In this document: piece by piece, positions 1 to 64,000 of the stretch | Layout: the number at the start of each line of letters is the position of its first letter | Position numbering within the stretch: position 1 is the first letter of the stretch | Assembly: GCA_035412805.1 (NCBI GenBank) | Contig: DAONVO010000002.1 | Location: 26 to 64,025 of the forward strand | Reading direction: 5' to 3' | Length of the DNA: 64,000 bases | From: Syntrophomonadaceae bacterium | GTDB lineage: Bacteria; Bacillota; Syntrophomonadia; Syntrophomonadales; Syntrophomonadaceae | Position numbers and translations under genes: made by a program | The notes under the pieces: generated by a model | The model's input: the letters and a program-made list of their open reading frames with translations, nothing else | Database searches by the model: none | Told to the model about the DNA's origin: nothing

Positions 1-372
1 GGTATTCCGTACTCATCCATTTTGGCTTGCATGAGTCTCATCATGTCCATAACGCTGCTAAACCGGCATGTCTCTCCGCTGGGCACGAACTCCAGGTAAC
101 CCTGCAAGTCGTTGCCGGCGCTTAACGAGACATTGACAATGAATTCAGCGGGACGTTTTACCATATTGGCTGACAATTTCTCGGCCCTCCCAGAGTTAAT
201 ATTGATAAACATTCTTACCAATACCATTTATATCACCTACGGTGTTACAGGAAGATTACAGAAGCGTTATAAATGGATTATATTGGCAGGCTCATAAAAC
301 GGGTGGAAGCCATATCCATCTTTATATAGATAACGTTGGAGATAGTTCTTATGTCCCAATTTGGAAAAATGC

Positions 373-401
373 TTGCAAAAATTTAGGACTTGAACTAGAA
401 T
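373..401 (+). promoter_or_regulatory. sigma-A-type promoter candidate (TTGCAA-N17-TAGAAT) driving the riboswitch leader
   Basis: TTGCAA at 373-378, 17-nt spacer, TAGAAT at 396-401. It lies about 35 nt upstream of the riboswitch aptamer. Confidence 0.45.
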
Positions 402-435
402 AAATTTAGGAAAATGTATTCTTAAAAACTAAACC

Positions 436-545
436 TGACCGACAAAGGCAAACTTGCCGAAAGGCAAGGACGCAAAGCCATGGGTCTAACGCTTCGAACA
501 GAAGTTATGATCGCCAGGCCGCCGAAGACAGGGTTTTTATATTTA
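436..545 (+). promoter_or_regulatory. c-di-GMP-I (GEMM-I) riboswitch
   Basis: Reads ACCGACAAAGGCAAAC-UUGCC-GAAA-GGCAA-GGACGCAAAGCC-AUGGGUCUAAC. This matches the diagnostic GGCAAAC / GNRA-capped hairpin / GGACGCAAAGCC core of GEMM-I. It sits in the 5' leader of the next CDS, and downstream CCCTC tracts could pair with the AGGAGGG RBS. Confidence 0.75.
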
Positions 546-579
546 AACCCTCTTGTCGGTCCCTCACAGGAGGGATTTT

Positions 580-1536
580 ATGTTTCGCAAGGGGTTAAAA
601 ATAACGGCAAAAATTATTCTCTTGGCTTTCATTTGGACAACCTGTTTACCCCATATGGCTTGGGCTGCCCCATCTGGGGACATTTCCTTGAGCCGCAAAA
701 TTCAAATAGCTGTCAAAGTAACCAACTCGGGACGGCAGACCGCTACTGGCGTCAAGGTCCAGCTTCCACTTATCAGTGCTGACTCACAGTACCAACAGAC
801 CATTGAAGAGACCTTTAACCAGAAGGTAGAAAAAATCGTCGAAGGTGAAGCTGGAAGCCGCATCGCTCATATCATAATAGATTCCATAGCTCCAGGCCAA
901 AGTGAGACCATTACGGTTAATTATGCACTGCAAATAAAACCAGATGGCGGTCTAAAGGCTTCCTCATCATCCGGACTTCAGCAGTATCTGAAACCATCCA
1001 ACAAAATTGAAAGCAACCATTCTGCGATAGTCGCAAAGGCCAAGGAGCTCACAGCCTCTTCTGAAAGCGAATTGGACAAAGTTAATAAAATAGGAAGTTT
1101 TATAAGTTCCCACATGACTTACAAACTTAATTCTCCCCATAAAAATAAGGGAGCTATCAGTGCTTTGCAAAATGGCGAAGGTGTTTGCGAAGACTATGCA
1201 GCTCTTTTCATAGCATTGGCTAGGGCTTCCGGCTTGCCAGCCCGCCAAGTTAATGGTTTTGCTGATCCCAAACTCACCGGTGCCAGTTGGAAGTCACGTA
1301 GTCAGGAAGTGTCTCTCCAAGGATTCCGTCACTCCTGGGCAGAAGTCTACCTCCAGGGATATGGTTGGGTCGCTGTAGATCCCACCTTTGGAATCTATCC
1401 CCAGAAAGGCAAGGATAATTTAGTGGAATTGTCACCCTCGCATATCGCTCAGAATTATATGGATCAGCCGGTAAAGGTGAGTTATAGCGGTAAGAATTTA
1501 GCGGTAGGTTGGGGTAATCTTTTGATCAACAACTAA
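580..1536 (+). CDS. secreted transglutaminase-like protein (signal peptide + Ig-like/CARDB-like N-domain + transglutaminase core)
   Basis: ATG at 580 follows the AGGAGGG RBS; the track ORF begins earlier at 553. The N-terminus is hydrophobic and ends in AWA. The C-terminal domain has the transglutaminase core motifs GEGVCEDYA, FRHSWAEVY and VAVDPT (Cys-His-Asp). Confidence 0.85.
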   Translation: MFRKGLKITAKIILLAFIWTTCLPHMAWAAPSGDISLSRKIQIAVKVTNSGRQTATGVKVQLPLISADSQYQQTIEETFNQKVEKIVEGEAGSRIAHIIIDSIAPGQSETITVNYALQIKPDGGLKASSSSGLQQYLKPSNKIESNHSAIVAKAKELTASSESELDKVNKIGSFISSHMTYKLNSPHKNKGAISALQNGEGVCEDYAALFIALARASGLPARQVNGFADPKLTGASWKSRSQEVSLQGFRHSWAEVYLQGYGWVAVDPTFGIYPQKGKDNLVELSPSHIAQNYMDQPVKVSYSGKNLAVGWGNLLINN

Positions 1537-1560
1537 ACTAAAACGGTTTGCAAATAAAAA

Positions 1561-1586
1561 AGCAGGATACATTTCCTGCTTTTTTA
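1561..1586 (+). terminator. rho-independent terminator (A-run upstream, so possibly bidirectional)
   Basis: AGCAGGA-loop-TCCTGCT hairpin followed by TTTTTT, between convergent genes. Confidence 0.7.
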
Positions 1587-1684
1587 TTATAGATAAGGAA
1601 CGCAGTAGGAATAATTGTAAAATCCTTAAAAGCCTCTATTGTCTTACACAATTCTAATATGGAAAGGTATTTCCAGCAGGCAAA

Positions 1685-2875
1685 TCAGGAGTATATCTCC
1701 AGGGGCAGGACTGGTTGGATCTCGGTAGTTATGATCAGAAACCGGTTATCTTTGTTAAAGCCATCTTTAATTCTTTCCATCACTTTTTCACCCTGCTCAT
1801 AAGCCAAGCCAGGCAGCATAAGCACATATTGGTTGCTGCTCCAACGAGTTATAACATCGCCTTTGCGCAGGCTATTTACCAAAAAGGTTTCTAATTGATC
1901 CATGCCTTTTTTCACCAAACTGGTATCATTCCGGTGAGTGTTATCCATGATAGATACCAAAGCCATGAAAACTGACAAGCCTAATCTTTCTCCCCGGCGG
2001 CGTTCCAGTTTGTATATCTCTTTAAAAACTTCAGCATCGCAAACAAATGCTCCCTGATTATCAGCTTTTTCCTGGAGATGGTTTTGAATGCTATTAAGAT
2101 CCAGTCCTTCGAGCTGCCGATTTCCCGCTGCCTGTACTATTCTCTGCAGATCAGCAGAAGGTTTAATTCCTAGATCCTGGTAAAACTTGTTGGTGGTATA
2201 GGTATAGTGATTGCGGGCTTGCTTGATTCGTCCTTCGTTTACTAAGGCTTTTAGATAATAACGGTGAATATCTTCTTCGTAGGGATAAGTTCGCAGGGCT
2301 TGTTCACAAATGGTTATGATCTTTGAGTTGTCGCCCCGGGCAGCCAATAGTTCCATCAATTCCATGACTACCTGCAGGTACAAAGATTGAAGATAGTTGC
2401 GCACTGGGATGGTCCACTGGCAGTAATAGCTTTCCGGCAGGTATTCCCCTCCATACAGATCAACAGCCTGCAGCAGCAAATCTTCAGCCTGCTCAGGTTG
2501 GTTCTGTTTTAAAAAAAGGGCCTGCTGGGCCTTGTTTTCAAACTCTTCTACATCCAGCCAGTAATCTACACTTTTATTCCAGTGATAACAGCCCTGGGAG
2601 AAAACAATATAATCTTGATCCTTGGTTGGGCTTTGGCCTAGAGTTTTACGCAGGCGGAATATGAGGGCACGGACAGCCCCACGTGGGTCAGAATATTCCT
2701 GATCAGGCCAAAGGTTCTCAAAGGCTAGCTCTGGTACTATGCCTGTGTTCCGGTTGGTTATGATATACTTGAATAATTCCCATACTCGATAGGAACTATC
2801 CTGAGATAATAATTGCCCGGCCCGTTTGACTTCAAACTTACCTAGCGTTGTTATTTCCAGCTTTGAATCATGCAT
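1685..2875 (-). CDS. SARP-family regulator: OmpR-type winged helix + BTAD + C-terminal degenerate GGDEF-like domain
   Basis: 396 aa. The N-terminus (LGKFEV...LIFRLRKTLG) is a SARP-like DNA-binding domain, followed by a helical TPR-like BTAD region. The C-terminus has the GGDEF-domain layout, but SSNQY (RWSSNQYVLMLPG) replaces GGDEF. Confidence 0.65.
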   Translation of the reverse strand: MHDSKLEITTLGKFEVKRAGQLLSQDSSYRVWELFKYIITNRNTGIVPELAFENLWPDQEYSDPRGAVRALIFRLRKTLGQSPTKDQDYIVFSQGCYHWNKSVDYWLDVEEFENKAQQALFLKQNQPEQAEDLLLQAVDLYGGEYLPESYYCQWTIPVRNYLQSLYLQVVMELMELLAARGDNSKIITICEQALRTYPYEEDIHRYYLKALVNEGRIKQARNHYTYTTNKFYQDLGIKPSADLQRIVQAAGNRQLEGLDLNSIQNHLQEKADNQGAFVCDAEVFKEIYKLERRRGERLGLSVFMALVSIMDNTHRNDTSLVKKGMDQLETFLVNSLRKGDVITRWSSNQYVLMLPGLAYEQGEKVMERIKDGFNKDNRFLIITTEIQPVLPLEIYS

Positions 2876-3050
2876 AGCAGTTTTCCATTACCCTCAAAAT
2901 ACCCTGGACAATAATACTTCAGCAAAAAACAGTAAATTCCTCCTTAATTTATAATTAATTTAAATATATATTACCAATTGCGAAGATATGCTTTTGTCTT
3001 AATAGGGTATCAAAGTAGCCAGGTTTTCGACACTGTTCCCTGATACCTGA

Positions 3051-5684
3051 TTAATAACCGTTACTCTTCTGTCTGGGTTGGTGTTCAACCTGCAGAACTA
3101 TATACCCATTGTAAGCCGATAAAGTTACCGTATCTTCCGGGCCGATTTCACCGTTGATAATCTGGCGGGACAGGAGGGTTTCCACCTCATGCTGGATCAG
3201 TCTTCTTAAAGGACGGGCTCCATAGGCCGGATCAAAACCTTTATCAGCCAGAAGCTCCAAGGCGGTTCTATCCCAGCGCAGGTGCGCTTGCACATTCTGC
3301 CGAAAACGCAGAGCCAGATTCTTAAGCAGCAGTTCAGCGATGGCTTGAATCTGTTCCTTTTCCAAGGCATGGAAGACAATGGTTTCATCCACTCGATTCA
3401 AAAACTCCGGCCGGAAGTACTGTTTAAGCAGATCCGTGACTCGGGCTTTCATTAGCTGGTAATCGCCCCCGTTAGCCTGATACTCCAGGATCTCATGACT
3501 TCCTATATTAGAGGTCATAATCACTATGGTATTACGGAAATCTACGGTGCGCCCTTTACCGTCGGTTAAACGCCCATCATCCAGTATCTGTAATAGCACA
3601 TTGAATACATCATTATGAGCCTTTTCGATCTCATCGAACAGTATTACCGAGTAAGGCTTGCGCCGTACAGCCTCAGTCAGCTGACCGCCTTCATCATAAC
3701 CTACATAACCCGGTGGTGCACCGATCAAGCGGGCTACAGTATGCTTTTCCATGTATTCTGACATGTCAAGACGAATCATAGCCCGTTCATCATCAAATAA
3801 AGCTTCAGCTAGAGCTTTACTCAATTCTGTTTTACCTACCCCGGTGGGCCCCAGGAAAATAAAGCTGCCTACCGGCCGCTGGGGATCTTTTAAACCTGCC
3901 CGTGAGCGTAAAACCGCATCAGCCACGGCTTTTACAGCTTCTTTCTGACCGACAACCCTCCGGTGAAGAATCTCTTCCAAATGCAGCAGTTTTTCCCGTT
4001 CACCTTCCAGCAGCCGGCTAACCTGTATACCGGTCCAACGGCTAACCACCCGGGCAATATCTTCTTCGTCTACTTCCTCCTTCAGCAGCCTACTCTGCTG
4101 CTTACCCGCCAGAGCTTCCTGTTCCGCAATGAGACGACGTTCCAGTTCATTAAGCCGCCCGTATTTCAATTCGGCAATACGATTTAAATCATACTCCCGT
4201 TCGGCCCGTTCCATTTCGGTGCGTACTTCTTCCATTTCTTTTTTAATATCCCGTACCCGGGCAATAGCTTCCTTTTCAGATTGCCACTGAGCCTTCATAA
4301 CCTCGGATTCGCTGCGCAAATCCTGCAAATCTTTGAGCAGTAGTTGGAGCCTTTCTTTTGAGGCTTGATCGGTTTCCTTTTCCAAAGCAGCCGCTTCTAT
4401 TTCCAGCTGCATAATGCGCCGGGTTATATCGTCAAGTTCTGCCGGCAAGCTGTCAATCTCCGTACGCAGTTTGGCGGCTGCCTCATCCACCAGGTCGATG
4501 GCTTTATCGGGTAAAAAGCGATCGGATATATAGCGGTCTGAAAGAACCGCTGCTGCTACCAGAGCTGCATCTTTGATACGGACCCCGTGATGCACCTCAT
4601 AACGTTCCCGGAGGCCCCGCAAGATGGAAATGGTGTCTTCCACGCTGGGTTGGTCAACCATCACCGGTTGGAAGCGCCGTTCGAAAGCCGCGTCTTTTTC
4701 GATATGTTTGCGGTATTCATCCAAAGTGGTTGCGCCTATTGCCCGAAGTTCTCCCCGGGCGAGCATGGGTTTTAGAATATTGCTGGCGTCCATGGCACCT
4801 TCCGCAGCACCAGCTCCCACCACGGTATGCAGCTCGTCAATAAATAAAATAATCCGGCCGTTAGAGTCCTGAACCTCTTTTAATACCGCTTTGAGTCTTT
4901 CTTCAAATTCCCCTCGATATTTAGCTCCTGCCACAAGTGAACCCATATCCAAAGCCATTAAGTGCTTATCCTTTAAGCCTTCCGGAACATCCTTGCTGGT
5001 GATCCTCCGGGCCAAACCTTCCACTATGGCTGTTTTACCTACTCCCGGCTCACCAATTAATACCGGATTGTTTTTAGTCCGCCGGGACAGAATTTCAATT
5101 ACCCGGCGTATCTCCTCATCTCTTCCAATTACCGGATCTAGCTTGCCTTCGGCTGCCATCTTGGTCAAATCCCGTCCATAGCGGGTCAAAGCCTCGTAGC
5201 TGTCTTCCGGATTATCACTGGTCACCCGTTGTGCTCCGCGCACACTGCGCATGGCTTGCAGCATTTTTTCCCGGGATAAACCAATCCGGGTCAGTAAATT
5301 TTTTAGTTCTGGTTCGCTGTCAGCCAATAATGCCAACAGCAGGTGTTCCACACTAATATATTCATCTTTTAAATTTTGAGCTTCTTTTTCTGCCCGGCTT
5401 ATTACCCGGGACAAAGCCCCACTCATATATACCGGTCCTTCATAGCCATATACCGAAGGCACAGCGTCCAAAATCTGATTCAATTGAGTTCCTAACCAAC
5501 TAGTGTTTATCCCTGCCTGTTCCAGTAGCCGTGGAGTAATGCCCCCTTCCTGTTGCAACAGAGCAGCCAGCAGGTGTTTTCCTCCTATTTCCTGGTGGTG
5601 TCTATCCGCCGCTATTTGCTGGGCAGCCATAAAGGCCTCCCGTGATTTCTGGGTCAATCTCTCCAAATTCATTCTCATCACCAC
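3051..5684 (-). CDS. clpB: ATP-dependent chaperone/disaggregase ClpB
   Basis: 877-aa ORF with two AAA+ modules (GEPGVGKT and GPTGVGKT Walker A) and a long coiled-coil middle domain. The exact start is ambiguous among GTG/ATG codons at 5672-5684. Confidence 0.95.
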
Positions 5685-5771
5685 TTTCCTTTTGGATTAT
5701 AATTTGAGGTTGGCAGTTTCTCATGCGTCCCTGGCAAATAAAGCCGGCCTGCTAGTTTTCTCAAAAATATT

Positions 5772-5788
5772 AGTCAATATTGGTCATT
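5772..5788. promoter_or_regulatory. second, weaker CtsR-like box (AGTCAATATTGGTCATT)
   Basis: Same heptad-repeat architecture, located in the clpB leader. Two mismatches in the distal heptad. Confidence 0.4.
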
Positions 5789-5843
5789 AATGTTAATAAT
5801 TGCCCTCATTATTTAATGTTCTGGTATCTTTATGGCTACTATT

Positions 5844-5872
5844 ATTATAATTCGCTCTATTTTTATGGTCAA
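5844..5872 (-). promoter_or_regulatory. sigma-A promoter for clpB (TTGACC-N17-TATAAT)
   Basis: On the minus strand, TTGACC is at 5872-5867, the spacer is 17 nt and TATAAT is at 5849-5844. The -35 element overlaps a CtsR box. Confidence 0.55.
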
Positions 5873-5883
5873 TATTGGTCAAA
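5867..5883. promoter_or_regulatory. CtsR operator (GGTCAATATTGGTCAAA)
   Basis: Heptad direct repeat with one mismatch to the CtsR consensus (A/G)GTCAAA-NAN-(A/G)GTCAAA. It overlaps the predicted clpB -35 element. Confidence 0.6.
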
Positions 5884-5982
5884 TTGTTATACTAATTAGT
5901 GCCTACTTCCACAAGAATATTGACAAGAGACTGCGATTCCGCCATGATTATAAGGAGATGGTCCGAAAGGTGCGATAAAATC

Positions 5983-6423
5983 ATGGAAGATTTTACTACG
6001 TTTGTGTGTTATGCTTTAAAGTCCACCATGAAAAAGGTGGAACGTCATATAATTAAGGGGCTAGATGAATTCGGAGTCAATATGGCCCAGTCTTTTATAC
6101 TGTTTTGCCTGCTGGAAAAGGACGGTTCCACCTTGTCGGAAATTGGCAACCGGGCGCAGATTGAAAACTCATCCCTTACCACTATGGTAGACAAATTGGA
6201 GCGGGATGGTCTGGTGGAGAGGCGTTTATGTTCTCAGGACCGGCGCGTGATTCGTTTGCATTTAACTGACAAAGGCCGGGCGATGGGACAGGAAATATTG
6301 AGTATCGGCACCCAGCTAAATAACCGCTTTAGGAATGAATTGGGAGATATCAGTGAGGACTTTATGAAGGGATTGCACATTATATCCAACACTTTGGATA
6401 ATTTAGATCACCAGCAGCATTAA
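5983..6423 (+). CDS. MarR-family transcriptional regulator
   Basis: Winged-helix MarR pattern (LSEIGNRAQIENSSLTTMVDKLERDGLVERR). ATG at 5983 follows AAAGGTG; the track ORF from 5899 is probably too long. Confidence 0.8.
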   Translation: MEDFTTFVCYALKSTMKKVERHIIKGLDEFGVNMAQSFILFCLLEKDGSTLSEIGNRAQIENSSLTTMVDKLERDGLVERRLCSQDRRVIRLHLTDKGRAMGQEILSIGTQLNNRFRNELGDISEDFMKGLHIISNTLDNLDHQQH

Positions 6424-6437
6424 AAGACTGGCAAAAA

Positions 6438-6464
6438 GGCATGGGTAGGTCCCATGCCTTTTTT
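6438..6464. terminator. bidirectional rho-independent terminator
   Basis: GGCATGGG-loop-CCCATGCC hairpin flanked by an A-run and a T-run, between convergent marR and permease genes. Confidence 0.75.
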
Positions 6465-6530
6465 AATGTCTATAATTCATCTGAGCAATAGGTTAGTTCT
6501 TTCCGCCCAGGTTGACCTGGCTTTTAGTAT

Positions 6531-7808
6531 CTATGATTCGTCAGAAGCCAGACCTAAAATATCTAATAAAGCTATGGTGATGCTGAGTACAATTGCTACT
6601 ACCGTGGCTAGTCCCATTCCTTTCAGAGTGACTGCCCCCAGGGTCAACTGCGCCCCGCTTATACCCAGGATCAAAACCACCGAAGTCAAGATTAGGTTGC
6701 GAGGCCTGCCATAATCGATCTGCGCTTCCACAAGCATACGAATACCTGAGGCAGCAATGGTTCCAAACAGCAGCAGGGATACTCCACCCATGACCGGCGA
6801 TGGAATGTACTGAATGGCGGCTGCCAGTTTGCCCACAAAGGAAAGCAGTATAGCAAAGACTGCTGCTCCGCCGATGACCCAGGTACTATAAACCTTGGTT
6901 ATTGCTAGAACGCCTATGTTTTCACCATAGGTGGTGTTGGGGGTAGATCCCACAAAACCTGATAACATAGTGGACAAGCCATTGCCTATCAGCGAACGGT
7001 GTAAGCCGGGATCTTCCACTAAGTCTGATCCAACTATACTGCTGGTTACAAACAGATGTCCGATATGTTCTGCCACTACTACCAGTGCGGCAGGTAAAAT
7101 TATGGCGATAGCAGCCGGATTGAATTCCGGGAGGTACAAAGTAGGAAACCGTAACCAGCTAGCTGCCTGAATGGCTGCTACATCAACCATTCCCATAAAG
7201 AAGGCCAGTCCATAGCCAGCCAAAACTCCTAACAATATCGGAATAATTGCCAGAAAACCCCGGAATAATATGGATCCCAGTACTGTAAAAGCCAGAGTGA
7301 ATACCGACACAATGACTACCTGGGGATCGGGTGACCAGGTTGCCCAGGTCATGCCTTCCGGGGGAATCAATCCAGCCATTTGGGCTGCAGTAGGGGCCAG
7401 TTCCAGTCCAATAACCGCTACAATGGCACCCATAGCCGCAGGGGGGAATACCACATCAATCCAGCTGGTACCTGCAGCTTTTACAATTAACCCTACTAGC
7501 ACAAACACCAGACCTACGCAAATGAATCCCGACAGGGCAGCATTATATCCGTACTGGGGTAATACCAGTAAAACCGGTGAGATAAAAGCAAAGCTCGATC
7601 CCAGATAAGCAGGGATGCGTCCTTTACAAATCAACAGGTAAAGCAGAGTGCCAATACCGTTAAAAAGCAGGATAGTAGCTGGGTCAACTCCGAAAATAAC
7701 CGGCACCAGTACCGTGGCTCCAAACATAGCAAACAGGTGCTGCAGGCTCAGAGGTATTGTCTGTAATAACGGCAAACGCTCCTCGACACCAATTTCTCGC
7801 TTGGTCAA
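6531..7808 (-). CDS. uracil/xanthine permease (NCS2 family)
   Basis: 425 aa, about 12 TM segments, NCS2-type motifs. It lies immediately downstream of upp. Confidence 0.85.
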   Translation of the reverse strand: MTKREIGVEERLPLLQTIPLSLQHLFAMFGATVLVPVIFGVDPATILLFNGIGTLLYLLICKGRIPAYLGSSFAFISPVLLVLPQYGYNAALSGFICVGLVFVLVGLIVKAAGTSWIDVVFPPAAMGAIVAVIGLELAPTAAQMAGLIPPEGMTWATWSPDPQVVIVSVFTLAFTVLGSILFRGFLAIIPILLGVLAGYGLAFFMGMVDVAAIQAASWLRFPTLYLPEFNPAAIAIILPAALVVVAEHIGHLFVTSSIVGSDLVEDPGLHRSLIGNGLSTMLSGFVGSTPNTTYGENIGVLAITKVYSTWVIGGAAVFAILLSFVGKLAAAIQYIPSPVMGGVSLLLFGTIAASGIRMLVEAQIDYGRPRNLILTSVVLILGISGAQLTLGAVTLKGMGLATVVAIVLSITIALLDILGLASDES

Positions 7809-7831
7809 TGTTATCCCTCCCAGTTATTACA

Positions 7832-8470
7832 CTACAATAGGAACAATCGGTCTCCCGCATCCCCCAAGCCTGGAACAATATAAGCTTTATCATTCAGGCA
7901 GGGGTCAATGGCGGCGGTATAGATTTTTACCTGGGGGTATTTACTGTTAATCTGTTCTATACCTTGATTAACAGCCAGTGCACAAACAAATGCAATATTG
8001 CCCGGATCATATCCTTTCTCCATAATAAATTCCAGAGCTTTTACGCCACTGTTACCGGTAGCCAACATGGGATCAAGTACTATCACCCGGTCATATTGCT
8101 CCACCTCATCAGGAACAGTATTCAGGTAGGGTTTGGCTTCCAGGGTATCATGATCTCGATACATGCCCACATGGGCAACCCGCGCCGAAGGTAAAAAGGT
8201 TTGAAAACTCTCTACAAAACCTAGCCCAGCTCTTAGAATAGGTACCAGCAGTATGCGGCTGTCATCTACAAAGGAACACTCCGCCGGGGTATCCAGAGGA
8301 GTGATTACTTGATCCTTTTGTACTTCCAGCTCACGGCAGGCTTCGACTGCCAGCAGCAAACCTAGGAAATTCAAGGCCTCTCTAAACTCTTTAAGGTGAC
8401 TGTCGCGGTTGCGCAATATCCGCAAGGCATTACCGGCCAGAGGATGGTTTATAACATGAACTGTGTCCAC
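7832..8470 (-). CDS. upp: uracil phosphoribosyltransferase
   Basis: Upp motifs VLDPMLATGNS and YIVPGLGDAGDR. GTG at 8470 follows the GGAAAGGAGGG RBS; the track ORF extends to 8509. Confidence 0.9.
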   Translation of the reverse strand: MDTVHVINHPLAGNALRILRNRDSHLKEFREALNFLGLLLAVEACRELEVQKDQVITPLDTPAECSFVDDSRILLVPILRAGLGFVESFQTFLPSARVAHVGMYRDHDTLEAKPYLNTVPDEVEQYDRVIVLDPMLATGNSGVKALEFIMEKGYDPGNIAFVCALAVNQGIEQINSKYPQVKIYTAAIDPCLNDKAYIVPGLGDAGDRLFLL

Positions 8471-8588
8471 CGTTTCCCTCCTTTCCAAATTTGGTCGCAA
8501 ACCAACCATAAGATCTTCGACATTTATCTGTTGAATCCTCTAACAATTGTTGGATATAGTCTAAAAACATATGGCCTTAACTCTTTGT

Positions 8589-10316
8589 TCAACCCGCTAT
8601 CGAATATAGTTGAAGCAAGCTTTTAGCCAGATCTTTAAACACCGGAGCAGCGCTCTCAGCTCCTGAGATACCTTCTTCAACCATAACTACCATCGCCCAA
8701 CGAGGATTTGAGGCCGGTAGATAACCGCCAAACCAGGTATTGAGAATCTCTTCCTGCTGTTCATTCACCTGACCGGTTTGACTAGTTCCAGTTTTTCCCG
8801 CCATACTTATTTCCGGCAGAGAAGCACTGCGGCCTGTTCCTTCTTCCAGGGTCAAAACCAGCATATGCTGCAGCTTTCGGGCAGTATCCGCTGATAAAAC
8901 TTGTTCCGGAGCCGGGAGGTCCGGGTAATGTTTGTGTCCTTGTTCATCAATATAGTGGAGAACTAAGGAGGGAGGAATCCACTGGCCATCATCGGCTATA
9001 GTGGCCAGCAGTGTGGTTAATTGCAAAGGTGTTAACTGCACTCCCTGCTGACCTAGAGCAGCGTTGCCCAACCCCGCCGGCCCGGGGTAAATGTGGACAT
9101 AACTGCCAGCATAATAGGGGCCATAACCGACCAGGTTTTCGTCGGTTATATGCAGTTTACCAGTATACTCCTCCAGGGCTTGACGACCTACCAAACGTGC
9201 TATTTCAATAAAAGCCGGGTTACACGAAAAAGCCAAAGCCTGTTCAAAAGTAAGATCACCATGACCTTCTTCCTTCCAACAGGATATTTCCAGCTGCTCA
9301 TTAAAGCGATAAGCACCACTGCAGTGAAAAGCGGTGGAGAAATCCACCACCCCTTTATCCAAGGCAGCTGCGGCTACCAAAATCTTAAACAGTGAACCGG
9401 GATGATAGCTGGTCAGGGCACGGTTCATAAGAGCACTTTCCTGATTAGTACTGATAACCTGGCTTACCTGATAGGGATTAAAGGTTGGTCGGCTGGCCAT
9501 GGCCAACACCTGCCGGGTTTTGACATCCATAACTACAACCGCCCCTTTTTTAACCCGTTGATCCATAACTTTTTCCACCTCGATCTGCACGCGTTTATCG
9601 ATGGTGAGAACCACCGAACCTTTGCTCTGATCCTGTCGCTGGCGTATTTTATACATCAGACCATTTATGGTTTCACCTCTGGCATCCTTAACAGATACCA
9701 GTTCCAATGATGAAGGGCTGTTGCTCAATACTTTATCATAAACCCGTTCTATACCCGATAAGCCCCGGGATGCTTTACTCTGCTCCACTGTACCAATGAC
9801 ATGGGCTAAAAACCCATCTACCGAATAGCGTTTTTGTACCGGAGCTACTACTACACCGGGAATAGCTTGAGTCTGCAGCCGGGCCACCTGGGAAGACGAA
9901 AGGTCAGTGACTAACCTTACGCAAGCTTCTCCAGAGCGGATACTATTCTTAATCTCTTTAGCTGCCTGCTCTTGATTCAGTTCCGGTATCAAAACCGCTA
10001 ATCTTTGCACCAGTCTATTTATCATGGAATCGCCGATTGCCGTATTTTTACCCGAGGGTTGCGCCTGGGCAAAATACTGCCTAGGGAAACAATATAAAGC
10101 AGAGGCAGTATGGATACCGGTCAGAGGCTGATGGTTTCGGTCCCAAATGGTACCGCGGTCATATTCTTTCAGTTCAATTTGCTGACTGCGCATAGCCACC
10201 GCTTTGGCAGCTATTTCTGGCCCGCGCACCAGTTGATAAAAGGCAACCAATACCGATAACCCGCTGAATATTATTAAAAATATGACCATGAGAAGGGTGA
10301 TACGAAAAGTGTTCAA
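8589..10316 (-). CDS. class B penicillin-binding protein (PBP2/SpoVD-like transpeptidase)
   Basis: 575 aa with an N-terminal TM anchor. Transpeptidase motifs SLFK (SxxK), SCN (SxN) and KTGT are present. Confidence 0.85.
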   Translation of the reverse strand: MNTFRITLLMVIFLIIFSGLSVLVAFYQLVRGPEIAAKAVAMRSQQIELKEYDRGTIWDRNHQPLTGIHTASALYCFPRQYFAQAQPSGKNTAIGDSMINRLVQRLAVLIPELNQEQAAKEIKNSIRSGEACVRLVTDLSSSQVARLQTQAIPGVVVAPVQKRYSVDGFLAHVIGTVEQSKASRGLSGIERVYDKVLSNSPSSLELVSVKDARGETINGLMYKIRQRQDQSKGSVVLTIDKRVQIEVEKVMDQRVKKGAVVVMDVKTRQVLAMASRPTFNPYQVSQVISTNQESALMNRALTSYHPGSLFKILVAAAALDKGVVDFSTAFHCSGAYRFNEQLEISCWKEEGHGDLTFEQALAFSCNPAFIEIARLVGRQALEEYTGKLHITDENLVGYGPYYAGSYVHIYPGPAGLGNAALGQQGVQLTPLQLTTLLATIADDGQWIPPSLVLHYIDEQGHKHYPDLPAPEQVLSADTARKLQHMLVLTLEEGTGRSASLPEISMAGKTGTSQTGQVNEQQEEILNTWFGGYLPASNPRWAMVVMVEEGISGAESAAPVFKDLAKSLLQLYSIAG

Positions 10317-10367
10317 GGTAACTCCTCCAGCCAGACTTTAACTTAGCATGGACTATGTTACCGGCAG

Positions 10368-10574
10368 TTATTCCTGAGCTACAATGGTGAGGGAAAAAGG
10401 CAGGTTATCCAAAATATCTAAGAGATCAGGCAGTGTATCCGCGGTACCTCGAATCACCACCAGCCCTTGCTGGCGATCCAGTGTGGATACAATGCCCAAA
10501 TGGTCAAAACCCTCAATTAAGCGAGTAAGCATATCAATATCAGCAGGATTTACCTGAGCTACTATATTACTCAT
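10368..10574 (-). CDS. small conserved hypothetical protein, translationally coupled to the U32 gene
   Basis: 68-aa ORF whose start overlaps the U32 stop by 8 nt. Function unknown. Confidence 0.5.
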   Translation of the reverse strand: MSNIVAQVNPADIDMLTRLIEGFDHLGIVSTLDRQQGLVVIRGTADTLPDLLDILDNLPFSLTIVAQE

Positions 10575-11823
10575 GATTATCTTGCCTCAGTCGATACAGG
10601 ATGGAATAATTGGCAACAGGCTGATTGAAAGGTATGTAAACATGTTGACAAGCATGACGAGCCCGGTCAATTTCCTGCCCTTCGCTATCGTATAAATGCT
10701 CTAACTGCAAGGAAATGACTCCGGCTTGCGGAGTAAGCAACCACAAAGGATCACCCGGCCCAAAATTAGCCCGTTGCTCTACTTCTATCCAGCAACGCTT
10801 CTCATCGTAACCCTGTACCATCCCGCAAAATTCCGCCCGATCTTGATTTTTATTATTTTCCGGATCCTGAAGATCAGCATTACGACCATCTATAAAACCG
10901 CGGGTAAAGGGACGGGTGGCTACTGCTTGCAGCTGGCTCAGCCAATATTCCAGTTGGGCAGGTTCGCTAAAAGTACCGTTCCGGTAATGATCCAGGGCTT
11001 CCCGGTAAACCCGGGTAACAACGGCCAGGTAGAGAGGGCTTTTCATACGGCCTTCAATTTTGAAAGCATCTATACCGGCCTCTACCAGCCGGGGCAATTG
11101 TTCCAATAGGCATAGATCCCGGGAATTCAAAATGTAACTGCCCCGCTGATCTTCATGAATGGGAAAATACTCACCGGGACGTTTTTCCTCCATCAAGGTA
11201 TATTTATACCGGCAGGGATGGGCACACTCACCCCGGTTGGCACTGCGACCGGTCATAAATGACGATAAAAGGCAGCGCCCCGAGTAAGACATGCACATGG
11301 CTCCATGGATAAACATCTCAATTTCAAGGCCGGTACGTTCTTTAATAATAATTATCTCATCCAGGCTCAATTCCCGGGCGGCTACAATGCGGCGAGCTCC
11401 CAGGTCGCGATAAAAAGCTGCCGCTTCATAGTTGGTTACATTAGCCTGGGTGCTAATAGTAATGGGGATGGTAGGAGCATAGCGGCGGGCCAAGCGTATT
11501 ATTCCCAGATCGGAAATTATCATACCGTCTACCCCGATTTCCTCCAGTTTTTCCAGGTAAGCCGGCAAATCTTTGAGGTCTTCATTGTGAGCTAATATAT
11601 TAACCGTTATATATACCCGTTTGCCCAGCTGGCGAGCATAGTCTACCCCGGTCTGCAATTCCTGGAGACTTAAATTCCCGGCATAAGCTCTGAGACTATA
11701 TTGGTATCCGCCGGCATATACTGCATCAGCCCCAAAAATAACAGCTGTATATAATTTTTCCAGATCACCGGCTGGCAGAACCAGTTCCGGCAGCTTATTG
11801 ACCTGTATACTAGTATCAATCAA
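10567..11823 (-). CDS. peptidase U32 family protein (YrrO/TrhP-like)
   Basis: 418 aa with a U32 signature region (EMFIHGAMCMSYSGRCLLS). Its position next to mltG matches the B. subtilis yrrN/yrrO neighbourhood. Confidence 0.85.
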   Translation of the reverse strand: MIDTSIQVNKLPELVLPAGDLEKLYTAVIFGADAVYAGGYQYSLRAYAGNLSLQELQTGVDYARQLGKRVYITVNILAHNEDLKDLPAYLEKLEEIGVDGMIISDLGIIRLARRYAPTIPITISTQANVTNYEAAAFYRDLGARRIVAARELSLDEIIIIKERTGLEIEMFIHGAMCMSYSGRCLLSSFMTGRSANRGECAHPCRYKYTLMEEKRPGEYFPIHEDQRGSYILNSRDLCLLEQLPRLVEAGIDAFKIEGRMKSPLYLAVVTRVYREALDHYRNGTFSEPAQLEYWLSQLQAVATRPFTRGFIDGRNADLQDPENNKNQDRAEFCGMVQGYDEKRCWIEVEQRANFGPGDPLWLLTPQAGVISLQLEHLYDSEGQEIDRARHACQHVYIPFNQPVANYSILYRLRQDNHE

Positions 11824-12850
11824 TATATCGCCCCTTGGCTATTAAGTGATCTTGGTAAGTGACTGAAAATTGATGGCTGCCATCTCCCCGTGCCACATAA
11901 TATAAAAAGTTGTGCTTCTGAGGATGTACAGCAGCTTCCAGGCTGGCCAGGCCAGGGTTGGCGATGGGACCGGGGGGCAAACCGGGATTCTTATAGGTGT
12001 TATAAGGATCATCAACCTCTAAATCCGCATAGGTTAGTGTTTCCTTATGATTGGGCAAACAATACAGAATAGTGGCATCAATTTGGAGCAGCATTCCCCG
12101 GGCCAGGCGATTATATATTACTCCGGATATAACCTCCCGTTCAGAGCTTACCTGGGCTTCTCTTTCAATTAATGAAGCCAGAGTAACCACTTCGTTAACA
12201 GTCAACCCAGTGTCAGCGGCATCAGAAGCCAGATTATCCTGCCAAATCTTATCGAAGGTGGCCAACATGTGCTGGATCATTTCCTGAGCGGTTATATCAT
12301 CAGGAATTATATAGGTATCTGGAAACAAGAATCCCTCTAGAGGATTCTTTACCTGGGCCGAAGCGCCTTCTAAAAAAGTGAAAGCATAATCAGCTTGCAG
12401 GGCTTCCTCCCACTCCTCACGGGTAAAGAGACCCTTTTTCACAAACAGGTCGCCAATCTGAGCTACCGTATAACCTTCAGGGATTGTAATGGTCTGGGTT
12501 ACCACTGCTCCCCGGGCTATAGCCCCAGCAATATCGGCCAGGGATTGGCTGCGCTTAAACATATAATGGCCAGCTTTCAGCTGGCTGTCCAACCCTTCTT
12601 TGCGGCAATAGGATAAAAAGGCTCTCTGGCTGCGAATCAATCCTTCTTTTTCCAATAACTCTGCTATTTCCCGGGCAGTACTGGCTGCAGGTATGCGTAC
12701 CTCTATAGGTTGGTGATCATTAGGATCTACGGGTGCATACTGCTGGTTGAAAAAAGCATAACCCATCAAGGTTACGCATATTAACAGCAATAAGGATAGC
12801 AAAATAACAGGCCGACGTTTAGTAAATCTTTTTATCGAGATTTCACTCAT
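11816..12850 (-). CDS. mltG: endolytic murein transglycosylase MltG (YceG-like)
   Basis: YceG domain with LASLIEREA. ATG at 12850 follows the GGAGAAGG RBS and overlaps the VanW stop (ATGAGTGA). The track ORF start at 12901 is probably too far upstream. Confidence 0.85.
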   Translation of the reverse strand: MSEISIKRFTKRRPVILLSLLLLICVTLMGYAFFNQQYAPVDPNDHQPIEVRIPAASTAREIAELLEKEGLIRSQRAFLSYCRKEGLDSQLKAGHYMFKRSQSLADIAGAIARGAVVTQTITIPEGYTVAQIGDLFVKKGLFTREEWEEALQADYAFTFLEGASAQVKNPLEGFLFPDTYIIPDDITAQEMIQHMLATFDKIWQDNLASDAADTGLTVNEVVTLASLIEREAQVSSEREVISGVIYNRLARGMLLQIDATILYCLPNHKETLTYADLEVDDPYNTYKNPGLPPGPIANPGLASLEAAVHPQKHNFLYYVARGDGSHQFSVTYQDHLIAKGRYID

Positions 12851-14324
12851 ATCCTTCTCCTGAGTCTGAAGGGACCTGGTATTCTGTCCCTGGCGATTCA
12901 TCGCCGAAATCGTAATTCTCTATGTCAACCGTGGTAATATCATCCTGGTAATCTTGGGGCATATCGGCAAAGTCCAAGGGTGTACTCAGCTTCGGCCCGG
13001 TATATATGAGAGTATGCAAGGGATTATAATAATCAGTAGCCAGCTGAACCTGCTGGGCAAGATCACCATTTTCATCGAAAACCCGCTTAAAAGATCGGGC
13101 CACATATCCAGGGAATCCCTTAACCTCAATCTTTTCCTCACCCGGTTGCAAGGCCGGATTCTCCTGCCGGATTTCCTGAAAAGGTATTACTTTATCTATA
13201 ACACTGCTAACCTCAACTCGTTTTTTATTGCTCAGGTGACCGTAAAGAGTAACAGTCAGCCGTCCCCCTCCGGTAGCAGTATGAATATAGATAGGATGAC
13301 CGGTATTATTCTTAAATCGGAAATCCTGAATCCCATAAGCAACTGTTGCATCCAGACCAACCGGGACATAGGCCACAGCTAAAGCATGATTGTGACGCTC
13401 CACTACTTCCAGATCTGCTAGCAGTACTGCATTATATAAGGTAGAAGATACCTGGCATATGCCGCCACCCACACCGGGTTCGAACCTGCCGCTGACTATC
13501 ACCATAGCATCCCGGTAGCCAGTCTCAAAACTCCTGGCTCCCACAGTCTGGTTAAAGGAAAAGATTTCTCCGGGTTTGATAACCCGCCCGTTGATAGCTG
13601 TAGCCGCTCTAGTTAAATTATGGGTTCGGTCCACTTCGCCACTGTTATACCAGGTGCTGTATGAAGACAGTTCCCCCATTACCTGCAGGTCTGCCTCGCT
13701 TATCGTAGGATAAACCTTATCAATCACAATAGGTATTCTAAGCTCATCTAAGGTCGACCAATTCTTAGGCATTCTTTCCCAGGTAGCCTCAATATTTACC
13801 TGTTTCCCATCCTTACCTGGCACGACTACCAGTCCTTCGGTCCGGTCAACTTCCAGTCTTGGATTTTCTGGCGGCTGGCCCAGTAGTTCGTTCCATTCTT
13901 CTGCCAGTTTCTCCAGGATAACCTGGTTGTATTTAATGGGCGGAGCATAAGCAATCTGCTGAGATCCGTCCAGGTTAAGCAACTTAGAACGAATGCTGCG
14001 TTTTTGTTCTTGCTGCCATATTTCATCAACAGCTTGGTTGATATCTACTTTTTCAGCAAGTTCACCCAAAGTAGTGAGATGGTTGAAGTCCTGGTAGTAA
14101 AAAGTCACGGGAGTTCGGTACAAATCATAAAGATGGGCCTCTATTTCTGCAGCTGCTTGGTTTCTGTCCTGACCTCCCACCGGTACCGAAGCAATAGCCA
14201 CACCGGGCAGGAAATAGTCGGTATGGCAGAAAAATTGGTAGAAATAGAGCGTTAGAGCCGCGGTTATGCCGGCAGTAATTACTAAAAAATAAACCAGCCC
14301 TCTTTTTATTTTGTCACCAACCAA
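12843..14324 (-). CDS. VanW-family protein with N-terminal membrane anchor
   Basis: 493 aa, TTG start after GGGGGT. It has a VanW-like region (GGGICQVSSTLYNA) and a C-terminal acidic tail. Confidence 0.8.
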   Translation of the reverse strand: MVGDKIKRGLVYFLVITAGITAALTLYFYQFFCHTDYFLPGVAIASVPVGGQDRNQAAAEIEAHLYDLYRTPVTFYYQDFNHLTTLGELAEKVDINQAVDEIWQQEQKRSIRSKLLNLDGSQQIAYAPPIKYNQVILEKLAEEWNELLGQPPENPRLEVDRTEGLVVVPGKDGKQVNIEATWERMPKNWSTLDELRIPIVIDKVYPTISEADLQVMGELSSYSTWYNSGEVDRTHNLTRAATAINGRVIKPGEIFSFNQTVGARSFETGYRDAMVIVSGRFEPGVGGGICQVSSTLYNAVLLADLEVVERHNHALAVAYVPVGLDATVAYGIQDFRFKNNTGHPIYIHTATGGGRLTVTLYGHLSNKKRVEVSSVIDKVIPFQEIRQENPALQPGEEKIEVKGFPGYVARSFKRVFDENGDLAQQVQLATDYYNPLHTLIYTGPKLSTPLDFADMPQDYQDDITTVDIENYDFGDESPGTEYQVPSDSGEGYE

Positions 14325-14420
14325 GTATTACTACCCCCACAACTTCGCAATGTAGTGCCAGCTATTCCTCTTCCCCTATTATACGACATAAGGGTACACA
14401 TTCTATCAACAGTTTTCAAG

Positions 14421-14457
14421 AAAAAAACAGGGTAAAAGCCGCAGCTTCTCCCCTGTT
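14421..14457 (-). terminator. terminator-like hairpin after the DUF1292 gene
   Basis: On the minus strand, ACAGGG...CCCTGT encloses an inner GAAGC/GCTTT stem and is followed by TTTTTTT. Confidence 0.5.
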
Positions 14458-14466
14458 TAACTATGT

Positions 14467-14763
14467 TTAGAGTTCTTCCGATTCTACCAGTTCCTGCCAG
14501 GCATCAGCTACGCGTTCCCATTCTTCGTCATCTTCTATGTCGCTTAAAAACTCGTTACCTTCCTCATCATAAACCACTTTGAGAATGATAACTTCCACTT
14601 CTTCATCTTCTGACTGTTCTTCCTCTTCTAGGGGAATTAATACCCGGTACACATCCTGCTCAATTTCAAGTTCCGCCAGCAGTTCAAACTGATGTTCTAC
14701 TCCTTCATCATCTACCAGAACCAAGATAGGATACTCTTCGTCAAATATTTCTTCATTGGTCAT
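14467..14763 (-). CDS. DUF1292 (YrzB-like) acidic small protein
   Basis: 98 aa and very acidic. It lies between ruvX and mltG/VanW, as yrzB does in Bacillus. Confidence 0.7.
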   Translation of the reverse strand: MTNEEIFDEEYPILVLVDDEGVEHQFELLAELEIEQDVYRVLIPLEEEEQSEDEEVEVIILKVVYDEEGNEFLSDIEDDEEWERVADAWQELVESEEL

Positions 14764-14811
14764 TGCTTCACCTCATTTCGCAAACTAGTCCCATTCTAAT
14801 ATTTACCTGCT

Positions 14812-15240
14812 TTACTTGTCAAACTTCTGATTTGCAGCAGCATCCAGGTACCCTTGCAGAATATGAACCGCTGCCACCTTGTCGATAACCTGTTTGCGCC
14901 TGCGCCTGGACATGTCAGCTTCCAGAAGAATGCGTTCGGCACTGCGGGTAGTAAGCCTTTCATCCCAGTACACGACAGGTAACCCAGTACGATCCTGCAA
15001 GCTACGGGCAAATTCCTGTATTTCCTCTGCTTTAGGGCCCAGTGTTCCGTTCATGTTGCGGGGAAGCCCTATCACCAACAGCTGGCATTCCAACTGCTGG
15101 CACAATTCCTGCAGACTAGCCAAGTCATTATTAAGAGTGGTACGCTTCAGCACTGAATGCCCTTGAGCAGTCCATCCTAACGGGTCGCTGACCGCAATAC
15201 CGATACGTTTTTCTCCCACGTCTAAGCCCATTATTCTCAT
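14812..15240 (-). CDS. ruvX: Holliday junction resolvase-like / pre-16S rRNA nuclease RuvX (YqgF)
   Basis: MRIMGLDVGEKRIGIAVSD is the canonical YqgF N-terminus. ATG at 15240 follows GAAGGT; the track ORF extends to 15288. Confidence 0.9.
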   Translation of the reverse strand: MRIMGLDVGEKRIGIAVSDPLGWTAQGHSVLKRTTLNNDLASLQELCQQLECQLLVIGLPRNMNGTLGPKAEEIQEFARSLQDRTGLPVVYWDERLTTRSAERILLEADMSRRRRKQVIDKVAAVHILQGYLDAAANQKFDK

Positions 15241-15317
15241 AAAAGTACCTTCATATACCTCATTGACTGTCATGCACGTATAGCTCAACAGCCCCAGTTT
15301 GATGGGGCTGTTGCTGG

Positions 15318-15581
15318 TTACTGCTGCAGGTAGTTCTTTAATAAAACTTCTAAAACTTCGTCTCGCTCAATTTTACATATGAGATGACGTGCATCATTAT
15401 GACTAGTTATGTAGGCGGGGTCGCCGGATATCATATAGCCAACCAATTGATTAATGGGATTATAGCCCTTTTCTTCTAGGGCCCGGTATACCTGCTGCAA
15501 AATAGCTCGTATCTTTTCTTCACTATCGCGATCCAGCTTAAAGCTAACTGTTTCGCCTGGTCCTTGAGGCATGTCCAACAC
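15318..15581 (-). CDS. IreB-family regulatory phosphoprotein (UPF0297/YrzL)
   Basis: 87 aa with the [25 protein letters not shown] signature, immediately downstream of alaS. Confidence 0.8.
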
Positions 15582-15626
15582 CTCCTTGATACCAAGTTTC
15601 TACGTTTCCGGCCGGTTATCCTTTGT

Positions 15627-18317
<2,691 letters not shown>

Positions 18318-18347
18318 CTATAAGGATGTGTCAATTGCACTGGCGTA

Positions 18348-19367
18348 TTACTTGACTAATTTTTGGTACAACCAGCTTGTAAACACTTTCAAGGCAGCGG
18401 CCAGGGGTACCGCAAACAGCATACCCCAAATGCCCAGCAGCTTGCCTCCAGACAGCAAAGCAAATACTATAACCAGCGGGTGCAACCCCAATTTGTCGCC
18501 AATAATCTTTGGCGTGATCAAGCCGCTCTCCACCTGCTGAATAGCAAATACAGCCACAGCCATATAAAGAGCGAGCCGCCAGGAATCGGTTAAAGCTACG
18601 GCTACAGCGGGAACTGCCCCCAGAAATGCTCCGAAATATGGAATCAGATTGGTTACCCCAGACAAAATCCCCAGCATTAGCGGAAATTTTACCCCCAGCA
18701 AAAACGCTGCCAAGCCTACCATCACTCCTACAAAACTGGCCACCAGCAAATAACCTTTGCAAAACTCTATCAATACTTCATCAATAGAAGAAAACAGTTC
18801 CACCGCCTCACGGCGGCCCCGGGGGGAAAACAATTTAAGAATATTATCACGGATTCTCTCCCAGTCCACCAGAATGTAAAAAGCTAATATGGGCGAAAAG
18901 ATAATAGCCAGTATTTTGCCTAAAAAACTGTACAGACCTCCTACAAAAGCTTGCAAAGCTTTGTATACATACTCGTTTACCCGGGATACATTTTCGTTAA
19001 TAATCTCTCCCAAGCGCATCGGCATATCCAGCTTCTGCAGACGCTCGGCCATATTTTGCGCCTCGCCGGCATAATGAGGGATCATCTGGGCCATATCCGC
19101 GAGTTCCCCAATCATGCCCGGCAGGGCAAAAGATAAAAATACACCTCCTACCAGTAAAATCAGCACATAGAGAAGAATAATTGCCCATACTCGTTTAAGC
19201 CCTTGCTTTTCTATGAAGCGCATCGGCCTGTACAGCAAGTAAGCCAGAAGACCACCCACAATAAAAGGAGTGGTTACATCCCGTACTTGATATAAAAAGT
19301 AAATGGTGGCTGCAGCAACCACCAGGACAAAAAACCAACGGCTTAAACGTGTGCTATTAAACTCCAA
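18348..19367 (-). CDS. AI-2E family transporter (PerM-like permease)
   Basis: 339 aa, multi-TM, typical AI-2E C-terminal region. TTG start. Confidence 0.85.
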   Translation of the reverse strand: MEFNSTRLSRWFFVLVVAAATIYFLYQVRDVTTPFIVGGLLAYLLYRPMRFIEKQGLKRVWAIILLYVLILLVGGVFLSFALPGMIGELADMAQMIPHYAGEAQNMAERLQKLDMPMRLGEIINENVSRVNEYVYKALQAFVGGLYSFLGKILAIIFSPILAFYILVDWERIRDNILKLFSPRGRREAVELFSSIDEVLIEFCKGYLLVASFVGVMVGLAAFLLGVKFPLMLGILSGVTNLIPYFGAFLGAVPAVAVALTDSWRLALYMAVAVFAIQQVESGLITPKIIGDKLGLHPLVIVFALLSGGKLLGIWGMLFAVPLAAALKVFTSWLYQKLVK

Positions 19368-19372
19368 AGCAA

Positions 19373-19552
19373 CTACCTCTTCAGTATTCTTTCGGCTGTA
19401 CCTCCGATATCATTAACCACATCCATCGCCCGTCTTGACTTAGCTTTTATTTGACGGGTCCGCTGCTTTACCTGTCCTTCATTGTTCACATAATACAGGG
19501 TGGCGGTTACACCCAGTATGGCTCCCAGCAGCAGGGCTGACCATTCCCTCAT
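19373..19552 (-). CDS. small membrane protein (59 aa), below the ORF-track cutoff
   Basis: ATG at 19552 follows the GGAGGTGG RBS. There is one N-terminal TM segment (WSALLLGAILGVTATLYYV) and a basic C-terminus. Confidence 0.4.
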   Translation of the reverse strand: MREWSALLLGAILGVTATLYYVNNEGQVKQRTRQIKAKSRRAMDVVNDIGGTAERILKR

Positions 19553-19565
19553 GGTTCCACCTCCG

Positions 19566-19742
19566 TTACATTAATTCCGATGAACGTTCCATGGCAATCA
19601 AAGTACCATCTTCAGCTACTTCATAAAGGTTCACCTTACCGCGGTTATAATTAAACTCCATAAAGCAGTTCCAGCAATAGTACTGGTCACTTCCTACTTT
19701 GCCAACCTGCAGGCCCCGGCATACAGGACAACGAGTAATCAC
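19566..19742 (-). CDS. small zinc-ribbon protein (58 aa), below the ORF-track cutoff
   Basis: The GTG start overlaps the stop of the PRC-barrel gene (GTGA). Two Cys pairs are present, CPVC...CWNC. Confidence 0.5.
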   Translation of the reverse strand: MITRCPVCRGLQVGKVGSDQYYCWNCFMEFNYNRGKVNLYEVAEDGTLIAMERSSELM

Positions 19743-20227
19743 TTTAAATTTCCTCCTTGCTCTTCTATTAAGCCACTGCTATAGCTTTTCCAGTTCACCT
19801 GTTCAACAGGAATCTGGCTGCGGCCCTGCAAAATATCACTTAGTATTCCGGCAGACACTTCAATTTCTCTCACCTGCTGATCACCGGACAGCAAAAAATC
19901 GCTGACTACCCCTATTTCCTTGCCTTCTGCATCGTAAATACTGTCACCTAATTTTTTCTGATATATCGATAATTCTTCCCCGTGCTGGTAAGATTTAATA
20001 CTATTCAAATCATGGATAATAACGGATTCAGGAGTGAGTATCAGATCTTTGGCCTTTACCATACCGGTTCTGTGCTCATCAGTTTCTACCACTACATAAG
20101 CCAAGCGCAGATCATCACCGATTACAGCCCGCTCTACCCGGCCCACGATCTGGGCGGTCGGTTCAAAAAATAGAGGAAGGTTTTTAATATCTCGTAGCCG
20201 TACTCGCACTTGTAACCTCTCCTTCAC
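19739..20227 (-). CDS. PRC-barrel domain protein
   Basis: 162 aa with PRC-barrel-like repeats (compare the sporulation YlmC/YmxH family). Confidence 0.65.
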   Translation of the reverse strand: MKERLQVRVRLRDIKNLPLFFEPTAQIVGRVERAVIGDDLRLAYVVVETDEHRTGMVKAKDLILTPESVIIHDLNSIKSYQHGEELSIYQKKLGDSIYDAEGKEIGVVSDFLLSGDQQVREIEVSAGILSDILQGRSQIPVEQVNWKSYSSGLIEEQGGNLK

Positions 20228-20255
20228 TGCCTTTAAATAGTTTTCTCGCCTACAG

Positions 20256-20282
20256 AAAAAAAATGCACCGTCAACGCGGTGC
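20256..20282 (-). terminator. rho-independent terminator
   Basis: On the minus strand, GCACCG-CGTTGA-CGGTGC is followed by A and TTTTTTTT. Confidence 0.75.
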
Positions 20283-20490
20283 TGAGAACGTCAAATAGTA
20301 CAAAAATTAGATTGCCACGCTTACGGCTCGCTGTATTCGTCGTGAATCAAAGTAGTAGCGGAAACTTAAGTTTCCGCTACGGTAATCGCTGGTGCGGAAG
20401 CTAAAGCTTACGCTACCTCATTTTCACAGCAACTTTAATTGTGTTCACGACCTAGAGGTTTTGAACACATCAGGGGGCCCCGAAGGGAGT
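20283..20490 (-). ncRNA. candidate structured small RNA (about 200 nt) downstream of mnmA; possibly 6S-like
   Basis: Gene-free 290-bp gap ending in a strong terminator. It contains a perfect 11-bp hairpin GTAGCGGAAAC-TTAA-GTTTCCGCTAC and long-range TCGTGAA/TTCACGA and AAAGT/ACTTT pairings. The 5' segment CCCUGAUGUGUUCA resembles the 6S closing-stem sequence. Confidence 0.35.
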
Positions 20491-20520
20491 TTAATTTATG
20501 CTTAAGTCCTTAATTTATGT

Positions 20521-21540
20521 TTATATTATGCGGCCACCGCCTATGACCAGGTCTCCCTGGTAAAATACTACCGACTGTCCGGGGGTTATAGCACGCTGAG
20601 GTTCTTGAAAGCTGACTCGAATCTGATTGTTGTCAATTTTTTCGATTACGGCTTGAGCAGGACGGGCTGCTGATCGAATTTTAGCCTCTACCATTAGCGG
20701 GTGTTCTAAGTCTTCAATAGCAATCCAGTTGTTATCCATGGAAATCAGCTCTTTACGAAACAGGTGGCATTCGTCATCCACTATTAACCGATTAGCAGCT
20801 TGGTCAATCCCTATAACAAATACCGGTTTGCCTGCACTTATTCCCAGGCCTTTGCGCTGCCCAATGGTATAGTGGGACAAACCGCGATGGCGACCGAGTA
20901 CTTCTCCCTGCAGATTAACTATCTCTCCCGGTTGCAGGTTCACACCCTGTTCCGTCAGGAATTCCCGGTAATCTCCAGTTATAAAGCAGATTTCCTGGCT
21001 ATCCGGTTCCTGGGCTACCATTAATCCACGCTGAGCGGCTAGCTGCCGCACCTGCTTCTTGGTCATTTCCCCTAGGGGAAATATAATATGAGCCAACTGA
21101 TCTTGTGTCAACTGATACAAGAAATAGCTCTGATCTCTGGCGGGATCAGTTCCCTTAAGCAGATGATAGCGACCGCTGGCTGAATGGTACTGTATACGGG
21201 CGTAATGACCGGTAGCTACCAGATCACAACCCCGTTTCCGGGCAATCTCCAGTAAGGCACCAAACTTAATCCAACGGTTGCATTCCACACAGGGATTGGG
21301 AGTACAAGCAGACTGGTAACTGGAACAAAAATAATCGATGATTTGATGCTTGAACTCCTTACGTAAGTCTACTACAGTATGTATAATTCCCATCCCTTCA
21401 GCAGCGCGGGCAGCCTTTTCACCCACAGCGGGATCCCAGTTAATCATAGTAAGTCCTTCTACCTCATAGCCTTGCCCTTTTAATAGCAAGCAAGCCATGG
21501 TACTATCCACGCCTCCGCTCATTAATACCGCTACTTTCAT
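20521..21540 (-). CDS. mnmA: tRNA 2-thiouridine(34) synthase
   Basis: 339 aa, SGGVDS PP-loop at the N-terminus, full-length MnmA/TrmU pattern. Confidence 0.95.
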   Translation of the reverse strand: MKVAVLMSGGVDSTMACLLLKGQGYEVEGLTMINWDPAVGEKAARAAEGMGIIHTVVDLRKEFKHQIIDYFCSSYQSACTPNPCVECNRWIKFGALLEIARKRGCDLVATGHYARIQYHSASGRYHLLKGTDPARDQSYFLYQLTQDQLAHIIFPLGEMTKKQVRQLAAQRGLMVAQEPDSQEICFITGDYREFLTEQGVNLQPGEIVNLQGEVLGRHRGLSHYTIGQRKGLGISAGKPVFVIGIDQAANRLIVDDECHLFRKELISMDNNWIAIEDLEHPLMVEAKIRSAARPAQAVIEKIDNNQIRVSFQEPQRAITPGQSVVFYQGDLVIGGGRII

Positions 21541-21659
21541 TTCCTGCCCGCCTCCTTATTCACTTTTTTATACCATTAGGGCTGTTTGGTGGCAAGTGGC
21601 TGGTATCCTCAGCTATATTGATCTATAATGACAGCAAATAAGCGAGAGGACCAACCACT

Positions 21660-22994
21660 GTGAATCTATTTGACTTAAACGCCGGTTCATCCAAGCAAAA
21701 ACATGCTCCCCTGGCTTATCGTATGCGACCCAGAAATCTGGACGAAATACTAGGCCAGAAAAAGGTGATAGGCCCCGGTTCGCCGCTGCGCAGGGCTATT
21801 GAACGGGATGAACTTCATTCCTTCGTTCTGTATGGACCACCCGGAACCGGTAAGACCAGCATTGCCCAGATTATTTCTGCCATGACTCATTCCTATTTTG
21901 TCCCTATGCAGGCGGTTACAGCAGGAGTGGGAGACATTCGCAAAGTTGCTGCTGATGCGGCTGATCGTCTCAAATATTACCAACAGAAAACTATTTTATT
22001 CATCGATGAAATTCACCGTCTCAACAAAGGTCAGCAGGATGTACTGCTGCCTTTTGTAGAGGAAGGAACTCTCTTGCTTATTGGGGCTACCACAGAAAAC
22101 CCTCTTTATGAGATCAATAATGCTCTCCTCTCCAGAGTCAAGCTGTATATACTGGAGGCCTTGGAAACAGAAGATATTAAAGCTATCATAAAGCAAGCCC
22201 TGTCTGACAGCGAAAGAGGCCTGGGAAACTACCATATTAGTTTTGCCGGAAATGCGCTGGATATCCTGGCAGCTGCCAGCAAAGGCGACGCCCGCATAGC
22301 TTTAAATATTTTAGAAACCCTGGTCAATTCCTTTCAGGAAAACGATTCCCTGACCATTGATGATGAACTGATTCAAAAGGTAACCGGTCATCCTATTCTG
22401 AAGTATGACCGGGACGGGGATTATCATTATGACACTATCTCCGCCTTTATAAAAAGTATCCGGGACTCTGATCCCGATGCAGCCGTCTTCTGGCTGGCGG
22501 TAATGCTGGAAGGTGGAGAAGACCCGCGTTTTATAGCTCGACGCCTGATTATTCATGCCGCTGAAGATATTGGCATGGCCGATCCCCGGGCATTGCTTAT
22601 CGCCAGTGCCGCAGCTCATGCTGTTGATTATGTCGGACTTCCGGAAGCCCGAATCCCCCTGACTGAAGCCACCATTTACCTGGCTACTGCTCCCAAAAGC
22701 AATTCCAGCGTTGTGGCTATTGACAGGGCGATATCCGCCGTCAAGCAGCTGAGCAGAATAAAGGTACCGCCTCACCTGGCTGACACCTCCCATTCCCAAG
22801 CCAAAACCAAGCTGGGCAAAGGACAGGGTTATAAATACCCCCACAGTTATGGCGGTTATGTAAAGCAGACCTATCTGCCTCCGGAAGCGGCAGATCTGCA
22901 ATTCTATTTTCCCAGTGAAAATGGCCTGGAACCAAAAATACGTCAATTCATGGAAAAAATATCAGATCTGCAAAAACGGCCGCCCCATAAATAA
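21660..22994 (+). CDS. rarA: replication-associated recombination protein A (MgsA/RarA AAA+ ATPase)
   Basis: 444 aa with GPPGTGKTS Walker A, LFIDEIHR Walker B and an MgsA C-terminal domain. GTG start. Confidence 0.93.
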   Translation: MNLFDLNAGSSKQKHAPLAYRMRPRNLDEILGQKKVIGPGSPLRRAIERDELHSFVLYGPPGTGKTSIAQIISAMTHSYFVPMQAVTAGVGDIRKVAADAADRLKYYQQKTILFIDEIHRLNKGQQDVLLPFVEEGTLLLIGATTENPLYEINNALLSRVKLYILEALETEDIKAIIKQALSDSERGLGNYHISFAGNALDILAAASKGDARIALNILETLVNSFQENDSLTIDDELIQKVTGHPILKYDRDGDYHYDTISAFIKSIRDSDPDAAVFWLAVMLEGGEDPRFIARRLIIHAAEDIGMADPRALLIASAAAHAVDYVGLPEARIPLTEATIYLATAPKSNSSVVAIDRAISAVKQLSRIKVPPHLADTSHSQAKTKLGKGQGYKYPHSYGGYVKQTYLPPEAADLQFYFPSENGLEPKIRQFMEKISDLQKRPPHK

Positions 22995-22998
22995 TCCA

Positions 22999-23025
22999 CC
23001 CCCAGCTGTTGTATACAGCTGGGGG
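22999..23025. terminator. terminator-like hairpin between convergent rarA and trxA
   Basis: Perfect 11-bp stem CCCCCAGCTGT / ACAGCTGGGGG with a 5-nt loop. The flanking U-tracts are weak. Confidence 0.5.
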
Positions 23026-23055
23026 CTACACGGTAACCAGCTAGTTTTTTCAGAT

Positions 23056-23379
23056 TTATATAAACTGATCTATCATTTTTTGCAGCTGAGCTTTGCCTTG
23101 AGCACCCACCACACGCTGAGCTTCATTACCATCCTTAAAGATAACCAGAGTTGGGATGCCACGAATCCCGAACTGGGCTGCCAGTTCTTTGTTTTCATCT
23201 ACGTTTACTTTTCCTACCTTTAGCTTACCTTCATAATCGGCAGCTAGACTTTCCACTACGGGACCAACCATTTTGCATGGTCCACACCAGGGAGCCCAAA
23301 AGTCTACCAACACCGGCAGTGTTGACTGCTTAACTTCCTGATCAAAATTATCATTGGTCAGCGTTTTTACTTCAGCCAT
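23056..23379 (-). CDS. trxA: thioredoxin
   Basis: 107 aa with the WCGPC active site. Confidence 0.95.
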   Translation of the reverse strand: MAEVKTLTNDNFDQEVKQSTLPVLVDFWAPWCGPCKMVGPVVESLAADYEGKLKVGKVNVDENKELAAQFGIRGIPTLVIFKDGNEAQRVVGAQGKAQLQKMIDQFI

Positions 23380-23409
23380 TAATATGCCCTCCTTCTTATT
23401 TGCCCGGAG

Positions 23410-23679
23410 CTAGCGGATCAAACGACCCATTAAAGTTACGATTTCCCGCAAGCCCTCTCCATCAGGGTCGTTTCGTGTAACCGACAGCAGACAATCCCGG
23501 GCATGATTTTCAAAAATTAATATTCCCACCTGATTGATGGCTGATTTGACAGCCGCTACCTGGTTCAGCACTTCCCCACAATCAGCTTCTGCTTCAATCA
23601 TTCGCTGAATGCCTCGTACCTGACCTTCTATGCGGCGCAACCTCATTAAAATGTTTTTGCGAGCTTCTTCCTCGCTCAT
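23410..23679 (-). CDS. CsoR/RcnR-family metal-sensing transcriptional repressor
   Basis: 89 aa, DUF156 pattern RLRRIEGQVRGIQRMIE, conserved Cys residues (ADCGE, ARDC). Confidence 0.85.
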   Translation of the reverse strand: MSEEEARKNILMRLRRIEGQVRGIQRMIEAEADCGEVLNQVAAVKSAINQVGILIFENHARDCLLSVTRNDPDGEGLREIVTLMGRLIR

Positions 23680-23684
23680 CCATA

Positions 23685-23701
23685 TACCCCCTTAGGGTAT
23701 G
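23685..23701. promoter_or_regulatory. CsoR-type operator palindrome ATACCC-N5-GGGTAT
   Basis: GC-tract inverted repeat of the kind bound by CsoR-family repressors. It overlaps the RBS of the repressor gene. Confidence 0.5.
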
Positions 23702-23711
23702 TTTAAAATAA

Positions 23712-23740
23712 GTATATAAAGACCCTAAAATAAAGTCAAC
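23712..23740 (-). promoter_or_regulatory. sigma-A promoter (TTGACT-N17-TATACT) for the csoR-trxA unit
   Basis: On the minus strand, -35 is at 23740-23735 and -10 at 23717-23712, just upstream of the operator. Confidence 0.5.
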
Positions 23741-23820
23741 TATATATTAGTTTATTCTTTATTCAGAAAGCTAATAGCAGTCAGGCAGTTTAATATTATA
23801 GTATTCCCTGTCATTCAAAT

Positions 23821-23849
23821 AAAAACAGAGGTGGCCTCATGACCACCTC
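23821..23849 (-). terminator. rho-independent terminator
   Basis: On the minus strand, GAGGTGG-loop-CCACCTC is followed by TGTTTTT. Confidence 0.7.
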
Positions 23850-23873
23850 CTTCAAAAATCCAACTAGCTCCAG

Positions 23874-23981
23874 CTATATTAAAAATAAATAGTAAATGGC
23901 GGCTCCTACACCCATAGCAATTAACGCCCATATAAGGGTGCGAAGCATTTCCATCTTAACCTGCTTGGCAAGTTCTTCCAA
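23874..23981 (-). CDS. 35-aa hydrophobic peptide with its own RBS and terminator
   Basis: GAAGGAGG, then 8 nt, then TTG. The peptide reads (M)EELAKQVKMEMLRTLIWALIAMGVGAAIYYLFLI. A terminator follows at 23821-23849. Confidence 0.4.
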   Translation of the reverse strand: MEELAKQVKMEMLRTLIWALIAMGVGAAIYYLFLI

Positions 23982-24055
23982 TATTAATGCCTCCTTCAAA
24001 AGCTGTAGCGGCTTAGACTTTATCCCATTATAACACAAGCCCAAAACTATGCAGC

Positions 24056-25228
24056 TTATTTATGTTTAGAGGGAGTGATCCCATTGATGCCGGTTTTATG
24101 ACCGGAAGCAGCAACTGCTGAATATTCCAGCCGTTCAGTGGCTCGCAGCTGGCCGTCAACAAATCTGTGACGATAGATTATTTCACCAGACATGCTTTTT
24201 TCCGGCTCTCCTGCAGTTGCTGAAGAAGTTAACAGTGGCCTAAAAGTACGGGATATGGTAATCTTGGGCTCTGAGTTTTTCTGCGTTCCATAAATCCGGA
24301 TCAACCCCAACTCTTTGTCCCGGGTTATGAATAAGGCAACTGGTTGGTCAGTTGGATTTAACAACTCCTGGTCAGTGACTTTATAGACCAGACCTGCTTC
24401 TTCTGCTGCCCTAGACAAGGCTTCCTGCCAATTAGCTACTAATTCCTGTCCATTTTCTGCGCTGGCATCAAGCATAAGGTCAATGGGAATTGACTTACCG
24501 GGCAGAACAATTCTTCCTGGCACAGCCCAACTGGCCTCACTTGCTGCCTGGTACTTACTGCCGATAGGAACAGCCTGTACCGACAGAAGCTCCTCTATAT
24601 TAGTTATTTGCGAACGGGTGATATTTGGAGAAATGGTCTTTTCCGGTAAAACTACCTTTAATTGATCCTCGTTTAAGGTGGCTATAAGCGAATCAACAGC
24701 CAAATCGGGAATTATTTGTGCACCGTATTGTTCGGACCGGTGCAGCAGGCAATCACCAACCAACATTACCCCAGCATCAACGGGTTCTTTAAATTTTGAC
24801 ACCGCCAGATTGTTCAAGCTCTGTCGAAGACGATCATAATCGTATTCCCAAATGGGAGGTATCATCAGTTTCTTGCCCCTTTTCAGGCTGTGTTCAAGCA
24901 GTGACCATCTCCCTATCTGAGAGTCGATTTTCTCTATGGTTGCTTTAGCATCCAATTTTACTCCCAGATCCATAAGCTTCAATTGATAAATGTCCTGGCC
25001 AACTATGCAATCAATTGACAGGGAGGCAGCAGTATTATAATCCTGCAGCTTGTGCAGAGCTCCAGCCCTGGTCATGTTGCCCAGGTAAATGGGTCCGGCA
25101 TAAAGATTACCCGGATAAACAGAAGCGTCCCACTTAGCCAGCAACAGGGACGCAACAAAAATATTCACCATTAATCCACATATTAGTATAGCTACATATC
25201 GGTACATCCGTTTACGGAATACTTCCAT
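24056..25228 (-). CDS. membrane-anchored hypothetical protein
   Basis: 390 aa with a single N-terminal TM segment. The N-terminal region resembles the pre-domain of VanW/YoaR-type proteins, but no VanW core was recognised. Confidence 0.55.
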   Translation of the reverse strand: MEVFRKRMYRYVAILICGLMVNIFVASLLLAKWDASVYPGNLYAGPIYLGNMTRAGALHKLQDYNTAASLSIDCIVGQDIYQLKLMDLGVKLDAKATIEKIDSQIGRWSLLEHSLKRGKKLMIPPIWEYDYDRLRQSLNNLAVSKFKEPVDAGVMLVGDCLLHRSEQYGAQIIPDLAVDSLIATLNEDQLKVVLPEKTISPNITRSQITNIEELLSVQAVPIGSKYQAASEASWAVPGRIVLPGKSIPIDLMLDASAENGQELVANWQEALSRAAEEAGLVYKVTDQELLNPTDQPVALFITRDKELGLIRIYGTQKNSEPKITISRTFRPLLTSSATAGEPEKSMSGEIIYRHRFVDGQLRATERLEYSAVAASGHKTGINGITPSKHK

Positions 25229-25249
25229 CTCTATATGCCACCGGTTTGA

Positions 25250-25981
25250 TTATTTGACTATCTGTGACAACTCCACAAACTTGTTGTGTTGTTCAGCCAG
25301 ATCAATGAGGGCTTCAGTGATAATGGTGCCCTCAGCTATAAGAATTTGCCCATCCTGACCACGTAAATCCCGGATAGCTTTTTTACCGGTTAGATATTCC
25401 CGCTGGCGTTTCTTAAATAAAGCCGCTCCATCCAGTTCACCTTTTTCTGCCTGACTGGGTTTGCCAGTCTCAGCGGCGGTTTCCGCCGGGGTAGGCGTGC
25501 TTTGCTGAGCTCCCTGCAGGTATTTTACTACCACTACATCAGATCCGTAGGTTAGTACCTGCTGAGCGTCAAGTTCTTCTGCAGCGGCTTCCTCAGACCG
25601 CTGAAAATACAAGCGGGTAATAACACCAGAGTTCTCGTCCAACTGGTACTCAGTCACTTTACCGATAAAATCTCCTCGATCAGTAAGTAACCGGTTGCCT
25701 TTCAACTCCACATTCCGTTTTAGCAAATCGTTGGCTTTGGCGACTTCAGCTATGGAGGTAATATTGTTCTCACTTTCCGTGGTAACTGCATGCTCACCTA
25801 TGCCCATAACTTTGTCGAAGGGTAAAACCCGGGCACCCACATACCAGCTTCCATCGCTTACCAGCAAATATTCTATCCTGCCTTCTTCTGGGTTGATTAC
25901 CAAATCCTTTACCTGTCCCACCTGACGCCCATCAATTACCGAGAAGACTGGTAACCCAATGATATCCTGTGTCTTCTTCAT
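25250..25981 (-). CDS. PRC-barrel domain protein (two barrels)
   Basis: 243 aa. The IIGLPVFSVIDGRQVGQVKDLVI motif is repeated, with an A/E/T-rich linker. Confidence 0.65.
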   Translation of the reverse strand: MKKTQDIIGLPVFSVIDGRQVGQVKDLVINPEEGRIEYLLVSDGSWYVGARVLPFDKVMGIGEHAVTTESENNITSIAEVAKANDLLKRNVELKGNRLLTDRGDFIGKVTEYQLDENSGVITRLYFQRSEEAAAEELDAQQVLTYGSDVVVVKYLQGAQQSTPTPAETAAETGKPSQAEKGELDGAALFKKRQREYLTGKKAIRDLRGQDGQILIAEGTIITEALIDLAEQHNKFVELSQIVK

Positions 25982-26002
25982 TACTTTCTAACCTCCATCG
26001 GC

Positions 26003-27355
26003 TCACGCCAGCATTTTTTCATTAACTTTCATGCGCACTAAACGCGGTACTTCAAAAATAGGAGTGCCTGCCAGACCTAATCGATTTAATTCATCAGCCA
26101 GTAGGTTGATATATTGCTTTTGCTGTCTCAGTTCCATAGTCATGGCAGGTTGAGCACTAATAGTTTGTATAAGATCATCCAAAATAATTTCGGCTTGCTC
26201 GTAGTTACCGATATTCTGAAGAATACTCACCAGTTCCATTCCCAGTAGATATTTCAGCTCATCATCGGTACTTACCTGCAGTGCTCTAGTAAAGCTCTCG
26301 GCTGCTCCGTCCAAATCTCCTTGAGCTTTAGCCTCAAACCCCCTCTCTATCCAGTCGGCTAATTCGGCTTGATCATCTGACTGCCGGCTATCATCAGTGG
26401 GGCTGGCTGCATCAGAGAAAACTTTTATATCTTGATTCAGATTATCCTTTGTTTCCCGGATATCGTCAACTGTAGCTGGAGCATCAGAATAATCTGCCGT
26501 AGCAATTGCCTGCTGATCGGGACCAACTTCGCTATCTGCTGCCTGCTGATCAGGAGCACTGTCTATTACAGCACTTTCAGACATACTGGGGCTGTATTGG
26601 TCCGCAGATAGCAATTTAACATCTTGGGTAATATCGTGGTATTCTTTTTCAGTTTCAGATTGACTTTCCAACTCTTCAGAATAATGGAGATCGGGCGGTT
26701 CCATATCTAGTGTCGGTAGGCTGGATAAATCTCCAGCAAAAACTGCAGCCAGCTGTTCTGCTTCAGGAATAATCTGCTCAGATACACTGTCCGGTTTCTG
26801 ATCAGTTAAATCTTTACCCCGTGTCTGAGCCCGTCTCTGATCCTCAGGTAAATATTGCGCCGGAACGAAATCAACTGGAGTATCAGCTGCTGGTGAAGAA
26901 ACGGTCTCATTGGCAAGTACTTCTTCCGGTATAGTGCTTTGTTCCGGTGGTTCACTCAGGGCATGATCCCCGGCAACAAAGGCCACCTCAGTCTGCTGGG
27001 TTGTATCAGCGGCTGAATTAACAGCAAAAACCGTGGTTTCTCCACCGGGAACGGTCAAGGAGGACTTGCCAGCCAATTCCGAACCTAATTCATCTGATTG
27101 CCCATTTAGATTAAAGAGTTCTGGTTTACACATTACCAGGATTAGTACGGCAAATATGGCGCCATAAACCAGTATGGTAATCCCTGTTCCCAGGTGTTGT
27201 ACGCTGAAGGGAAATGCGGTAATCATCAGATAGGATAGAACCAAAACCAAAATAATTGTTTTTATGTCGAAGCCATCCTTGTTGAGCAGGTAGGCAATCC
27301 AGCAAGCTATAGGAATAAATACCAAGCTTATATAAAACAAATATTCGGTCATCAC
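26003..27355 (-). CDS. membrane protein with acidic low-complexity linker and C-terminal TPR-like region
   Basis: 450 aa with 3-4 N-terminal TM helices, a long D/E/S/Q-rich segment and a C-terminal helical repeat. Confidence 0.55.
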   Translation of the reverse strand: MMTEYLFYISLVFIPIACWIAYLLNKDGFDIKTIILVLVLSYLMITAFPFSVQHLGTGITILVYGAIFAVLILVMCKPELFNLNGQSDELGSELAGKSSLTVPGGETTVFAVNSAADTTQQTEVAFVAGDHALSEPPEQSTIPEEVLANETVSSPAADTPVDFVPAQYLPEDQRRAQTRGKDLTDQKPDSVSEQIIPEAEQLAAVFAGDLSSLPTLDMEPPDLHYSEELESQSETEKEYHDITQDVKLLSADQYSPSMSESAVIDSAPDQQAADSEVGPDQQAIATADYSDAPATVDDIRETKDNLNQDIKVFSDAASPTDDSRQSDDQAELADWIERGFEAKAQGDLDGAAESFTRALQVSTDDELKYLLGMELVSILQNIGNYEQAEIILDDLIQTISAQPAMTMELRQQKQYINLLADELNRLGLAGTPIFEVPRLVRMKVNEKMLA

Positions 27356-27623
27356 TATCCCCTTTCCCCATATTCAGCTTTAAGTATTTTATTTTCCACA
27401 ATAACACCGATTTTTCCTCTCAATATTAAGTTTAAATTTTTACAGAAGTTAATCTATTCATATTAGGATCTTTTTCTTCATAAGTAATTAAGTGGCATTA
27501 TAGTTTTTTAATTGGTATTAAAGAAGGATTTCACATATCAAGGGGAGAATAATGATGGTGGTGTGGTCAGGCATATTTATGTCTGAGTGTAAAGCGAAAA
27601 ATAATTTCTAAGGGGGAAAGCTA

Positions 27624-28904
27624 ATGCAGAACGTGTATGTTGTGGAGGCTGCACGTACACCAGTAGCCCGTGCAGGAAAACAGTCTTGGTTTACCAACAT
27701 TCGTGCAGAGGAACTATCTGCCTTTGTCTTCAAAGAGCTGAGAAAGAGAATCGGCCTGGAAGACAAAGCAAAACAAGGTATCATTGATGACGTAGTGTGG
27801 GCAACCACCGCCAATGCCTTTATGGAACAGGGGTTGAACATAGGCCGCCTGGCTTGGATCCTGTCCGATGGTTCCTATGATGTTCCTGGTTGTACGGTTG
27901 ACCGGTTCTGTGCTTCTGGATTGAACTCCATTCAGTTTGCCATCGCCACCATGATGGTTGGCTGGGGCGGAGACGTTGAGATTGCCGGTGGTGTCCAACA
28001 TATGACCCATATTCCTATGGGTGCCGGTGCTGATCTCCATCCTGATTTGGGCAATTACATGAATTTAGGAGCAATTAACATGGGTTACACTGCTGAAATC
28101 GTAGCCCGCCGCTTTAACGTTACCCGTGAACAGCAAGACGAGTTTGCTATGGAATCCCACCTGAAGTGCGCCGCTGCTCAGGCTGCCAACAAGGTTAAAG
28201 ATGTCATTATCCCCATTCAAGTTAAAGTTCCGGCTAAAGGTGCCAAGGATACCAACCCGCACAACATGCCTGCCCTGTATGTAGCCAGCGATCACCTGGC
28301 TAAAGCCGCTGCTGAAAAAGGTGAAGAACTGGTAGAATGTGTCGTAGCCCGTGACCAGGGTGTACGCCCTGACACCAATATGGAAACTCTGGCCAAGATG
28401 CCCACTGTTTTCATGCAGGACGAAGCTGCCACCGTTACCGCTGGTAACGCCTCTCAGATCAATGACGCTGCTGCCGGTGTTGTCCTGGCCACCGACGAAG
28501 GTGCCAAGGCACTGGGCAAGAAGCCGATTATGAAGATGGTCAGCTGGGCAGTAGTTGGTCTGGAACCCGATATCATGGGTATCGGTCCTGCCCTGGCTAT
28601 ACCCAAGGTTCTCAAGAGAGCCGGTATGACCAAAGATCAGATCGATCTGTGGGAAATTAATGAAGCTTTCGCATCCCAGGCATACTACTGCAGAGAAACC
28701 CTGGGACTGCCCAAAGATCGTGTAAATGTATGGGGATCTGGTATTTCCATCGGCCATCCTCTGGCCTGCACCGGTGCCCGTATTGCCGCCGATATTACAG
28801 CCATGTTCAGAGATCCCGACTTTGCCGATGTAGAATACATCGTCGAGTCCATGTGTATCGGTCACGGTCATGGTGCTGCTGCTATTTGGCAGAGAGTAAA
28901 ATAA
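27624..28904 (+). CDS. acetyl-CoA C-acyltransferase (thiolase), copy 1
   Basis: 426 aa with active-site Cys (CASGLNS) and C-terminal GHPLACTG and CIGHGHG motifs. RBS is AAGGGGGA. Confidence 0.9.
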   Translation: MQNVYVVEAARTPVARAGKQSWFTNIRAEELSAFVFKELRKRIGLEDKAKQGIIDDVVWATTANAFMEQGLNIGRLAWILSDGSYDVPGCTVDRFCASGLNSIQFAIATMMVGWGGDVEIAGGVQHMTHIPMGAGADLHPDLGNYMNLGAINMGYTAEIVARRFNVTREQQDEFAMESHLKCAAAQAANKVKDVIIPIQVKVPAKGAKDTNPHNMPALYVASDHLAKAAAEKGEELVECVVARDQGVRPDTNMETLAKMPTVFMQDEAATVTAGNASQINDAAAGVVLATDEGAKALGKKPIMKMVSWAVVGLEPDIMGIGPALAIPKVLKRAGMTKDQIDLWEINEAFASQAYYCRETLGLPKDRVNVWGSGISIGHPLACTGARIAADITAMFRDPDFADVEYIVESMCIGHGHGAAAIWQRVK

Positions 28905-28936
28905 TCCAGCCGAATAGTTTTATACTAAGCTTATTC

Positions 28937-28968
28937 AGCGGGAGACCTTATAGGTTTCCCGCTTTTTT
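28937..28968 (+). terminator. rho-independent terminator of thiolase copy 1
   Basis: AGCGGGAGACC-TTATA-GGTTTCCCGCT followed by TTTTTT. Confidence 0.8.
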
Positions 28969-29265
28969 GTGTCAAAATGTCTATAATGACCGGGGAAATG
29001 TCAATCTTGCGTAATTTCTAAATATTTTTGATTTATTTTTGCATTGTAAATTACTAGACTATTAATTTATGTTATGAAATAATTTAACCAGAACCACCCT
29101 TCCCCATACATCAGGTACAGCTTAAATGCTGGCCAATATTACGAAAATTTAATCTTTTTCCGGGTTATAGATTCCTAACTACATTTATGAAATACTAATA
29201 GGTAAGCAGCAGGCTTGTAATTACAGCCTGTTTAGTGCGAAAACAAAAATTAAGGGGGAAAATGC

Positions 29266-30546
29266 ATGCAGAACGTATATGTTGTGGAGGCTGCACGTAC
29301 ACCAGTAGCCCGTGCAGGAAAACAGTCTTGGTTTACCAACATTCGTGCAGAGGAACTATCTGCCTTTGTCTTCAAAGAGCTGAGAAAGAGAATCGGCCTG
29401 GAAGACAAAGCAAAACAAGGTATCATTGATGACGTAGTGTGGGCAACCACCGCCAATGCCTTTATGGAACAGGGGTTGAACATAGGCCGCCTGGCTTGGA
29501 TCCTGTCCGATGGTTCCTATGATGTTCCTGGTTGTACGGTTGACCGGTTCTGTGCTTCTGGATTGAACTCCATTCAGTTTGCCATCGCCACCATGATGGT
29601 TGGCTGGGGCGGAGACGTTGAGATTGCCGGTGGTGTCCAACATATGACCCATATTCCTATGGGTGCCGGTGCTGATCTCCATCCTGATTTGGGCAATTAC
29701 ATGAATTTAGGAGCAATTAACATGGGTTACACTGCTGAAATCGTAGCCCGCCGCTTTAACGTTACCCGTGAACAGCAAGACGAGTTTGCTATGGAATCCC
29801 ACCTGAAGTGCGCCGCTGCTCAGGCTGCCAACAAGGTTAAAGATGTCATTATCCCCATTCAAGTTAAAGTTCCGGCTAAAGGTGCCAAGGATACCAACCC
29901 GCACAACATGCCTGCCCTGTATGTAGCCAGCGATCACCTGGCTAAAGCCGCTGCTGAAAAAGGTGAAGAACTGGTAGAATGTGTCGTAGCCCGTGACCAG
30001 GGTGTACGCCCTGACACCAATATGGAAACTCTGGCCAAGATGCCCACTGTTTTCATGCAGGACGAAGCTGCCACCGTTACCGCTGGTAACGCCTCTCAGA
30101 TCAATGACGCTGCTGCCGGTGTTGTCCTGGCCACCGACGAAGGTGCCAAGGCACTGGGCAAGAAGCCGATTATGAAGATGGTCAGCTGGGCAGTAGTTGG
30201 TCTGGAACCCGATATCATGGGTATCGGTCCTGCCCTGGCTATACCCAAGGTTCTCAAGAGAGCCGGTATGACCAAAGATCAGATCGATCTGTGGGAAATT
30301 AATGAAGCTTTCGCATCCCAGGCATACTACTGCAGAGAAACCCTGGGACTGCCCAAAGATCGTGTAAATGTATGGGGATCTGGTATTTCCATCGGCCATC
30401 CTCTGGCCTGCACCGGTGCCCGTATTGCCGCCGATATTACAGCCATGTTCAGAGATCCCGACTTTGCCGATGTAGAATACATCGTCGAGTCCATGTGTAT
30501 CGGTCACGGTCATGGTGCTGCTGCTATTTGGCAGAGAGTAAAATAA
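29266..30546 (+). CDS. acetyl-CoA C-acyltransferase (thiolase), copy 2
   Basis: Protein is 100% identical to copy 1. The antisense-frame ORFs are identical too, so the DNA is essentially identical. The only coding difference seen is synonymous (codon 5, GTG vs GTA). Confidence 0.9.
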   Translation: MQNVYVVEAARTPVARAGKQSWFTNIRAEELSAFVFKELRKRIGLEDKAKQGIIDDVVWATTANAFMEQGLNIGRLAWILSDGSYDVPGCTVDRFCASGLNSIQFAIATMMVGWGGDVEIAGGVQHMTHIPMGAGADLHPDLGNYMNLGAINMGYTAEIVARRFNVTREQQDEFAMESHLKCAAAQAANKVKDVIIPIQVKVPAKGAKDTNPHNMPALYVASDHLAKAAAEKGEELVECVVARDQGVRPDTNMETLAKMPTVFMQDEAATVTAGNASQINDAAAGVVLATDEGAKALGKKPIMKMVSWAVVGLEPDIMGIGPALAIPKVLKRAGMTKDQIDLWEINEAFASQAYYCRETLGLPKDRVNVWGSGISIGHPLACTGARIAADITAMFRDPDFADVEYIVESMCIGHGHGAAAIWQRVK

Positions 30547-30578
30547 TCCAGCCGAATAGTTTTATATTAAGCTTATTC

Positions 30579-30609
30579 AGCGGGAGACCTTATAGGTTTC
30601 CCGCTTTTT
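30579..30609 (+). terminator. rho-independent terminator of thiolase copy 2
   Basis: Same hairpin as at 28937-28968, offset by exactly 1642 bp. Confidence 0.8.
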
Positions 30610-30687
30610 ATATGGCTATTATATCTTTACCTGAATAAAAGCTGATTTCCTTAGCTAAGCTACTAAAAACGGCTGGGGGTAATTATT

Positions 30688-31536
30688 GTGCGAACTCTTT
30701 GGAAAGGTGCAGTCAGCTTCGGCCTGGTTAATATACCTATCAAAATGTATGTGGCTACTGAACGGAAAGACATCAAGTTCAACTACCTGCATAAAGAGTG
30801 CATGTCTCCCATTCAGTACCGCAAGTTTTGTCCCAATTGTAACCGGGAAATTGCCAGTGAAGAAATTGTGCGCGGCTATGAATACCAGAAAGGCAATTTT
30901 GTAGTTATTAATGAGGAGGATTTGGAACGCATTCCTTTGGAGTCCACCAAAACTATTGACATCCTGGACTTTGTGGATTTAGCCCAGGTTGATCCGATTT
31001 ACTTTGATAAGACCTATTACCTGGAACCATCCCAGGGCGGTGAAAAAGCTTACACCCTTCTGATCGAAGCCATGACGCAAACTAGTAAGGTGGCTATCGC
31101 CAAAGTTATAATTCGCTCCAAACAAACTTTGGCTGCTCTGAGAGTTAAGGACCAGGTTTTAATAATGGAAACCATTTTCTGGCCGGATGAAATCCGTTCC
31201 CCTTCTGCCCTGGACCTAGGAGTAGACCGGGTAAAACTCCATGACAATGAAATAAAAATGGCGGTCAGTCTCATCGAAAACCTATCTACCGACTTTGAAC
31301 CGGCCAAGTATCAGGATGAACATCGCCAGGCTTTGTGGGAACTAATTGAAAGCAAGATCGTAGGAAAAGAAGTCGTAGCTGCGGCTCCGGCAGCTGACCG
31401 CGGCAATGTGGTGGATTTGATGGAGGCTTTAAAAGCCAGCGTCAAACTGGCGGAAGAAAACCGCAATGCCCAGCAGGCTGATTCCGAACCACGCCAGGCT
31501 TCCCGGGGGCGCCGCAAAACCAAAACCGGGAGTTAG
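30688..31536 (+). CDS. ku: Ku protein (NHEJ DNA-end binding)
   Basis: 282 aa. The N-terminus RTLWKGAVSFGLVNIPIKMY is typical of bacterial Ku, and the C-terminal tail is basic. GTG start after GGGGGT. Confidence 0.92.
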   Translation: MRTLWKGAVSFGLVNIPIKMYVATERKDIKFNYLHKECMSPIQYRKFCPNCNREIASEEIVRGYEYQKGNFVVINEEDLERIPLESTKTIDILDFVDLAQVDPIYFDKTYYLEPSQGGEKAYTLLIEAMTQTSKVAIAKVIIRSKQTLAALRVKDQVLIMETIFWPDEIRSPSALDLGVDRVKLHDNEIKMAVSLIENLSTDFEPAKYQDEHRQALWELIESKIVGKEVVAAAPAADRGNVVDLMEALKASVKLAEENRNAQQADSEPRQASRGRRKTKTGS

Positions 31537-31541
31537 CATCC

Positions 31542-32474
31542 GTGGTTGAAGTACCTGGTTTGGCTTTAGTTGAGCCAATGATGCCTATACTGGTCAAAGA
31601 AATAATTGAAGGCCTCGAGTATGTTTACCAGGTTAAATGGGATGGGGTGCGTATGCTGGCTTACCTTTCCGCAGGAAGGGTAACCCTGGTAAACAGGCGT
31701 GGCCACCTGCGCACCGGGCAGTACCCGGAACTGCAGGAGTTGGCTTCCTTGTTGAAAGTGCCTGCAGCAATATTGGATGGAGAATTGGTGGTCCTAAAAA
31801 ATGGCAAACCCAGTTTTGCATCGATTTTGAAAAGGGATTTAAGCGGCCGGCAAGCTGATCACCTTAAGAAACTTTATCCTATCCACTATATGGTTTTCGA
31901 CATCCCCTTTGCCGGTCGGGACCTGCGTAATCTGTCTCTGATGGAACGCCAAAGAGTACTGGAGCAAACTCTGGTGAAAACCGAATGGGTACATACCGTG
32001 GAGAATTTCAGCGCCGGTCACAGCCTTTTCGAAGCCGTAAAAGCACAGGATATGGAAGGAATTGTTATTAAACGGTCTACTTCTCCATACATAAGCGGAA
32101 AAAAACATCGTGACTGGCTGAAAGTCAAATACCGGCGCACCCAATATTGCGTGATTGGCGGGTATACCTTAAACGGAACCACAGTAAATGCCCTCCTACT
32201 GGGAGTCTATCACAATCAGAATCTACTCTATGTGGGCAAAGCCGGTACCGGTTTAAAACAGGAGGAATGGAGCGTATTAACCCGGGAATTATCCCGTATG
32301 TCCATCTCTCATTCACCCTTTGTCAACAAACCTCCCGCTCGGGGATACTATTTTGTACACCCCCGGTTAACGGTTAAAATCGAATTTGCAGAATGGACGG
32401 AGAGCCTTACTTTGCGGTCCCCGGTCATAACCGGCTTCAGCAACAAGCCGGCTGAAGACTGCCGCTTAGAATGA
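31542..32474 (+). CDS. ATP-dependent DNA ligase (LigD ligase domain, stand-alone)
   Basis: 310 aa with the adenylation motif VKWDGVR (KxDG) and an OB-fold C-terminus. Confidence 0.9.
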   Translation: MVEVPGLALVEPMMPILVKEIIEGLEYVYQVKWDGVRMLAYLSAGRVTLVNRRGHLRTGQYPELQELASLLKVPAAILDGELVVLKNGKPSFASILKRDLSGRQADHLKKLYPIHYMVFDIPFAGRDLRNLSLMERQRVLEQTLVKTEWVHTVENFSAGHSLFEAVKAQDMEGIVIKRSTSPYISGKKHRDWLKVKYRRTQYCVIGGYTLNGTTVNALLLGVYHNQNLLYVGKAGTGLKQEEWSVLTRELSRMSISHSPFVNKPPARGYYFVHPRLTVKIEFAEWTESLTLRSPVITGFSNKPAEDCRLE

Positions 32475-32491
32475 GTTGTAAGGAGGTACCT

Positions 32492-33400
32492 ATGAAAGAA
32501 CAGGTCACAATCGCCAGCCGGGAATTTGCTCTTTCCAACCTGGAAAAAGTGCTGTGGCCGGAAGATGGATATACCAAAGGGGAACTTATCAACTATTATG
32601 TGCAGGTGGCTCCCTATCTGCTTCCCCACTTAAGCGGGCGTCCTCTGGTATTGACCCGTTTCCCCGACGGCATCCACAGCAAAAGCTTTTATCAAAAAAA
32701 TGCCCCCGATTATCTGCCGGAATGGATCAGAACCTTCTCCTGGTATTCAGCTGATTCCCAGCGGGACATTAATTTCATAGTCGCAGATGAGCCAGCGACT
32801 CTGGCCTGGCTGGCTAATCAAGCCTGTATTGAAATGCATCCCTGGCTGTCAAGCATCCACAGCCTTAACTATCCTGATTTTGCAGTAATCGACCTGGATC
32901 CCTCCAAGGAAAGCAGTTACCGGGATGTAATCGATATTGCCCTAGTGGTCAAAGAACTGCTGGACAATTTGGACCTGCGCTCTTATCCTAAAACCTCTGG
33001 ATCAGAAGGATTGCATATTTACATCCCTATTATCAATTCCTACACCTATGAGCAGGTCCGTAAATTTGCCCAGGTGGTGGCAGCTCTCGTCGTAGAAGTG
33101 CTTCCTCAAATAGCTACTATTGAACGCACTGTAAAAATGCGAGGCAACAAAGTATATGTAGACTACCTGCAAAATGCCCTGGGTAAAACCCTCAGCAGCG
33201 TGTACAGCGTGCGTCCCCGTCCAGGTGCTCCTGTATCAACCCCTCTTTTATGGGACGAGATAACTCAGGTAACACCTGCCCAGTTTAACATAAAGACTAT
33301 TTTTCCCCGTTTACAGGAAAAGGGAGATTTGTTTGCGCCGGTATTATACGACCGGCAAAGCCTGGACCAAGCCTGCCGGAAGCTGGGTGTGTCCCTGTAA
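32492..33400 (+). CDS. LigD polymerase/primase (AEP) domain protein, stand-alone
   Basis: About 302 aa, LigD-Pol pattern (LSNLEKVLWPEDGYTKGELINYY...DLDP). ATG at 32492 follows the AAGGAGG RBS. Confidence 0.88.
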   Translation: MKEQVTIASREFALSNLEKVLWPEDGYTKGELINYYVQVAPYLLPHLSGRPLVLTRFPDGIHSKSFYQKNAPDYLPEWIRTFSWYSADSQRDINFIVADEPATLAWLANQACIEMHPWLSSIHSLNYPDFAVIDLDPSKESSYRDVIDIALVVKELLDNLDLRSYPKTSGSEGLHIYIPIINSYTYEQVRKFAQVVAALVVEVLPQIATIERTVKMRGNKVYVDYLQNALGKTLSSVYSVRPRPGAPVSTPLLWDEITQVTPAQFNIKTIFPRLQEKGDLFAPVLYDRQSLDQACRKLGVSL

Positions 33401-33466
33401 TTCTGAGACCCCAATCAATGGTGTATCAACTGAAGAACAGGCCATGATAAATGAAAACATGCCTCA

Positions 33467-33540
33467 CGGCTAATACTCCTGCATCCTGGCTGACACTCCT
33501 GCAAAACCGTGGTTAGCGTAGAGCGGCATAGAGGTTGCCA
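33467..33540 (+). repeat. fragment F1 of the structured element (3' arm + tail only)
   Basis: CGGCTAATACTCCTGCATCCTGGCTGACACTCCTGC...GGCATAGAG matches 34153-34220 and 49112-49175. Confidence 0.8.
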
Positions 33541-33700
33541 TGTTCCTTGCAGGAGCTCTTAGTTGCCAGTAGGTTGCCCTTCGCACCTGTTCCGTCGTCA
33601 CGATATAGTAAACGGCTCGATGTGCGTCTCAGGGGGTACCGGGCTAAACAAACATCCTGTTTGATAGCCCTCTTGGGACATCCTATCCCTCGCCCCCCTT
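33541..33700 (-). repeat. fragment F2, inverted and degenerate copy of the element
   Basis: The reverse complement carries TTAGCCCGG, CGAGCCGTT and TGCGAAG in element order. Diverged and internally deleted. Confidence 0.5.
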
Positions 33701-33790
33701 CGCCCGCCCATCTTCACCGACTATATCGGACTCCTTCACCAAGGTGCTCATGGCAAACCCACTGTCAAACTATTTTAGTAAAATGATAAC

Positions 33791-33909
33791 ATCGCTGCAC
33801 GGCTTAAGCAGGGAGTATTAGCTGGGCGAGTGACGTACGACGTGCCGTTGCAGGGTCCATCAGTAGTCCTTTAGGGCAATGACACATTAGGAAACCATCT
33901 TCACAGCAA
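33791..33909 (+). repeat. fragment F3, 5' arm joined to the terminal TTCACAGCAA motif (internal deletion variant)
   Basis: ATCGCTGCACGGCTTAAGCAGGGAGTATTAGCTGGGCGAGTGACGTACGACGTGCCGTTGCA is near-identical to 48900-48961. It ends in CTTCACAGCAAT. Confidence 0.8.
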
Positions 33910-33945
33910 TTATCACCTGTGGTACAGACCACGAATGAAAAAATA

Positions 33946-34294
33946 ATTGCATGGCTTAGGAAGAAATATTAGCCCGGCGAGCGACTTACGACGAGCCGTT
34001 GCTACCCACAGCGAAACTGAGGGCTGCGAAGCGGAGCGAGAAACAGGATGTTTCGAGCAGCAAGTACTGAGTGCATGGATGCCGAATTACGAGCGGACCG
34101 CTTCGCACCGAAGTAAGCTGGTGGGTTGCAGGCGAGGAGTCCCGGAGCGAGCCGGCTAATACTCCTGCATCCTGGCTGACACTCCTGCCAAGTTGTGGTT
34201 AGCGCAGGTGGACATAGAGATCGCCACGCGCTACGCGCTCGCGATGACAGTACAGCTGTCTTTTGCACTAACACGAGGACAGTTTTCACAGCAA
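33946..34294 (+). repeat. full copy A of an unclassified ~330-nt structured interspersed element (candidate ncRNA or non-autonomous mobile element)
   Basis: Aligns with 48900-49228 along its length at roughly 85% identity by eye. The core 33967-34161 folds as a nested long hairpin. The tail ends in TTTTCACAGCAAT. Confidence 0.85.
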
Positions 34295-34358
34295 TATCTT
34301 AAATAATCTACGCCAATCTGCGTCTGATTTTTTACGAGCAACACAGGCGATGGGCCTT

Positions 34359-35246
34359 TTATCTTGCGGTATAGGTAATTCCGGCGGGATGGAAATGAGT
34401 TTTTATGCTGCGGTTGTCCAGAAGATAACTTATTACTGCCGATACACTGGACCAAGCCAAATAGAATTGAACCGTATTTACAGTCAGCTTTCTCTTTTCA
34501 ATGATGCAGCTCACCAGTTGCTCCCGGTTCATAGCCTGCCCTTGCAGTGCCCCTAGTACATCGTTAATTAACCCCAACAGCCATTCCCGGTTTTGCTCAA
34601 TAACGGCTAAAGGTTGGTCAACCCAACCTCCATGGGAGATACACAGGTGATCGTACCGGCTTTCTGCCAGAGTCTCTAGAGCTGTCAGCTGACTTTTCAC
34701 ATCAGCTACAACCGGGCAGGGAAAGGTATGATAAGCCTGGCTGGACAGCAGACTGTCCCCGGCAAAAAGAACCTGGTCTGGAGTAAAAACTCCTATTTGT
34801 CCGGGAGTATGACCGCTCAGGTCAAAAAACTGTATGGACACACCTTGCATAACGCAGTTTCCTGGTGAGACAGCTTCCACTTCCGGGGAGGCGGGTGGGA
34901 CTATAAAGCGATTGTCCAAGGATCTGGGGGGATGGGCGGAAAAAAGCGTATAGGGAATCAGCCAAGGATTTTCCAAAAAAATTTTCTCGGGAGCAGAAGC
35001 GTAAATATCTGCTCCGGTTGCTTCAGCTATCAACTTATTGGCTCCACAGTGATCAGCATGGGCATGGGTATTAATGATGGCTGATACTCTCCAACCCTGC
35101 TCGTTCAAAAAGTCCAATACCTGCTGACCATGAGCAGCCTCACCGCTGTCTATCAACAGGCAGTTATGTTTATCAATAAGGTACACACCTATTGTTGCTG
35201 CAGGAGTAGCCAGACAATAAGTTTTTCCTGCTATGTGAGTTAGCAT
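34359..35246 (-). CDS. MBL-fold metallo-hydrolase
   Basis: 295 aa with the HAHADH (HxHxDH) motif. Confidence 0.8.
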   Translation of the reverse strand: MLTHIAGKTYCLATPAATIGVYLIDKHNCLLIDSGEAAHGQQVLDFLNEQGWRVSAIINTHAHADHCGANKLIAEATGADIYASAPEKIFLENPWLIPYTLFSAHPPRSLDNRFIVPPASPEVEAVSPGNCVMQGVSIQFFDLSGHTPGQIGVFTPDQVLFAGDSLLSSQAYHTFPCPVVADVKSQLTALETLAESRYDHLCISHGGWVDQPLAVIEQNREWLLGLINDVLGALQGQAMNREQLVSCIIEKRKLTVNTVQFYLAWSSVSAVISYLLDNRSIKTHFHPAGITYTAR

Positions 35247-35248
35247 GA

Positions 35249-36241
35249 TTAGTTTTCATCCCCCATAATCAATCCCAACCACTGTTGACGGTCCATCTCT
35301 GGTATAAACTTATGCAATTCATGGGAGTTCAGCAGCTTTTCCACTGCCTCCCGGTTATAGGCTGTACCCTGCAGAGCTTGTTCCAGCCTCTCTATATCCT
35401 GACCGGTGAAAAAATCTCCGTATATCTTACAAAGGGCTATACGTCCCTTTTTCACTTCCAGCCGTATATCAATCTGCCCCCAGGGATAACGCCGGTTACG
35501 CTGCAGGTTATATTGGGGTGATTGACCGTAATTCCATTCCCAGAGGCGGTACTTGTTACCGGCCAGCTGATTGACTCTTTCTTTCTCCTCAAGGGTAAGC
35601 TCCCTGGCAGGTTCCAGGGGCCAGTATTCACTTACTGTCTGAATTAGCGCATCCTGCAGATCCTGGATGGAAAGGGGTTTAGGCAGGTGATCAGCTATAT
35701 TGGTCACCCGGCTGCTTACTGATTTTACCCCTTTTGAGGCCATTTTTTCTGGATTCACATTAAGTACTTTTTGCATAATATCTAAATCGGTATCAAATAG
35801 CAGGGTTCCATGATGAAGCAGCCGCTTTTTCCCAATAAATTGGGCATTGCCAGAGAATTTCCGGCCGGCAATGGTCAGGTCATTGCGGCCGCTTAGCTCG
35901 GCAGCAATACCCAATTTGTGCAAAGCAGTGAGCACGGGTTGGGCAAACCTGGCAAAACTGTGGTCGCCAGACAAAGCCACCACGAAGGTAAAGTTGAGAT
36001 TGCCCAGATCGTGATAGACCGCGCCTCCGCCGGACATGCGTCGAACTACTACAATATCATTTTCCCGGGCAAAGACCTGGTTAACTTCCTCAGCCGTGTT
36101 CTGATTCCGGCCTACGATGACCGCCGGCTGGTTCTGCCACAACATAAACCATTCACTGTCATCAGGAGTCTGGGTTATAAGGTATTCCTCTAAAGCTATA
36201 TTAAAACATGGATCATGGGAGGGATTTAGCAAGTGGTACAC
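35249..36241 (-). CDS. lplA: lipoate--protein ligase A
   Basis: 330 aa, LplA pattern (RRMSGGGAVYHDLGN...KFSGNAQ) plus a C-terminal accessory domain. Confidence 0.9.
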   Translation of the reverse strand: MYHLLNPSHDPCFNIALEEYLITQTPDDSEWFMLWQNQPAVIVGRNQNTAEEVNQVFARENDIVVVRRMSGGGAVYHDLGNLNFTFVVALSGDHSFARFAQPVLTALHKLGIAAELSGRNDLTIAGRKFSGNAQFIGKKRLLHHGTLLFDTDLDIMQKVLNVNPEKMASKGVKSVSSRVTNIADHLPKPLSIQDLQDALIQTVSEYWPLEPARELTLEEKERVNQLAGNKYRLWEWNYGQSPQYNLQRNRRYPWGQIDIRLEVKKGRIALCKIYGDFFTGQDIERLEQALQGTAYNREAVEKLLNSHELHKFIPEMDRQQWLGLIMGDEN

Positions 36242-36244
36242 TTG

Positions 36245-37645
36245 TTATTCCCCCTTGCCCAAGCGCTTACGAGGCGGAGCGTTATGAATGGCTTGGCCTT
36301 CCGCATCCAGCAAAGCTTCTTTGATGGCTTCTCCCAGAGTAGGATGGGCATGAATGACAGACCGCATCTCGGACAGGGTCAATTTATGGTTCACCGCCAG
36401 AGTACCTTCCAGAATGAGGTCACTGGCATGGGGGCCTATAACATGCATACCGATAATTTGTTTATCCTGGTTGGCAATAACTTTTACAATGCCATCGGTT
36501 TCTCCCATAGTCAAGGCTTTACCATTGGCGGCAAAATTGAATTTGCCTATAAGAGGTACAATACCCTGCTCCCTGGCTTCCTCCTCGCCGAGACCCACCG
36601 CAGCAATCTCGGGGAAAGTAAAAATTGTACTAGGTATAGCATGATATGCTACCTTACTCTTGTGGGCGGCCATTCCTTCCACGGCGGAAATGCCTTCTTC
36701 GGAAGCCACATGGGCCAGCATCGGTCCGCCGATAACATCTCCAATAGCGTAAATACCCGGCACATTTGTCTGATAATTCTCATCCACCAAAATGAAACCA
36801 CGCTGATCAACTTTGATTCCCAGCTTATCCAAATTCAGACCTACTGTGCAGGGTTGCCGTCCTGCGGCCTGCAAAACCAGATCTGCTTCTATGCTCAGCT
36901 CACCTTGGGCAGTATCAGCAACAACTGACAGTCCTCTGCTGGAGCCGTCCAGTTTTTTTACCTGCACCGATGTGTAGACACTAATGCCTTGTCTTTTCAA
37001 GAAAACCTGCAGGCGCTTGACAATTTCCCGGTCTAGTTGGCTGAGAACTGTTGACTGAGCTTCCAGGACCGTAACCTGACTGCCAAAAGCATTAAAAATA
37101 CAAGCAAATTCCAGACCGATAACCCCTCCGCCAATAACCACCAGACGGGGAGGAACCTCTTTTATATCTAAAATCTGGTCACTGTTTAAAAGCCGGGGAT
37201 CATCGCTGCCAGCTATGGGCAATACCGCTGGCTGGGAGCCGGTAGCTAACAGTATTCGCGGGGCCGTATACTGCTCATCACCCACTCTAAGGGTGCGGGC
37301 ATCGACAAAACTGGCTGACCCGCGTACCATGTCCACCTGATTGGCCTTCAATAGTTGCTCTACTCCAGCTACCAGTTTCTTGACTACCTGCTCTTTGCGT
37401 TGCCAGGCCACCTGCATGTCAAAGGAGAAACCTTGGACCTGAATACCGAATTGCTGGCTGTGCTGTACACTTCTGAGGGTACAGGCGTTTTCATAATAAG
37501 CTTTGGTAGGAATACAGCCCCGGTTTAAACAGGTGCCTCCTACCTGATCTTTCTCGATAAGCAACACGGACATGCCCAGCTGGGCAGCCCGGATGGCAGC
37601 CACATATCCACCTGGCCCGGCCCCGATAACAATCAGATCATGCAT
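36245..37645 (-). CDS. lpdA: dihydrolipoyl dehydrogenase (L protein/E3)
   Basis: 466 aa with the GAGPGGY FAD motif and the redox-active disulfide [13 protein letters not shown]. Confidence 0.93.
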
Positions 37646-39098
37646 CCTGGCTTTCCTCCCAGCGTACTACCGGAGTTCGGGCTGCTTTGACTTCGTCCAG
37701 TCTTCTTACTACGGTATGGTGAGGAGCACCTTTTACCAGCTCCGGGTTTTCTCTGGCTGCCTTAGCAATTTCTTTCATAGCAGCAACAAAATCATCCAGT
37801 CGTTCCCGACTCTCAGTTTCGGGCGGCTCGATCATCAGAGCTTCCCGTACTATCAGGGGAAAATATATAGTAGGAGGATGATAGCCGTAATCCAGCAAAC
37901 TTTTGGCGATATCCAAAGCCGATACCTTATTGCTATCCATCTGGTGTTTGGCAGTGGCTACGAATTCATGCTTGCACAGCCGGTCAAAGGGGATATAGTA
38001 TTCATCGCTGAGATGGTGTTTCACGTAATTGGCATTGAGAACCGCTTGTTGACTAGCTTCTTTAAGTCCTTCCCCTCCCAGGGCGCGTATATAGGTATAG
38101 GCTTTTACTATCACCCCGAAGTTACCGTAAAACTGTTTTACTTTACCGATAGAATCAGGATAATTATAGTCTAAAATGAACTGATCTCCTTGGGGGATGA
38201 CCCGGGGAACCGGCAGCAACTCAGTCAGATGCTGTTTAACACCTACCGGTCCTGAACCTGGCCCTCCGCCTCCGTGGGGAGTACCAAAAGTTTTATGCAG
38301 GTTGACATGCACAATGTCAAAACCCATATCTCCCGGACGAGCCATCCCCATTATGGCATTGAGATTGGCTCCATCATAATAGAGCAATCCCCCGCTTTCA
38401 TGAACCAGCCGGGAAATCTCCAAAATATTTTCTTCAAACAAACCCAGAGTATTAGGGTTGGTCAGCATGAGACCAGCAATATGGGGCCCCAGTTTGCTTT
38501 CTAGGTCTTGCAGATCCACCAGACCTCGTTCATCGGATTTTACCTCTACAACCTTATAGCCCACCACATTAGCTGTAGCCGGGTTTGTCCCATGAGCGGA
38601 ATCAGGCACCAGCACGGTATTCCGGCCTTCATCTCCCCGCTTTTTATGATAAGCCTTAATCATCATTACTCCGGTCATTTCCCCATGGGCTCCAGCCGCC
38701 GGCTGCAGGGAAAATTCATCCATACCTGTGATTTCACACAGCCACTGTCCGGTTTCATACATTATCTGCAAAGCACCCTGAACCGTCTCCAAAGGCTGAT
38801 AGGGATGCAGTCCGGCCAAACCAGGCAGGCGTGCTGCCCATTCATCAATTTTGGGATTGTATTTCATGGTGCAAGATCCCAAAGGATAGAAACCGTCATC
38901 TACACCATAAGCCCGTTTGGAAAGAGCCGTATAGTGGCGAACCGCTTCTACTTCATTGACATCGGGCAACGGCAGTTCACCGTTACGCAGGTACTCCTCC
39001 CCAATTGTTTTCGTTACGTCAACCGGCTCCACCTCAGCCGGGGGTATATTCATTTTATTGCTTGCCCTGCGGCTTTTTTCAAATATCAACATGCTCAC
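37638..39098 (-). CDS. gcvPB: glycine dehydrogenase (decarboxylating) subunit 2
   Basis: 486 aa, P-protein C-terminal subunit with a PLP-lysine region (NLHKTF). Confidence 0.93.
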
Positions 39099-39101
39099 CT
39101 G

Positions 39102-40412
39102 TTATTCCCCCTTAAATGCAGCTACCAGTCGATCAATATCCTGCCGGCTACGTTTTTCCGTAAAGGCCAGTAACATTCCACCCTCTATTTCCAAGCCGCC
39201 AATGATTCCCTGTTCTTGCAAACGTCGGTTGATCGATCCCGCATCAGGAGTTTTAACGGCAAATTCACGGAAGAAGGGCTGATTGTACAACAGCGGGAAA
39301 CCAGCTTCCTCCAGCCGTTTCTGGGCATATACAGCCAGTTGATGGCAGCGCAGGGCAATTTGTTTCAGTCCACGGGGACCCATTAAAGTCAGGTAAATAG
39401 CTGCTGCCAGAGCGTTTAAAGCCTGATTGGAACATATGTTGGAACCTGCTTTTTCCCGGCGAATATGCTGTTCCCGGGCCTGCAAAGTCAGTACAAATCC
39501 CCGCCTGTCTTCCAGGTCAGTAGTTTGTCCCACAATTCTTCCCGGAATCTTGCGCATCAAGGGCCGGGTAACTGCCATGAAGCCCAAGTAAGGTCCTCCA
39601 AAGCTTAAGGGGTTTCCCAAAGGCTGACCTTCTCCAACAGCTATATCGGCTCCCCAAGCTCCCGGGGGTTTTAGAATAGCCAGGGAGAGAGGATCTACAG
39701 CCATTATCAGCAATCCCCCTGCTTCGTGGATTAAATCGGCGGCTGCTCCTACCGGTTCCAGATGGCCAAAAAAGTTGGGGTGCTGTACCACCAGCGCTGC
39801 TGCCTGATTTTTCGCCAGGTCGGATACCGCATTTAAGTCCATGATCCCATTGGGACAAGGTACAAACACCGGCTCAAAATGCCCGGATAGAGCATAAGTT
39901 TCCAATACTTGCTTATATTCGGGGTGAACTGTTTCCGGCACCACTACCAGCTTTTTACGGGTATGCACAGCGGCCAGGGTACAGGCTTCCGCCAGGGCGG
40001 TTGCTCCGTCATATAAGGAAGCATTGGAGACATCCATCTCGGTTAGCTGGCATATCATGGTCTGGTATTCAAATATTCCCTGCAAAATACCCTGACTGAT
40101 CTCCGGCTGGTAGGGGGTGTATGAAGTGTAAAATTCTGACCTGAGCAACAATTGCTCCAGAGCTGCCGGTATGTAACTGTCATAAGCTCCGGCCCCTAGA
40201 AAGCAGGGATGATCGGCAGCAGGAACGTTCCTGGCTGCTAATGCTGTCAGCAGTGACTTTAGCTCTATTTCACTCATTTCCGGCGGCAGATCAAGGGGGC
40301 GGTCCATTTTCACCTCATCAGGGATATCCTCAAAAAGCTCTTCTATATGCTGTAGCCCCAAGCTTTCCAGCATTTCCTGAACCACCGCATCAGTGTTGGG
40401 AGTAAACCTCAT
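39102..40412 (-). CDS. gcvPA: glycine dehydrogenase (decarboxylating) subunit 1
   Basis: 436 aa, P-protein N-terminal subunit, adjacent to gcvPB and gcvH. Confidence 0.93.
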   Translation of the reverse strand: MRFTPNTDAVVQEMLESLGLQHIEELFEDIPDEVKMDRPLDLPPEMSEIELKSLLTALAARNVPAADHPCFLGAGAYDSYIPAALEQLLLRSEFYTSYTPYQPEISQGILQGIFEYQTMICQLTEMDVSNASLYDGATALAEACTLAAVHTRKKLVVVPETVHPEYKQVLETYALSGHFEPVFVPCPNGIMDLNAVSDLAKNQAAALVVQHPNFFGHLEPVGAAADLIHEAGGLLIMAVDPLSLAILKPPGAWGADIAVGEGQPLGNPLSFGGPYLGFMAVTRPLMRKIPGRIVGQTTDLEDRRGFVLTLQAREQHIRREKAGSNICSNQALNALAAAIYLTLMGPRGLKQIALRCHQLAVYAQKRLEEAGFPLLYNQPFFREFAVKTPDAGSINRRLQEQGIIGGLEIEGGMLLAFTEKRSRQDIDRLVAAFKGE

Positions 40413-40426
40413 TGGTCATCGTCCCC

Positions 40427-40822
40427 CTAACCTAATTCTTGTTCCTGTTCGCGGCAGAACTGTTCATACTCTTCGGGAGTCATAAGCTCCTCCACTTCAC
40501 TGGGATCATCCATTTCAATTATGGCAATGAACTGTTCATAAGGTTCCTGATTCAGCAGTTCCGGGCTATCTTCCAGGGACTCATTAATCTCCATAACCTT
40601 TCCGCTGACCGGTGTATATACTGAAGCTACCGCTTTCACTGACTCAACCACTGCCACAGCTTCGCCGTTGGCTACCTGGGCATCAAGCTCGGGTAATTCC
40701 ACAAAGACTATGTCACCCAGATGCTCCTGAGCAAAGTCAGTAATACCTAAAATAGCCCTATCTCCTTCTACCTTCAACCATTCATGTTCATTGGTGTACA
40801 GCAAATTAGTTGGCACCTTCAT
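40427..40822 (-). CDS. gcvH: glycine cleavage system H protein
   Basis: 131 aa with the lipoyl-lysine motif VESVKAV. Confidence 0.95.
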   Translation of the reverse strand: MKVPTNLLYTNEHEWLKVEGDRAILGITDFAQEHLGDIVFVELPELDAQVANGEAVAVVESVKAVASVYTPVSGKVMEINESLEDSPELLNQEPYEQFIAIIEMDDPSEVEELMTPEEYEQFCREQEQELG

Positions 40823-40839
40823 TATTATCCCTCCTAGAT

Positions 40840-41940
40840 TTATTTCTGGGGCCGCTTGTAGAAAGCTCCCCGGGTGACTCTGGCCGGTATTAACTTGGAT
40901 CGAATCATTATTTCAATATCTACACCTGGCTCACTCCAGCGGCTCTGCACCAGAGCTAAGCCCATGGGTTTACCCAAAGTGGGAGCATGGCCCCCGGAGG
41001 TAACATAACCTATGTTCTCTCCATTCTTGTATACTTCATAGTGAGAGCGGGGAATACCCTTGCCAATCATCTCGAACTCAACCAGGGTACGCATAGGCTG
41101 GTTTTCTCGCTGTTTTAGCAAGGCATCCCGGCCGATAAAATCACCGCTGTCCAGCTTAACAAAGGTACTTAAACCGGCTTCCAGCGGAGTTATATCGGGT
41201 CCTAACTCCTGTCCGTACAAGGGCAGTTTGGCTTCAAAACGCAAAGTATCCCGGGCTCCAAGCCCAGCCGGAACTATGTTTTCACCACCGGCTTCAATAA
41301 TTTTTTCCCATAATTCTGCCGCCTGAGCTGCTGGTAGATAAATTTCAAATCCGTCCTCACCGGTGTAACCGGTTCGTGATACCATGCACTCGATTCCCGC
41401 CATTTTCACCTGGGGCTCAAACCAGAAAAATCGAATCTGGGACAAATCTGTATCGCTGATTTTCTGTAGAATTTCCTGGGCTTTAGGCCCCTGCACCGCT
41501 ATTTGTGCGTATTGTTCAGAAACATTGGCAACCTGGATGCCCTCCGGCGCATGGCTTAGTATCCACTGGTAATCCTTGTCTGTATTACTGGCATTAACTA
41601 CTAGCAGATAATGTTGTTCCGAAAAACGGTAAACCAGTAAATCGTCCACCACACCACCGTCAGGGTAGCACATCAAAGTATACTGAACCTGCTTGTCCTT
41701 GAGTTTGGTAACATCATTGGTCATAAGATAGCGGGTAAATTCCTGAGCTTTGGCCCCGGTGATTTCTATTTCTCCCATGTGGGATACATCAAAAATCCCC
41801 GCTTTTCCTCTTACCATATGGTGCTCCTGTATAATACCGGTATACTGAACCGGTAGTTCCCATCCGCCAAAATCAATCATTTTGCCTCCATGCCGCTGAT
41901 GTATCTCATACAGAGGCGTCCGTTTCAGCGAATCGCTCAC
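40840..41940 (-). CDS. gcvT: aminomethyltransferase (glycine cleavage T protein)
   Basis: GcvT pattern starting at SDSLKRTPLYEIH. GTG at 41940 follows the GGGAGGAG RBS; the track ORF extends to 42021. Confidence 0.92.
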   Translation of the reverse strand: MSDSLKRTPLYEIHQRHGGKMIDFGGWELPVQYTGIIQEHHMVRGKAGIFDVSHMGEIEITGAKAQEFTRYLMTNDVTKLKDKQVQYTLMCYPDGGVVDDLLVYRFSEQHYLLVVNASNTDKDYQWILSHAPEGIQVANVSEQYAQIAVQGPKAQEILQKISDTDLSQIRFFWFEPQVKMAGIECMVSRTGYTGEDGFEIYLPAAQAAELWEKIIEAGGENIVPAGLGARDTLRFEAKLPLYGQELGPDITPLEAGLSTFVKLDSGDFIGRDALLKQRENQPMRTLVEFEMIGKGIPRSHYEVYKNGENIGYVTSGGHAPTLGKPMGLALVQSRWSEPGVDIEIMIRSKLIPARVTRGAFYKRPQK

Positions 41941-42071
41941 CAATACTCCTCCCTTCTGATATGGCAAATCTGTTGCATCCACATTAACAGTATTGAGCCA
42001 GCGGCCCTTGACTATCCCCATCTATATCAAGCTGATCAAAGCGATGCAGTTTTATCTTGGTCAAATCACTG

Positions 42072-42533
42072 TTAAATCAGCAGTATTGCCGGATCAAGAC
42101 TATTTCTCTCGATACTGATAATGGCATAGGTTCCCCGGTTTGACAAGCCCCGTGGATAAGTGGGACTGCCTGGATTAATCATCCAAATATCATCTATTTT
42201 CTGGCAAAAGGGAATATGGGTGTGGCCAAAAACAGCCACCTGGGCTCCAACCTCCTGGGTTCTATAAAACAGTGACTGCATCCCCCTTTTTACTCCCCAA
42301 CGATGTCCGTGAGTCAGGAAAAACTTCCGGCCGGATAATTCTATTACTCTTTCTTTTTCTCCTGCTTCACTGGGATCACAATTTCCAACCACGCTGTATA
42401 CCGGCAAATTCAGCTGTTTGGCCAGAAGCCGCCCATCCTGAATATGATCGCCAGTAAATAGAATTATATCCACAGCGTGTTTTTTTATAGCCTCCCTGAC
42501 TTTGCTCACCTGACCGTGGGTGTCTCCGGTCAC
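42072..42533 (-). CDS. metallophosphoesterase, YfcE/MJ0936 family
   Basis: 153 aa with the motifs GDTHG, GDH, GNCD, HGH and GHTH. Confidence 0.85.
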   Translation of the reverse strand: MTGDTHGQVSKVREAIKKHAVDIILFTGDHIQDGRLLAKQLNLPVYSVVGNCDPSEAGEKERVIELSGRKFFLTHGHRWGVKRGMQSLFYRTQEVGAQVAVFGHTHIPFCQKIDDIWMINPGSPTYPRGLSNRGTYAIISIERNSLDPAILLI

Positions 42534-42563
42534 CGCGATTTTCAGCGTTTTCCCCTCCTGATC

Positions 42564-43175
42564 TTATGACCGTCTTGCAGCCCAGTATTCCTTTAATACC
42601 GGTAAGGCTTTGGATAAGGCTGCGCCCCGATGACTAATACGGTTTTTCTCAGCAGCGGACAGCTGGGCATATGTTTGCTTATACCCATTGGGAATAAACA
42701 AAGGGTCATAGCCAAAGCCCCCACTTCCTGCAGGAACCCGGGCAATAGTACCGGAACACTCTCCCCGTACTGTTTTTACGACACCATGAGCATCACATAT
42801 AGCTATTACTGATACAAAGCGAGCCGAGCGTTTTTCATCGGGTACGGACTCCATTAATTTTAATAATTTATTATTATTCTCTTCATCGCTGGCATGTTCT
42901 CCGGCAAATCGAGCAGAATATACCCCGGGCTTGCCCTGCAGAGCATCAACTTCCAGACCTGAATCATCAGCCAGACTCAGTATTCCGGTAGCCAGAGCAG
43001 TTGCACAGGCTTTCTTAACAGCATTGGCTTCAAAAGTATCCCCATCTTCTTCGACTTCGGGAATAGCATCAACATCTTCCAGGGTAAGAATCTCTACCTC
43101 CATATCAGCCAACAGTTCCTGCAATTCCCTTTTTTTGTGCTGGTTGCGGGTTGCCAGTAATAGTTGTTTTTTCAT
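42564..43175 (-). CDS. rdgB: dITP/XTP pyrophosphatase (RdgB/HAM1)
   Basis: 203 aa with HAM1 motifs ([27 protein letters not shown]). Confidence 0.92.
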
Positions 43176-43894
43176 GCTTCCCCCACAACCTGCTGCTGTT
43201 GCTCAATAAGCTGCCGAATGCCCTTTTCCGCCAGAGCCAGCAGGGTATCCAGTTCCTGGCGGCTAAAGGTTTGGCCCTCAGCAGTTCCCTGGATTTCTAC
43301 AAAGGTTCCCTGACCGGTCATAACCACATTCATATCTACATCAGCGATAGAATCCTCCGCATACTCCAGGTCCAGTACGGGCTGACCATCCACAATGCCT
43401 ACACTTACAGCAGCCACAAAGTCTTTAATAGGGAAGGCCTCGATCAACCCTTCCGCCTGGAGTTTCTTAAGAGCTAAATACAAGGCCACAAAACTGCCGG
43501 TAATAGATGCGGTTCTGGTACCTCCATCAGCCTGGATCACATCACAGTCGATCCATATCGTACGTTCTCCCAAAAGCTGCAGATCTACTACCGCCCGCAA
43601 AGCCCTGCCAATAAGCCTTTGAATCTCGGAAGTTCGTCCGCTGACTTTGCCGCGAGCAGCTTCCCGGGCAGTACGGGTTTCTGTAGAAGACGGCAGCAAT
43701 GAATATTCAGCTGTTATCCAGCCGCTGCCGGTTCCCTTTAAAAAAGGCGGCACCTTTTCCTCTACCATAGCTGAGCACAATACCCTGGTATCACCGGCTT
43801 CGATCAGAACAGATCCCTGGGGGTATTTTACAAACCCAGCCGTCATTTGCACCGGTCGCATTTCGTCATATTTACGATCATTAGGTCTGCCCAT
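43172..43894 (-). CDS. rph: ribonuclease PH
   Basis: 240 aa with RNase PH motifs ([29 protein letters not shown]). Confidence 0.95.
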
Positions 43895-43953
43895 AACCTA
43901 CCTCCACCTATATGTATTTATTTTCAGCACCTTTATCCCAAAAACAAGGCTTA

Positions 43954-44487
43954 TCAGGTCCAACTTTTATATACTGAATTACCTTGGTTATCTATGGCAA
44001 CTATACAGGGAAAATCCTTAAACTCCATCTTTAACAAAGCCTCAGGACCCAACTCGGGATAGGCAACAATCTCTACGGATGTAATCCTCCGGGACAGGTA
44101 AACACCAGCCCCTCCCACTGCAGCCAGGTAAACCGCACCATATTTAATCATGGCATCTTTAACTATCTGACTGCGGTCACCCTTTCCGATCATAGCCTTC
44201 AGCCCTCTGGCAAGTAAAGCCGGGGTATAAACATCCATACGGCTGCTGGTGGTGGGACCGGCTGAGCCGATTATACGTCCGGGCGGAGCCGGACAGGGCC
44301 CCACATAATAAATAATCTGTCCAGTGATATCGAAGGGCAGCTGGTCACCTGACTCCAGGGCTGCTATCATTTTTTGGTGGGCAGCATCCCGGGCGGCATA
44401 TACTGTTCCCTGTACCAGTACTTCGTCCCCGGCCTTAAGTTGCTGCAATATGCTGTTTTCCAGCGGTGCCCTTAGAATATGGGTCAC
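43954..44487 (-). CDS. class I fumarate/tartrate hydro-lyase, beta subunit
   Basis: 177 aa, Fe-S hydro-lyase beta-type domain (GTVYAARDAAH...GPTTSSRMD). Confidence 0.85.
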   Translation of the reverse strand: MTHILRAPLENSILQQLKAGDEVLVQGTVYAARDAAHQKMIAALESGDQLPFDITGQIIYYVGPCPAPPGRIIGSAGPTTSSRMDVYTPALLARGLKAMIGKGDRSQIVKDAMIKYGAVYLAAVGGAGVYLSRRITSVEIVAYPELGPEALLKMEFKDFPCIVAIDNQGNSVYKSWT

Positions 44488-44506
44488 CTGCTTCCCCTCC
44501 TTCTAG

Positions 44507-45349
44507 TTATATCTTCACTACCGCCCGGCGGGTGGAGTGGCAGTTCAGACTTACAGCCACCGGAAGGCTTGCGATGTGGGTTGGGTACACTTCCATATTA
44601 ACTGCCAGGGCAGTAATGTCTCCCCCCAGCCCCTGGGGTCCGATACCTAACTGGTTAATAGCTTGCAGGAGTTCCGCTTCTTTTTCGGCAATTTTGGGAT
44701 CGGGATGAGGCCTGTTTATAGGTCGTAACAGCGCCTTTTTGGCAAGAAAACAAGCTTTCTCCAGGTTTCCGCCCATCCCCACTCCTACGATAATAGGAGG
44801 ACAGGGATTAGCATTGGCTATTCTCACTGTTTCAACTACAAACTGACGGGCTCCTGCCCAACCCTCAGCAGGTTTCAGCATAGCAGTGCGGCTCATATTC
44901 TCGCTTCCCGCTCCTTTTGGGAATACGGTAATTACCACTTCTTCCCCGTCAGTTAATTCCAGATGCACAATTGCCGGGGTATTATCCCCGGTATTTATCC
45001 GGTTTAAAGGGTCTTTTACCATGGAGGCCCGGAAATAACCAGCCTTATATCCTTCCCGCACACCTTGATTGATAGCCTGGTATACATTACCGCCGTCCAA
45101 ATGTACTTCCTGTCCAAGTTCAATATGTACCGTTACCAGACCAGTATCCTGACATAAAGGCATGCCTTCCTCTTGAGCCTGACGGGCATTTTCCAAAATA
45201 ATTTCCAGCAGGCGCCGAGCCCGGGGCACGGTTTCCAGATCCCGAGCTTTCTGCAATCCTTCTAAAACATCAGCTGGTAACTGAGTATTAGCAGTGATTA
45301 CCGCCTTGCTAACTGCCTCTTTTATTTTCTCCACATCTACTATGCGCAT
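44507..45349 (-). CDS. class I fumarate/tartrate hydro-lyase, alpha subunit
   Basis: 280 aa, alpha-type catalytic domain with cluster Cys residues (PLCQDTG, NPCPP). Confidence 0.85.
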
Positions 45350-45366
45350 AGCTCATTCCGCCTAAT

Positions 45367-46110
45367 TTATATAGTTATCGCCAAATCAGGGGCGGCCATA
45401 ATCAGCTTGCCCTGGTATTCCTGTTCAATCTCCCGCTGCAACACAAGTACATCATACTCCGGCCAAAAGTGAGTAGCCAGCAATACCCCAACACCACCTT
45501 CCCGAGCCAGCCTTCCGGCCTCGGTGGTAGTCAAATGGCCTAATTGTTGAGCGAAATCACCTTCCACAGCCATTAAGGTACATTCACACAGCAGCAGATC
45601 CGTCCCTTTTTTGACTTCATCCATTAATGACCAGCTAATGCTGGTATCAGCAGTATATACTAGGGACTGGTTCTGGTTTTCCACCCTGACCCCAAAAGAA
45701 GGCAGGGAATGGTGCACCGGGAAGGGCTGAACCCGCATATTTCCCACCATAAAAGCGCTGTTGGCAGTCAAAGTATTGACCTGCAATTCAGGCATGGCGG
45801 CAAATTCCTTATAGAGGTGGGCCGGTTCAGCAGGCAGGTAAACAGAAAGCGGCTGCTGCCGGGTTTTTAGGAACAAAGCAGCCCGGATCATATGCCGGAT
45901 GGCATACAGATCGACATAGTGATCAGGATGAAAATGACTAATTATGACTGCATCCAGTTGTTCTGCTGGTAACCAGCGGGTTAGCTGGGCAGCGACGCCA
46001 TGGCCGCAATCCAGTAGTAAATAAGAACTGTCGCTGGACACCAGATAGCCAGAACAGGCTTCGGCGGCACGGGGATAAGGTGTCCAGCATCCTATTGTCC
46101 TAAGCAGCAT
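45367..46110 (-). CDS. MBL-fold hydrolase (RNase Z-like fold)
   Basis: HFHPDH motif. ATG at 46110 follows GGAGGA and avoids the 38-nt overlap with the activase gene implied by the track ORF start at 46152. Confidence 0.75.
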   Translation of the reverse strand: MLLRTIGCWTPYPRAAEACSGYLVSSDSSYLLLDCGHGVAAQLTRWLPAEQLDAVIISHFHPDHYVDLYAIRHMIRAALFLKTRQQPLSVYLPAEPAHLYKEFAAMPELQVNTLTANSAFMVGNMRVQPFPVHHSLPSFGVRVENQNQSLVYTADTSISWSLMDEVKKGTDLLLCECTLMAVEGDFAQQLGHLTTTEAGRLAREGGVGVLLATHFWPEYDVLVLQREIEQEYQGKLIMAAPDLAITI

Positions 46111-46114
46111 TAGC

Positions 46115-46864
46115 TTACATTCCTCCAAAAACACAGCATCCAATGGCTCCATTATATTGAGGATCCGGCAGAGCCAAGACTTCCCGCCCAGTTTCCCGGG
46201 CTAGTATAGCTCGCAAGGCTTTATTTAATGCCACTCCACCGGATAGAACTAATAGTTCGCTGTCCAAACGTTTCAATAAAGGAGCCAGGCGGTGATAAAG
46301 TGCGTAATTAACTCCTGCCGCCAATTGAGGCAGGGAATAACCTTCCACTATACGGGCTACCAGTTCAGTTTCACCAAAGATGGCACAAGTAGCATTGATC
46401 TCAGCGGGATCTTGGTCATAACTAGACAATTCCTCCAGGCTTATATTCAATACCACCGCCATATTTTCCAGATAACGGCCAGAACTGGCAGCACAGCGAT
46501 CATTGGTTAGGAAATCGACTACCTTGCCGGACCGGATTAATATGACTTTAGAGTCCTGGCCGCCAATGTCTATAAGGGTAAATGATTCCTGCCCACTCTG
46601 GAATACTGCTCCCAAGGCATGGGCCTGAATCTCCGGTATCTGCCGGGCCCCGGCAATGGGTACGGCTAACTTGCCGTAACCGGTAGCAATTACCAGCTCA
46701 CGGCCCCAGCCGGCTTCTTCCAGATTAATCTGCAGCTGACCGGCTTGAACCCGTCCATATTGACGATAAAAGGTAATGGTGTCATGGATTTCCCTGCGGA
46801 TCACCTTCCCCTGCTCCATCTCCACCAATTTAACCTGGCGGGAGCCCAAATCAATGCCAATCAT
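46115..46864 (-). CDS. BcrAD/BadFG-type ATPase (activase of 2-hydroxyacyl-CoA-dehydratase-like enzymes)
   Basis: 249 aa, acetate/sugar-kinase fold with the two cluster-bridging Cys contexts (NDRCAASSGRYLE, ATCAIFGETE). Confidence 0.85.
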   Translation of the reverse strand: MIGIDLGSRQVKLVEMEQGKVIRREIHDTITFYRQYGRVQAGQLQINLEEAGWGRELVIATGYGKLAVPIAGARQIPEIQAHALGAVFQSGQESFTLIDIGGQDSKVILIRSGKVVDFLTNDRCAASSGRYLENMAVVLNISLEELSSYDQDPAEINATCAIFGETELVARIVEGYSLPQLAAGVNYALYHRLAPLLKRLDSELLVLSGGVALNKALRAILARETGREVLALPDPQYNGAIGCCVFGGM

Positions 46865-46877
46865 CAGCAGCCCTCCG

Positions 46878-47852
46878 CTATTTCAGCATATTGATAAACG
46901 CTTCCAGGCGCAGACGACTGCGGGCGTCTACCTTGCCTGGCTTATCACCTTCCAAAGTGAGAAAGGGCAATTTCAGCCTTTGCCGGTAAATCAAATCCTC
47001 TATCTGACGATAGCAAAAAGTCTGGGTATAGTGAATAACTCCCTGCACTTGCCGCTTTTGTATCTGCTCCTCCAAATCAGCTAACCTGGCAAAGGCTCCA
47101 TAAGGATAAGTATAGCGCATATACTGCTCGACAATATCATTGGTGAGGTATGGCATAGAGAACTGGCGCTGCACTTCATTAAAAACTACCCGGGCACCTA
47201 GGGTTTCCAGCACTTGATAAAGATCGGTAAAAATAGGCGGTACCCCGATATAAGCCAGGCGCACCTGATCTGTAGCCGGCGGCCGCTGCCTGGCCTGGCT
47301 GATGAGCCTTTCCATTTCCCCTGCAAAACGGTCCGGGTCTCCTTCAAAATCACTGGTTGATACCAGCTTAATATGGTTTTCAAACCCGGTAACCTGGTTA
47401 TCTTTCCAAGTCATTTCATCCCAGGTCCAGCATAAGCGACGCACCTCATCCAACCGTTGCTTTTCCTTCTGCACCCGGGCTTCACTGACCCCAAATTGAT
47501 CCATTAATTTATGAAGGTTCATCCGCAATGCTTGCGGGTCGCGGTCATAGGGAAAGGCAAAGGGAATCATCTTAATTCCCTGCAATTCCAAGGTTTCCAT
47601 AAGAGCCTGGGTATTGGAGCAGTCCCCCTGCATAACGGCTATAACTGCTTCCAGCTCAGTGGTCAAGGCCGCGGTATACAGTCCTTTAATCCATCCGCAG
47701 GTAGTGCGAGGATAACCGGCTTCTTCAGCTTGATCCACCATATCCTGGGGGTGATCAGAACCGATAAATAAATTATTCAAATCCACTGGCTCTTTTCCTG
47801 CCGCCAGCAATACTTCCACCGGTATAGTGGTGGTAAATCCAACTCTCCCCAT
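46878..47852 (-). CDS. 2-hydroxyacyl-CoA dehydratase family protein (single short subunit, YjiM-like)
   Basis: 324 aa, HGD-D-type fold with three conserved Cys (TTCGW, GDCSN, TFCYRQ). No second dehydratase subunit is nearby. Confidence 0.75.
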   Translation of the reverse strand: MGRVGFTTTIPVEVLLAAGKEPVDLNNLFIGSDHPQDMVDQAEEAGYPRTTCGWIKGLYTAALTTELEAVIAVMQGDCSNTQALMETLELQGIKMIPFAFPYDRDPQALRMNLHKLMDQFGVSEARVQKEKQRLDEVRRLCWTWDEMTWKDNQVTGFENHIKLVSTSDFEGDPDRFAGEMERLISQARQRPPATDQVRLAYIGVPPIFTDLYQVLETLGARVVFNEVQRQFSMPYLTNDIVEQYMRYTYPYGAFARLADLEEQIQKRQVQGVIHYTQTFCYRQIEDLIYRQRLKLPFLTLEGDKPGKVDARSRLRLEAFINMLK

Positions 47853-47882
47853 GCTAGTTGCAACTCCTTAAATAACTAAACC

Positions 47883-48683
47883 TCAATCGAGAAAAACCTG
47901 TTCCACCTTCTGAATGACATCACCAATTAACAACTTCCCCACGGTGAAAAAGGATTCCTGGTTGCCACTGACATAAAACTGCCGCTGTGGCTGCTCATTG
48001 GTTTGCCGGGCTAAATTCTGGCTCCGCAGAACCTGTTTCAGTTCCTCCACTGTAGCATGGGAGGGATCTATCAGAGTGACTTGGCTACCGGCAAATTCGG
48101 CTATTACCGGAGACAAGAAAGGATAATGGGTACAGCCTAAGACCAGAGTATCTATACCTTGATCCATTAGAGGGCCAATATATTCATGCACCGCTTGCCG
48201 GGTATCACTGTCATCCAGTTTACCAGACTCAACCAGAGGTACAAATTTAGGGCAGGCGATCTCCACAACGGTGCAGTCAGGACGCAGAGACTTGATTTCC
48301 CGGGTGAAAGTTCCACTGTTTACCGTAGCCTGGGTAGCCACTACGCCAATGCATTGATTTGATGTGGCATCCACCGCACTGCGCGCTGCTCCTTTTACCA
48401 CCCCTAACATAGGAATAGGATAATCGTTTATGATATGCTGCAGGGTAACCGATGAATGAGTCCCGCAGGCGACTACCACTGCTTTTACCGGAAACTGCCC
48501 GAAAAAAGCCATAATACTCCGGGCGTAGGTCATCAGTTGTTCGGGAGTCTTGTTTCCATAGGGTAAATGAGCCGTATCACCGAAGTAAATAAAATCTTCA
48601 TCAGGTAGTTCGGCCAGCAGAGTTTTTATGACAGTCAGGCCTCCCACACCCGAATCTAATACCCCGATGGGTTGTTTATTCAT
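47883..48683 (-). CDS. murI: glutamate racemase
   Basis: 266 aa with the DSGVGGL motif and two catalytic Cys motifs (VVACGTHS, LGCTHYP). Confidence 0.93.
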   Translation of the reverse strand: MNKQPIGVLDSGVGGLTVIKTLLAELPDEDFIYFGDTAHLPYGNKTPEQLMTYARSIMAFFGQFPVKAVVVACGTHSSVTLQHIINDYPIPMLGVVKGAARSAVDATSNQCIGVVATQATVNSGTFTREIKSLRPDCTVVEIACPKFVPLVESGKLDDSDTRQAVHEYIGPLMDQGIDTLVLGCTHYPFLSPVIAEFAGSQVTLIDPSHATVEELKQVLRSQNLARQTNEQPQRQFYVSGNQESFFTVGKLLIGDVIQKVEQVFLD

Positions 48684-48899
48684 TCAACAAACACCTCATT
48701 GAATGGGATCGGCAGCCTATTTTACCGTTCCCCAACATACACTAATTAATGTATCACTTTTATAATGGTAATGCCATTAATTAACCAAATACATTACATA
48801 CTCAACCAGTATTGTTGTGAAAACTCCTTTTACAGGAGTCGAAGTGTGACAGAAGGTTTGCCCTTAGCACTTGTGGCACAGGCCACGATAAGTGCAAAC

Positions 48900-49228
48900 A
48901 TCGCTGCACGGCTTAAGCAGGAAGTATTAGCCGGGTGAGCGACGTACGACGAGCCGTTGCAACACACGGCGAAACTGAGGGCTGCGAAACGGAGCGAGAA
49001 ACAGGATGTTTCGAGCAGCGAGAACTGAGTGCATGGATGCCGAATTCCGAGCGGTCCGTTTCGCACCGAAGTAAGCCGATGTGTTGCAGGTGAGGAGTCT
49101 TGGAGCGAGCCGGTTAATACCCCTGCATCCCGGCTAACACTCCTGCCGTGCCGTGGTAAGCTTAGACCGGCATAGAGTTTGCGCGCTCTTCGCGCTCACC
49201 AGAACACATAAGAAAGCATTTTCACAGG
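48900..49228 (+). repeat. full copy B of the structured interspersed element
   Basis: Collinear with 33946-34294. Core hairpin is at 48925-49119. The tail ends in ATTTTCACAGGAA. Confidence 0.85.
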
Positions 49229-49250
49229 AAGGAAGGGGTTATTGCCCCAC

Positions 49251-49288
49251 CAATAAAATAAAGGAGAGACAGCCTGGCTATCTCTCCT
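49251..49288 (-). terminator. rho-independent terminator of gerM
   Basis: On the minus strand, AGGAGAGA-loop-TCTCTCCT is followed by TTATTTTATT. Confidence 0.7.
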
Positions 49289-49308
49289 GGAAGAAGCCCT
49301 TCCTCAAT

Positions 49309-49917
49309 TTAATTGGCCGGTTTCACTGGTTGGCTCAAATCCAGAAATCCTCCTATCTCCTGCACCGGTTCCCCATCAATCATAAAGGTTACTTCTTTAA
49401 TAGTGGGAAACTGGCCGAGGGTATTGACTATTGCCATTACCATCATTTCTTCCTGCTGTTGATTGGTTACCTGGCAGGCCTCATGACTTAAATTAACAAT
49501 ACATAATCCATCCGGTTTCACATTAATATCCAATAGTCTGGTACCTTCGGGAAAAACGCTTAAGTACTCGGGAGTTGCCGGTCCTTTGATTAACTCATTG
49601 AGAGTGCTGCGAGCGATACCAACCTCTTTGGGAATGACCCGGCTCTCCGGAACCAGTGAAGTTCCATCCTGTCCTCCGAAATAAAGCATAACTTCAATGG
49701 TTTCCTGATTGAGCTCTATATTGGATGCAGGCTCCCCAGGTGATGCCAAATCCGATGGTTCTTCCGGGCTTTGTCCCTCTGATTCCGGCAGCAGATTAAC
49801 CAGATCACGCCAGCTTTTAATCGACGATGATTGTTCTGCGGCAGGCTGGCACCCTCCGCTGATCAAACACACCGCCACGATCAGAACCGCTAAAATTATG
49901 AAGAATCGCTGGTTCAT
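49309..49917 (-). CDS. gerM: GerM-like (GerMN domain) lipoprotein
   Basis: 202 aa with a lipobox (LISGGC) and a GerMN-type domain (VMLYFGGQDGTSLVPESRVIP). Confidence 0.8.
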   Translation of the reverse strand: MNQRFFIILAVLIVAVCLISGGCQPAAEQSSSIKSWRDLVNLLPESEGQSPEEPSDLASPGEPASNIELNQETIEVMLYFGGQDGTSLVPESRVIPKEVGIARSTLNELIKGPATPEYLSVFPEGTRLLDINVKPDGLCIVNLSHEACQVTNQQQEEMMVMAIVNTLGQFPTIKEVTFMIDGEPVQEIGGFLDLSQPVKPAN

Positions 49918-49976
49918 TCTTTCAGCCTCCTTACGGTTGCTTGTACATCATACGAGGTAAGCCTGTGGTTTATACC

Positions 49977-50006
49977 AAAAAAAAAGCGAGCACCACAGTG
50001 GTGCTC
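49977..50006 (-). terminator. rho-independent terminator after the ATPase-VWA operon
   Basis: On the minus strand, CGAGCACC-loop-GGTGCTCG is followed by C and TTTTTTTT. Confidence 0.75.
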
Positions 50007-50143
50007 GTGTATGAAGGAGGAGTTATTAAAGCAAACTACGGGTTTGCATTAGTTCATATTAATAATATCTGCTAAGTTGATTGTATCGGACTCTAGGGAA
50101 TAATGTCAATATTTGTTTATTAAGTAAGCCTTTTGTCACCTGG

Positions 50144-51922
50144 TCAGGCCAGGCTGCGTTTATCTGCCAGCATAGATTTCTTTTCCGCTTTCACTATATT
50201 GATAAGGTTTTCCTTATTTAAGTCATCTACCAGATAGAGAACACCTTCGCCTTTTTCCGCTACTTTCTCCAGGTAATAGCGGTTGGATTCAACTCCGATA
50301 CAGATGAACCTTACCTTGCTTTGGGCAATGCGGCCCGCAGCCTCCAGCCCATCCATTTTAGCATCCAAAGTCCACAACGGAGCGTTGGGGACACCGTCAG
50401 TAATCAATACCAGCAAAGGATTGCGTACCCGGGTGTTTTTAATCAGGTCAAGGGCGGTCATAATTCCGTCAGCCAGGGGAGTCAGCCCGGCCGGGTTTAT
50501 GGTTGATAATCCTTTTCTAAGCTGGCGTTCATTGCGGGTAAAGGGTACCACCACTTTACTGCTGCGTTCTTGGAAGGTTACCACGGCTACCTTTTCTTTG
50601 CCGGTTAATAATAGATGCTCCGCCAAATAACAGGCCGCTTGACGCTTATCGCCGGCCATACTGCCGCTGGCATCAATTAAAAGGCAAACATCGATGGGAA
50701 TGTAGGTTTTCTTTTCATAGTAATGAAGATCATCTTTTTTTATCCGCAAGCCGGAATCCCCGCGCAGGTACGAGTTCTTTTTGGCCTGAACAATAGTTTC
50801 CGGAACCGCGAGATCACCGGACCAGTTTTTCTCCGGATTATTTTTCGTCTTATTGCGGTTAGTGAATTCTACCTGGCTTGACTTCTTCTCCGCTTTGCCC
50901 AGCTTGCGGAACCGGCTGGCGCCACCCGAAGGTACCCGGCGCATATTGCGGCGTATCTCGGTTTCCAGTTCGCACTTATGATTCATAACGAATTCCTTGA
51001 GGTTGATTCCCTTCCGAGTAAGAACCTTCCCCACTACGGTATCTTTGAGCAGCCCTAGTTCCTCCAGCTGCTCAATATAATGTTCTATATCTCCCCACTT
51101 TTTCTTCTGCTGGTCGATGCCCTTACGTTTGAAGATATTGGTGGAATAGCTATCCAGAAACTCCTCGATTTCATCTACCCCGCCAAATTTTTCGGCCAGT
51201 TTGAGAATCAACTGGTTGACATTCTCTTTGGCCGGAAGTTGCCGGGCATTCTGGCCTTTAAATTTCTTCCAGGGCAATTTAATATAACCGGCAAAGCTTT
51301 CTTCAGCTTGTTTCTGATTACCATGGATGATATTGCGCACCTTAGCCAGTTTGACCTCGGACTGCAATACTACTTCTTCCACCGCTTCAGCAATTACATA
51401 GACCAGATAGTATTCTTCCCGGCTCAGCCGGGCCAGAATATGCACATGATCAAAACCCTCTTCCCCCTCGATAAAGGGACGCATAATACCCTGGAATAGA
51501 TCATAAACTGTGCCCTTGCCTCCGTTGGTAGTAATAAAAATTCTATTGGCGTAGTCAGTTACCATACGAAAGCGCTCTTCTTCTGCATACTGTAGTTGAG
51601 GATTTTTTTCCAGGAAGTGTTTATCAAGTGCATAGAATATAGCCCGGGCAGTATCGCGAGGGTCAATGTCCCCCGGCTTATGATAAACATCGATATGCAC
51701 TATTTGATCAGCATCTACATAATCCAGATAGGTTTTCCCTGCATCGCGATTAAGGAGAATTTTGATCTGACCTTTGATGCGCTTTTCCGGCATACGGGCA
51801 TGCGCCTTACGGCTAACTACTGTACTTTCACCTAAACGCACACCCTGGTTCTGCCCGAAATACAAGCTTAAATAATTGCCTACTGAGGCAGCTTTATCTA
51901 TATTAGTCTTCTCACCAAGCAT
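50144..51922 (-). CDS. VWA-domain protein (C-terminal MIDAS-containing VWA, ChlD/NorD-like; novel N-terminal ~400 aa)
   Basis: MIDAS motif DASGSM (DxSxS) at LLIDASGSMAG, and a basic K/R-rich linker. ATG at 51922 follows the AAGGGGGGA RBS. Confidence 0.8.
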   Translation of the reverse strand: MLGEKTNIDKAASVGNYLSLYFGQNQGVRLGESTVVSRKAHARMPEKRIKGQIKILLNRDAGKTYLDYVDADQIVHIDVYHKPGDIDPRDTARAIFYALDKHFLEKNPQLQYAEEERFRMVTDYANRIFITTNGGKGTVYDLFQGIMRPFIEGEEGFDHVHILARLSREEYYLVYVIAEAVEEVVLQSEVKLAKVRNIIHGNQKQAEESFAGYIKLPWKKFKGQNARQLPAKENVNQLILKLAEKFGGVDEIEEFLDSYSTNIFKRKGIDQQKKKWGDIEHYIEQLEELGLLKDTVVGKVLTRKGINLKEFVMNHKCELETEIRRNMRRVPSGGASRFRKLGKAEKKSSQVEFTNRNKTKNNPEKNWSGDLAVPETIVQAKKNSYLRGDSGLRIKKDDLHYYEKKTYIPIDVCLLIDASGSMAGDKRQAACYLAEHLLLTGKEKVAVVTFQERSSKVVVPFTRNERQLRKGLSTINPAGLTPLADGIMTALDLIKNTRVRNPLLVLITDGVPNAPLWTLDAKMDGLEAAGRIAQSKVRFICIGVESNRYYLEKVAEKGEGVLYLVDDLNKENLINIVKAEKKSMLADKRSLA

Positions 51923-51949
51923 AGGAAGTCCCCCCTTAACCAAGGCCTA

Positions 51950-53152
51950 CTACATATCAGTAGGAGTTAAGGTCTTCTCTGTATTAATAAGTTCACCCCG
52001 ACTCATATCCTTCAGAGGGCGGGCATTTTGGGCAAAATACTCGGGCTCACTATCCTTTTGGGCTTTATTCTTGCGGCCGCGGAAAGTTAGGATTCCGTCC
52101 TTGGCAGATCTGGAATCAACGTCATTTATCATTTTGATTAAGGTGTCGCCATCTACTCTATGTTTCAATACCAGCGGTATCATATCTGTGACATCATTGA
52201 TTAAAACCTTGTCACGGCCACGAATTATACTGTGCAGGACCGCTCCCTGCTGCATAGCCTCAATAGCGCGAATACTTTCCAGATTGTGTTTAATATACAA
52301 ACGGGCAATAAAATTTCGCAGGAAGTCGGGTAGATCAGCTTGTTCATAAAGGCTGGCCCATTTGACTATGTTCTTGCGATAGACTTCATTGCCCTGGTCG
52401 TCACTTGATTCAACTTTATGCTTTTGTCTATAGGCATGGGAATTTTCTTTTAACATCTGAGCCAGGATATCCACGGAATCAGGTCGCCCCATGTAGCACA
52501 CCATGTCAAAACGATCTGACAATTGGCGCCGGATTTCTTCCAGGGGGCCGGGGTCCTCATCCGGGTTGGAAGCCGCCCAAACCGAGACATTAACTGGTAT
52601 TTCCACCACCGGCAATCCAGCTTCTTCGATCTGAATATGCCCGGGTTTGTTTCCCATAACATCCAGGAGAATATCGGTAATCTCTGGGGAGGTATCAGCC
52701 AACCTGTTAATCTCATCTATAAACAGAATTCCTCGATGAGCCTGAGGAATCAATCCTGGCAGCAGGCGGGCTTCTGGTTCATCTTTATCAGTTAGACGGC
52801 TTAAATCTATACTTCCAGCCACAGTGCCCACTTTGGCAGAATGAGAAATTTCCAGGAATGGCATGGGGATTTCCTCGGTGCCCAGTTCAGCCAATTCCTG
52901 GGCTGTCATGTTTTTATGCTGTGGGCAGTGGGGCTGTTGTGGATCACAATTGTAAATACATCCTTTAACTCTCGTTATATCGGGAAGAATCCCCCGAGCT
53001 GAACGCATTATAGTGGTCTTACCGGTTCCCCTCAGACCCTCGGCATGAATATGCAACGGTTCGCCTACCAGGGTGGAAACCACTGACATCAGCACTAATT
53101 CAAACAGAGACTCATTCCCCTCGTACCGTTCCAATTTACTGAAAGGTATCAT
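51950..53152 (-). CDS. ChlI/BchI-like AAA+ ATPase (Mg-chelatase I-subunit family)
   Basis: Walker A GLRGTGKTT, Walker B GILFIDEINRL and the SDRFD sensor/arginine region. ATG at 53152 follows the GAGGGGAG RBS; the track ORF extends to 53212. Confidence 0.8.
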   Translation of the reverse strand: MIPFSKLERYEGNESLFELVLMSVVSTLVGEPLHIHAEGLRGTGKTTIMRSARGILPDITRVKGCIYNCDPQQPHCPQHKNMTAQELAELGTEEIPMPFLEISHSAKVGTVAGSIDLSRLTDKDEPEARLLPGLIPQAHRGILFIDEINRLADTSPEITDILLDVMGNKPGHIQIEEAGLPVVEIPVNVSVWAASNPDEDPGPLEEIRRQLSDRFDMVCYMGRPDSVDILAQMLKENSHAYRQKHKVESSDDQGNEVYRKNIVKWASLYEQADLPDFLRNFIARLYIKHNLESIRAIEAMQQGAVLHSIIRGRDKVLINDVTDMIPLVLKHRVDGDTLIKMINDVDSRSAKDGILTFRGRKNKAQKDSEPEYFAQNARPLKDMSRGELINTEKTLTPTDM

Positions 53153-53228
53153 AATATCACTCCCCTCAGGCAAAGGTAGTTCCGTCCAACTATTGACTCT
53201 CCAATTCCCCAACTATGCTAGGATTTAC

Positions 53229-53273
53229 AATTTTCCCGGATTTCATCCCGTCCGATTATGCGCCGGGAAAATT
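53229..53273. promoter_or_regulatory. 11-bp inverted repeat in the leader of the ATPase-VWA operon
   Basis: AATTTTCCCGG-N23-CCGGGAAAATT. No U-tract follows, so it is not a terminator. Confidence 0.35.
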
Positions 53274-53602
53274 ACTTAATTAATAAAGCCTCCTTTCCTT
53301 ACTTCTTCACCGTTCTTTTTCCCCTAGATTAACCATACACTATTTTGTGATTTTTTTCTCTATAGGAACTGAGGTTGGTTGTAATCAGCGGATATTTAGC
53401 CGTAGCTTGCGACTTTAGGAACAAATTTAGGGCGTTAATTGAAGCTCTTAATAACAAAAAAGGGAGTCACCCTTAAAAAGGCCATCCCTCCCTTGGTTCA
53501 TTGGCACCAAACTATCATTTTTTTACCCTGCTATGATACTCATCCTGGGTATGATAGGAATGATTTTATGGCTAATTTGCTTCTTTTGCTCCCTAAATAT
53601 AC

Positions 53603-54394
53603 TTATTGTATGCTCATCTTCTGTCGCAACTGCTTAGCACGGGAACGACTGAGGATAATATTCTTATTACAGTTGTTGAGATGCAGAATGTATGATCCTT
53701 CGCCAAAGTTAACTATCTCTTTTATGTGGTTAAGGTTAACGATAAAAGCCTGATGAGCTCTGAAAAAACTGGTGTGATCCAGGCGTCCTTCCAACTCGTT
53801 AAGAGTATAGTTGCTCATGTAGCCGGTTCCATCCCGGGTGCATATGAGTACCTTCTTGCCCTGACTTTCACAGTAAACGATATCGTCCTGATTTAGCAAA
53901 ACTATTTTGCCCTTCTCTCTTATAGGCAGTTTATTGGAGAACACCTCGTAATTCTTATAGCGCTCCAGCATAAAATCTATGCGCTCTTTGAGGCGATCCC
54001 GCACTATTTCTTCTACATAGGACTTATGCACAATACGCTCTTTGGCTCTTTCAACGGTTTTTTCCAATCTTTTTTGCTCAATGGGCTTTACAATGAAGTC
54101 CAACGCTCCTAATTCATAGGCATCTACTGCCATTTCCCGGCGGGCGGTTACAAACGCAAATAACGGCGGATCTTTCATATCCTTCAGCTTACGTGCTGTT
54201 TCCAATCCACCCATTTCCGGCATAGCGATATCCAGCAATACCAGGTCCACTTTCTTTTCCTGGCAGAGCATCAAAGCCTCTAACCCATGCACGGCCTCTC
54301 CCACTATAGTCACATCTTTAATCTGTTCAACCACATAACGGAGCACAATCCGCTCCCGTTCATCATCATCTACAATTAAAACCTTTACCGACAT
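53603..54394 (-). CDS. LytTR-family response regulator (receiver + LytTR DNA-binding domain)
   Basis: Receiver domain VLIVDDDERER...DLVLLDIAMP and a C-terminal LytTR domain (FFRAHQAFIVNLNHIKEI). No histidine kinase gene is adjacent. Confidence 0.85.
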   Translation of the reverse strand: MSVKVLIVDDDERERIVLRYVVEQIKDVTIVGEAVHGLEALMLCQEKKVDLVLLDIAMPEMGGLETARKLKDMKDPPLFAFVTARREMAVDAYELGALDFIVKPIEQKRLEKTVERAKERIVHKSYVEEIVRDRLKERIDFMLERYKNYEVFSNKLPIREKGKIVLLNQDDIVYCESQGKKVLICTRDGTGYMSNYTLNELEGRLDHTSFFRAHQAFIVNLNHIKEIVNFGEGSYILHLNNCNKNIILSRSRAKQLRQKMSIQ

Positions 54395-54562
54395 TAATTC
54401 CCAACCTTTACAGTATGGTGTTAGCACTCTTGTTTTTTACTATATATTTTTTATAAATAGAAAACAACAGGTAAAACCCTCGCATCCCAATTATTCTACA
54501 TAAAATGACGACTTTCACCTAACCGGAAAATCTGGTAGGCTAAAGTTTAAGGAGGTAGATAA

Positions 54563-55438
54563 ATGCGTTACGAAGGAACCGTTTACAGGCCACCCAGTGA
54601 AGCAAACAGCCTGTTGATCCAAGCAACCATTGGGTGTCCTCACAACAAATGCACTTTTTGCCAGATGTACAAAGGTACCCGTTTTCGCCTGCGGCCGGTT
54701 CAGGAAATAAAAGAAGATTTAGCCATGGCCAGAGATTATTATGGTGATTTCATAGATGCGATTTTCTTTCCAGATGGTAATACCATCATTATGAAAACCG
54801 AGCAGCTGGAAGAAATCTTTCTATATGCCCGTGAGTTGTTTCCCCATCTGCAGCGTATCACAGTATATGGCTCAGCCCGGTTTGTAAACAAAAAAAGCCT
54901 CCAGGATTTGCAGCGCTTAAAAGATGCTGGCCTGACCCGAATTCATACCGGCATGGAAAGCGGTGATGATGTTACCCTGGAAAATATAAAAAAAGGTGTC
55001 ACTTCTGCCGAGATAATCGAAGCAGGGCTCAAATTAAAAGAAGCCGGCCTGCAAGTCAGCGAGTATTACCTGGTAGGCATAGGGGGTTTGGAAAGAACCT
55101 GTGAACACGCTTTGGAAAGTGCACGGGTTTTAAGTGCCATTAGCCCTGATTATATTCGCCTGCGTACTTATGTTCCGGTTCCTCATACTCCTTTGTATGA
55201 GGACTACCGTCAGGGCAAATTTAAGCTATTGTCTCCCCATCAGGCTTTGCGAGAAGTACGGCTTTTGATAGAGCACCTGCAATGTGATAACAGCATGGTA
55301 CTAAGCGATCACATCTCCAATTACTGGGATGTTCGGGGTATTATTCCCCATGATCGTGAAGAAATGTTAGCCGATCTTGATCAAGCTTTTCAGATAGATG
55401 AAAAAAGGTTTCGGCCTGCCGAAATCAGTCGCTTATAA
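54563..55438 (+). CDS. radical SAM protein of unknown function
   Basis: 291 aa. The cluster motif is GCPHNKCTFCQMY (Cys spacing x4/x2 as read), followed by a TIM-barrel-like pattern (GNT, GMESG). Confidence 0.75.
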   Translation: MRYEGTVYRPPSEANSLLIQATIGCPHNKCTFCQMYKGTRFRLRPVQEIKEDLAMARDYYGDFIDAIFFPDGNTIIMKTEQLEEIFLYARELFPHLQRITVYGSARFVNKKSLQDLQRLKDAGLTRIHTGMESGDDVTLENIKKGVTSAEIIEAGLKLKEAGLQVSEYYLVGIGGLERTCEHALESARVLSAISPDYIRLRTYVPVPHTPLYEDYRQGKFKLLSPHQALREVRLLIEHLQCDNSMVLSDHISNYWDVRGIIPHDREEMLADLDQAFQIDEKRFRPAEISRL

Positions 55439-55460
55439 TATGTCTCAACTCAGATATTGT

Positions 55461-55501
55461 TGTCTCCATTTAGAGACGATGGTTGTCTCTAAATGGAGAC
55501 A
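55461..55501. other. perfect 16-17-bp palindromic hairpin
   Basis: GTCTCCATTTAGAGAC-GATGGTT-GTCTCTAAATGGAGAC. Each arm is itself internally palindromic (GTCTC...GAGAC). Confidence 0.8.
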
Positions 55502-55628
55502 GCTTAATTTATCCACCTATCCAAATTCACTTTTTACCGGCTGTGTTAAAGATGTAGTTTATTGGCATGTAATTTGCATATTAATGTATGTGGGGGGACA
55601 TACACAAAAGGGGTGTATTACCAGATTA

Positions 55629-55667
55629 TAGGGGGCTGGATCGGCAATAATGGCCCCCTATTTTTTT
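55629..55667 (+). terminator. rho-independent terminator of the radical SAM gene
   Basis: TAGGGGGC-loop-GCCCCCTA followed by TTTTTTT. It overlaps the degV stop codon. Confidence 0.75.
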
Positions 55668-56511
55668 ATATGTTAACCATCAACCCTCCTTCACCAGCAT
55701 AGGTCCCAATGGTAGCACTCATATCACTAATCCATATGGTACCTGGATTATAACGTTCCGCAATTTGCTGGGCTAGCTGGCTAGCATCAGATAGGCAGTG
55801 AACATGAGTAATTCCTACTATGCGATTCTCCCAATCGGAAGTGATCCTCTCTCCTAGCATTTCAACCATGCGTTTGATGGCTCTGCTGCGTCCGCGTACC
55901 TTCTCATACAATTCCGGCTTTCCCTTCGCATTGTTACCCAAGAATATAGGTTTGATATGCAGCAAATCTCCGGCCAGTCCTTCAATTTTTTTTAATCTTC
56001 CTCCCTTTACCACGTTTTCCAGAGTATTAAGGGTAAAAATGGTTAGCTTTAGATTGAGGATATTCTCCAGCCTTTTGATGATGTCATCCATGCTCAACCC
56101 AGCTGCTGCCATCTGAGCGGCTCGAACAGCTATAATACCGGTCCCCAGGGACGCAGATAGAGTATCAAAAACTCTTACCTTGGTGTTGCATAGCATTTGC
56201 CGTGCCAGCTGGGCAATCTGGTATGTACTGCTAAGGCCAGAAGACAGGCTGATGAACAACACTTCTCCAGCCTCACGTAATCCTTTTTCAAAATGTTCTA
56301 TGAAGGTGCTGGGATCGGGGGCAGCGGTTTTAGGAAGAGTTTTTGATGCGGCCATCTTTTTTACAAAAAGCTCCGGGGACAACTCCCAACGGTCCAGATA
56401 GGTCTCTCCATCGGCAAAGGTTACCCTTAGGGGAATCATATCAATCTGGTACTGCTCCAATATCTCGTCAGGAAGATCGCAAGAAGTATCGGATAGTATT
56501 TTTATGGCCAT
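55666..56511 (-). CDS. DegV-family fatty-acid-binding protein
   Basis: 281 aa with the DegV pattern (ILSDTSCDLP...TAAPDPSTF...SLSSGLSSTYQ). Confidence 0.9.
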   Translation of the reverse strand: MAIKILSDTSCDLPDEILEQYQIDMIPLRVTFADGETYLDRWELSPELFVKKMAASKTLPKTAAPDPSTFIEHFEKGLREAGEVLFISLSSGLSSTYQIAQLARQMLCNTKVRVFDTLSASLGTGIIAVRAAQMAAAGLSMDDIIKRLENILNLKLTIFTLNTLENVVKGGRLKKIEGLAGDLLHIKPIFLGNNAKGKPELYEKVRGRSRAIKRMVEMLGERITSDWENRIVGITHVHCLSDASQLAQQIAERYNPGTIWISDMSATIGTYAGEGGLMVNI

Positions 56512-56602
56512 AACACTGCCTCCTTATATAGATACGTTGCCCCGGCGGGGCGACAAAGTCGTCAGCACCTACATTTTAGGGAGGCTAAAGCCTCCCCTAC
56601 AT

Positions 56603-57016
56603 CTAAGAGGGTGTTTTCATTGGCGGAACTATGTACACCTCATCACCCCTAAAGTCAAAATAATCGCTTAGTTTCCAGTAAATGCCCCGGCTGAGGCGGG
56701 TATCAGCCGGCCATCGATAGCTTATATAAGGGACATCCCCTTTGAAATACACCCGGGTTTCCTCTTTTAATTCGTATTCCTGCAAATCATGAAATACCAG
56801 CTTTATGGTACCGTCTTCGGTTTCTTGTATGCCTGTGGCATAAAAAGGCACATCCTCTACATCGATATCCGCCGTTTCATTGCCTAATACTATCCTGTAT
56901 GTGCCATCCTCTTTTCTGTCTATGTTAACCGCCAGCACATTAACAATATTGCGACGGAACATCTCCGCATTATTAAAATACCATTTACCATCCCTGCGGA
57001 TTACTATTTCACTCAC
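56603..57016 (-). CDS. DUF1285-like protein
   Basis: The I.RDGKWYF...DGTYRIVLGNETADIDVEDVPFYATG pattern is typical of DUF1285. GTG at 57016 follows the GGAGGAAGGGAGG RBS; the track ORF from 57091 starts at TTG without an RBS. Confidence 0.6.
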   Translation of the reverse strand: MSEIVIRRDGKWYFNNAEMFRRNIVNVLAVNIDRKEDGTYRIVLGNETADIDVEDVPFYATGIQETEDGTIKLVFHDLQEYELKEETRVYFKGDVPYISYRWPADTRLSRGIYWKLSDYFDFRGDEVYIVPPMKTPS

Positions 57017-57206
57017 TACTGGGACCTCCCTTCCTCCTTCATCATATTCTAATAAGGTTATCCAGCCGGGGCTATTTTTCCTGCTAATCAAGCAATAAAA
57101 AGGGCCCGGTCTTAATATTTACTTAATCGATGTTGTATTATGTCACCGGATAAGCAAATAATTTCAAGACCTGACCCTGTTGTTGATTCGTTAATAATTT
57201 AACCCT

Positions 57207-59882
57207 TTATAAGTTCTGGGCTGGTTTGAACTGGCGGGAGCGGTTATAGATTTGTTCAATATCCTGATCGGTGACCTCTCGCCCATTCATGACCAGTCCT
57301 GCCAGGCTGAACCCGTGTTTTTCCCCTAAGCTGCGCAAATAAGCCACAGTTTCCAGGGGCAATTTCGTGCCAATACTAAAATGCTGGTAGTTTCCTTCCA
57401 AAGCCAGCAGCACCGTTTCCGACAGGCAAGCCAGGCTGACTCCCTCCCGGTAGCCAAAATTGGGGCCAAAAGATATGTTGTCCGGATACTGTACCAGCCC
57501 GCCTTCCAGGACCAGAACATCATTTCTCTGCTCATATACTTCCGGAGAAACGTCGGCTGGCCGGGCTACATCGCAAACCACACAACCAGGACGCAAATGC
57601 CGTGAGTATATTAAATAATCAGGAGCGTTACTGGCTGCAACTATCAGGTCACACAGCGGCAGGGACTCATCCAGGCTGAGGCTGGTGGCAACCGGGATCT
57701 CCAGGTTTAAGTACTCGGCACATTTCTGTACCCAATCTGGAGAAAATTTGCCCTCATGATAATCTTTTAATAGTTGCTCAGACTGCAGGTCACGGCACTG
57801 AGACAATCTCTGCAGGACATTTTTCAGCCAGCCTGCCAGACCGCTTTCCACCCCTCTAGCCAATCTGTCCTTGGCATAGGAAAACAGATCATTATGCAGG
57901 GAGCGCAAACGGTTGCGGCTGCTGGTAGGATGCTGGGCATTGCCCACCAGAATTATATTGGCCACCTGTTCGGACAGCAGCAGAGCACAAGCCCGGCCAA
58001 TGGATCCGGTAGCACCTACCACCGCTCCTTGTGCCTGAGCAATATCTATATGCAGCTTCTCTGCTCCCCGGTACAGGGCTTCCATAGCCATAAGTACTGT
58101 GAAGCTGTTGCCGCTGGTTATGGCTACATTACGATCAGTCACTGAACGTCCTCCCCGGGTAACTACTGATGTTAAGGCACCCAAGCCTACTATACCGGCA
58201 CCCAGATCACGCCCCATATCTACTGCCTCACCTATCACTTGAACCACTTCTTCCCGGGGCAGCGACATTATCTGCCGGGCACCATATGGTACTCCGATCA
58301 GCCAGCCTTCAGCCGTGTCTCCACTGCGGGAACGAATGACCGGCATATGACAGACCATCCCTGCCTCTGCAGTCTGACACTGCCAATCCAAAAGCTGGTT
58401 CAGTTCGTTCCTGGTAAACCGCACAAAGGAAGGGTTGTTAGCAATAACATCCTCGGGGCCGGGATAATGGATTATAAAAGCAAATTTATGAGCAGGTTTT
58501 TCTCCTTCTTCCAATGAAGAGGCCTTGATTTTGCGGCTGGAAGACCGGTAATCAACTATATTTTCAGGGCGGGAACAGTCACCTATCAGGAAACGATACA
58601 GCAGAGCATAATCCCGGCAGGATAAAATCCGGCAAACCACTTCCAGGGCCTCCATAACCCGATCAATTTCTTCTATCGTGATAGTAAGGGTAGGCTCCAG
58701 CCGTAATGTCATAGGATTGTTTAAGAAAGGAGCCAGGCGAATGTGGTAAACGTTAAGGAGATATCCGGCAATCAAAGCCGTGAACCCGCTTCGATCACAG
58801 AGATAGGCCATATCAAAAGATCCGCAGTCATCCAAGTCATAGAACTCTATACCCACCATCAAGCCCTGGCCGCGGACCTCTTTAATTATGTCGGGATATG
58901 ACTCACCCAAGCGCAGACACCGTTCTAACAGGTATTCACCCTTGGCCGCTACCTCCCGGATAAGCTTCTGGTCATCTTTCAGCAGTTCATCCAGCACCGC
59001 GCTTCCAACCACACAGGAAAGATTGTTGTTGGCGAAGGTGGAACTGTGCAAAGAACCAAAATCATCATTATAAACCCGGGGCGAACTTATGCATACCCCC
59101 AGGGGAATCAGTCCTCCCCCCAGAGCTTTGGCCAGCAGAAGCACATCAGGTTCAATACCTTCATGCTCACAGGCAAACATTTTACCGGTGCGGCCTAAGC
59201 CGGTCTGTATCTCATCCAAAATAAAAACCACTCCATGCTGCCGGCAGAGACTTTGCACCTCTCGCAAATACCCCGGTCGGGCAGGTACTATTCCTCCCTC
59301 TCCCTGCACCGGTTCAACTATGAAGGCGGCTATATCGGAATTTTTTCCCAAAACCTCTGCCAGAGCCTTCGCATCATTAAAAGGAATACGCATAAAACCA
59401 GGTACGGGGGCTCCAAAGGGAGTTTGATATACTTCTCTTCCGGTAGCAGACAATGCTCCCAAGGTCTTGCCATGAAAGCTGCGCTCGGTAGAAACAATCG
59501 TCATCCGTCCGGTAGCAGAACGTGCCAGCTTTATAGCTGCTTCTACCGCTTCCGTGCCACTTTGGCAAAAGGTACAATAGCATAAATCTCCCGGAGTAAT
59601 TTGGGCCAGCTTATTAGCCAGACGCAGTGCCTCACCCGGCAAGGAAGGCTGCACCAAACTGGGGATTTGCTGGGTTCTTACTCTATCCAGAGCCTGCCAT
59701 ATAACCTCAGGATTATAACCAAAAGGTACTGCTCCATACTGAGCAATAAAATCCAAATAACGCTTGCCCTCTCTATCAATTAAATAACTGCCCTGACCCG
59801 ATACATAGTCTTTGTCCAGGTAAAAAGTCTGTAAAAGTTTGGCCAGAGTTGGGTTTAACAGGTCTTTACGCAGTGTAGTCAT
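57207..59882 (-). CDS. bifunctional fusion: class-III (PLP) aminotransferase + acyl-ACP-reductase (AAR)-like NAD(P)-dependent reductase
   Basis: About 891 aa. The N-terminal ~440 aa carry class-III aminotransferase motifs (GTEAVEAAIKLAR, DEIQTGLGRTG, LLAKALGGG). The C-terminal ~430 aa have the Rossmann motif VVGATGSIG and a conserved Cys in ACLSETVLLALEG, collinear with cyanobacterial AAR. ATG at 59882 follows GGAGG. Confidence 0.8.
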   Translation of the reverse strand: MTTLRKDLLNPTLAKLLQTFYLDKDYVSGQGSYLIDREGKRYLDFIAQYGAVPFGYNPEVIWQALDRVRTQQIPSLVQPSLPGEALRLANKLAQITPGDLCYCTFCQSGTEAVEAAIKLARSATGRMTIVSTERSFHGKTLGALSATGREVYQTPFGAPVPGFMRIPFNDAKALAEVLGKNSDIAAFIVEPVQGEGGIVPARPGYLREVQSLCRQHGVVFILDEIQTGLGRTGKMFACEHEGIEPDVLLLAKALGGGLIPLGVCISSPRVYNDDFGSLHSSTFANNNLSCVVGSAVLDELLKDDQKLIREVAAKGEYLLERCLRLGESYPDIIKEVRGQGLMVGIEFYDLDDCGSFDMAYLCDRSGFTALIAGYLLNVYHIRLAPFLNNPMTLRLEPTLTITIEEIDRVMEALEVVCRILSCRDYALLYRFLIGDCSRPENIVDYRSSSRKIKASSLEEGEKPAHKFAFIIHYPGPEDVIANNPSFVRFTRNELNQLLDWQCQTAEAGMVCHMPVIRSRSGDTAEGWLIGVPYGARQIMSLPREEVVQVIGEAVDMGRDLGAGIVGLGALTSVVTRGGRSVTDRNVAITSGNSFTVLMAMEALYRGAEKLHIDIAQAQGAVVGATGSIGRACALLLSEQVANIILVGNAQHPTSSRNRLRSLHNDLFSYAKDRLARGVESGLAGWLKNVLQRLSQCRDLQSEQLLKDYHEGKFSPDWVQKCAEYLNLEIPVATSLSLDESLPLCDLIVAASNAPDYLIYSRHLRPGCVVCDVARPADVSPEVYEQRNDVLVLEGGLVQYPDNISFGPNFGYREGVSLACLSETVLLALEGNYQHFSIGTKLPLETVAYLRSLGEKHGFSLAGLVMNGREVTDQDIEQIYNRSRQFKPAQNL

Positions 59883-60096
59883 ATATATCCTCCTTGTTGT
59901 GCACATATTTGTGCATCATCCCGAACTATAACCATTGTATAGATAATTGCCTGCTTGTCAATGTGGCATACCCATTTTGGCTTGTAAGATTCTCATCCCC
60001 TAAGTAATCAACTTGCATATCGTACATATTTAACGTGGATTAGGGGAAAATTAGTTTAATACTGATTGGGCTTGATGAAAAGGAGGTGCACCAAGA

Positions 60097-60240
60097 TTGG
60101 CTGATAATGAATTAAAGACAGAAGATGGTTATGATATTGGTACCTTTCACTTCTTAAAGACTGGATGGTGGATATTCCACATAGTAGTGATCGCTGCCGT
60201 TTTCTATCTGGGATATTTATTTGGTGGTAATGTTTTTTAA
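60097..60240 (+). CDS. 47-aa single-TM protein, below the ORF-track cutoff
   Basis: AGGAGGTG, then 8 nt, then TTG. The peptide reads (M)ADNELKTEDGYDIGTFHFLKTGWWIFHIVVIAAVFYLGYLFGGNVF and is followed by a hairpin. Confidence 0.45.
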   Translation: MADNELKTEDGYDIGTFHFLKTGWWIFHIVVIAAVFYLGYLFGGNVF

Positions 60241-60248
60241 ATTTATAA

Positions 60249-60271
60249 AGGGGCTCTTGAAGTGAGCCCCT
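60249..60271. terminator. bidirectional terminator hairpin
   Basis: AGGGGCTC-TTGAAGT-GAGCCCCT. On the minus strand it is followed by TTATAAATTT. Confidence 0.6.
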
Positions 60272-60281
60272 GGTGGTCTTA

Positions 60282-61118
60282 CTACCATTCCGGAGGTAGT
60301 TTTTTAAGTTGAGCCAGGTTAAATACCGGACCGTCCAAACATATATACTCACTGCCGATGTTGCAGCGTCCGCATTTGCCGATACCGCATTTCATGCGCA
60401 TTTCCAGAGTGGTGATCACCTGTTCATCACTGTAGCCCATCTTTTCTAAAGACTGTAAACAAAACTTTATCATAATTGGCGGCCCGCAGATCACGGCTAT
60501 GGTACCCTCGGGATTGGGATTGAGTTCTTCCAGATAGGCTGGCACAAATCCCACATGACCGTCCCATCCTTCTTCAGGATTATCGATAGTAACGTAAACC
60601 TGGGTGTCTTTCTGCTGAGGCCACTTCTCGAACAATTCATCCTTGAAACATAAATCCGCAGCACTGCGGCTCCCGTATAGGATAGTTATTTTGCCAAAGT
60701 CGTCCCGGTGTTTAAAGCAATATTTGATAAAAGAACGTAAGGGTGCCAGTCCAATACCGCCGGCAATAAACAGCATATCCTTGCCCTTACACTCTTCTAC
60801 CGGAAAGCCATTGCCATAAGGGCCGCGCACTCCTAGTTTCTGGCCTACTTCAATCCTGTGCAGTTCATCAGTCATTAACCCGGTACGTTTGATGGCGAAT
60901 TCCAGGTGATCATTCTCTTCCTGCCAGGAAACTGAAAACATGCCTTCCCCGACTGGAATCAGAGAAACCATGGCTAACTGGCCTGGCATAACATTGAAAG
61001 GTACGCCGCCTTTCTCACTGCGAACATAAAAATTCTTTACGTCAGGGGTCTCATCAATGATTTTTACTACTTCGACGATTCCCGGTACCAGTGGGTTTTC
61101 ACAGCTGCAATTATGCAC
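60282..61118 (-). CDS. FAD/NAD(P)-binding oxidoreductase with C-terminal [2Fe-2S] (FlxA / AsrB / sulfhydrogenase-gamma-like)
   Basis: 278 aa, ferredoxin-reductase fold (GGIGLAP) and a C-terminal Cys cluster CGIGKCGRCNIG. Confidence 0.85.
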   Translation of the reverse strand: MHNCSCENPLVPGIVEVVKIIDETPDVKNFYVRSEKGGVPFNVMPGQLAMVSLIPVGEGMFSVSWQEENDHLEFAIKRTGLMTDELHRIEVGQKLGVRGPYGNGFPVEECKGKDMLFIAGGIGLAPLRSFIKYCFKHRDDFGKITILYGSRSAADLCFKDELFEKWPQQKDTQVYVTIDNPEEGWDGHVGFVPAYLEELNPNPEGTIAVICGPPIMIKFCLQSLEKMGYSDEQVITTLEMRMKCGIGKCGRCNIGSEYICLDGPVFNLAQLKKLPPEW

Positions 61119-62127
61119 CGGTTTCCGCCTCCTTTACCGTATCAATAATCTTGATAATACTTACCCCACCCGGGCAAACCACAATACAGCGGCCGCAACC
61201 CGTGCAAAGTGGTCTGCCATATCGCTCCGTAAAAAATTGGAGCTTGTGCAGGAAACGGTTGCGGAATCTCTCCTTAGCTGCTTCTCGGGGATTATGGCCT
61301 CCGGCCATTTGGGTGTATTCACGGTACATGCAGGAATCCCAGCAACGGAAGCGATAGCCTTCATCGCCCCAGGCTTTAACCTGAATGTCAAAACAATAGC
61401 AGGTAGGGCATAGATAAGTGCATATCCCGCAAGTCTGACAGGGCTCGGAAAACTTTTCCCACATGGGATCTTCAAACATGTCTTTAAGCTTTTCTGCAAC
61501 ACCTTCGTAATTGACCTTACGCAGGAACGGCTTTAAGGGGAACAGTTCCACCTCTTGCTCTTCTAATAAGTCTTCAATCTGTTTGGTTACCGCTTCGCCT
61601 TTTTCAGTTTTAACATCCCAAACATAACCGCCGTTTACTTCGCGCATGATAATATCCGCTGCTTCAGAATCAGTCGGGTTTACTCCCATGGATTCGCAAA
61701 AGCAGTTGGTCCCTGGATTATAGCAGGCATTGGCTATGATAGTAGTCTTATCCCGCCGCGCTTTATAGAACTGGTCTACATAGCCCTTGGTCAGAAATAC
61801 ATCGTCTAAATGTTCAATTCCCCTTACATCACAGGAACGAATGCCCATGATGATTTTGGGAGTCATCTCTTCAGCTTCCACATCAATCTTTATTTCCTGA
61901 CCTTCCTGGCTGAAACTGTACATCTTTTCAGTCTGCGGCAAAATTACATGTTTGGGGGACTGGTAAACATTCAAAATATCGAACATAAGGTCGTCATAAC
62001 CTTCATCATAGGTATTCCAGGAAAAGAAACCCGTCTGCTGTCCCCGCAACATGGGTACATACACATCGGCTTGCTGAGCCAGCCGGTCCAGAACCTGTTC
62101 TATTTTGCTCATTTTAAGCACCTTCAT
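61111..62127 (-). CDS. 4Fe-4S protein (FlxB / AsrA / HydB-like)
   Basis: 338 aa with the motifs CQTCGICTYLCPTCYC and CTGCGRCIVVCP. Confidence 0.85.
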   Translation of the reverse strand: MKVLKMSKIEQVLDRLAQQADVYVPMLRGQQTGFFSWNTYDEGYDDLMFDILNVYQSPKHVILPQTEKMYSFSQEGQEIKIDVEAEEMTPKIIMGIRSCDVRGIEHLDDVFLTKGYVDQFYKARRDKTTIIANACYNPGTNCFCESMGVNPTDSEAADIIMREVNGGYVWDVKTEKGEAVTKQIEDLLEEQEVELFPLKPFLRKVNYEGVAEKLKDMFEDPMWEKFSEPCQTCGICTYLCPTCYCFDIQVKAWGDEGYRFRCWDSCMYREYTQMAGGHNPREAAKERFRNRFLHKLQFFTERYGRPLCTGCGRCIVVCPGGVSIIKIIDTVKEAETGA

Positions 62128-62138
62128 AATCTCACCCC

Positions 62139-63044
62139 TTACAGGAAATCATCCGGATCATTTTCCTTATAAACGCTTAATGGTGGTTTATTCCCCTCAA
62201 CATATTCCATGCCCGCTTCATAAGGACCAAAGAACTCGTTTACATCTTTGATCAGCTTACGATTGATCAGCATTAACGGAATATTAACCGGACATACCCG
62301 TTCACATTCGCCACATTCAACACATCTTCCTGCCATATGGGAAGCACGTACCAGATGATACATAAAGTTATCGCTGATACTGGTCTCTCGTCCTACCCAC
62401 TGGGGGCGGGTTTCATCAAAAATACAGGTCCGGCAGTTGCAGGCTACGCAGGCCTGACGGCAGGCGTAACAGCGAATACACCTGGACAACATATCTTCGA
62501 AGAACCTATAACGCTCATCGGCTGACATCTGTTCTATTTCTGCAATACGGGCAAAGCGGTCAGTCTCTCCCCGAATGGGCTGTTCTTCTCCCACCATTTC
62601 ATCATATATAACTGGATTAGGCTGGCGACAATCCAAGCATTTCGCTGCCAGACCATCCTCCGGAGTCTGTATCCTTTCAAAACCGGAGTGCTGTTTCATG
62701 GCCCGGAGCGGATCCTTAACTCCGTCGCAGGCAACTCCAATGATATATAAACGATCCCTCTTAATTTGGTTGTCTTCCAGGAGTCTCACTATCCCCCGGG
62801 AATCGCAGCCTTTGACCACAATAGCAATTTTCTCTTTACCATCCCGGTACCGCAGCAGACTGTTGGACAGGTTATGGATAGAGTATTCGTCACAAACTAT
62901 GCGACCGACCTCGTCAACGGTCCGGGCAATAAAGGGGATGGTCTGGTATTCATGATCGCCTTTTTCCCAGGCTATAACCATATCTACTTGGCCATTTTCC
63001 AACAGCCTGGCGGCAATTTCACGAATCTCTTGCGTGTAGTTCAT
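62139..63044 (-). CDS. iron-sulfur subunit (FlxC-like)
   Basis: 301 aa with the motifs CIRCYACRQACVACNC and CVECGECERVCPVNIP. Confidence 0.75.
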   Translation of the reverse strand: MNYTQEIREIAARLLENGQVDMVIAWEKGDHEYQTIPFIARTVDEVGRIVCDEYSIHNLSNSLLRYRDGKEKIAIVVKGCDSRGIVRLLEDNQIKRDRLYIIGVACDGVKDPLRAMKQHSGFERIQTPEDGLAAKCLDCRQPNPVIYDEMVGEEQPIRGETDRFARIAEIEQMSADERYRFFEDMLSRCIRCYACRQACVACNCRTCIFDETRPQWVGRETSISDNFMYHLVRASHMAGRCVECGECERVCPVNIPLMLINRKLIKDVNEFFGPYEAGMEYVEGNKPPLSVYKENDPDDFL

Positions 63045-63478
63045 TATTTTGCCCCCTTCAGCTTATGGTTAGGACCAAGATTATTCACATCAGCCACCAA
63101 CTTTTCCATGGTCTCCTGGAACTTGATTCCTTCCGAACCAGAAATCCAGGCAGTCTGATATCTCTCCGGCTCAATGCCGACATACTCCAGCAAACTCTTC
63201 ATAACCGTATGACGGCGCCGTTGATAGTAATTGCCACTACCATAGTGGCACTCGCCCGGGTGTCATCCCGATAGCAGAACGCCGTCTGCCCCCCGGTTAA
63301 AGGCTCTTAAAACCAACAGGGGGTCCATCCGCCCGGAACAAGGAGTACGAATAATGCGAACATCGGCTGGATAGTGCAAATGGTTCGATCCCGCCAGGTC
63401 CGCAGCGGCGTACGTGCACCAGTTGCAGGCAAATACTAGGACTTTAGGCTTCCAGGCCTTTTCCTGTTCTATAGACAC
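63044..63478 (-). CDS. MvhD/FlxD-like protein containing selenocysteine (in-frame UGA at 63265-63263)
   Basis: The track ORF stops at ...GADGVLLSG-TGA. The same frame continues HPGECHYGSGNYYQRR...ISGSEGIKF to TAA at 63046-63044. UGA occupies the position of the first Cys of the conserved GCHxGDCHY motif of MvhD. Confidence 0.85.
63232..63250 (-). other. SECIS-like hairpin 12 nt downstream of the UGA
   Basis: On the minus strand, UGCCACUA-UGG-UAGUGGCA forms an 8-bp stem with a G/U-containing apical loop. Confidence 0.6.
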
Positions 63479-64000
63479 AGTGCATCCACCTCCGCTACCA
63501 GTTGTTCATTAGTAAATCCCTTCAGGTTCAAAGCGGTCGTGCGGCAGGCCGGTAAACAGGCTCCGCAACCCTGGCACAGGCTGCTGTTCACTGCAGCTAC
63601 CTGGCGGGTAAAGGGTCCATGATGACCGCGGTCTTTGATTTCCACCAGTGATAGTGCTTTGTAAGGACAAATCGGCACACACAGACCGCATCCGGAACAT
63701 TTACTGGTATCTACCTCAGTAATCATAGGTTCGGTAGCCAGCCTATCTTTGGAGAACAGACCACAAACCTTAACTGCAGCAGCACTGGCTTGCGCTACTG
63801 TATCCGGAATGTCCTTGGGTCCCTGACAGGCTCCGGCTACATAAACTCCAGCGGTGAAAGTCTCTACCGGCTGCAGTTTGGGATGGGCTTCCTGGAAGAA
63901 GCCATCTTTATCGGTGGAGAAGCCGATGGTTTTAGCCAGTTCCTGGGCGCCTTCAGAAGGTACCATAGCGGTTGCCAAAACCACCATATCCACTTCTACT
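63469..64000 (-). CDS. hdrA: heterodisulfide reductase subunit A (HdrA), C-terminal part; gene continues beyond the window
   Basis: GVYVAGACQGPKDIPDTVAQASAAA plus a C-terminal 2x[4Fe-4S] ferredoxin domain (CSGCGLCVPICP, CQGCGACLPACR). The reading frame is open to the window edge. Confidence 0.88.
   Translation of the reverse strand, partial: VEVDMVVLATAMVPSEGAQELAKTIGFSTDKDGFFQEAHPKLQPVETFTAGVYVAGACQGPKDIPDTVAQASAAAVKVCGLFSKDRLATEPMITEVDTSKCSGCGLCVPICPYKALSLVEIKDRGHHGPFTRQVAAVNSSLCQGCGACLPACRTTALNLKGFTNEQLVAEVDALCL

Follow-up and report, generated by a model that had tools for sequence, protein, structure and literature searches.

A gene-free gap beside the ku-ligD genes of a Syntrophomonadaceae bacterium is a nest of MITE-like hairpin repeats

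A 958-bp noncoding gap (33401-34358), bounded by the stop codon of a LigD primase-polymerase gene and by a convergent metallo-beta-lactamase (MBL) gene, was studied in a 64,000-nt stretch of a Syntrophomonadaceae genome (the window). We found that the gap is a nest of four repeat units, two intact and two internally deleted. The repeats form a new, genus-restricted, MITE-like family of hairpin-forming intergenic sequences with three subfamilies, named T1, T2 and T3. Our preferred reading, to which we give a probability of about 0.62, is that the gap is an accretion site of Syntrophomonas-specific noncoding MITE-like repeats that spread in trans, decay by deletion and are possibly kept as CsrA-binding RNA.

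The gap and its four repeat units

Genes for Ku, LigD ligase and two thiolases lie 5' of the gap, and those for lipoate-protein ligase and dihydrolipoamide dehydrogenase lie 3' of it; the neighbors of the repeats in the window are housekeeping genes. The two thiolase genes (426 aa each; 27624-28904 and 29266-30546) are tandem duplicates, with 97% identity over 300 nt at the start of each (27598-27897 versus 29240-29539). The limits of the gap given by the first-pass annotation agree with the ORF context, as does its description as the largest noncoding stretch: the sole longer ORF-poor region (22995-24055) has a thioredoxin-like ORF and another small ORF. A coding reading of the repeats was rejected. 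No Pfam match was obtained and no reading frame is open throughout the copies, which accords with the earlier remark that ORFs within the gap are not conserved between copies.

The first-pass annotation had also raised the objection that the fragments might be artefacts of assembly. That the mosaic arose from collapsed or mis-joined repeats is scarcely credible. An independent JGI metagenome contig (L158, 5243 bp), which encodes the exact LigD polymerase protein, matches window positions 30325-35568 at 99.96% identity (1 mismatch and 1 gap in 5244 positions), spans the whole gap in the same arrangement and has the same 957-958 bp in its Ku-to-MBL gap. The copies also differ from each other by 11-15%, and are therefore distinguishable in assembly. 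Two short-read Logan contigs do break at 33496 and 33498, within an exact 30-nt repeat, as is expected of k-mer assemblers.

Table 1. Positions of the repeat units, their parts and the adjoining genes in the window
Feature	Position	Strand	Remarks
LigD primase-polymerase gene	32471-33400		
F1, T1 copy without rod	33437-33540	+	
F1 leader	33437-33471		ACAGGCCATGATAAATGAAAACATGCCTCACGGCT
F1, last 11 nt of 3' arm	33472-33482		
F1 duplicated 3' arm	33483-33502		
F1 tail	33503-33540		
Linker between T2 rod and inverted tail/H-like module	33541-33564	-	
F2, complete T2 rod	33565-33766	-	minimum free energy -104.1 kcal/mol, z -6.57
F3, T1 copy without apex	33781-33910	+	
Copy A leader (L module)	33911-33959	+	TATCACCTGTGGTACAGACCACGAATGAAAAAATAATTGCATGGCTTAG
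Copy A T1 rod	33960-34168	+	hairpin of ~209 nt
Copy A apex hairpin 1	34036-34058	+	GC-GA-GAAAC-AGGAU-GUUUC-GA-GC; loop CAGGAUG, GGA 34046-34048
Copy A apex hairpin 2	34071-34083	+	GUGC-AUGGAU-GCC; ANGGAX/AYGGAY hexaloop, GGA 34077-34079
Copy A duplicated 3' arm	34169-34188	+	
Copy A tail	34190-34226	+	
H hairpin module (REP-like)	34217-34249	+	
T module	34283-34295	+	TTTTCACAGCAAT
MBL gene	34359-35246		convergent
Copy B, T1	48811-49231	+	second full copy in the window
Copy B inverted T module	48811-48823		followed by leader
Copy B rod	48917-49126		
Copy B duplicated arm	49127-49146		followed by tail
Copy B T-like end	49219-49231		

The unit F1 is a T1 copy that lacks its rod (Table 1). Its leader is followed at once by the final 11 nt of the 3' arm, so that a hairpin of ~200 nt is missing between CGGCT/GGCT microhomologies (CGGCT in the leader, CCGGCT in the 3' arm); the deletion junction lies in CGGCT at 33467-33471. 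The 3' arm and tail were correctly recognized in the first-pass annotation (33467-33540 is 85% identical to copy A, 34153-34226, and 81% to copy B, 49111-49184), but the abrupt start that it described is not one, as the leader is present.

F2 is an intact member of the second subfamily and no fragment of a T1 element. It forms a long imperfect hairpin whose apex hairpins, GGGAU-AGGAU-GUCCC and CAAAC-AGGAU-GUUUG, both carry AGGAU loops. It had been called inverted, diverged and internally deleted. The inversion was confirmed, but the rest gives way to a complete rod (z -6.6) with full-length identity of 86-94% to at least 14 other full-length copies. The linker junction next to this rod was seen again in a metagenome locus (L138).

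F3 is a T1 copy without an apex. Its leader and 5' arm are intact up to GTTGCA (33847-33852), and its decayed 3' side retains GCAATGACA (33876-33884) and the T module TCTTCACAGCAAT (33898-33910). Positions 33781-33852 are 89% identical to copy B (48890-48961), and the description as a 5' arm followed by the terminal motif held to that extent. The direct join was replaced by loss of the apex and further decay: GTTGCA also occurs in the 3' arm because GTTGCAAC is self-complementary, and the apex was thus lost between two direct repeats. As read from the sequence, both F1 and F3 look like slipped-strand deletions across a hairpin, not truncated insertions. Copy A is full-length and 86% identical to copy B (33958-34224 versus 48916-49182). 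Its basal stem is weakened by three substitutions; the rod of other copies is lengthened by pairing between leader and tail.

Three subfamilies with a common tip

The units are imperfect palindromes of 200-270 nt, and full units reach about 430 nt. All are thus within the MITE size range (<600 bp), with no Pfam match and no conserved open frame. The arms are unlike between subfamilies. The tip is common to T1, T2 and T3 and consists of a junction with two short hairpins that carry CAGGAUG/AUGGAU loops. Folding z-scores were -3.0 and -2.8 for T1, -6.6 for T2 and -5.7 for T3.

Alignments of T1 comprised first 16 and later 27 distinct copies, taken from the window, the MAG Syntrophomonas sp. DTU018 and digester metagenomes. 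The tip of its rod is a three-way junction with the hairpins GAAAC-AGGAU-GUUUC and GC-AUGGAU-GC. The stems are interrupted by GCGAGC opposite GCGAGC, apparently unpaired; in these segments tandem sheared G.A pairs would be expected, with Watson-Crick pairs on either side, and one pair flanking the motif is changed from C-G to U-A in 7 sequences. Optional modules accompany the T1 rod: a leader (TATCACCTG..ACAGGCCACGATAAATGAAAACATCGCTGCACGGCTT) can pair with the tail (AAGCCGTGGTTAGCG...), 20 nt of the 3' arm can be present in duplicate, and a small hairpin resembling REPs, named H (GAGATYGCCACG...GCTCGCRATGACA), and the T motif can be added. H and T modules are also found without rods. An example is a third repeat locus at window 20300-20440, between two minus-strand genes, where an H-like (TAGATTGCCACG) and a T module (TTTTCACAGCAAC) are present and a perfect hairpin with an 11-bp stem (GTAGCGGAAACTTAAGTTTCCGCTAC) is enclosed.

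T2 and T1 have ~45 nt around the apex in common (GGGC.G.CGAAGGGG.GCGAG..ACAGGATGT..CGAG), and their arms differ. A chimera at L010:7589-7819, with the same element in L137 and L144, consists of a T2 5' half and a T1 apex and 3' half joined at CGAAGGGG.GCGAG, which is evidence of recombination between subfamilies. T3 was found by a relaxed apex pattern search. It is a 271-nt rod with the apex hairpins GCGAG-CGAC-AGGAU-GUCG-CGAG and UCCC-AUGGAC-GGGA. Some T3 variants (L188:7770-7945; also L173, L176, L193, L215 and others) have insert modules of ~52 nt (ACCCTGCGGGTACTCCTGATGTTCCATCCTTCGGATGTCACTATTAAGGTTGC-like) nested at several rod positions, and a short variant keeps the terminal inverted repeats (TIRs) and basal stem around a different interior without the GGA apex.

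Paired cells made up 95.2% of the alignment of 27 T1 sequences. Twelve pairs were changed on both sides, compared with 4.4 +/- 1.5 in shuffles (0/500 reached 12) and 3-6 in slid controls. Compensatory changes were present in 8 of the 73 pairs of a 7-sequence T2 alignment. The T1 apex is nearly invariant, and GGA is kept in 27/27 copies in hairpin 1 and in 26/27 in hairpin 2. In a DNA palindrome, arm-to-arm repair could produce compensatory changes as an alternative to selection; counts of G-U versus A-C gave a weak strand preference. The rods diverge ~10 times more slowly than the synonymous sites of the flanking genes: rod differences of 8% and 13.5% were found between the window and two orthologous loci (L014 and L015, described below) for which flanking-gene dS was 0.75-1.06 and above 1.4, respectively. 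Such slow divergence may reflect either purifying selection or recent spread between species. The invariant apex, the covarying stems and the slow divergence together suggest that the rods are kept by selection. The pattern is unusual in that the central tip, and not the ends, is kept across three subfamilies.

Orthologous sites, distribution and mobility

The gene order thiolase-Ku-ligase-polymerase/MBL-LplA-Lpd is conserved in DTU018 (L014) and in the MAG MFD13483 (L015). Both loci begin inside the thiolase gene, and its copy number is unreadable there. The first-pass annotation had proposed a comparison of this intergenic region among relatives, and the gaps of the two related species were found to hold different repeat subsets. 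The 958 bp of the window contain F1, the minus-strand T2 rod, F3 and copy A. The DTU018 gap (466 bp) has H/T modules and one T1 rod in copy A's place and strand (92% identical). The MFD13483 gap (427 bp) has a single T2 rod, inverted relative to that of the window (86.5% identical, L015:4902-5122), inside another repeat, a 30-bp inverted one. Between thiolase and Ku, DTU018 has a further block of repeats, 590 bp long and including a T1 rod, and the window has an empty site at this position (GGCTATTA/TATCTTTACC). An orthologue of copy B's locus was absent from the loci examined.

Other features were noted at these sites. A different repeat family (GATGCAAGAGGGGACGGTTCTTTCTGTCAT; L015:4800-4890 and 5160-5225, and L002) occurs both in tandem and as the perfect 30-bp inverted repeats on either side of the L015 T2 rod, and these could account for the inverted position of that rod with respect to the window. 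The LigD polymerase ORF of DTU018 terminates in an inverted T module (TTGCTGTGAAAT, L014:4715-4724), so that the repeat supplies the last codons and the stop; the protein has 310 aa, versus 309 aa in the window.

The family occurs almost only in Syntrophomonadaceae. A 22-nt core occurs 12 times in the DTU018 MAG and once in a Syntrophothermus-labelled MAG, and BLAST adds further copies; the DTU018 loci examined hold at least 14 T1 rods and at least 4 T2 copies. T3 is present at 12 or more loci in S. wolfei subsp. methylbutyratica JCM 14075 and also in related MAGs. A metagenome scan gave 34 loci, all from bioreactors or digesters and all T1 or T2, with 83-94% identity. The high-coverage contig L141 corresponds to DTU018 locus L012 and apparently has an unrelated, artefact-like segment. 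No match to the repeats was obtained by blastn against phage and plasmid collections. A loose two-hairpin pattern matched 25 viral contigs, none with real similarity. As in MITEs, the many copies are dispersed among unrelated genes, and no recurrent flanking protein or transposase was found within 3 kb of them. Only 2 of the 34 copies with both neighbors called lie between divergent genes. The orientation of the apex relative to the upstream gene is 20:20, which does not favor a role in sense 3'-UTRs. At other loci, too, T1 and T2 lie side by side and some copies have internal deletions (L126, L213); chimeras were likewise found (L010).

Evidence of transposition came from T3. This subfamily has 16-bp TIRs (GACTCTACTGCAAAAA/TTTTTGCAGYGGAATC) and an exact 6-bp AT-rich target-site duplication in 13 of 17 complete copies, and is therefore a bona fide MITE. 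The search for duplications at copy ends suggested in the first-pass annotation was thus positive for T3 and negative for the two subfamilies of the window, T1 and T2. T1 and T2 are palindromic throughout; their ends are thus inverted repeats, and no sharp terminus was defined (mapping of palindrome ends by local alignment was noisy). The T module was rejected as a terminal repeat, as it gave no pairs with a 6-bp duplication. No autonomous element with ends matching the repeats was found among the loci examined.

The mobility of T1 and T2 is one that we infer. The first-pass annotation saw repeated insertion or recombination of a mobile or recombinogenic element in the gap, not a single housekeeping RNA gene. 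That view broadly stands, given the multicopy and dispersed occurrence, the turnover at orthologous sites, the deletions and chimeras and the T3 duplications; its picture of truncated fragments of one element does not. In the model that we favor, copies would spread by means of a transposase supplied in trans, spread being demonstrated for T3 only and presumed for T1 and T2. They would land mostly between convergent or co-directional genes, beside earlier copies and other small repeat modules. Decay, as it reads in the sequence, would be due to slipped-strand deletion, the hairpin placing short direct repeats close to each other and the stretch between them being lost. F1, with its rod lost, and F3, with its apex lost, would be products of this decay, and copy A and the minus-strand T2 rod would have stayed intact. 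Selection would maintain the rod, the likeliest reason being that it is transcribed into an RNA in which the two GGA hairpins may bind a CsrA dimer.

A possible RNA role, alternative readings and meaning

Rfam at gathering thresholds gave no match in the repeats over the whole window. The solitary hit lies elsewhere and is a c-di-GMP-I-GGC riboswitch aptamer (RF03167; 438-527, plus strand, 74.2 bits, E = 1e-15). In a permissive scan the sole similarity was to TwoAYGGAY (RF01731) of the Csr-Rsm clan, a motif reported from Clostridiales and gammaproteobacteria. T1 scored 29.3 bits (E = 0.03) and T3 20.5 bits over the full model, both below the gathering score of 43 bits, and T2 had no match. Loops of the AYGGAY type are confined to hairpin 2 of T1 (AUGGAU) and of T3 (AUGGAC), rather than being present in both terminal loops; the loop is AGGAU in T2 hairpin 2 and in hairpin 1 of all three subfamilies. 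As in TwoAYGGAY, an outer stem encloses two hairpins with A(Y)GGA(Y) loops. The family differs in the AGGAU of hairpin 1, the longer rods, the tandem G.A motifs, the multicopy occurrence and the demonstrable transposition of T3.

All apex loops fit patterns of CsrA sites, either CAGGAUG or AUGGAU/AUGGAC, with the two sites ~30 nt apart. This spacing could suit one CsrA dimer. The hairpin loops of CsrB contain CAGGA(U/A/C)G repeats; SELEX gave the consensus RUACARGGAUGU, and the highest affinity has been found for an ANGGAX hexaloop (PMC7652899, PMC4005645). The rods resemble sRNAs of the CsrB/RsmZ type in their CAGGAUG hairpin loops and one exact ANGGAX hexaloop, all of them predicted sites. 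They are unlike these sRNAs in having just two sites per unit, no recognizable promoter or terminator and a Firmicute host. No csrA gene was found in the 64-kb window (motif scan and tblastn) or in the Syntrophomonas loci examined (tblastn). No conserved sigma-70 promoter or intrinsic terminator was detected, and promoter- and terminator-like signals were at chance level. The leader was considered as a promoter and rejected: some copies have a TTGTCA-17-GATAAA-like sequence, but without the final T of the -10 box. A role of the repeats as RNA, or in CsrA regulation, is possible. The covarying stems, the invariant apex and the ~10-fold slower divergence are still compatible with a function at the RNA level.

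A similar loop design was observed outside the family. Downstream of a tRNA-Ser gene in genomes of Lysobacterales, Rhodanobacter, Dyella and Dokdonella lie units of 150-300 nt in tandem (L168:4130-4680; L166:7100-7720, minus strand; L206; L169:2500-3200; also L174, L186 and L187). Each unit repeats the 3' end of the tRNA and has two hairpins with CAGGAUG loops, one of which has the Syntrophomonas apex design (GGCGAG-GCAC-AGGAU-GUGC-CGAG). These arrays gave subthreshold Rfam matches to RtT (33 bits) and rsmX (25-30 bits), and csrA lies directly upstream of the tRNA-Ser in four of the loci. They are possibly unannotated CsrA/RsmA decoy arrays.

Features that favor an RNA function could also be explained if the rods were non-mobile chromosomal sRNA genes, that is, Csr/Rsm-type decoys related to TwoAYGGAY, and the gap a set of paralogues and pseudogenes produced by local duplication and deletion. 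The covarying stems, the invariant apex, divergence ~10 times below dS, the apex loops that match CsrA consensus sites, the subthreshold matches within the Csr-Rsm clan and the strand-specific structure given by the tandem G.A motifs all agree with such genes. We nevertheless think them unlikely, given the TIRs and 6-bp duplications of T3, the copies that are missing or different at orthologous sites, the random orientation relative to neighbors, promoter and terminator signals no better than chance and scores short of the Rfam gathering thresholds. Mobility and RNA function are combined in a third proposal, which we regard as rather doubtful. The rods might be mobile carriers of a CsrA-binding module, MITE spread having distributed the paired CAGGAUG/AUGGAU hairpins through Syntrophomonas genomes, where they would titrate or recruit CsrA when transcribed.

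A different mode of movement has less to recommend it. The rods and H hairpins could make up one mosaic system of REP/BIME-like elements, whose movement, in the form of single-stranded DNA, would depend on a RAYT or an IS200/IS605-type tyrosine transposase. In E. coli, BIME/REP mosaics combine small repeat modules in both orientations in intergenic regions at the 3' ends of genes. The family resembles them in its module combinations, in the use of both orientations and in its intergenic sites at gene 3' ends. The REP-like hairpin H, which occurs in mosaics, in both orientations and alone, the lack of target duplications in T1 and T2, the strand-specific fold with tandem G.A pairs and the avoidance of divergent promoter regions (2/34) would fit such a system. 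The sequences are unrelated, however, and the units much larger. The 3 kb around each copy contained no RAYT or TnpA gene, and no conserved 5' tetranucleotide comparable to GTAG in REPs could be recognized. In its TIRs and its duplication of a constant 6 bp, T3 behaves as a MITE of the cut-and-paste type. We consider this explanation quite improbable.

The preferred reading, an accretion of MITE-like repeats, places the family beside known MITEs and palindromic intergenic repeats such as Correia/CREE of Neisseria, BOX and RUP of pneumococcus and ERIC of enterobacteria. Like these, the repeats are short, noncoding, multicopy, intergenic and modular, and form long hairpins. Some copies are nested, truncated or chimeric, the element itself encodes no transposase, and T3 has TIRs and a target-site duplication of fixed length. 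Unlike in bacterial MITEs, the apex is the most conserved part and the ends the least, the three subfamilies have the apex and not the arms in common, T1 and T2 are without a detectable duplication, and divergence is far below the neutral rate.

These results explain a 1-kb gene-free stretch and provide names and coordinates for repeats that break short-read assemblies of Syntrophomonas, a genus of key fatty-acid-oxidizing syntrophs of anaerobic digesters. According to a 2020 review, no bacterium with FliW had been shown to have an sRNA that sequesters CsrA, and whether sRNAs and FliW jointly act on CsrA in any species was listed as open. If the CsrA-carrier proposal is true, no earlier family of CsrA antagonists or targets acting at the RNA level would be known from a Firmicute, and the rods would also be an example of a regulator's binding site dispersed by transposition. 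The conservation pattern and the CsrA-site-like loops provide a testable functional hypothesis, for which a cultured carrier of T3, S. wolfei subsp. methylbutyratica JCM 14075, is available.

Follow-up and report, generated by a model that had tools for sequence, protein, structure and literature searches.

The locus and its two repeat copies

The window, that is, the whole 64,000-nt stretch of DNA analyzed here, belongs to an uncultured Syntrophomonadaceae host known from anaerobic-digester metagenomes (GC about 47%). It contains two copies of a non-coding unit, copy A at 33946-34294 and copy B at 48890-49228, which are 86% identical. Copy A lies in a 958-nt spacer between two convergent genes, those of LigD (ending at 33400) and an MBL hydrolase (ending at 34359). 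Copy B is flanked by the Germane and racemase genes, both on the minus strand, and is antisense to each of them. Both window copies are strictly intergenic.

The longest gap-free match between the two copies (33958-34224 versus 48916-49182) was 86% identical over 267 nt, in agreement with the original prediction, which had noticed by eye a repeat of about 85% identity at 48900-49228. With the flanks included, the match covered 33910-34240 and 48864-49197.

Searching the collected Syntrophomonadaceae DNA gave 104 core matches, which fell into 68 distinct site groups. A Pfam search of the open reading frames overlapping the repeat produced no match, and the copies differed from each other by single-base indels. 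The repeat unit is not coding, and its description as a non-coding, multicopy and interspersed element was borne out by these results. The repeat unit to which copy A belongs measures about 265-450 nt, recurs many times between genes and is specific to the Syntrophomonadaceae.

The features identified in the window are listed in Table 1. The two fragments and the inverted element upstream of copy A (33436-33545, 33781-33910 and 33560-33772) had been missed by the original prediction. The truncated copy matched at 28 bits (E 3.5e-8). The core-less remnant reads as if its core had been deleted at a CGGCT microhomology.

Table 1. Positions of the repeat copies, their parts and related modules in the window
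Feature	Position	Strand	Remarks
Solo tail-type module without core	20308..20432	+	REP-like half AGATTGCCACGC..GCTCGC, then CATTTTCACAGCAA
Core-less remnant	33436..33545	+	leader joined straight to P1 3' arm and tail start
Second-subfamily rod	33560..33772	-	apical hairpins GGGAUAGGAUGUCCC and CAAACAGGAUGUUUG; fold z = -6.9
Truncated subfamily-1 copy	33781..33910	+	leader, P1/P2 5' arms (33805-33852), then tail end TCTTCACAGCAA
Leader module, copy A	33910..33957	+	TTATCACCTG..ACAGACCACGAATGAAAAA..GCATGGCTT; abuts end of preceding truncated copy
Core rod, copy A	33958..34168	+	P1/P2/P3, G.A-rich internal loops, two-hairpin apex; nhmmer 237.7 bits
P1, copy A	33967-33978 / 34151-34161		
P2, copy A	34000-34009 / 34121-34130		
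Apical domain, copy A	34020..34112	+	P3 and hairpins 1 and 2; tandem G.A in both stems
P3, copy A	34025-34034 / 34098-34107		
Hairpin 1, copy A	34040-34054		GAAACA-GGA-TGTTTC, loop C-AGGAU-G
Hairpin 2, copy A	34073-34082		GCAT-GG-ATGC, loop AUGGAU
Optional tail, copy A	34169..34294	+	duplicated P1 3' arm, REP-like GC hairpin, end motif
P1 3' arm duplicate, copy A	34169-34188		
GC hairpin, copy A	34217-34249		
End of tail, copy A	34283-34294		TTTTCACAGCAA
Whole inserted block, copy B	48798..49241 (ends approximate)	+	absent from syntenic spacer in three relatives
Inverted end motif, copy B block	48812-48823		
Leader, copy B block	about 48864-48916		
Core, copy B block	48917-49126		
Apical domain, copy B	48978..49070	+	Rfam TwoAYGGAY 33.5 bits; R1 105.2 bits
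Tail end, copy B	49219-49230	+	TTTTCACAGGAA

Fold of the core

The core is a rod of about 210 nt, composed of a P1 of about 17 bp, P2, P3 and purine-rich loops with tandem G.A pairs. Its apex is a three-way junction bearing two GGA-loop hairpins. Every helix named in the original prediction was recovered at its place in copy A. In most copies P1 (GCAGGAGTATTAGCCGG / CCGGCTAATACTCCTGC) reaches about 17 bp, which is longer than first described. The motif GAGCGA, said to recur five times, was found in exact form three times; the remaining two were near-variants.

The 213-nt core was predicted to fold at -86.1 kcal/mol (z = -4.4), and none of 200 shuffled sequences folded as well. The full 361 nt gave a z of -3.0. 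The minus strand of the 213-nt core folded at -78.1 kcal/mol, 8 kcal/mol less favorably than the plus strand.

For the covariation test, copies were collected with an arm-based pattern that is independent of the apex. The 82 metagenome loci found in this way contained 78 distinct cores, from which 54 representatives (<97% identity) were taken. RNAalifold gave 47-61 consensus pairs, and compensatory changes were seen at 12 (47 and 12 on the 54 representatives). Pair switches in the core alignment included U-A (20) versus G-C (28) and C-G (24) versus G-C (14). In the apical domain, nine pairs showed double changes, compared with 3.5 in shuffled alignments (0 of 500 as high) and at most five in the slid-partner controls. 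The covariation check proposed in the original prediction thus supported the helices, with 9-12 double-change pairs and none of the 500 shuffles as high. The fold z-score and the compensatory changes also upheld the structured rod with tandem G.A pairs. In one variant, Watson-Crick pairs took the place of the tandem G.A pairs in hairpin 1, which confirmed that this region is helical.

G-U cells outnumbered A-C cells by 108 to 21 (31 versus 19 when counted by pair type). This excess and the energy difference between the strands favored a structure formed by the plus strand, the strand on which the original prediction had read it, either as RNA or as single-stranded DNA.

Exceptional conservation of the apex was considered and dropped. 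In the first 16 copies the apex had seemed five-fold less variable than the arms, because these copies had been ascertained with a loop-based pattern. Among the 54 arm-based representatives, variability was 0.068 in the apex and 0.065-0.074 in the arms.

Relation to TwoAYGGAY

At the gathering thresholds, an Rfam search of the window returned only a c-di-GMP riboswitch. Under relaxed thresholds, on the other hand, the apices of both copies matched TwoAYGGAY. The score was 29.3 bits for copy A (model positions 46-112) and 33.5 bits for copy B, for which a 241-nt search gave E 7.7e-4. The two matches were confined to model positions 43-115, and both scores were under the gathering score of 43. 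A related locus in Syntrophomonas sp. DTU018 (L006), 83% identical to copy B and 83-91% to the window copies, scored 43.9 bits against this gathering score and matched the whole model (positions 1-168).

A scan of the genome collection for the two loop motifs yielded 62 loci. Of these, Syntrophomonas sp. DTU018 accounted for thirteen and Syntrophothermus for one; Psychromonas had many, and several lay in Lachnospiraceae and Oscillospiraceae. The Rfam TwoAYGGAY model scored 95-119 bits in Lachnospiraceae, 50 in Psychromonas and 46 in Clostridium thermobutyricum. In four Lachnospiraceae MAGs the apex was single-copy and syntenic beside an HTH-TPR regulator gene.

The relationship was also seen from the opposite direction. 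R1, a covariance model built from the Syntrophomonadaceae apical domain alone, scored 103.9 bits on copy A and 105.2 bits on copy B. It also found six Rfam-positive loci (L015, L011, L030, L003, L010 and L025) within their Rfam matches, at E values of 1e-7 to 2e-4. It did not match four loci of the loop-pattern scan (L047, L053, L056 and L028) from Bacteroidota, an archaeon and Chloroflexi.

As published, TwoAYGGAY has two AYGGAY loops and a P1 that is often very long (about 24 bp), and it occurs in Clostridia and gammaproteobacteria (Weinberg et al. 2010, PMC2864571). It is also described as having tandem G.A pairs in a stem (PMC4333381). In both window copies hairpin 2 is GCAUGGAUGC. Hairpin 1 is ACA-GGAUGU, one base shorter, and the 119-bit member L015 has the identical form. 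The long closing stem is represented by the P1 of about 17 bp together with P2 and P3. Rfam places TwoAYGGAY in clan CL00106, and E. coli CsrB was confirmed to be in the same clan.

Judged by these model matches, the core belongs to TwoAYGGAY (RF01731) as a divergent member that scores below the threshold, and for this reason it is not an unclassified RNA. The original prediction had recognized no known Rfam family and had set a cmsearch against Rfam as a check on this point. The check gave a match to a known family at relaxed thresholds, an outcome that the original prediction had named as refuting, though the window copies scored 29-34 bits (<43). We are confident of the TwoAYGGAY identity together with the dispersal of the unit.

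Modules of the unit

Only the core was common to all copies. Of the first 16 copies, 5-13 had the leader in front of it, as did many copies from metagenomes. The tail was optional, and its presence among the first 16 copies fell from 11 copies to 3. It is made of a P1 3' arm duplicate, a REP-like GC hairpin and an end motif, TTTTCACAGCAAT. The GC hairpin was also found alone and in both orientations, and the end motif, T(T/C)TTCACAG(C/G)AA, was found at 33898, 34283 and 49219. The original prediction was right about a duplicated ACTCCTGC, a GC hairpin and a terminal motif, but these were not shared by all copies. The unit of L164, for example, contained only leader, core and end motif.

The rod at 33560-33772 was assigned to a second subfamily. 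An Rfam search of it gave no match at E<=10. The best non-self match of R1 in the window fell there (33706-33628, 14.5 bits, E 0.27), and the alignment was in register at both GGA loops. The 5' half of L052 was homologous to this element; L052 itself is a chimera that joins subfamily 1 at hairpin 1. In five other contigs (L149, L135, L139 and L133 among them), second-subfamily copies of 87-91% identity adjoined subfamily-1 copies.

Filled and empty sites

Filled and empty orthologous sites were found at three spacers, both window loci included. The contigs from same-strain metagenomes (L063-L071) had identical spacing and were uninformative for empty sites.

The Germane/racemase spacer is 625 nt long in the window, where it contains the unit, and 154-167 nt and empty in three relatives (L075, L076 and L078), whose racemase is 80-84% identical to that of the window. 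In an 89% relative (L072), this spacer is 360 nt and holds a leader and REP-like modules without a core. The next spacer, between racemase and HGD-D, showed the reverse. It is 30 nt in the window and 27-39 nt in three relatives, and in L072-74 it is 375 nt with a full unit running TCATCAC...TTTTTCACAGCAAT. The LigD/MBL spacer of 958 nt in the window is 316 nt with one compact unit in L164, 466 nt with one core and REP-like modules in L161, and 149 nt and empty in L163.

Some copies were truncated or chimeric, lacked the core or were nested. This, together with the block-wise gain and loss, showed that the unit is dispersed and probably mobile DNA, which carries no mobilizing gene of its own. 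The insertion polymorphism at three spacers bore out the dispersed and mobile behavior that had been predicted.

The ends of the unit, T(T/C)ATCAC.. and ..TTTTCACAGCAAT, do not form an inverted repeat. No terminal inverted repeats were found, in keeping with the original impression that the element does not look like a simple MITE bounded by them. Nor was there any convincing target-site duplication; the cleanest insertion was flanked by TAA on both sides, which may be due to chance. Many junctions fell at GCAAT, adjoining REP-like or end-motif modules. These could reflect tandem units or a preference for the site.

Clustering of neighboring open reading frames (62 loci, then about 100, up to 14 kb) revealed no recurrent transposase, RT or DUF3800. 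The clusters obtained were of housekeeping genes: two-component systems, ABC-F, CoA transferase, acyl-CoA dehydrogenase, RF, DnaX and MBL. The plasmid and phage collections contained no similar sequence. Between co-directional genes, the modeled strand was antisense at 23 sites and sense at 9 (p = 0.02).

Possible function as CsrA decoy

TwoAYGGAY has been proposed to sequester CsrA in Clostridia (Gardner and Eldai 2015, PMC4333381), and the match of its loops to the CsrA motif is published in the same paper (PMC4333381). Of the 54 representatives in the present set, 44 had the consensus stem of hairpin 1; in these the hairpin had the form C-AGGAN-G, in which N varied freely (U in 19, C in 15, G in 9 and A in 1). 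Hairpin 2 read CAUGGAUG. The first hairpin agrees with CAGGA(U/C/A)G, the repeat of CsrB, and the second fits the SELEX/RsmE consensus CANGGANG. As far as sequence can tell, both loops match the CsrA-binding motif. GGA occurred seven times in the 213-nt core, against a background of 0.0127 per nt.

In a plus-strand transcript of each copy, a rigid rod would carry two C-A(N)GGA-N-G loops with about 30 nt between them. A spacing of 30 nt suits bridging by one CsrA dimer, and the two loops would thus be a candidate bidentate site for one dimer. The copies together might then act as CsrA decoys or sponges.

No sigma-70-type promoter or intrinsic terminator belonging to copy A or B was found. The leader was also compared by eye with the sigma-D, sigma-H and sigma-54 consensus sequences, and the resemblance was unconvincing. 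The excess of antisense over sense placement (23 versus 9) means that read-through cannot make the RNA at most sites. A GacA/UvrY box was sought upstream of 25 gammaproteobacterial copies; none scored at least 10/12, the best being 9/12. A tblastn search for csrA gave none in the 64-kb window or in 1.2 Mb of fragments, which is uninformative at that coverage. No published experiment tying TwoAYGGAY to CsrA was found in the literature.

The pattern of variation also counts against a simple sRNA gene, since the apex was no more conserved than the arms in the 54 arm-ascertained representatives. A GGA loop had been lost in some copies (L072 and several others). This looks like the neutral decay of repeats and not like selection on every copy.

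Because of the missing promoter and terminator, the antisense placement, the missing UvrY box, the ordinary conservation of the apex and the decayed loops, we regard a decoy or sponge function of the copies as a tentative possibility, more doubtful than not. As an explanation of the whole, a dispersed TwoAYGGAY unit whose copies act as CsrA decoys is the one that we lean towards, with modest confidence. A bolder version, in which the TwoAYGGAY modules are self-spreading CsrA decoys and the copy number of the non-autonomous unit sets the titration of CsrA, seems to us quite unlikely. On a related and similarly unlikely reading, the GGA hairpins would be the handle of a structure-specific mobilization system that targets GCAAT in REP-like modules.

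Alternative explanations

The unit may instead be selfish, non-autonomous DNA of the REPIN, MITE or PATE type. The rod would then be a single-stranded DNA hairpin recognized in trans by a transposase or recombinase encoded elsewhere, with the GGA loops as points of protein recognition and no role for RNA. Such DNA would account for the filled and empty sites, the spread over 68 sites and the copies that are nested, truncated or chimeric, and also for a divergence that is uniform along the core, the decay of some loops and the want of a promoter or terminator. The bias of 23 to 9 relative to the flanking genes, and hence probably to replication, and the recurrence of junctions at GCAAT beside REP-like modules point the same way. 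The ends fit less well, having neither terminal inverted repeats nor a clear target-site duplication, and no transposase recurred within loci of up to 14 kb. The G-U excess and the G.A pairs favor the plus strand, whereas the bias would put the minus strand on the lagging-strand template, as inferred from gene orientation. The single-copy, syntenic apex beside the HTH-TPR gene of four Lachnospiraceae MAGs, moreover, looks like a stable RNA gene. We consider the selfish-DNA explanation somewhat unlikely, although it is the chief competitor of the decoy model. A cis-acting intergenic structure of the REP/BIME, BOX or Correia kind, which stabilizes or terminates the transcripts of its neighbors or insulates operons and has no trans-acting role, would agree with the mosaic of optional modules (leader, core, duplicated arm, REP-like hairpin and end motif), the strictly intergenic position of the window copies, their non-random orientation and the repeated occupation of the LigD/MBL spacer between convergent genes. 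However, no terminator is predicted, because no T-run directly follows a stem on its 3' side; the flanking genes have unrelated functions; and a mere stem would leave the conserved two-GGA apex and the family membership unexplained. This makes a purely cis-acting structure distinctly unlikely.

A guide or scaffold RNA on a non-autonomous element, either an omega RNA (TnpB/IscB) or a bridge/seek RNA (IS110/IS1111), appears highly improbable, in spite of the presence of a long structured RNA inside a mobile unit without inverted repeats and the recurrence of junctions at the single short sequence GCAAT. The internal loops vary between variants (CGAAGUAA versus UUAAAGUUU) while the junction motif stays constant, so no loop tracks the target, and the loops of the apex are fixed GGA motifs instead of programmable segments. 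No loop-target complementarity followed the GCAAT junction, and bridge and omega RNAs were dropped as candidates. There was no Rfam match to HEARO or IS605-orfB, and no tnpB, iscB or IS110 gene recurred nearby. The original prediction had offered an IS200/IS605-type PATE with an omega-RNA-like scaffold as one possibility. Without a HEARO or IS605-orfB match and without paired subterminal hairpins, this idea was not supported, and the search for tnpA, tnpB and iscB that it had suggested gave none that recurred near the approximately 100 loci.

Significance

The TwoAYGGAY motif and the CsrA-sequestration hypothesis were already known. What is new is a lineage-specific, sub-threshold subfamily at tens of sites, a mosaic unit with insertion polymorphism, and a related second subfamily. 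Since 2010 TwoAYGGAY has stood as an orphan motif, and the sole functional idea for it is the predicted sequestration of CsrA in Clostridia. The 54 representatives (<97% identity) form a large and diverse set in support of its fold. The evidence that the motif can travel in a mobile intergenic unit bears on how such motifs get to distant taxa and come to be multicopy.

We know of no RNA antagonist of CsrA in Clostridia. A self-spreading decoy, if true, would give Firmicutes their first CsrA antagonist of the RNA type and would be without precedent as a regulator sponge on a mobile repeat. The 93-nt apical domain is a concrete target for a CsrA-binding test. For annotation, it is better to mask these blocks of about 350 nt, as repeats or as ncRNA, than to call small ORFs in them.

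Comparison with known systems

[quoted passage not shown] These sRNAs have 7-22 loop GGAs in each molecule and the core only two; the searches for a promoter, a GacA/UvrY box and a terminator gave none, and its binding of CsrA is a prediction. In Firmicutes, according to the literature, the known CsrA antagonist is a protein, FliW, and not an sRNA.

PATEs and omega RNAs share with the unit the lack of terminal inverted repeats and of an obvious target duplication, a strong secondary structure and an orientation bias. On the other hand, PATEs differ from it by their paired subterminal left- and right-end hairpins; no TnpA or TnpB was found near the window unit, and no omega-RNA match. Its structure is also best on the strand opposite to that predicted from the orientation bias.

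REP/BIME (enterobacteria), BOX and RUP (pneumococci) and Correia elements (Neisseria), and also REPINs, are intergenic, hairpin-forming repeats in which short modules occur in variable order and orientation at tens of sites, in nested clusters and with no coding capacity. The window unit is likewise modular, intergenic, hairpin-forming, nested, non-coding and present at tens of sites. It differs from Correia and RUP elements in having no terminal inverted repeats, and from REPINs and the like in that no RAYT or transposase partner was identified. Whereas those mosaic repeats are built on palindromes of 20-40 nt, its core is a three-way-junction motif of 210 nt that is shared with distant taxa.

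With TwoAYGGAY the unit has in common two adjacent AYGGAY-type hairpins in a long closing stem, tandem G.A pairs, an occurrence in Clostridia and, often, several copies. The rod of the window copies is longer (P1, P2 and P3, about 210 nt) and its scores are below gathering. The motif described here also sits in a unit that has been amplified to no fewer than 68 sites, with insertion polymorphism, which the literature searched does not report for TwoAYGGAY.

Modules of the repeat unit

A module of the tail type, with REP-like and end-motif sequence, was also found alone in the window. Because this solo module lacked the TwoAYGGAY core (Rfam RF01731), the tail modules were considered independent repeats. 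At the junctions of many units (L079-L157), and at 33898-33919 of the window, the leader (TATCACCTG..) often lay immediately 3' of the end motif (..TTTTCACAGCAAT). The alternative junction consisted of a REP-like hairpin ending in ..CTCGCAAT, followed by the leader. With either the end motif or the hairpin abutting the leader, GCAAT was therefore present at both junctions of many units.

The LigD|MBL spacer, the 958-nt intergenic stretch that holds copy A, was a nest of at least four repeat pieces, including an inverted rod element of subfamily 2. The operon directly upstream of it represents a bacterial NHEJ set, divided among separate genes. At locus L052, halves of the two subfamilies were joined in a single copy. 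This suggests that subfamilies 1 and 2 recombined with each other.

Features of the window and of a chimeric copy
Feature	Position	Strand	Remarks
c-di-GMP-I-GGC riboswitch	window 438-527	+	RF03167, 74.2 bits
Solo REP-like/end-motif module	window 20308-20432	+	AGATTGCCACGC..GCTCGC ... CATTTTCACAGCAA; no TwoAYGGAY core
300-nt direct repeat	window 27598-27897 and 29240-29539		97% identity
Ku - ATP-dependent ligase - LigD primase-polymerase operon	window 30688-33400	+	directly upstream of repeat nest
Subfamily-2 rod element	window 33560-33772	-	two GGA-loop hairpins; inverted amid subfamily-1 fragments
Chimeric copy	L052 7599-7819		subfamily-2 5' half fused at hairpin 1 to subfamily-1 3' half

Orientation and other features of the window

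Orientation was scored in 68 site groups (L006-L160 and the window) and was non-random. Between co-directional genes, the modelled strand was antisense in 23 cases and sense in 9 (p = 0.02). Spacers between convergent genes were occupied more often than those between divergent genes (12 and 5, respectively).

The riboswitch, immediately upstream of an ORF at 553-1536, was the sole gathering-level Rfam match in the window. The 300-nt direct repeat covers the starts of tandem thiolase genes (27624-28904 and 29266-30546), which look like a recent tandem gene duplication.

TwoAYGGAY copies in other taxa

The Psychromonas copies (L008-L057) were likewise multicopy, in units of about 350 nt. These units share a hairpin downstream, ACTTTCTCTGCTGGCAGAGAGAAAGT, and have the direct repeat CGA(C/T)GAGCG(C/A)AGACGA on either side. 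One of these loci, L010, contained two copies with 640 nt between them.

In four Lachnospiraceae MAGs (L025, L030, L043 and L062), a high-scoring TwoAYGGAY RNA lay 200-550 nt from a divergent regulator gene encoding HTH_3 and TPR domains, and this synteny was kept in all four. It may be a stable regulated sRNA locus. By domain content, the adjacent regulator is similar to RRNPP-type regulators.

Follow-up and report, generated by a model that had tools for sequence, protein, structure and literature searches.

A probable TwoAYGGAY-type mobile repeat in the gerM-murI spacer of a Syntrophomonadaceae bacterium

The DNA analysed here (the window) is a 64,000-nucleotide stretch of a Syntrophomonadaceae contig (DAONVO010000002.1). 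Its MurI protein, whose closest named relatives belong to the Syntrophomonadaceae, was also found on metagenome contigs from anaerobic digesters. On the - strand of the window lies murI (ORF 47883..48683), preceded by an upstream block (48684..48778, - strand) that is conserved across five species. On the same strand lies the intrinsic terminator of gerM (49262..49288), which is conserved in all the related species compared. Alignment of orthologous spacers delimited an inserted block of about 460 bp (48779..49251) between the tail of this terminator and the murI upstream block. The inserted block holds copy B of a structured element, flanked by murI and the gerM terminator as a preliminary description of this DNA had stated. 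The core pattern of the element has an expectation of 0 chance occurrences in the window. The murI upstream block carries a palindrome (ACATTAATTAGTGT, about 48725-48750, - strand), a likely binding site for a protein that controls murI.

The main part of copy B is a 210-nt hairpin on the + strand (48917..49126), defined from folds and from pair counts on 77 copies. From the outside inwards, it consists of P1 (48917-48935 with 49110-49126), a G.A-rich stem (48936-48956 with 49088-49109), P2 (48959-48970 with 49075-49087), and P3 (48983-48993 with 49055-49065), all on the + strand, and its apex is a three-way junction. Of the two apical hairpins, H1 (48994..49016, + strand; GCGA-GAAAC[AGGAU]GUUUC-GAGC) has a tandem G.A at its base and its GGA at 49004-49006. 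The other, H2 (49018..49052, + strand), has two tandem G.A steps, the loop CAUGGAUG, and its GGA at 49035-49037.

On the 5′ side of the hairpin is a leader module (48870..48916, + strand) with the consensus GCAATTRTCACCTG-N5-CAGGCCACGATGAATGAAAACATCGCTGCACGGCTTAA, which is kept at this place in 29 aligned copies. It contains a small hairpin whose 5-nt loop is variable, and it has a sharp boundary at GCAATT in these copies; in copy B it is degenerate (CTTAGCACTTG...). On the 3′ side, CCGGCTAACACTCCTGC and then CGTGCCGTGG form a second copy of the 3′ arm as a direct repeat (49130..49156, + strand), the P1 3′ arm being duplicated in tandem at 49110-49126 and 49130-49146. As read from the sequence, the 5′ arm (48907-48935) can pair with 49130-49156 as an alternative, longer outer stem. 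Pairing with the distal arm adds CACGGC/GCCGTG, and the MFE fold of copy B pairs 48906-48912 with the duplicated arm (49130-49156). The duplication is possibly an alternative conformation or a relic of slippage. The inserted block also contains a degenerate REP-like small hairpin (49175..49202, + strand; GAGTTTGCGCGCTCTTCGCGCTCACCAG), which was aligned with copy A and with an intact module at 34219-34245. The gene strand (-) of the block has another small hairpin, ACTCCT-GTAAA-AGGAGT, with TTTT behind it. This last hairpin had been described earlier and does exist, but at 48819..48839 and not at 48822-48845. It fails the terminator scan, with four T only, and is missing from the empty sites.

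Copy A (hairpin 33959..34168, + strand; whole unit about 33885-34295) belongs to the same family and is 86% identical to copy B over 267 nt. The window has two further A/B-type pieces on the + strand. In an internally deleted copy (33440..33540), the leader is joined directly to the 3′ arm; the deletion sits between CGGCT repeats, and the 3′-arm duplication of copy B involves the same repeats. The other piece, identified by alignment with the other window copies, is a fragment with the leader and 5′ arm only (33781..33852). A long hairpin of a second family, family C, lies on the - strand (33560..33790; MFE -101 kcal/mol, z -6.5).

Outside the window, an exact-pattern scan for the core in one genome per species found the element in 13 contigs of the Syntrophomonas sp. 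DTU018 MAG, in one Syntrophothermus MAG, and at many Psychromonas loci. A metagenome scan with a 20-nt core found at least 113 loci, and a search of viral contigs and plasmids gave no match. The hairpin is part of a mosaic repeat of about 400-460 bp, together with the leader and REP-like hairpins. The first 16 copies inspected were all intergenic, between long ORFs, and many copies begin 5-40 nt past a stop codon. Between tandem genes (n = 27), the GGA strand is antisense in 23 cases and sense in 4, and the other contexts are 11 convergent and 7 divergent; in this tally the ORFs were called by a simple longest-ORF rule, and some orthologous loci from different metagenomes may have entered more than once. 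Of 93 flanks, 60 have a negative GC skew on the strand of the element.

Comparison with related genomes gave three pairs of filled and empty sites in all. The first is the gerM-murI spacer. In three related species (L155, L156, and L157; MurI 80-84% identical), this spacer is 154-167 bp long, has no element, and is made up of the terminator and a 95-nt murI upstream block joined by a short linker. In the lineage of the window it is 625 bp long. In a closer relative (MurI 89% identical), the gerM-murI spot holds REP-like hairpins and the leader module with no big hairpin. The second site is behind murI, where this closer relative (L153/L154) has a full A/B-type copy (3302-3700), antisense to the operon, with the murI stop codon on one side and the next gene's ribosome-binding site on the other; the same site is empty in the window. 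The H1 GGA has been lost from this post-murI copy. The third site, at about position 10332, is empty in the window and filled in L022, L059, and L088. The TTG start of ORF 8589..10316 follows about 15 nt downstream, its ribosome-binding site coming just after the empty site, and DTU018 carries a 405-bp unit at the matching site. No target-site duplication was found at the three filled/empty junctions. The site of copy A is common to the window and a related species (L086, L050, and L079), in which the hairpin is 92% and the flanking genes are 83% identical. A DTU018 locus (L004) with a neighbouring ORF of the same length was considered as the orthologue of copy B and rejected, as BLASTP showed no homology of this ORF to GerM or MurI.

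By these spacer alignments, copy B was inserted in this lineage only, and its place is between the gerM terminator and the region upstream of murI. If it influences murI or gerM at all, this would be incidental to the landing site of a repeat, and for the biology of these two genes copy B probably matters little.

For the analysis of the fold, 84 distinct full copies were gathered and 77 were kept after removal of truncated or chimeric ones. RNAalifold gave a noisy consensus on the 77-copy alignment. A structure of 67 pairs was written by hand from single-sequence and 16-copy folds and was then tested by pair counts. Over these 67 pairs in 77 non-identical copies, 95.6% of the cells were paired, and changes on both sides were found at 24 pairs. 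All five measures beat 500 out of 500 column shuffles. Slid registers were at most 40% paired, a control that may be somewhat flattering because the structure was hand-written. The strongest covarying pairs, numbered by columns of the trimmed alignment, are 81:149 in P3 (C-G 32, G-C 26), 114:138 in H2 (U-A 36, G-C 34), and 55:174 in P2 (A-U 28, C-G 20). The copies are young, with a mean pairwise identity of 85%; conservation alone is weak evidence here, and the counts are not independent events.

The preliminary description had proposed that the fold is under selection from copies A and B alone, and we confirmed its readings of the bases. Where copy A has G34031-C34101 in P3 and C34006-G34124 in P2, copy B has A48989-T49059 and A48964-T49082, respectively. 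Copy B also has an A-T pair in P2 in place of a T.T mismatch of copy A (GCTACCC/GGGTTGC), and in its P1 T49114 faces G48930. The A-U pair in P3 of copy B is unique among the 77 copies; intermediates at this position are A.C in 3 copies and G.U in 2. Two copies are thin evidence for covariation, and it is the 77-copy alignment, the kind of test that the description had called for, that makes it solid and argues for selection on the fold. Rare variants are not depleted in paired columns (1.17 vs. 0.73 per column). For this reason, the selection seems to act on propagating lineages, that is, on source copies, and not on each resident copy, and individual copies may be decaying neutrally.

The stems are interrupted by seven symmetric 5′-GA/5′-GA internal loops, of which the outer stem has four and the core three; each loop is kept in 59-77 of the 77 copies. 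Nine copies have another sequence in place of the G.A/A.G step under H1, and in five of these nine both pairs are Watson-Crick (U-A, C-G). The H1 loop, C-AGGAN-G, retains its GGA in 73 of 77 copies, in a stretch that was outside the metagenome search pattern, and the base after it varies freely (U 37, C 17, G 16). The H2 loop (AUGGAU) is invariant in 77 of 77 copies, a conservation that is biased, as the loop was part of the search patterns.

Copy B has a predicted fold of -130 kcal/mol (z -3.96 against shuffles), and the fold of copy A is weaker (z -2.29). As the reverse strand of copy B folds equally well (-130.2 kcal/mol, z -3.88), the two strands are not separable by fold energy. The preliminary description had favoured a + strand RNA as the functional form, partly on account of the G.U pair in P1 of copy B. 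This pair is a singleton and is no evidence for either strand, since rare G.U and A.C variants are about equally frequent (16 vs. 12 singletons; 26 vs. 24 among variants in at most two copies). Counted over all cells, G.U exceeds A.C (148 vs. 79), and the excess comes from a few widely shared types; among the variants common to more than three copies there are 11 G.U and 2 A.C. With the rare variants balanced, the comparison of G.U with A.C was dropped as the main strand evidence. The choice of strand itself stands up better. The - strand equivalents of the GGA loops and G.A steps are UCC and U-C/U-C, and the Rfam TwoAYGGAY model matches the + strand only. From the Rfam strand, the GGA loops, the GA/GA loops, and the excess of shared G.U, the + strand is more likely to be the folded strand. 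Several fixed G.U pairs of family C sit on its GGA strand, which points the same way. Whether it is RNA or single-stranded DNA that folds cannot be distinguished by sequence alone.

At the Rfam gathering threshold, the element gave no match, and the only match in the window was a c-di-GMP riboswitch elsewhere. In the E-value mode of cmscan, the TwoAYGGAY model (RF01731; gathering score 43) matched copy B with 33.5 bits (E 0.0022) and copy A with 29.3 bits. These matches cover model positions 43-115 of 168 only, on the + strand, at the apex of the hairpin (48988..49060 in copy B). The DTU018 sister copies are 83-92% identical to the window copies, and two of them (L029 and L004) reach 44.1 and 43.9 bits over positions 1-168, above the gathering score. 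Three Psychromonas copies also reach it over the full model.

The element resembles TwoAYGGAY in its two adjacent apical hairpins with GGA-centred loops enclosed by a long P1 (here P3, P2, and P1), in its tandem G.A pairs in the stems (three core steps and four outer ones), in its covarying stems, in its occurrence in Clostridia, and in having no consistent gene association. It differs in the scores of the window copies, which are below the cut-off, and in its H1 loop, which is AGGAU, AGGAC, or AGGAG and falls one base short of AYGGAY, lacking the Y before GGA, whereas the AUGGAU of H2 fits. The closing stem is also longer here, with arms of about 100 nt and four additional tandem G.A steps, and the motif lies within a mosaic repeat of many copies, which some orthologous sites have and others lack. 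Taken together, copy B is very probably a TwoAYGGAY-type mobile repeat.

The TwoAYGGAY family has been known since 2010 and its function is unexplained. In the original description its P1 "is often very large", and the motif was not flagged as repetitive or transposon-associated (Weinberg et al. 2010, PMC2864571). Tandem G.A pairs have been reported for it, and CsrA binding has been proposed (Gardner and Eldai 2015, PMC4333381). What our analysis adds to the published description is that the motif is repetitive and mosaic, that some orthologous sites have it and others lack it, that its G.A-rich stem is extended and its orientation biased, and that a second family and chimeras exist. Annotators should be warned that copies of this kind score slightly below the Rfam cut-off. 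CsrA binding is the one hypothesis on record, and the facts at this locus sharpen the questions of strand, CsrA, and mobility.

As a whole, we lean slightly towards an explanation in which copy B is a TwoAYGGAY mobile repeat whose + strand RNA shows its GGA loops to a CsrA-type protein. Copy B would be a resident of a dispersed intergenic Syntrophomonadaceae repeat family that is spread and lost between lineages. The folded form would be a + strand RNA whose transcription does not depend on the genes next to it. This transcript would form a rigid, G.A-studded hairpin and would offer a dimeric CsrA-type RNA-binding protein two GGA loops spaced about 31 nt apart. Taken separately, the decoy mechanism is tentative and somewhat doubtful.

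The loops are in keeping with such a decoy. The H2 loop CAUGGAUG equals the RsmE/CsrA consensus CANGGANG, and the C-AGGAU-G of H1 is one base short of it. Two GGA sites with a spacing of about 31 nt could be bridged by a CsrA dimer. The retention of the H1 GGA in 73 of 77 copies, next to a base that is free to vary, also speaks for a decoy, and the hypothesis is already in print (PMC4333381). CsrB, CsrC, and RsmX/Y/Z likewise have GGA in hairpin loops, and the sponges known so far are gammaproteobacterial (PMC4333381). However, the CsrA sponges have 4-22 sites per unit, far above the two per element here, and are encoded by one or a few regulated genes, in contrast to the many dispersed copies with no recognisable promoter or terminator found here. 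The identity of the motif is itself a difficulty, as the window copies are under the Rfam cut-off and H1 reads AGGAN, not AYGGAY.

In Firmicutes, CsrA is antagonised by the protein FliW. Neither csrA nor fliW was found by tblastn in the window and 1.2 Mb of fetched loci, which counts against a decoy; this is a weak negative. A literature search for CsrA in Syntrophomonas found nothing relevant.

A + strand small RNA also meets with difficulties in transcription. Our scans of copy B showed no sigma-70 promoter or + strand intrinsic terminator, and those of copy A showed none that was convincing. The leader has a weak promoter-like pair, TTGTCA-N17-GATGAA, without the key final T, and when it was compared by eye with the sigma-H, sigma-D, sigma-54, and sporulation-sigma consensus sequences, none fitted. 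Because the + strand is antisense to its neighbours in 23 of the 27 tandem-gene contexts, the RNA that is most certain to be made is that of the - strand. The recent variants, without G.U against A.C asymmetry and undepleted in paired columns, also count against a + strand RNA.

In the strongest competitor of the RNA reading, the element is selfish, a structured repeat like the MITE, REP/BIME, BOX, or Correia elements, with no host function, and any RNA effects are by-products; we regard this as possible, if on the doubtful side. In such a repeat the long hairpin would serve its own propagation, for example through a transposase or recombinase that recognises a folded single DNA strand, or would merely be tolerated. 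This agrees with the high copy number and dispersal (13 in the DTU018 MAG and at least 113 metagenome loci) and with the three presence/absence polymorphisms, of which two lie within operons, after a stop codon and before the ribosome-binding site that follows. It also agrees with a mosaic build of independent modules, partial copies, and chimeras, and with the failure of the scans to find a promoter or terminator. Rare variants that are undepleted in stems, so that selection seems to be on source copies only, point in this direction too. So does the orientation, which correlates with gene direction and GC skew (60 of 93 flanks), as expected of a replication-coupled single-strand mechanism.

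REP/BIME, BOX, ERIC, and Correia/NEMIS elements are also imperfect palindromes with tens to hundreds of copies, intergenic and often just after genes, and share the modular mosaic, the presence or absence between relatives, and the co-transcription with neighbouring genes. The hairpin here, however, is much longer than theirs, its three-way apex is conserved across phyla, its mismatches are uniformly G.A/A.G, and it shows no target-site duplication, no terminal inverted repeat of a known IS, and no cognate transposase. The arms are not simple terminal inverted repeats, which weighs against a purely selfish element, as does the lack of a target-site duplication at the three junctions. A tblastn search for the IS200/IS608 TnpA (Y1 transposase) in 1.2 Mb of flanking sequence found none, a weak negative, and no autonomous partner was seen; the lack of matches in viral contigs and plasmids weighs on the same side. 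Finally, the GGA-loop junction is common to the Psychromonas copies, and this is hard to reconcile with the transposase site of one lineage. A longer autonomous element, if there is one, might end in the leader or in the TTTTCACAGCAAT module.

A wider and rather speculative view would combine mobility with RNA binding. TwoAYGGAY elements would then be cross-phylum, self-propagating structured cassettes, and their long G.A-studded hairpin, with its T-shaped tip of GGA loops, would be a signal for mobilisation as well as a portable RNA that binds protein. In mobilisation it could work as a folded single-stranded nucleic acid, and as RNA it could be, for example, a spreadable CsrA decoy or the carrier of an outward-reading promoter. 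If this were true, copy number and operon insertion would retune post-transcriptional control, and a motif that has been an orphan since 2010 would gain a biology.

It is improbable that the functional form is the - strand RNA within operon transcripts, in which the hairpin would mark a site for processing, stabilise 3′ ends, or partly terminate transcription between genes. The orientation in tandem contexts, by which the - strand is co-transcribed, the many copies at 5-40 nt after a stop codon, the equally good in silico fold of that strand, and the gene-strand hairpin with four T in the block of copy B would all suit such a role. Yet the U-C/U-C mismatches and UCC loops of this strand are not known stabilising features, the Rfam model and the shared wobble variants (11 to 2) favour the + strand, and convergent (11), divergent (7), and co-oriented (4) contexts also exist.

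The preliminary description took copy B for antisense to the murI leader, and a cis-encoded antisense RNA regulating murI through its leader is hardly credible: its position between gerM and murI on the opposite strand fits, and a + strand RNA would be complementary to the spacer if gerM read-through reached murI, but a + strand transcript of 48900-49228 heads away from murI towards the gerM 3′ end, the gerM terminator is strong, the conserved upstream block (48684-48778) lies outside the insertion, the spacer is empty in three related species and holds a different mosaic in a fourth, and unrelated genes adjoin the element at more than 100 loci.

The Psychromonas TwoAYGGAY copies are multi-copy too (L005-L007, L011-L015, L018, L023, L026, L027, L030, L036, and L037). 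They have a common downstream double hairpin, CTTTGCTTACTTTCTCT...AGAGAAAGTAAAGTCGCCGnnAGGGCGAAA, and GACGAGCGnAGACGAG-like flanks. From these sequences, the motif seems to ride on repeats in gammaproteobacteria as well. Among the A/B-type copies, one sub-lineage (L043, L067, L076, and L110) has UCGCUCGAAAC and not AGCGAGAAAC as the strand 5′ of H1, and its H1 loop is without two bases and the GGA (ACAGA--GU).

The family C hairpin of the window (33560-33790, - strand) is 231 nt long and is capped by the GGA hairpins GGGAUAGGAUGUCCC and CAAACAGGAUGUUUG. It has at least seven relatives in the fetched loci, usually less than 300 bp from an A/B-type copy and on the opposite strand, and it gave no match to the Rfam TwoAYGGAY model even at E ≤ 10. 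Chimeric copies (L035:7597-7822 and L097, the latter identical in L091 and L109) have a 5′ arm of family C and a 3′ half of the A/B type, joined near GCGAAGGGG. These suggest recombination between the two.

The REP-like hairpin module is about 30 nt long, GATCGCCACG-nnnn-loop-nnnn-CTCGCGAT(GACA). It was found at 34219-34245, in degenerate form at 49175-49202, and many times in L022, L106, L153, and L154; with the strict pattern there is one copy in the window. Its apical pairs vary between copies (GCGC/GCGC, CCCC/GGGG, and GGCAC/GTGCC). The module flanks the big element, often after it, and also stands alone in both orientations.

Elsewhere in the window, a c-di-GMP-I-GGC riboswitch aptamer (RF03167) lies at 438-527 on the + strand and scored 74.2 bits, well above threshold. 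A 300-nt direct repeat with 97% identity was found at 27598-27897 and 29240-29539, 1642 bp apart. L050 aligns to both of its copies, and this suggests a local duplication in the lineage of the window.

Follow-up and report, generated by a model that had tools for sequence, protein, structure and literature searches.

A TamH-type aminotransferase-reductase fusion, predicted to convert acyl thioesters to primary amines, is conserved across the Syntrophomonadaceae

What reaction is to be expected of a single polypeptide that joins a class-III PLP aminotransferase (TA) to a domain resembling the acyl-ACP reductase (AAR) of cyanobacteria? The locus that raises this question lies in a 64-kb stretch of Syntrophomonadaceae DNA, referred to below as the window, and a sequence-only reading of it had predicted conversion of a thioester via an aldehyde to a primary amine. 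That reading was not aware that such an architecture had been characterised in any enzyme, and here it is wrong, since PtTamH (PMC9594044) has the same domain order, TA followed by thioester reductase (TR), and PigE (PMC8341465) has it reversed. The predicted chemistry is itself reasonable, as it is exactly what PtTamH carries out (PMC9594044).

The gene is one open reading frame on the minus strand, which by the ORF list and translation begins with the ATG at 59882, ends with the stop codon at 57207-57209 and encodes 891 residues (Table 1). The mechanical ORF is longer, with an upstream ATG at 59906 that would give 899 residues, and the ATG at 59882 is considered the correct start because an AGGAGG lies 7 nt upstream of it and because homologues of the fusion are all ~891-893 aa long; reading frame, Shine-Dalgarno sequence and homologue lengths thus confirm the single polypeptide of ~891 aa that had been proposed. 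Promoter-like sites were in a consensus scan of the whole region no commoner than in shuffled sequence. An identical copy of the protein is present on 13 public contigs, a Syntrophomonadaceae MAG among them.

Table 1. Positions of the fusion gene, its domains and motifs, and flanking features in the window
Feature	Position	Strand	Basis
TA-TR fusion CDS, complete, 891 aa + stop codon	57207..59882	-	ORF list, translation
Class-III (omega) aminotransferase domain, N-terminal, residues 1-432	58587..59882	-	PF00202 over residues 26-414
DEIQTGLGRTG motif, residues 223-233	59184..59216	-	Translation; D223, E224, Q226 invariant in 40 family members
Lys252 codon, predicted Schiff-base lysine, in LLAKALGGG (residues 249-257)	59127..59129	-	Invariant; aligned with PigE LMLSKSLSGG
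Inter-domain linker, residues 433-464	58491..58586	-	Between Pfam TA envelope and first TR strand of AF2 model
AAR-like thioester-reductase (TR) domain, C-terminal, residues 465-891	57210..58490	-	phmmer vs PDB, TIGR04058, Foldseek
TSGNSFTV motif, residues 589-596, counterpart of AAR TTGNTHTA	58095..58118	-	HMMER alignment
Dinucleotide-binding loop VVGATGSIG, residues 621-629	57996..58022	-	Aligned with AAR 162-GATGDIG-168
Helical insertion of ~70-80 aa, residues ~650-730, after Rossmann strand beta-2	57693..57935	-	Unaligned vs 4PPM, 6JZQ in HMMER
Cys819 codon, predicted acyl-enzyme nucleophile, in ACLSETVLLALEG (residues 818-830)	57426..57428	-	Aligned with SeAAR Cys294 and PigE Cys
Shine-Dalgarno AGGAGG, 7 nt before ATG at 59882	59889..59894	-	Read from sequence
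Sigma-70-type promoter-like site TTGACA-16 nt-TACAAT, 11/12 matches, ~50 nt upstream of start codon	59934..59961	-	Consensus scan, pattern match only
DUF1285 gene, immediately downstream of fusion, probable start GTG at 57016	56603..57091	-	PF06938
DegV/FakB-like fatty-acid-binding protein gene, context only	55666..56511	-	PF02645 E 1.5e-75, TIGR00762

The N-terminal half is a complete class-III PLP aminotransferase, as had been claimed, since PF00202 (Aminotran_3) matches it near full-length (profile positions 13-400 of 403; 305 bits, well above the gathering threshold of 30.5 bits; E 9e-91) and Lys252 is in place. R394 is likewise present and, as are K252, D223 and Q226, invariant across 40 homologues of 63-88% identity. 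Going by the fold-type I class-III aminotransferases, Asp223 and Gln226 are presumably PLP contacts, and R394 is predicted to be the C-terminal Arg to which the amino donor or acceptor binds through its alpha-carboxylate, a role assumed from the fold class and the alignment with PigE. The nearest solved structures of the TA domain are that of PigE (4PPM) and the putrescine aminotransferase YgjG.

The C-terminal half is AAR-like. [quoted passage not shown] The AF2 model of the full-length protein is likewise confident (pLDDT 85.5, pTM 0.81). Rossmann enzymes other than AAR and TAD are all weaker in Foldseek (E at least 1.5e-5, TM below 0.42), and the shikimate or amino-acid dehydrogenase identity that the sequence-only reading had named as its refuting alternative did not materialise: structures of shikimate, Trp, Leu and Glu dehydrogenases reach a TM of at most 0.41, the shikimate dehydrogenase profile PF01488 scores only 15.3-17.5 bits over ~59 Rossmann residues against a 24.3-bit cut-off, and Cys819 is present.

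Other family assignments were likewise rejected. Glutamyl-tRNA reductase (HemA, TIGR01035) gives an insignificant match (E 0.21, 10.5 bits). The PigE equivalog NF053554 scores 567.7 bits against a cut-off of 850 bits, in three separate stretches, and the cyanobacterial AAR equivalog TIGR04058 scores 74.1 bits against a cut-off of 449.7 bits; because the scores are so far below both cut-offs, substrate specificity is not transferable from either PigE or AAR.

The motifs quoted earlier (DEIQTGLGRTG, LLAKALGGG, LGALTSVV, TSGNSFTV, VVGATGSIG and ACLSETVLLALEG) are all present in the translation, LGALTSVV at residues 567-574, and the AAR motifs named alongside them (GGFTSII, TTGNTHTA, VVGATGDIG and CFAEAMLLEFEG) are indeed found in 6JZQ, where HMMER aligns them with their counterparts here. 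Invariant in 40 family members are T589, S590, G591, N592 and S593 of the second TR motif, G623, A624, G626, S627, I628 and G629 of the dinucleotide-binding loop, which contains the GxxGxxG motif and aligns with a loop defined for AAR (PMC7089970), and Cys819. The Cys294 of SeAAR, with which Cys819 aligns, carries the covalently bound acyl group 3.1 A from C4 of NADPH (PMC7089970), and the TAD counterpart of TSGNSFTV is a Thr-Thr-Gly junction motif beside the catalytic Cys (bioRxiv 10.1101/2024.10.28.620694).

Since Foldseek ranks the carmabin TAD structures 9E4S/9E4X second (E 2e-16) and since these share with the fusion an invariant Cys and this T-T-G junction motif, the TR domain could be non-reductive, with a TAD-like or other off-loading role, and the TA domain would then handle nitrogen differently. 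Such a role is however extremely improbable, since TAD is only marginally similar in sequence (E 0.014, as against 3e-14 for AAR and 1e-27 for PigE), since TADs end NRPS modules and the TAD paper makes no mention of an aminotransferase, with amidation by TAD itself still putative (bioRxiv 10.1101/2024.10.28.620694), and since reductive amination has been demonstrated for the TA-TR architecture in PtTamH (PMC9594044).

The TR domain also has features that set it apart from AAR. The helical insertion is predicted as four helices in the AF2 model (residues 652-675, 681-696, 699-709 and 715-724), and at its position 70 of 80 TA-TR representatives show a gap exceeding 60 aa. The pocket for the 2'-phosphate of NADPH is not conserved, as R189 of AAR aligns with N649 and R314 with T839 (K840 being adjacent) in the HMMER alignment, while no counterpart can be aligned to R193, which lies where the insertion begins. 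Finally, Tyr247, which in AAR is part of the hydrophobic acyl tunnel and needed for acyl binding (PMC7089970), aligns with Arg774, a residue that is invariant in the 40 family members and could give the acyl site another shape or greater polarity.

Domain identities, fold and conservation of the catalytic residues agree in that the protein unites an aminotransferase and an AAR-like reductase, and by homology to PtTamH, PigE and SeAAR the fusion is probably a bifunctional TamH-type enzyme acting from acyl thioester through aldehyde to primary amine. The AAR-like domain would load the acyl group from a phosphopantetheine thioester, either acyl-ACP or acyl-CoA, onto Cys819, and reduction of this acyl-enzyme thioester with NAD(P)H would release a free aldehyde, which the aminotransferase, with PLP on Lys252, would aminate to the primary amine. 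The donor would most likely be L-Glu, with ornithine or arginine possible, and the fusion of the domains would prevent escape of the reactive aldehyde.

The substrate is the weakest part of this explanation, and the long-chain acyl-ACP/CoA substrate and the alkylamine or lipid head-group product that the sequence-only reading had predicted are likewise putative. A fatty acyl thioester of the general pool, i.e. acyl-CoA or the acyl-ACP of fatty acid synthesis, giving an alkylamine, appears most likely, because a carrier or adenylating enzyme dedicated to the fusion was not found in its vicinity and because the host is a beta-oxidising syntroph. It should also be mentioned that PtTamH requires its cognate acyl-ACP and refuses acyl-CoA, yet no carrier or adenylating gene was found among the ORFs of at least 150-180 aa in the 64-kb window, which counts against the explanation. 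The same chemistry might instead be applied to a short or polar substrate, such as a succinyl-, glutaryl-, malonyl-, 3-oxo- or amino-acyl-CoA/ACP, to yield an omega-amino acid, a diamine, a polyamine-type product or a cyclising amino-ketone as with PigE. This notion stems from the observations that the nearest characterised relatives of the TA domain after PigE, namely YgjG (296 bits, 37% identity) and the ArgD, LysJ and ornithine aminotransferases, all act on polar compounds, that PigE itself uses a keto-acyl rather than a plain fatty acyl thioester with ornithine or arginine as proposed donors, that an invariant Arg774 replaces the tunnel residue Tyr247, and that housekeeping surroundings and family-wide conservation resemble those of a primary-metabolism gene. 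We nonetheless consider a polar substrate unlikely, since PtTamH, the sole assayed enzyme of the same order, yields alkylamines, since the N-terminal subdomain of the TR domain has many conserved hydrophobic and aromatic residues, with F467, F469, Y473, F486 and W500 invariant in 40 family members, and since a gene of a polyamine or amino-acid pathway was not found adjacent to the fusion.

The neighbourhood of the gene consists of housekeeping and redox genes, and being syntenic across the whole family these neighbours are uninformative on the pathway; none of them points to a particular substrate. Pfam scans of ORFs of at least 150-180 aa, a cut-off above the ~80-100 aa of a stand-alone ACP, found no AMP-binding, PP-binding or pyrrole-pathway genes in the window, and Pfam scans of its ORFs likewise found no ferritin-like/ADO gene. 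All 18 loci of the Syntrophomonadaceae that were informative have the DUF1285 gene downstream of the fusion, as does Syntrophocurvum, and the gene also lies beside the 58%-identical relative P0121; it is the only clade-wide neighbour and may have a functional link to the fusion. The DegV/FakB-like gene adjoins the fusion in only 7 of the 18 loci.

The Syntrophomonadaceae live by beta-oxidation of acyl-CoA. Transamination is furthermore freely reversible, and oxidation of a thiohemiacetal on Cys is the usual course in CoA-acylating aldehyde dehydrogenases. The fusion could thus run in the catabolic direction, the TA domain deaminating an amine to the aldehyde and the TR domain oxidising this on Cys819 with NAD(P)+ to an acyl-CoA that feeds beta-oxidation, a notion that gains from the host family being specialised in this pathway, from the tandem thiolase genes in the window and from the fact that a biosynthetic cluster, dedicated carrier or adenylation partner was not found there. 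It is however improbable, since the characterised members of the AAR family (SeAAR, PtTamH and PigE) are all reductive, since an amine transporter or regulator was not found adjacent to the fusion, and since growth of Syntrophomonadaceae on alkylamines was not found in the literature searched.

Fusions of this kind are common in sequence databases: when the reductase domain was compared with representatives of 50%-identity clusters, 80 of the 150 closest had the TA-TR order. Some relatives are fused to an A-ACP (P0135) or an adenylation domain (P0136), and the gene of another (P0144) overlaps a stand-alone PP-binding gene; these ties support carrier-bound thioesters as substrates of the module. 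The TA-TR pair behaves as a two-domain module that is mobile. Within the Syntrophomonadaceae the fusion is conserved family-wide with 63-100% identity, and since the enzyme type has already been characterised, what is new is its occurrence as a family-wide gene in syntrophic fatty-acid-degrading anaerobes. It is possible, though we suggest this only tentatively, that this TA-TR enzyme of the Syntrophomonadaceae, encoded outside any biosynthetic cluster, draws directly on the acyl-CoA/acyl-ACP pool to make a primary amine not previously described in these strict anaerobes, be it an alkylamine, an amine-derived membrane lipid or a signal, or in reverse channels amines into beta-oxidation. If true, either direction would be the first role in primary metabolism of a type of enzyme that has until now been confined to pathways of pyrrole pigments, and the clade-specific helical insertion together with the DUF1285 partner might stand in for a dedicated carrier protein.

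Among known systems one parallel is the GluTR-GSAM (HemA-HemL) pair of tetrapyrrole synthesis, cited as a structural analogy by the authors of the PigE study (PMC8341465), in which an activated acyl group is reduced by a Cys-dependent enzyme and the aldehyde is passed to a PLP enzyme of class-III fold. Its substrate is Glu-tRNA, unlike the acyl thioester proposed for the fusion, and no HemL model is among the best 25 of 72 NCBIfam matches to the fusion protein. The TAD domains of the carmabin and vatiamide NRPS (PDB 9E4S-9E56), which are NAD-specific and have putative amidation activity at the ends of NRPS modules (bioRxiv 10.1101/2024.10.28.620694), share with the TR domain the AAR-like two-lobed fold and an invariant Cys beside the nicotinamide site, and their substrates are carrier-bound thioesters. 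A TAD however follows the carrier domain of an NRPS/PKS module, whereas the TR domain of the fusion follows an aminotransferase, without C, A or PCP domains.

AAR (PDB 6JZQ/6JZY) and the fusion have in common the GATGxIG loop, a VAS(M/N) loop, T(T/S)GN, an N-terminal (F)xxIxH and the catalytic Cys. AAR is however a stand-alone protein of 341 aa whose aldehyde product goes to ADO, a di-iron oxygenase, and it has only 20-21% identity to the TR domain; the fusion lacks its phosphate-pocket arginines and Tyr247, has the extra helical insertion, and belongs to an anaerobic host.

PigE (NF053554, PDB 4PPM), from the MAP branch of Serratia prodigiosin biosynthesis (Couturier et al. 2021, PMC8341465), outscores all other characterised relatives for either half and follows the same logic, as it was reported to reduce a thioester, in its case a keto-acyl thioester, and then to transaminate the resulting aldehyde, with ornithine or arginine as proposed donors (PMC8341465). 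Its TA domain matches the fusion with 273 bits and 37% identity by Foldseek, and both proteins have the Cys with flanking CxxET(V/I)(L/V)LALE. The order of PigE is however TR then TA, and the match to NF053554 is accordingly permuted, profile positions 385-728 falling on residues 7-348 (TA) and 212-359 on residues ~737-884 (TR). In addition, PigE lacks the ~70-aa helical insertion and reads AIVGYPGSIC where the fusion has GATGSIG, and there is no pig cluster around the fusion.

The closest counterpart in architecture is PtTamH of the Pseudoalteromonas tunicata tambjamine YP1 pathway (UniProt A4C5V8; Richardson et al., ACS Catal 2022, PMC9594044), the only assayed enzyme of TA-TR order, which makes C7-C14 alkylamines. 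With TamA, NADH and L-Glu it took C12 acid in vitro through C12-ACP and a detected C12 aldehyde to the C12 amine (dodecylamine), and it is NADH-specific, requires its cognate acyl-ACP and refuses acyl-CoA (PMC9594044). The gene for TamH belongs to a pyrrole cluster of 19 genes and adjoins that of TamA, its dedicated A-ACP partner, whereas no cluster, carrier or adenylating enzyme was found with the fusion among the ORFs of at least 150-180 aa in 64 kb, and the fusion comes from a different phylum and a strictly anaerobic host. The layout of the two proteins is nonetheless alike: an N-terminal class-III PLP TA, a linker of ~30-50 aa and a C-terminal AAR-like TR with GxxGxxG and catalytic Cys, the connector of PtTamH measuring ~50 aa (PMC9594044). 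Comparing published motif positions (PMC9594044) by arithmetic on residue numbers, TR start, G-loop and Cys are at 465, 623 and 819 of 891 aa in the fusion and at 547, 707 and 887 of 941 aa in PtTamH. The G-loop to Cys distance is 196 aa in the fusion, 180 in TamH and 132 in AAR, and the distance from TR start to G-loop is ~158-160 aa in both fusions.

The fusion gene is read as a single minus-strand open reading frame from 59906 to 57207, and its start is placed at the ATG at 59882, where an AGGAGG lies 7 nt before the start codon. The resulting product of 891 aa agrees with the closest database homologues, which are typically 890-893 aa long, and since both the Shine-Dalgarno sequence and these lengths favor 59882, the 899-aa reading from 59906 was discarded. 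A search of 53000-61000 against Rfam at permissive E-values found no riboswitch or T-box upstream of the gene, and the only two matches, both chance miRNAs, were dismissed as regulatory RNA. The six motifs on which the sequence-only reading had based its proposal of a class-III aminotransferase (TA) fused to a domain like the cyanobacterial acyl-ACP reductase (AAR) are all present in the translation, at residues 223-233, 249-257, 567-574, 589-596, 621-629 and 818-830.

The Pfam family Aminotran_3 spans residues 26-414 end to end (E 9e-91), and the best solved relatives of this stretch are the transaminase domain of the prodigiosin enzyme PigE (4PPM, 273 bits) and the putrescine aminotransferase YgjG (E ~6e-87), in agreement with Foldseek using the full-length model (37% identity, target-normalised TM ~0.83). 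[quoted passage not shown] The C-terminal half has no Pfam domain above threshold: Shikimate_DH reaches 15-17 bits, THF_DHG_CYH_C 13-15 bits, and both cover part of a Rossmann fold with scores under their cut-offs. Identities as FolD, HemA or a shikimate or amino-acid dehydrogenase were dropped, all of them resting on partial, sub-threshold Rossmann matches. NCBIfam, run on this half alone, matches PigE with E 3e-51 and the long-chain acyl-ACP reductase family TIGR04058 with E 1e-20, and the alignment with AAR pairs AVVGATGDIG with AVVGATGSIG, FTTGNTHTA with ITSGNSFTV, GGFTSII with GALTSVV, and the catalytic stretch FAC294FAEAMLLEFEG with LAC819LSETVLLALEG. By sequence comparison the domain is thus clearly an AAR-family homologue. 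The AlphaFold2 model of residues 460-891 (pLDDT 85, pTM 0.85) places AAR first in Foldseek (6JZY, E 4e-19, target-normalised TM 0.74), and the next folds after the second match, namely Trp/Leu/Glu dehydrogenases, MtdA and shikimate dehydrogenase, reach E-values of at least 1.5e-5 and TM of at most 0.41. That second match is the TAD domain of carmabin (E 2e-16). The notion that the TR domain carries out TAD-like non-reductive chemistry is hardly credible. The earlier assignment of residues ~450-891 to the AAR family is hence borne out by profile, alignment and structure search alike, with AAR folds rather than a dehydrogenase lacking the cysteine at the top and with Cys819 aligned, and the reading of the protein as a TA joined to an AAR-like TR was correct.

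In an alignment of 40 homologues 63-88% identical to the query, the TA residues K252, D223, E224, Q226 and R394 are invariant, as are, in the TR domain, T589-S-G-N592, the glycine-rich residues G623, A624, G626, S627, I628 and G629, and C819. The same is true of H472 in the N-terminal FxFIIH motif, corresponding to AAR His7, and of A749, S751 and N752, corresponding to the 222-VASM-225 loop of AAR. In AAR, Cys294 carries the acyl chain in a covalent bond, C4 of NADPH lies 3.1 Å from acyl C1, and the ADP moiety is sandwiched between GATGDIG and VASM (PMC7089970). The fusion differs from AAR in lacking the arginines of the NADPH phosphate pocket, R189 being replaced by N649 and R314 by T839/K840 in the alignment, and in an invariant Arg774 at the position of the tunnel residue Tyr247. 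It furthermore differs from both the solved AAR SeAAR and PigE in some 70-80 extra residues, predicted to form four helices after Rossmann strand β-2. The acyl donor might dock on this insertion.

Beyond the domain identities, the fold and the invariant catalytic residues, which the analysis shows, a TamH-like reductive amination by the fusion is likely by analogy with TamH, PigE and AAR. Cys819 would take over an acyl group from a phosphopantetheine thioester, a hydride delivered by NAD(P)H would release the aldehyde, and PLP/PMP transamination on Lys252, with an α-amino-acid donor held by Arg394, would yield the primary amine. The full-length model (pTM 0.81) suggests a defined packing of TA against TR that is consistent with hand-over of the aldehyde. 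Within the TamH-like reading, a plain fatty-acyl substrate accounts for perhaps half of the likelihood. That the substrate is instead polar or short is rather unlikely, even though the TA has its closest relatives among putrescine, ornithine and acetylornithine enzymes, PigE works on a keto-acyl thioester, and Arg774 takes the place of the tunnel residue Tyr247. That the enzyme works catabolically, turning an amine into acyl-CoA, is quite improbable.

The Syntrophomonadaceae are syntrophic fatty-acid oxidisers and key organisms of anaerobic digesters. The identical protein is present on anaerobic-digester metagenome contigs and in a Syntrophomonadaceae MAG, and among the matches listed there are 120 homologues, all 62-100% identical and essentially full length, those with a genus or family name belonging to Syntrophomonas, Thermosyntropha, Syntrophocurvum or Syntrophomonadaceae. 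Outside this clade, identity drops to 41% for the first relative. Nothing on the gene turned up when the Syntrophomonas literature was searched. When 14 window proteins were compared by tblastn with 19 genome loci, a block of ~17 kb around the fusion proved syntenic family-wide, the genus Syntrophocurvum included, and because the whole block is syntenic, adjacency tells little about function. Within the clade a DUF1285 gene always adjoins the fusion, as it also does beside a 58%-identical relative (P0121), and DegV is its neighbour in only 7 of 18 loci. For DUF1285, the structure paper speculates about a ligand of the nucleotide type and a role in signalling (PMC2954208). A shared small partner was considered and rejected, as the 123-136-aa ORFs beside distant TA-TR genes show no relationship to DUF1285, apart from that of P0121, which is of the same clade.

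Upstream of the fusion lie AsrA/AsrB-like and FrhB-like Fe-S/FAD subunits of an Hdr/Flx-type redox cluster, comprising an AsrB-like FAD/NAD subunit, an AsrA-like Fer4_22 protein, FrhB-like, MvhD/FlpD and HdrA-like proteins and a CCG-domain HdrB-like protein. The cluster is syntenic across Syntrophomonadaceae and probably encodes an electron-confurcating or -bifurcating complex of the kind usual in syntrophs. Downstream are found DUF1285, a DegV/FakB-like gene, a divergent radical-SAM gene, separated from DegV by an inverted repeat that probably terminates transcription from both sides, a LytTR response regulator, a chelatase-like AAA and VWA pair, GerM and a racemase. The AAA+/VWA pair, kept family-wide downstream of the fusion-DUF1285 block, stays well short of the cut-offs for cobalto- and magnesium-chelatase in both members, and the NCBIfam names of the neighbours in general (chelatase-like AAA and VWA, LytR-type regulator, unclassified radical SAM, AsrA/AsrB-like subunits) are generic or sub-threshold. 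Farther off in the window are genes for glycine cleavage, RNase PH, fumarase, AlaRS and ClpB. No AMP-binding or PP-binding protein occurs among the scanned ORFs (at least 150-180 aa) of the 64-kb window, and the genes around the fusion form no biosynthetic cluster. Because no dedicated carrier was found, the general acyl-CoA/acyl-ACP pool of the β-oxidising host is the obvious candidate for the acyl donor, and this is the weak point of the explanation. SeAAR accepts acyl-CoA as well as acyl-ACP (PMC7089970).

Features in and around the fusion gene and elsewhere in the window
Feature	Position	Strand	Basis or remark
Fusion gene	57207-59882	-	891 aa
Promoter-like site TTGACA-16-TACAAT	59961-59934	-	pattern match
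Four-helix insertion in Rossmann subdomain	57693-57935 (residues ~650-730)		alignment and predicted structure
Hdr/Flx-type redox cluster	60282-63993, on past the window end (locus L001:2635-9601)	-	directly upstream of fusion
ChlI/MoxR-like AAA+ gene and VWA gene (ChlD-like C-terminus)	50144-53212	-
Inverted repeat, near-perfect, 20-bp stem	55459-55503		between convergent radical-SAM (+) and DegV (-)
Tandem thiolase genes	27624-28904 and 29266-30546	+	426 aa each
390-aa ORF	24056-25228	-	no Pfam match at E <= 1e-6
PRC-barrel gene	25250-25981		flanked by the 390-aa and 450-aa ORFs
450-aa ORF	26003-27355	-	no Pfam match at E <= 1e-6
Ku and ATP-dependent DNA ligase (LigD-like) pair	30688-32474	+	indicates a bacterial non-homologous end-joining system

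Elsewhere in the window, the two thiolase genes, tandem β-oxidation genes in a fatty-acid-oxidising syntroph, encode proteins that are 100% identical, and their DNA is 99.6% identical over 1,361 bp, which represents either a very recent tandem duplication or an assembly artefact.

When the TR domain was compared by HMMER with the full set of 1.84 billion cluster representatives, 2,725 matched at E <= 1e-3 (clusters at 50% identity), 556 of them at E <= 1e-30. Among the best 150 of the 2,725, 80 carry a TA N-terminal to the TR and 70 consist of TR alone, the TR-TA order of PigE being found in none. At the position of the four-helix insertion, 70 of the 80 TA-TR representatives and some TR-alone proteins have a gap exceeding 60 aa. 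The distribution, which the sequence-only reading had proposed to trace, takes in Bacillota, Proteobacteria and many uncultured lineages, with named hosts such as Brevibacillus (P0123, 41% identity over TR) and Massilia, and the module is thus much wider spread than the pigment pathways in which it has been studied. Some members are fused to A-ACP domains, and Pfam outlines the larger assemblies A-ACP-TA-TR (P0135), TA-TR-A (P0136), GNAT/FemAB-TA-TR (P0152) and A-AONS-A-ACP-TA-TR (P0249), while in P0144 a stand-alone TA-TR gene overlaps a PP-binding gene. These fused or overlapping carriers support carrier-bound thioesters as the putative general substrate class of the module. Three unrelated lineages have, after the TA-TR gene, a gene for a protein of ~300 aa (L025:10730-11620 in Brevibacillus, L031:5153-6088 and L033:7916-8863) whose versions are homologous, with pairwise E-values of 1e-67 to 1e-86, and whose two ExxH motifs look ferritin-like or di-iron. 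Two of these loci also have in common a homologous protein of ~125 aa (E 1e-14) and, with E 1e-35, an APC permease. Together with TA-TR, the di-iron-like protein, the small protein and the permease look like a conserved cassette, echoing the AAR-ADO pairing and absent from the anaerobic Syntrophomonadaceae.

The fusion is of interest for being family-wide and outside any cluster in syntrophs that are strict anaerobes. Should it draw on the acyl-CoA/ACP pool to produce fatty amines, this would point to an unrecognised class of lipids or metabolites in these organisms. The sequence-only reading had taken the architecture to have no characterised example, but the literature refutes this. In PtTamH of the Pseudoalteromonas tunicata tambjamine cluster, residues 1-500 form a class-III TA at the N-terminus, a connector of ~50 aa follows, and residues 547-941 make up an AAR-like TR at the C-terminus, with G707xxG710xxG713 and Cys887 (PMC9594044). 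PtTamH is dimeric. The purified enzyme transaminates C7-C14 aldehydes with L-Glu as donor and, together with the A-ACP protein TamA and NADH, converts C12 acid to C12 amine, C12 aldehyde being detected when Glu is omitted, and it refuses C12-CoA (PMC9594044). PigE, with its domains reversed and its N-terminal domain modelled on AAR, reduces a synthetic thioester and then transaminates the product (PMC8341465). The proposed route from thioester over aldehyde to amine is therefore sound, the chemistry being that of TamH and PigE, but it is not new. Judged by its sequence the fusion belongs to the TA-TR, or TamH, type and is an equivalog of neither PigE nor AAR, since its scores lie far under both curated cut-offs. 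It could find use in biocatalysis as a carrier-independent enzyme, which PtTamH is not, for turning fatty acids into amines. That a TA-AAR fusion can reductively aminate acyl thioesters is, through TamH and PigE, established enzymology.
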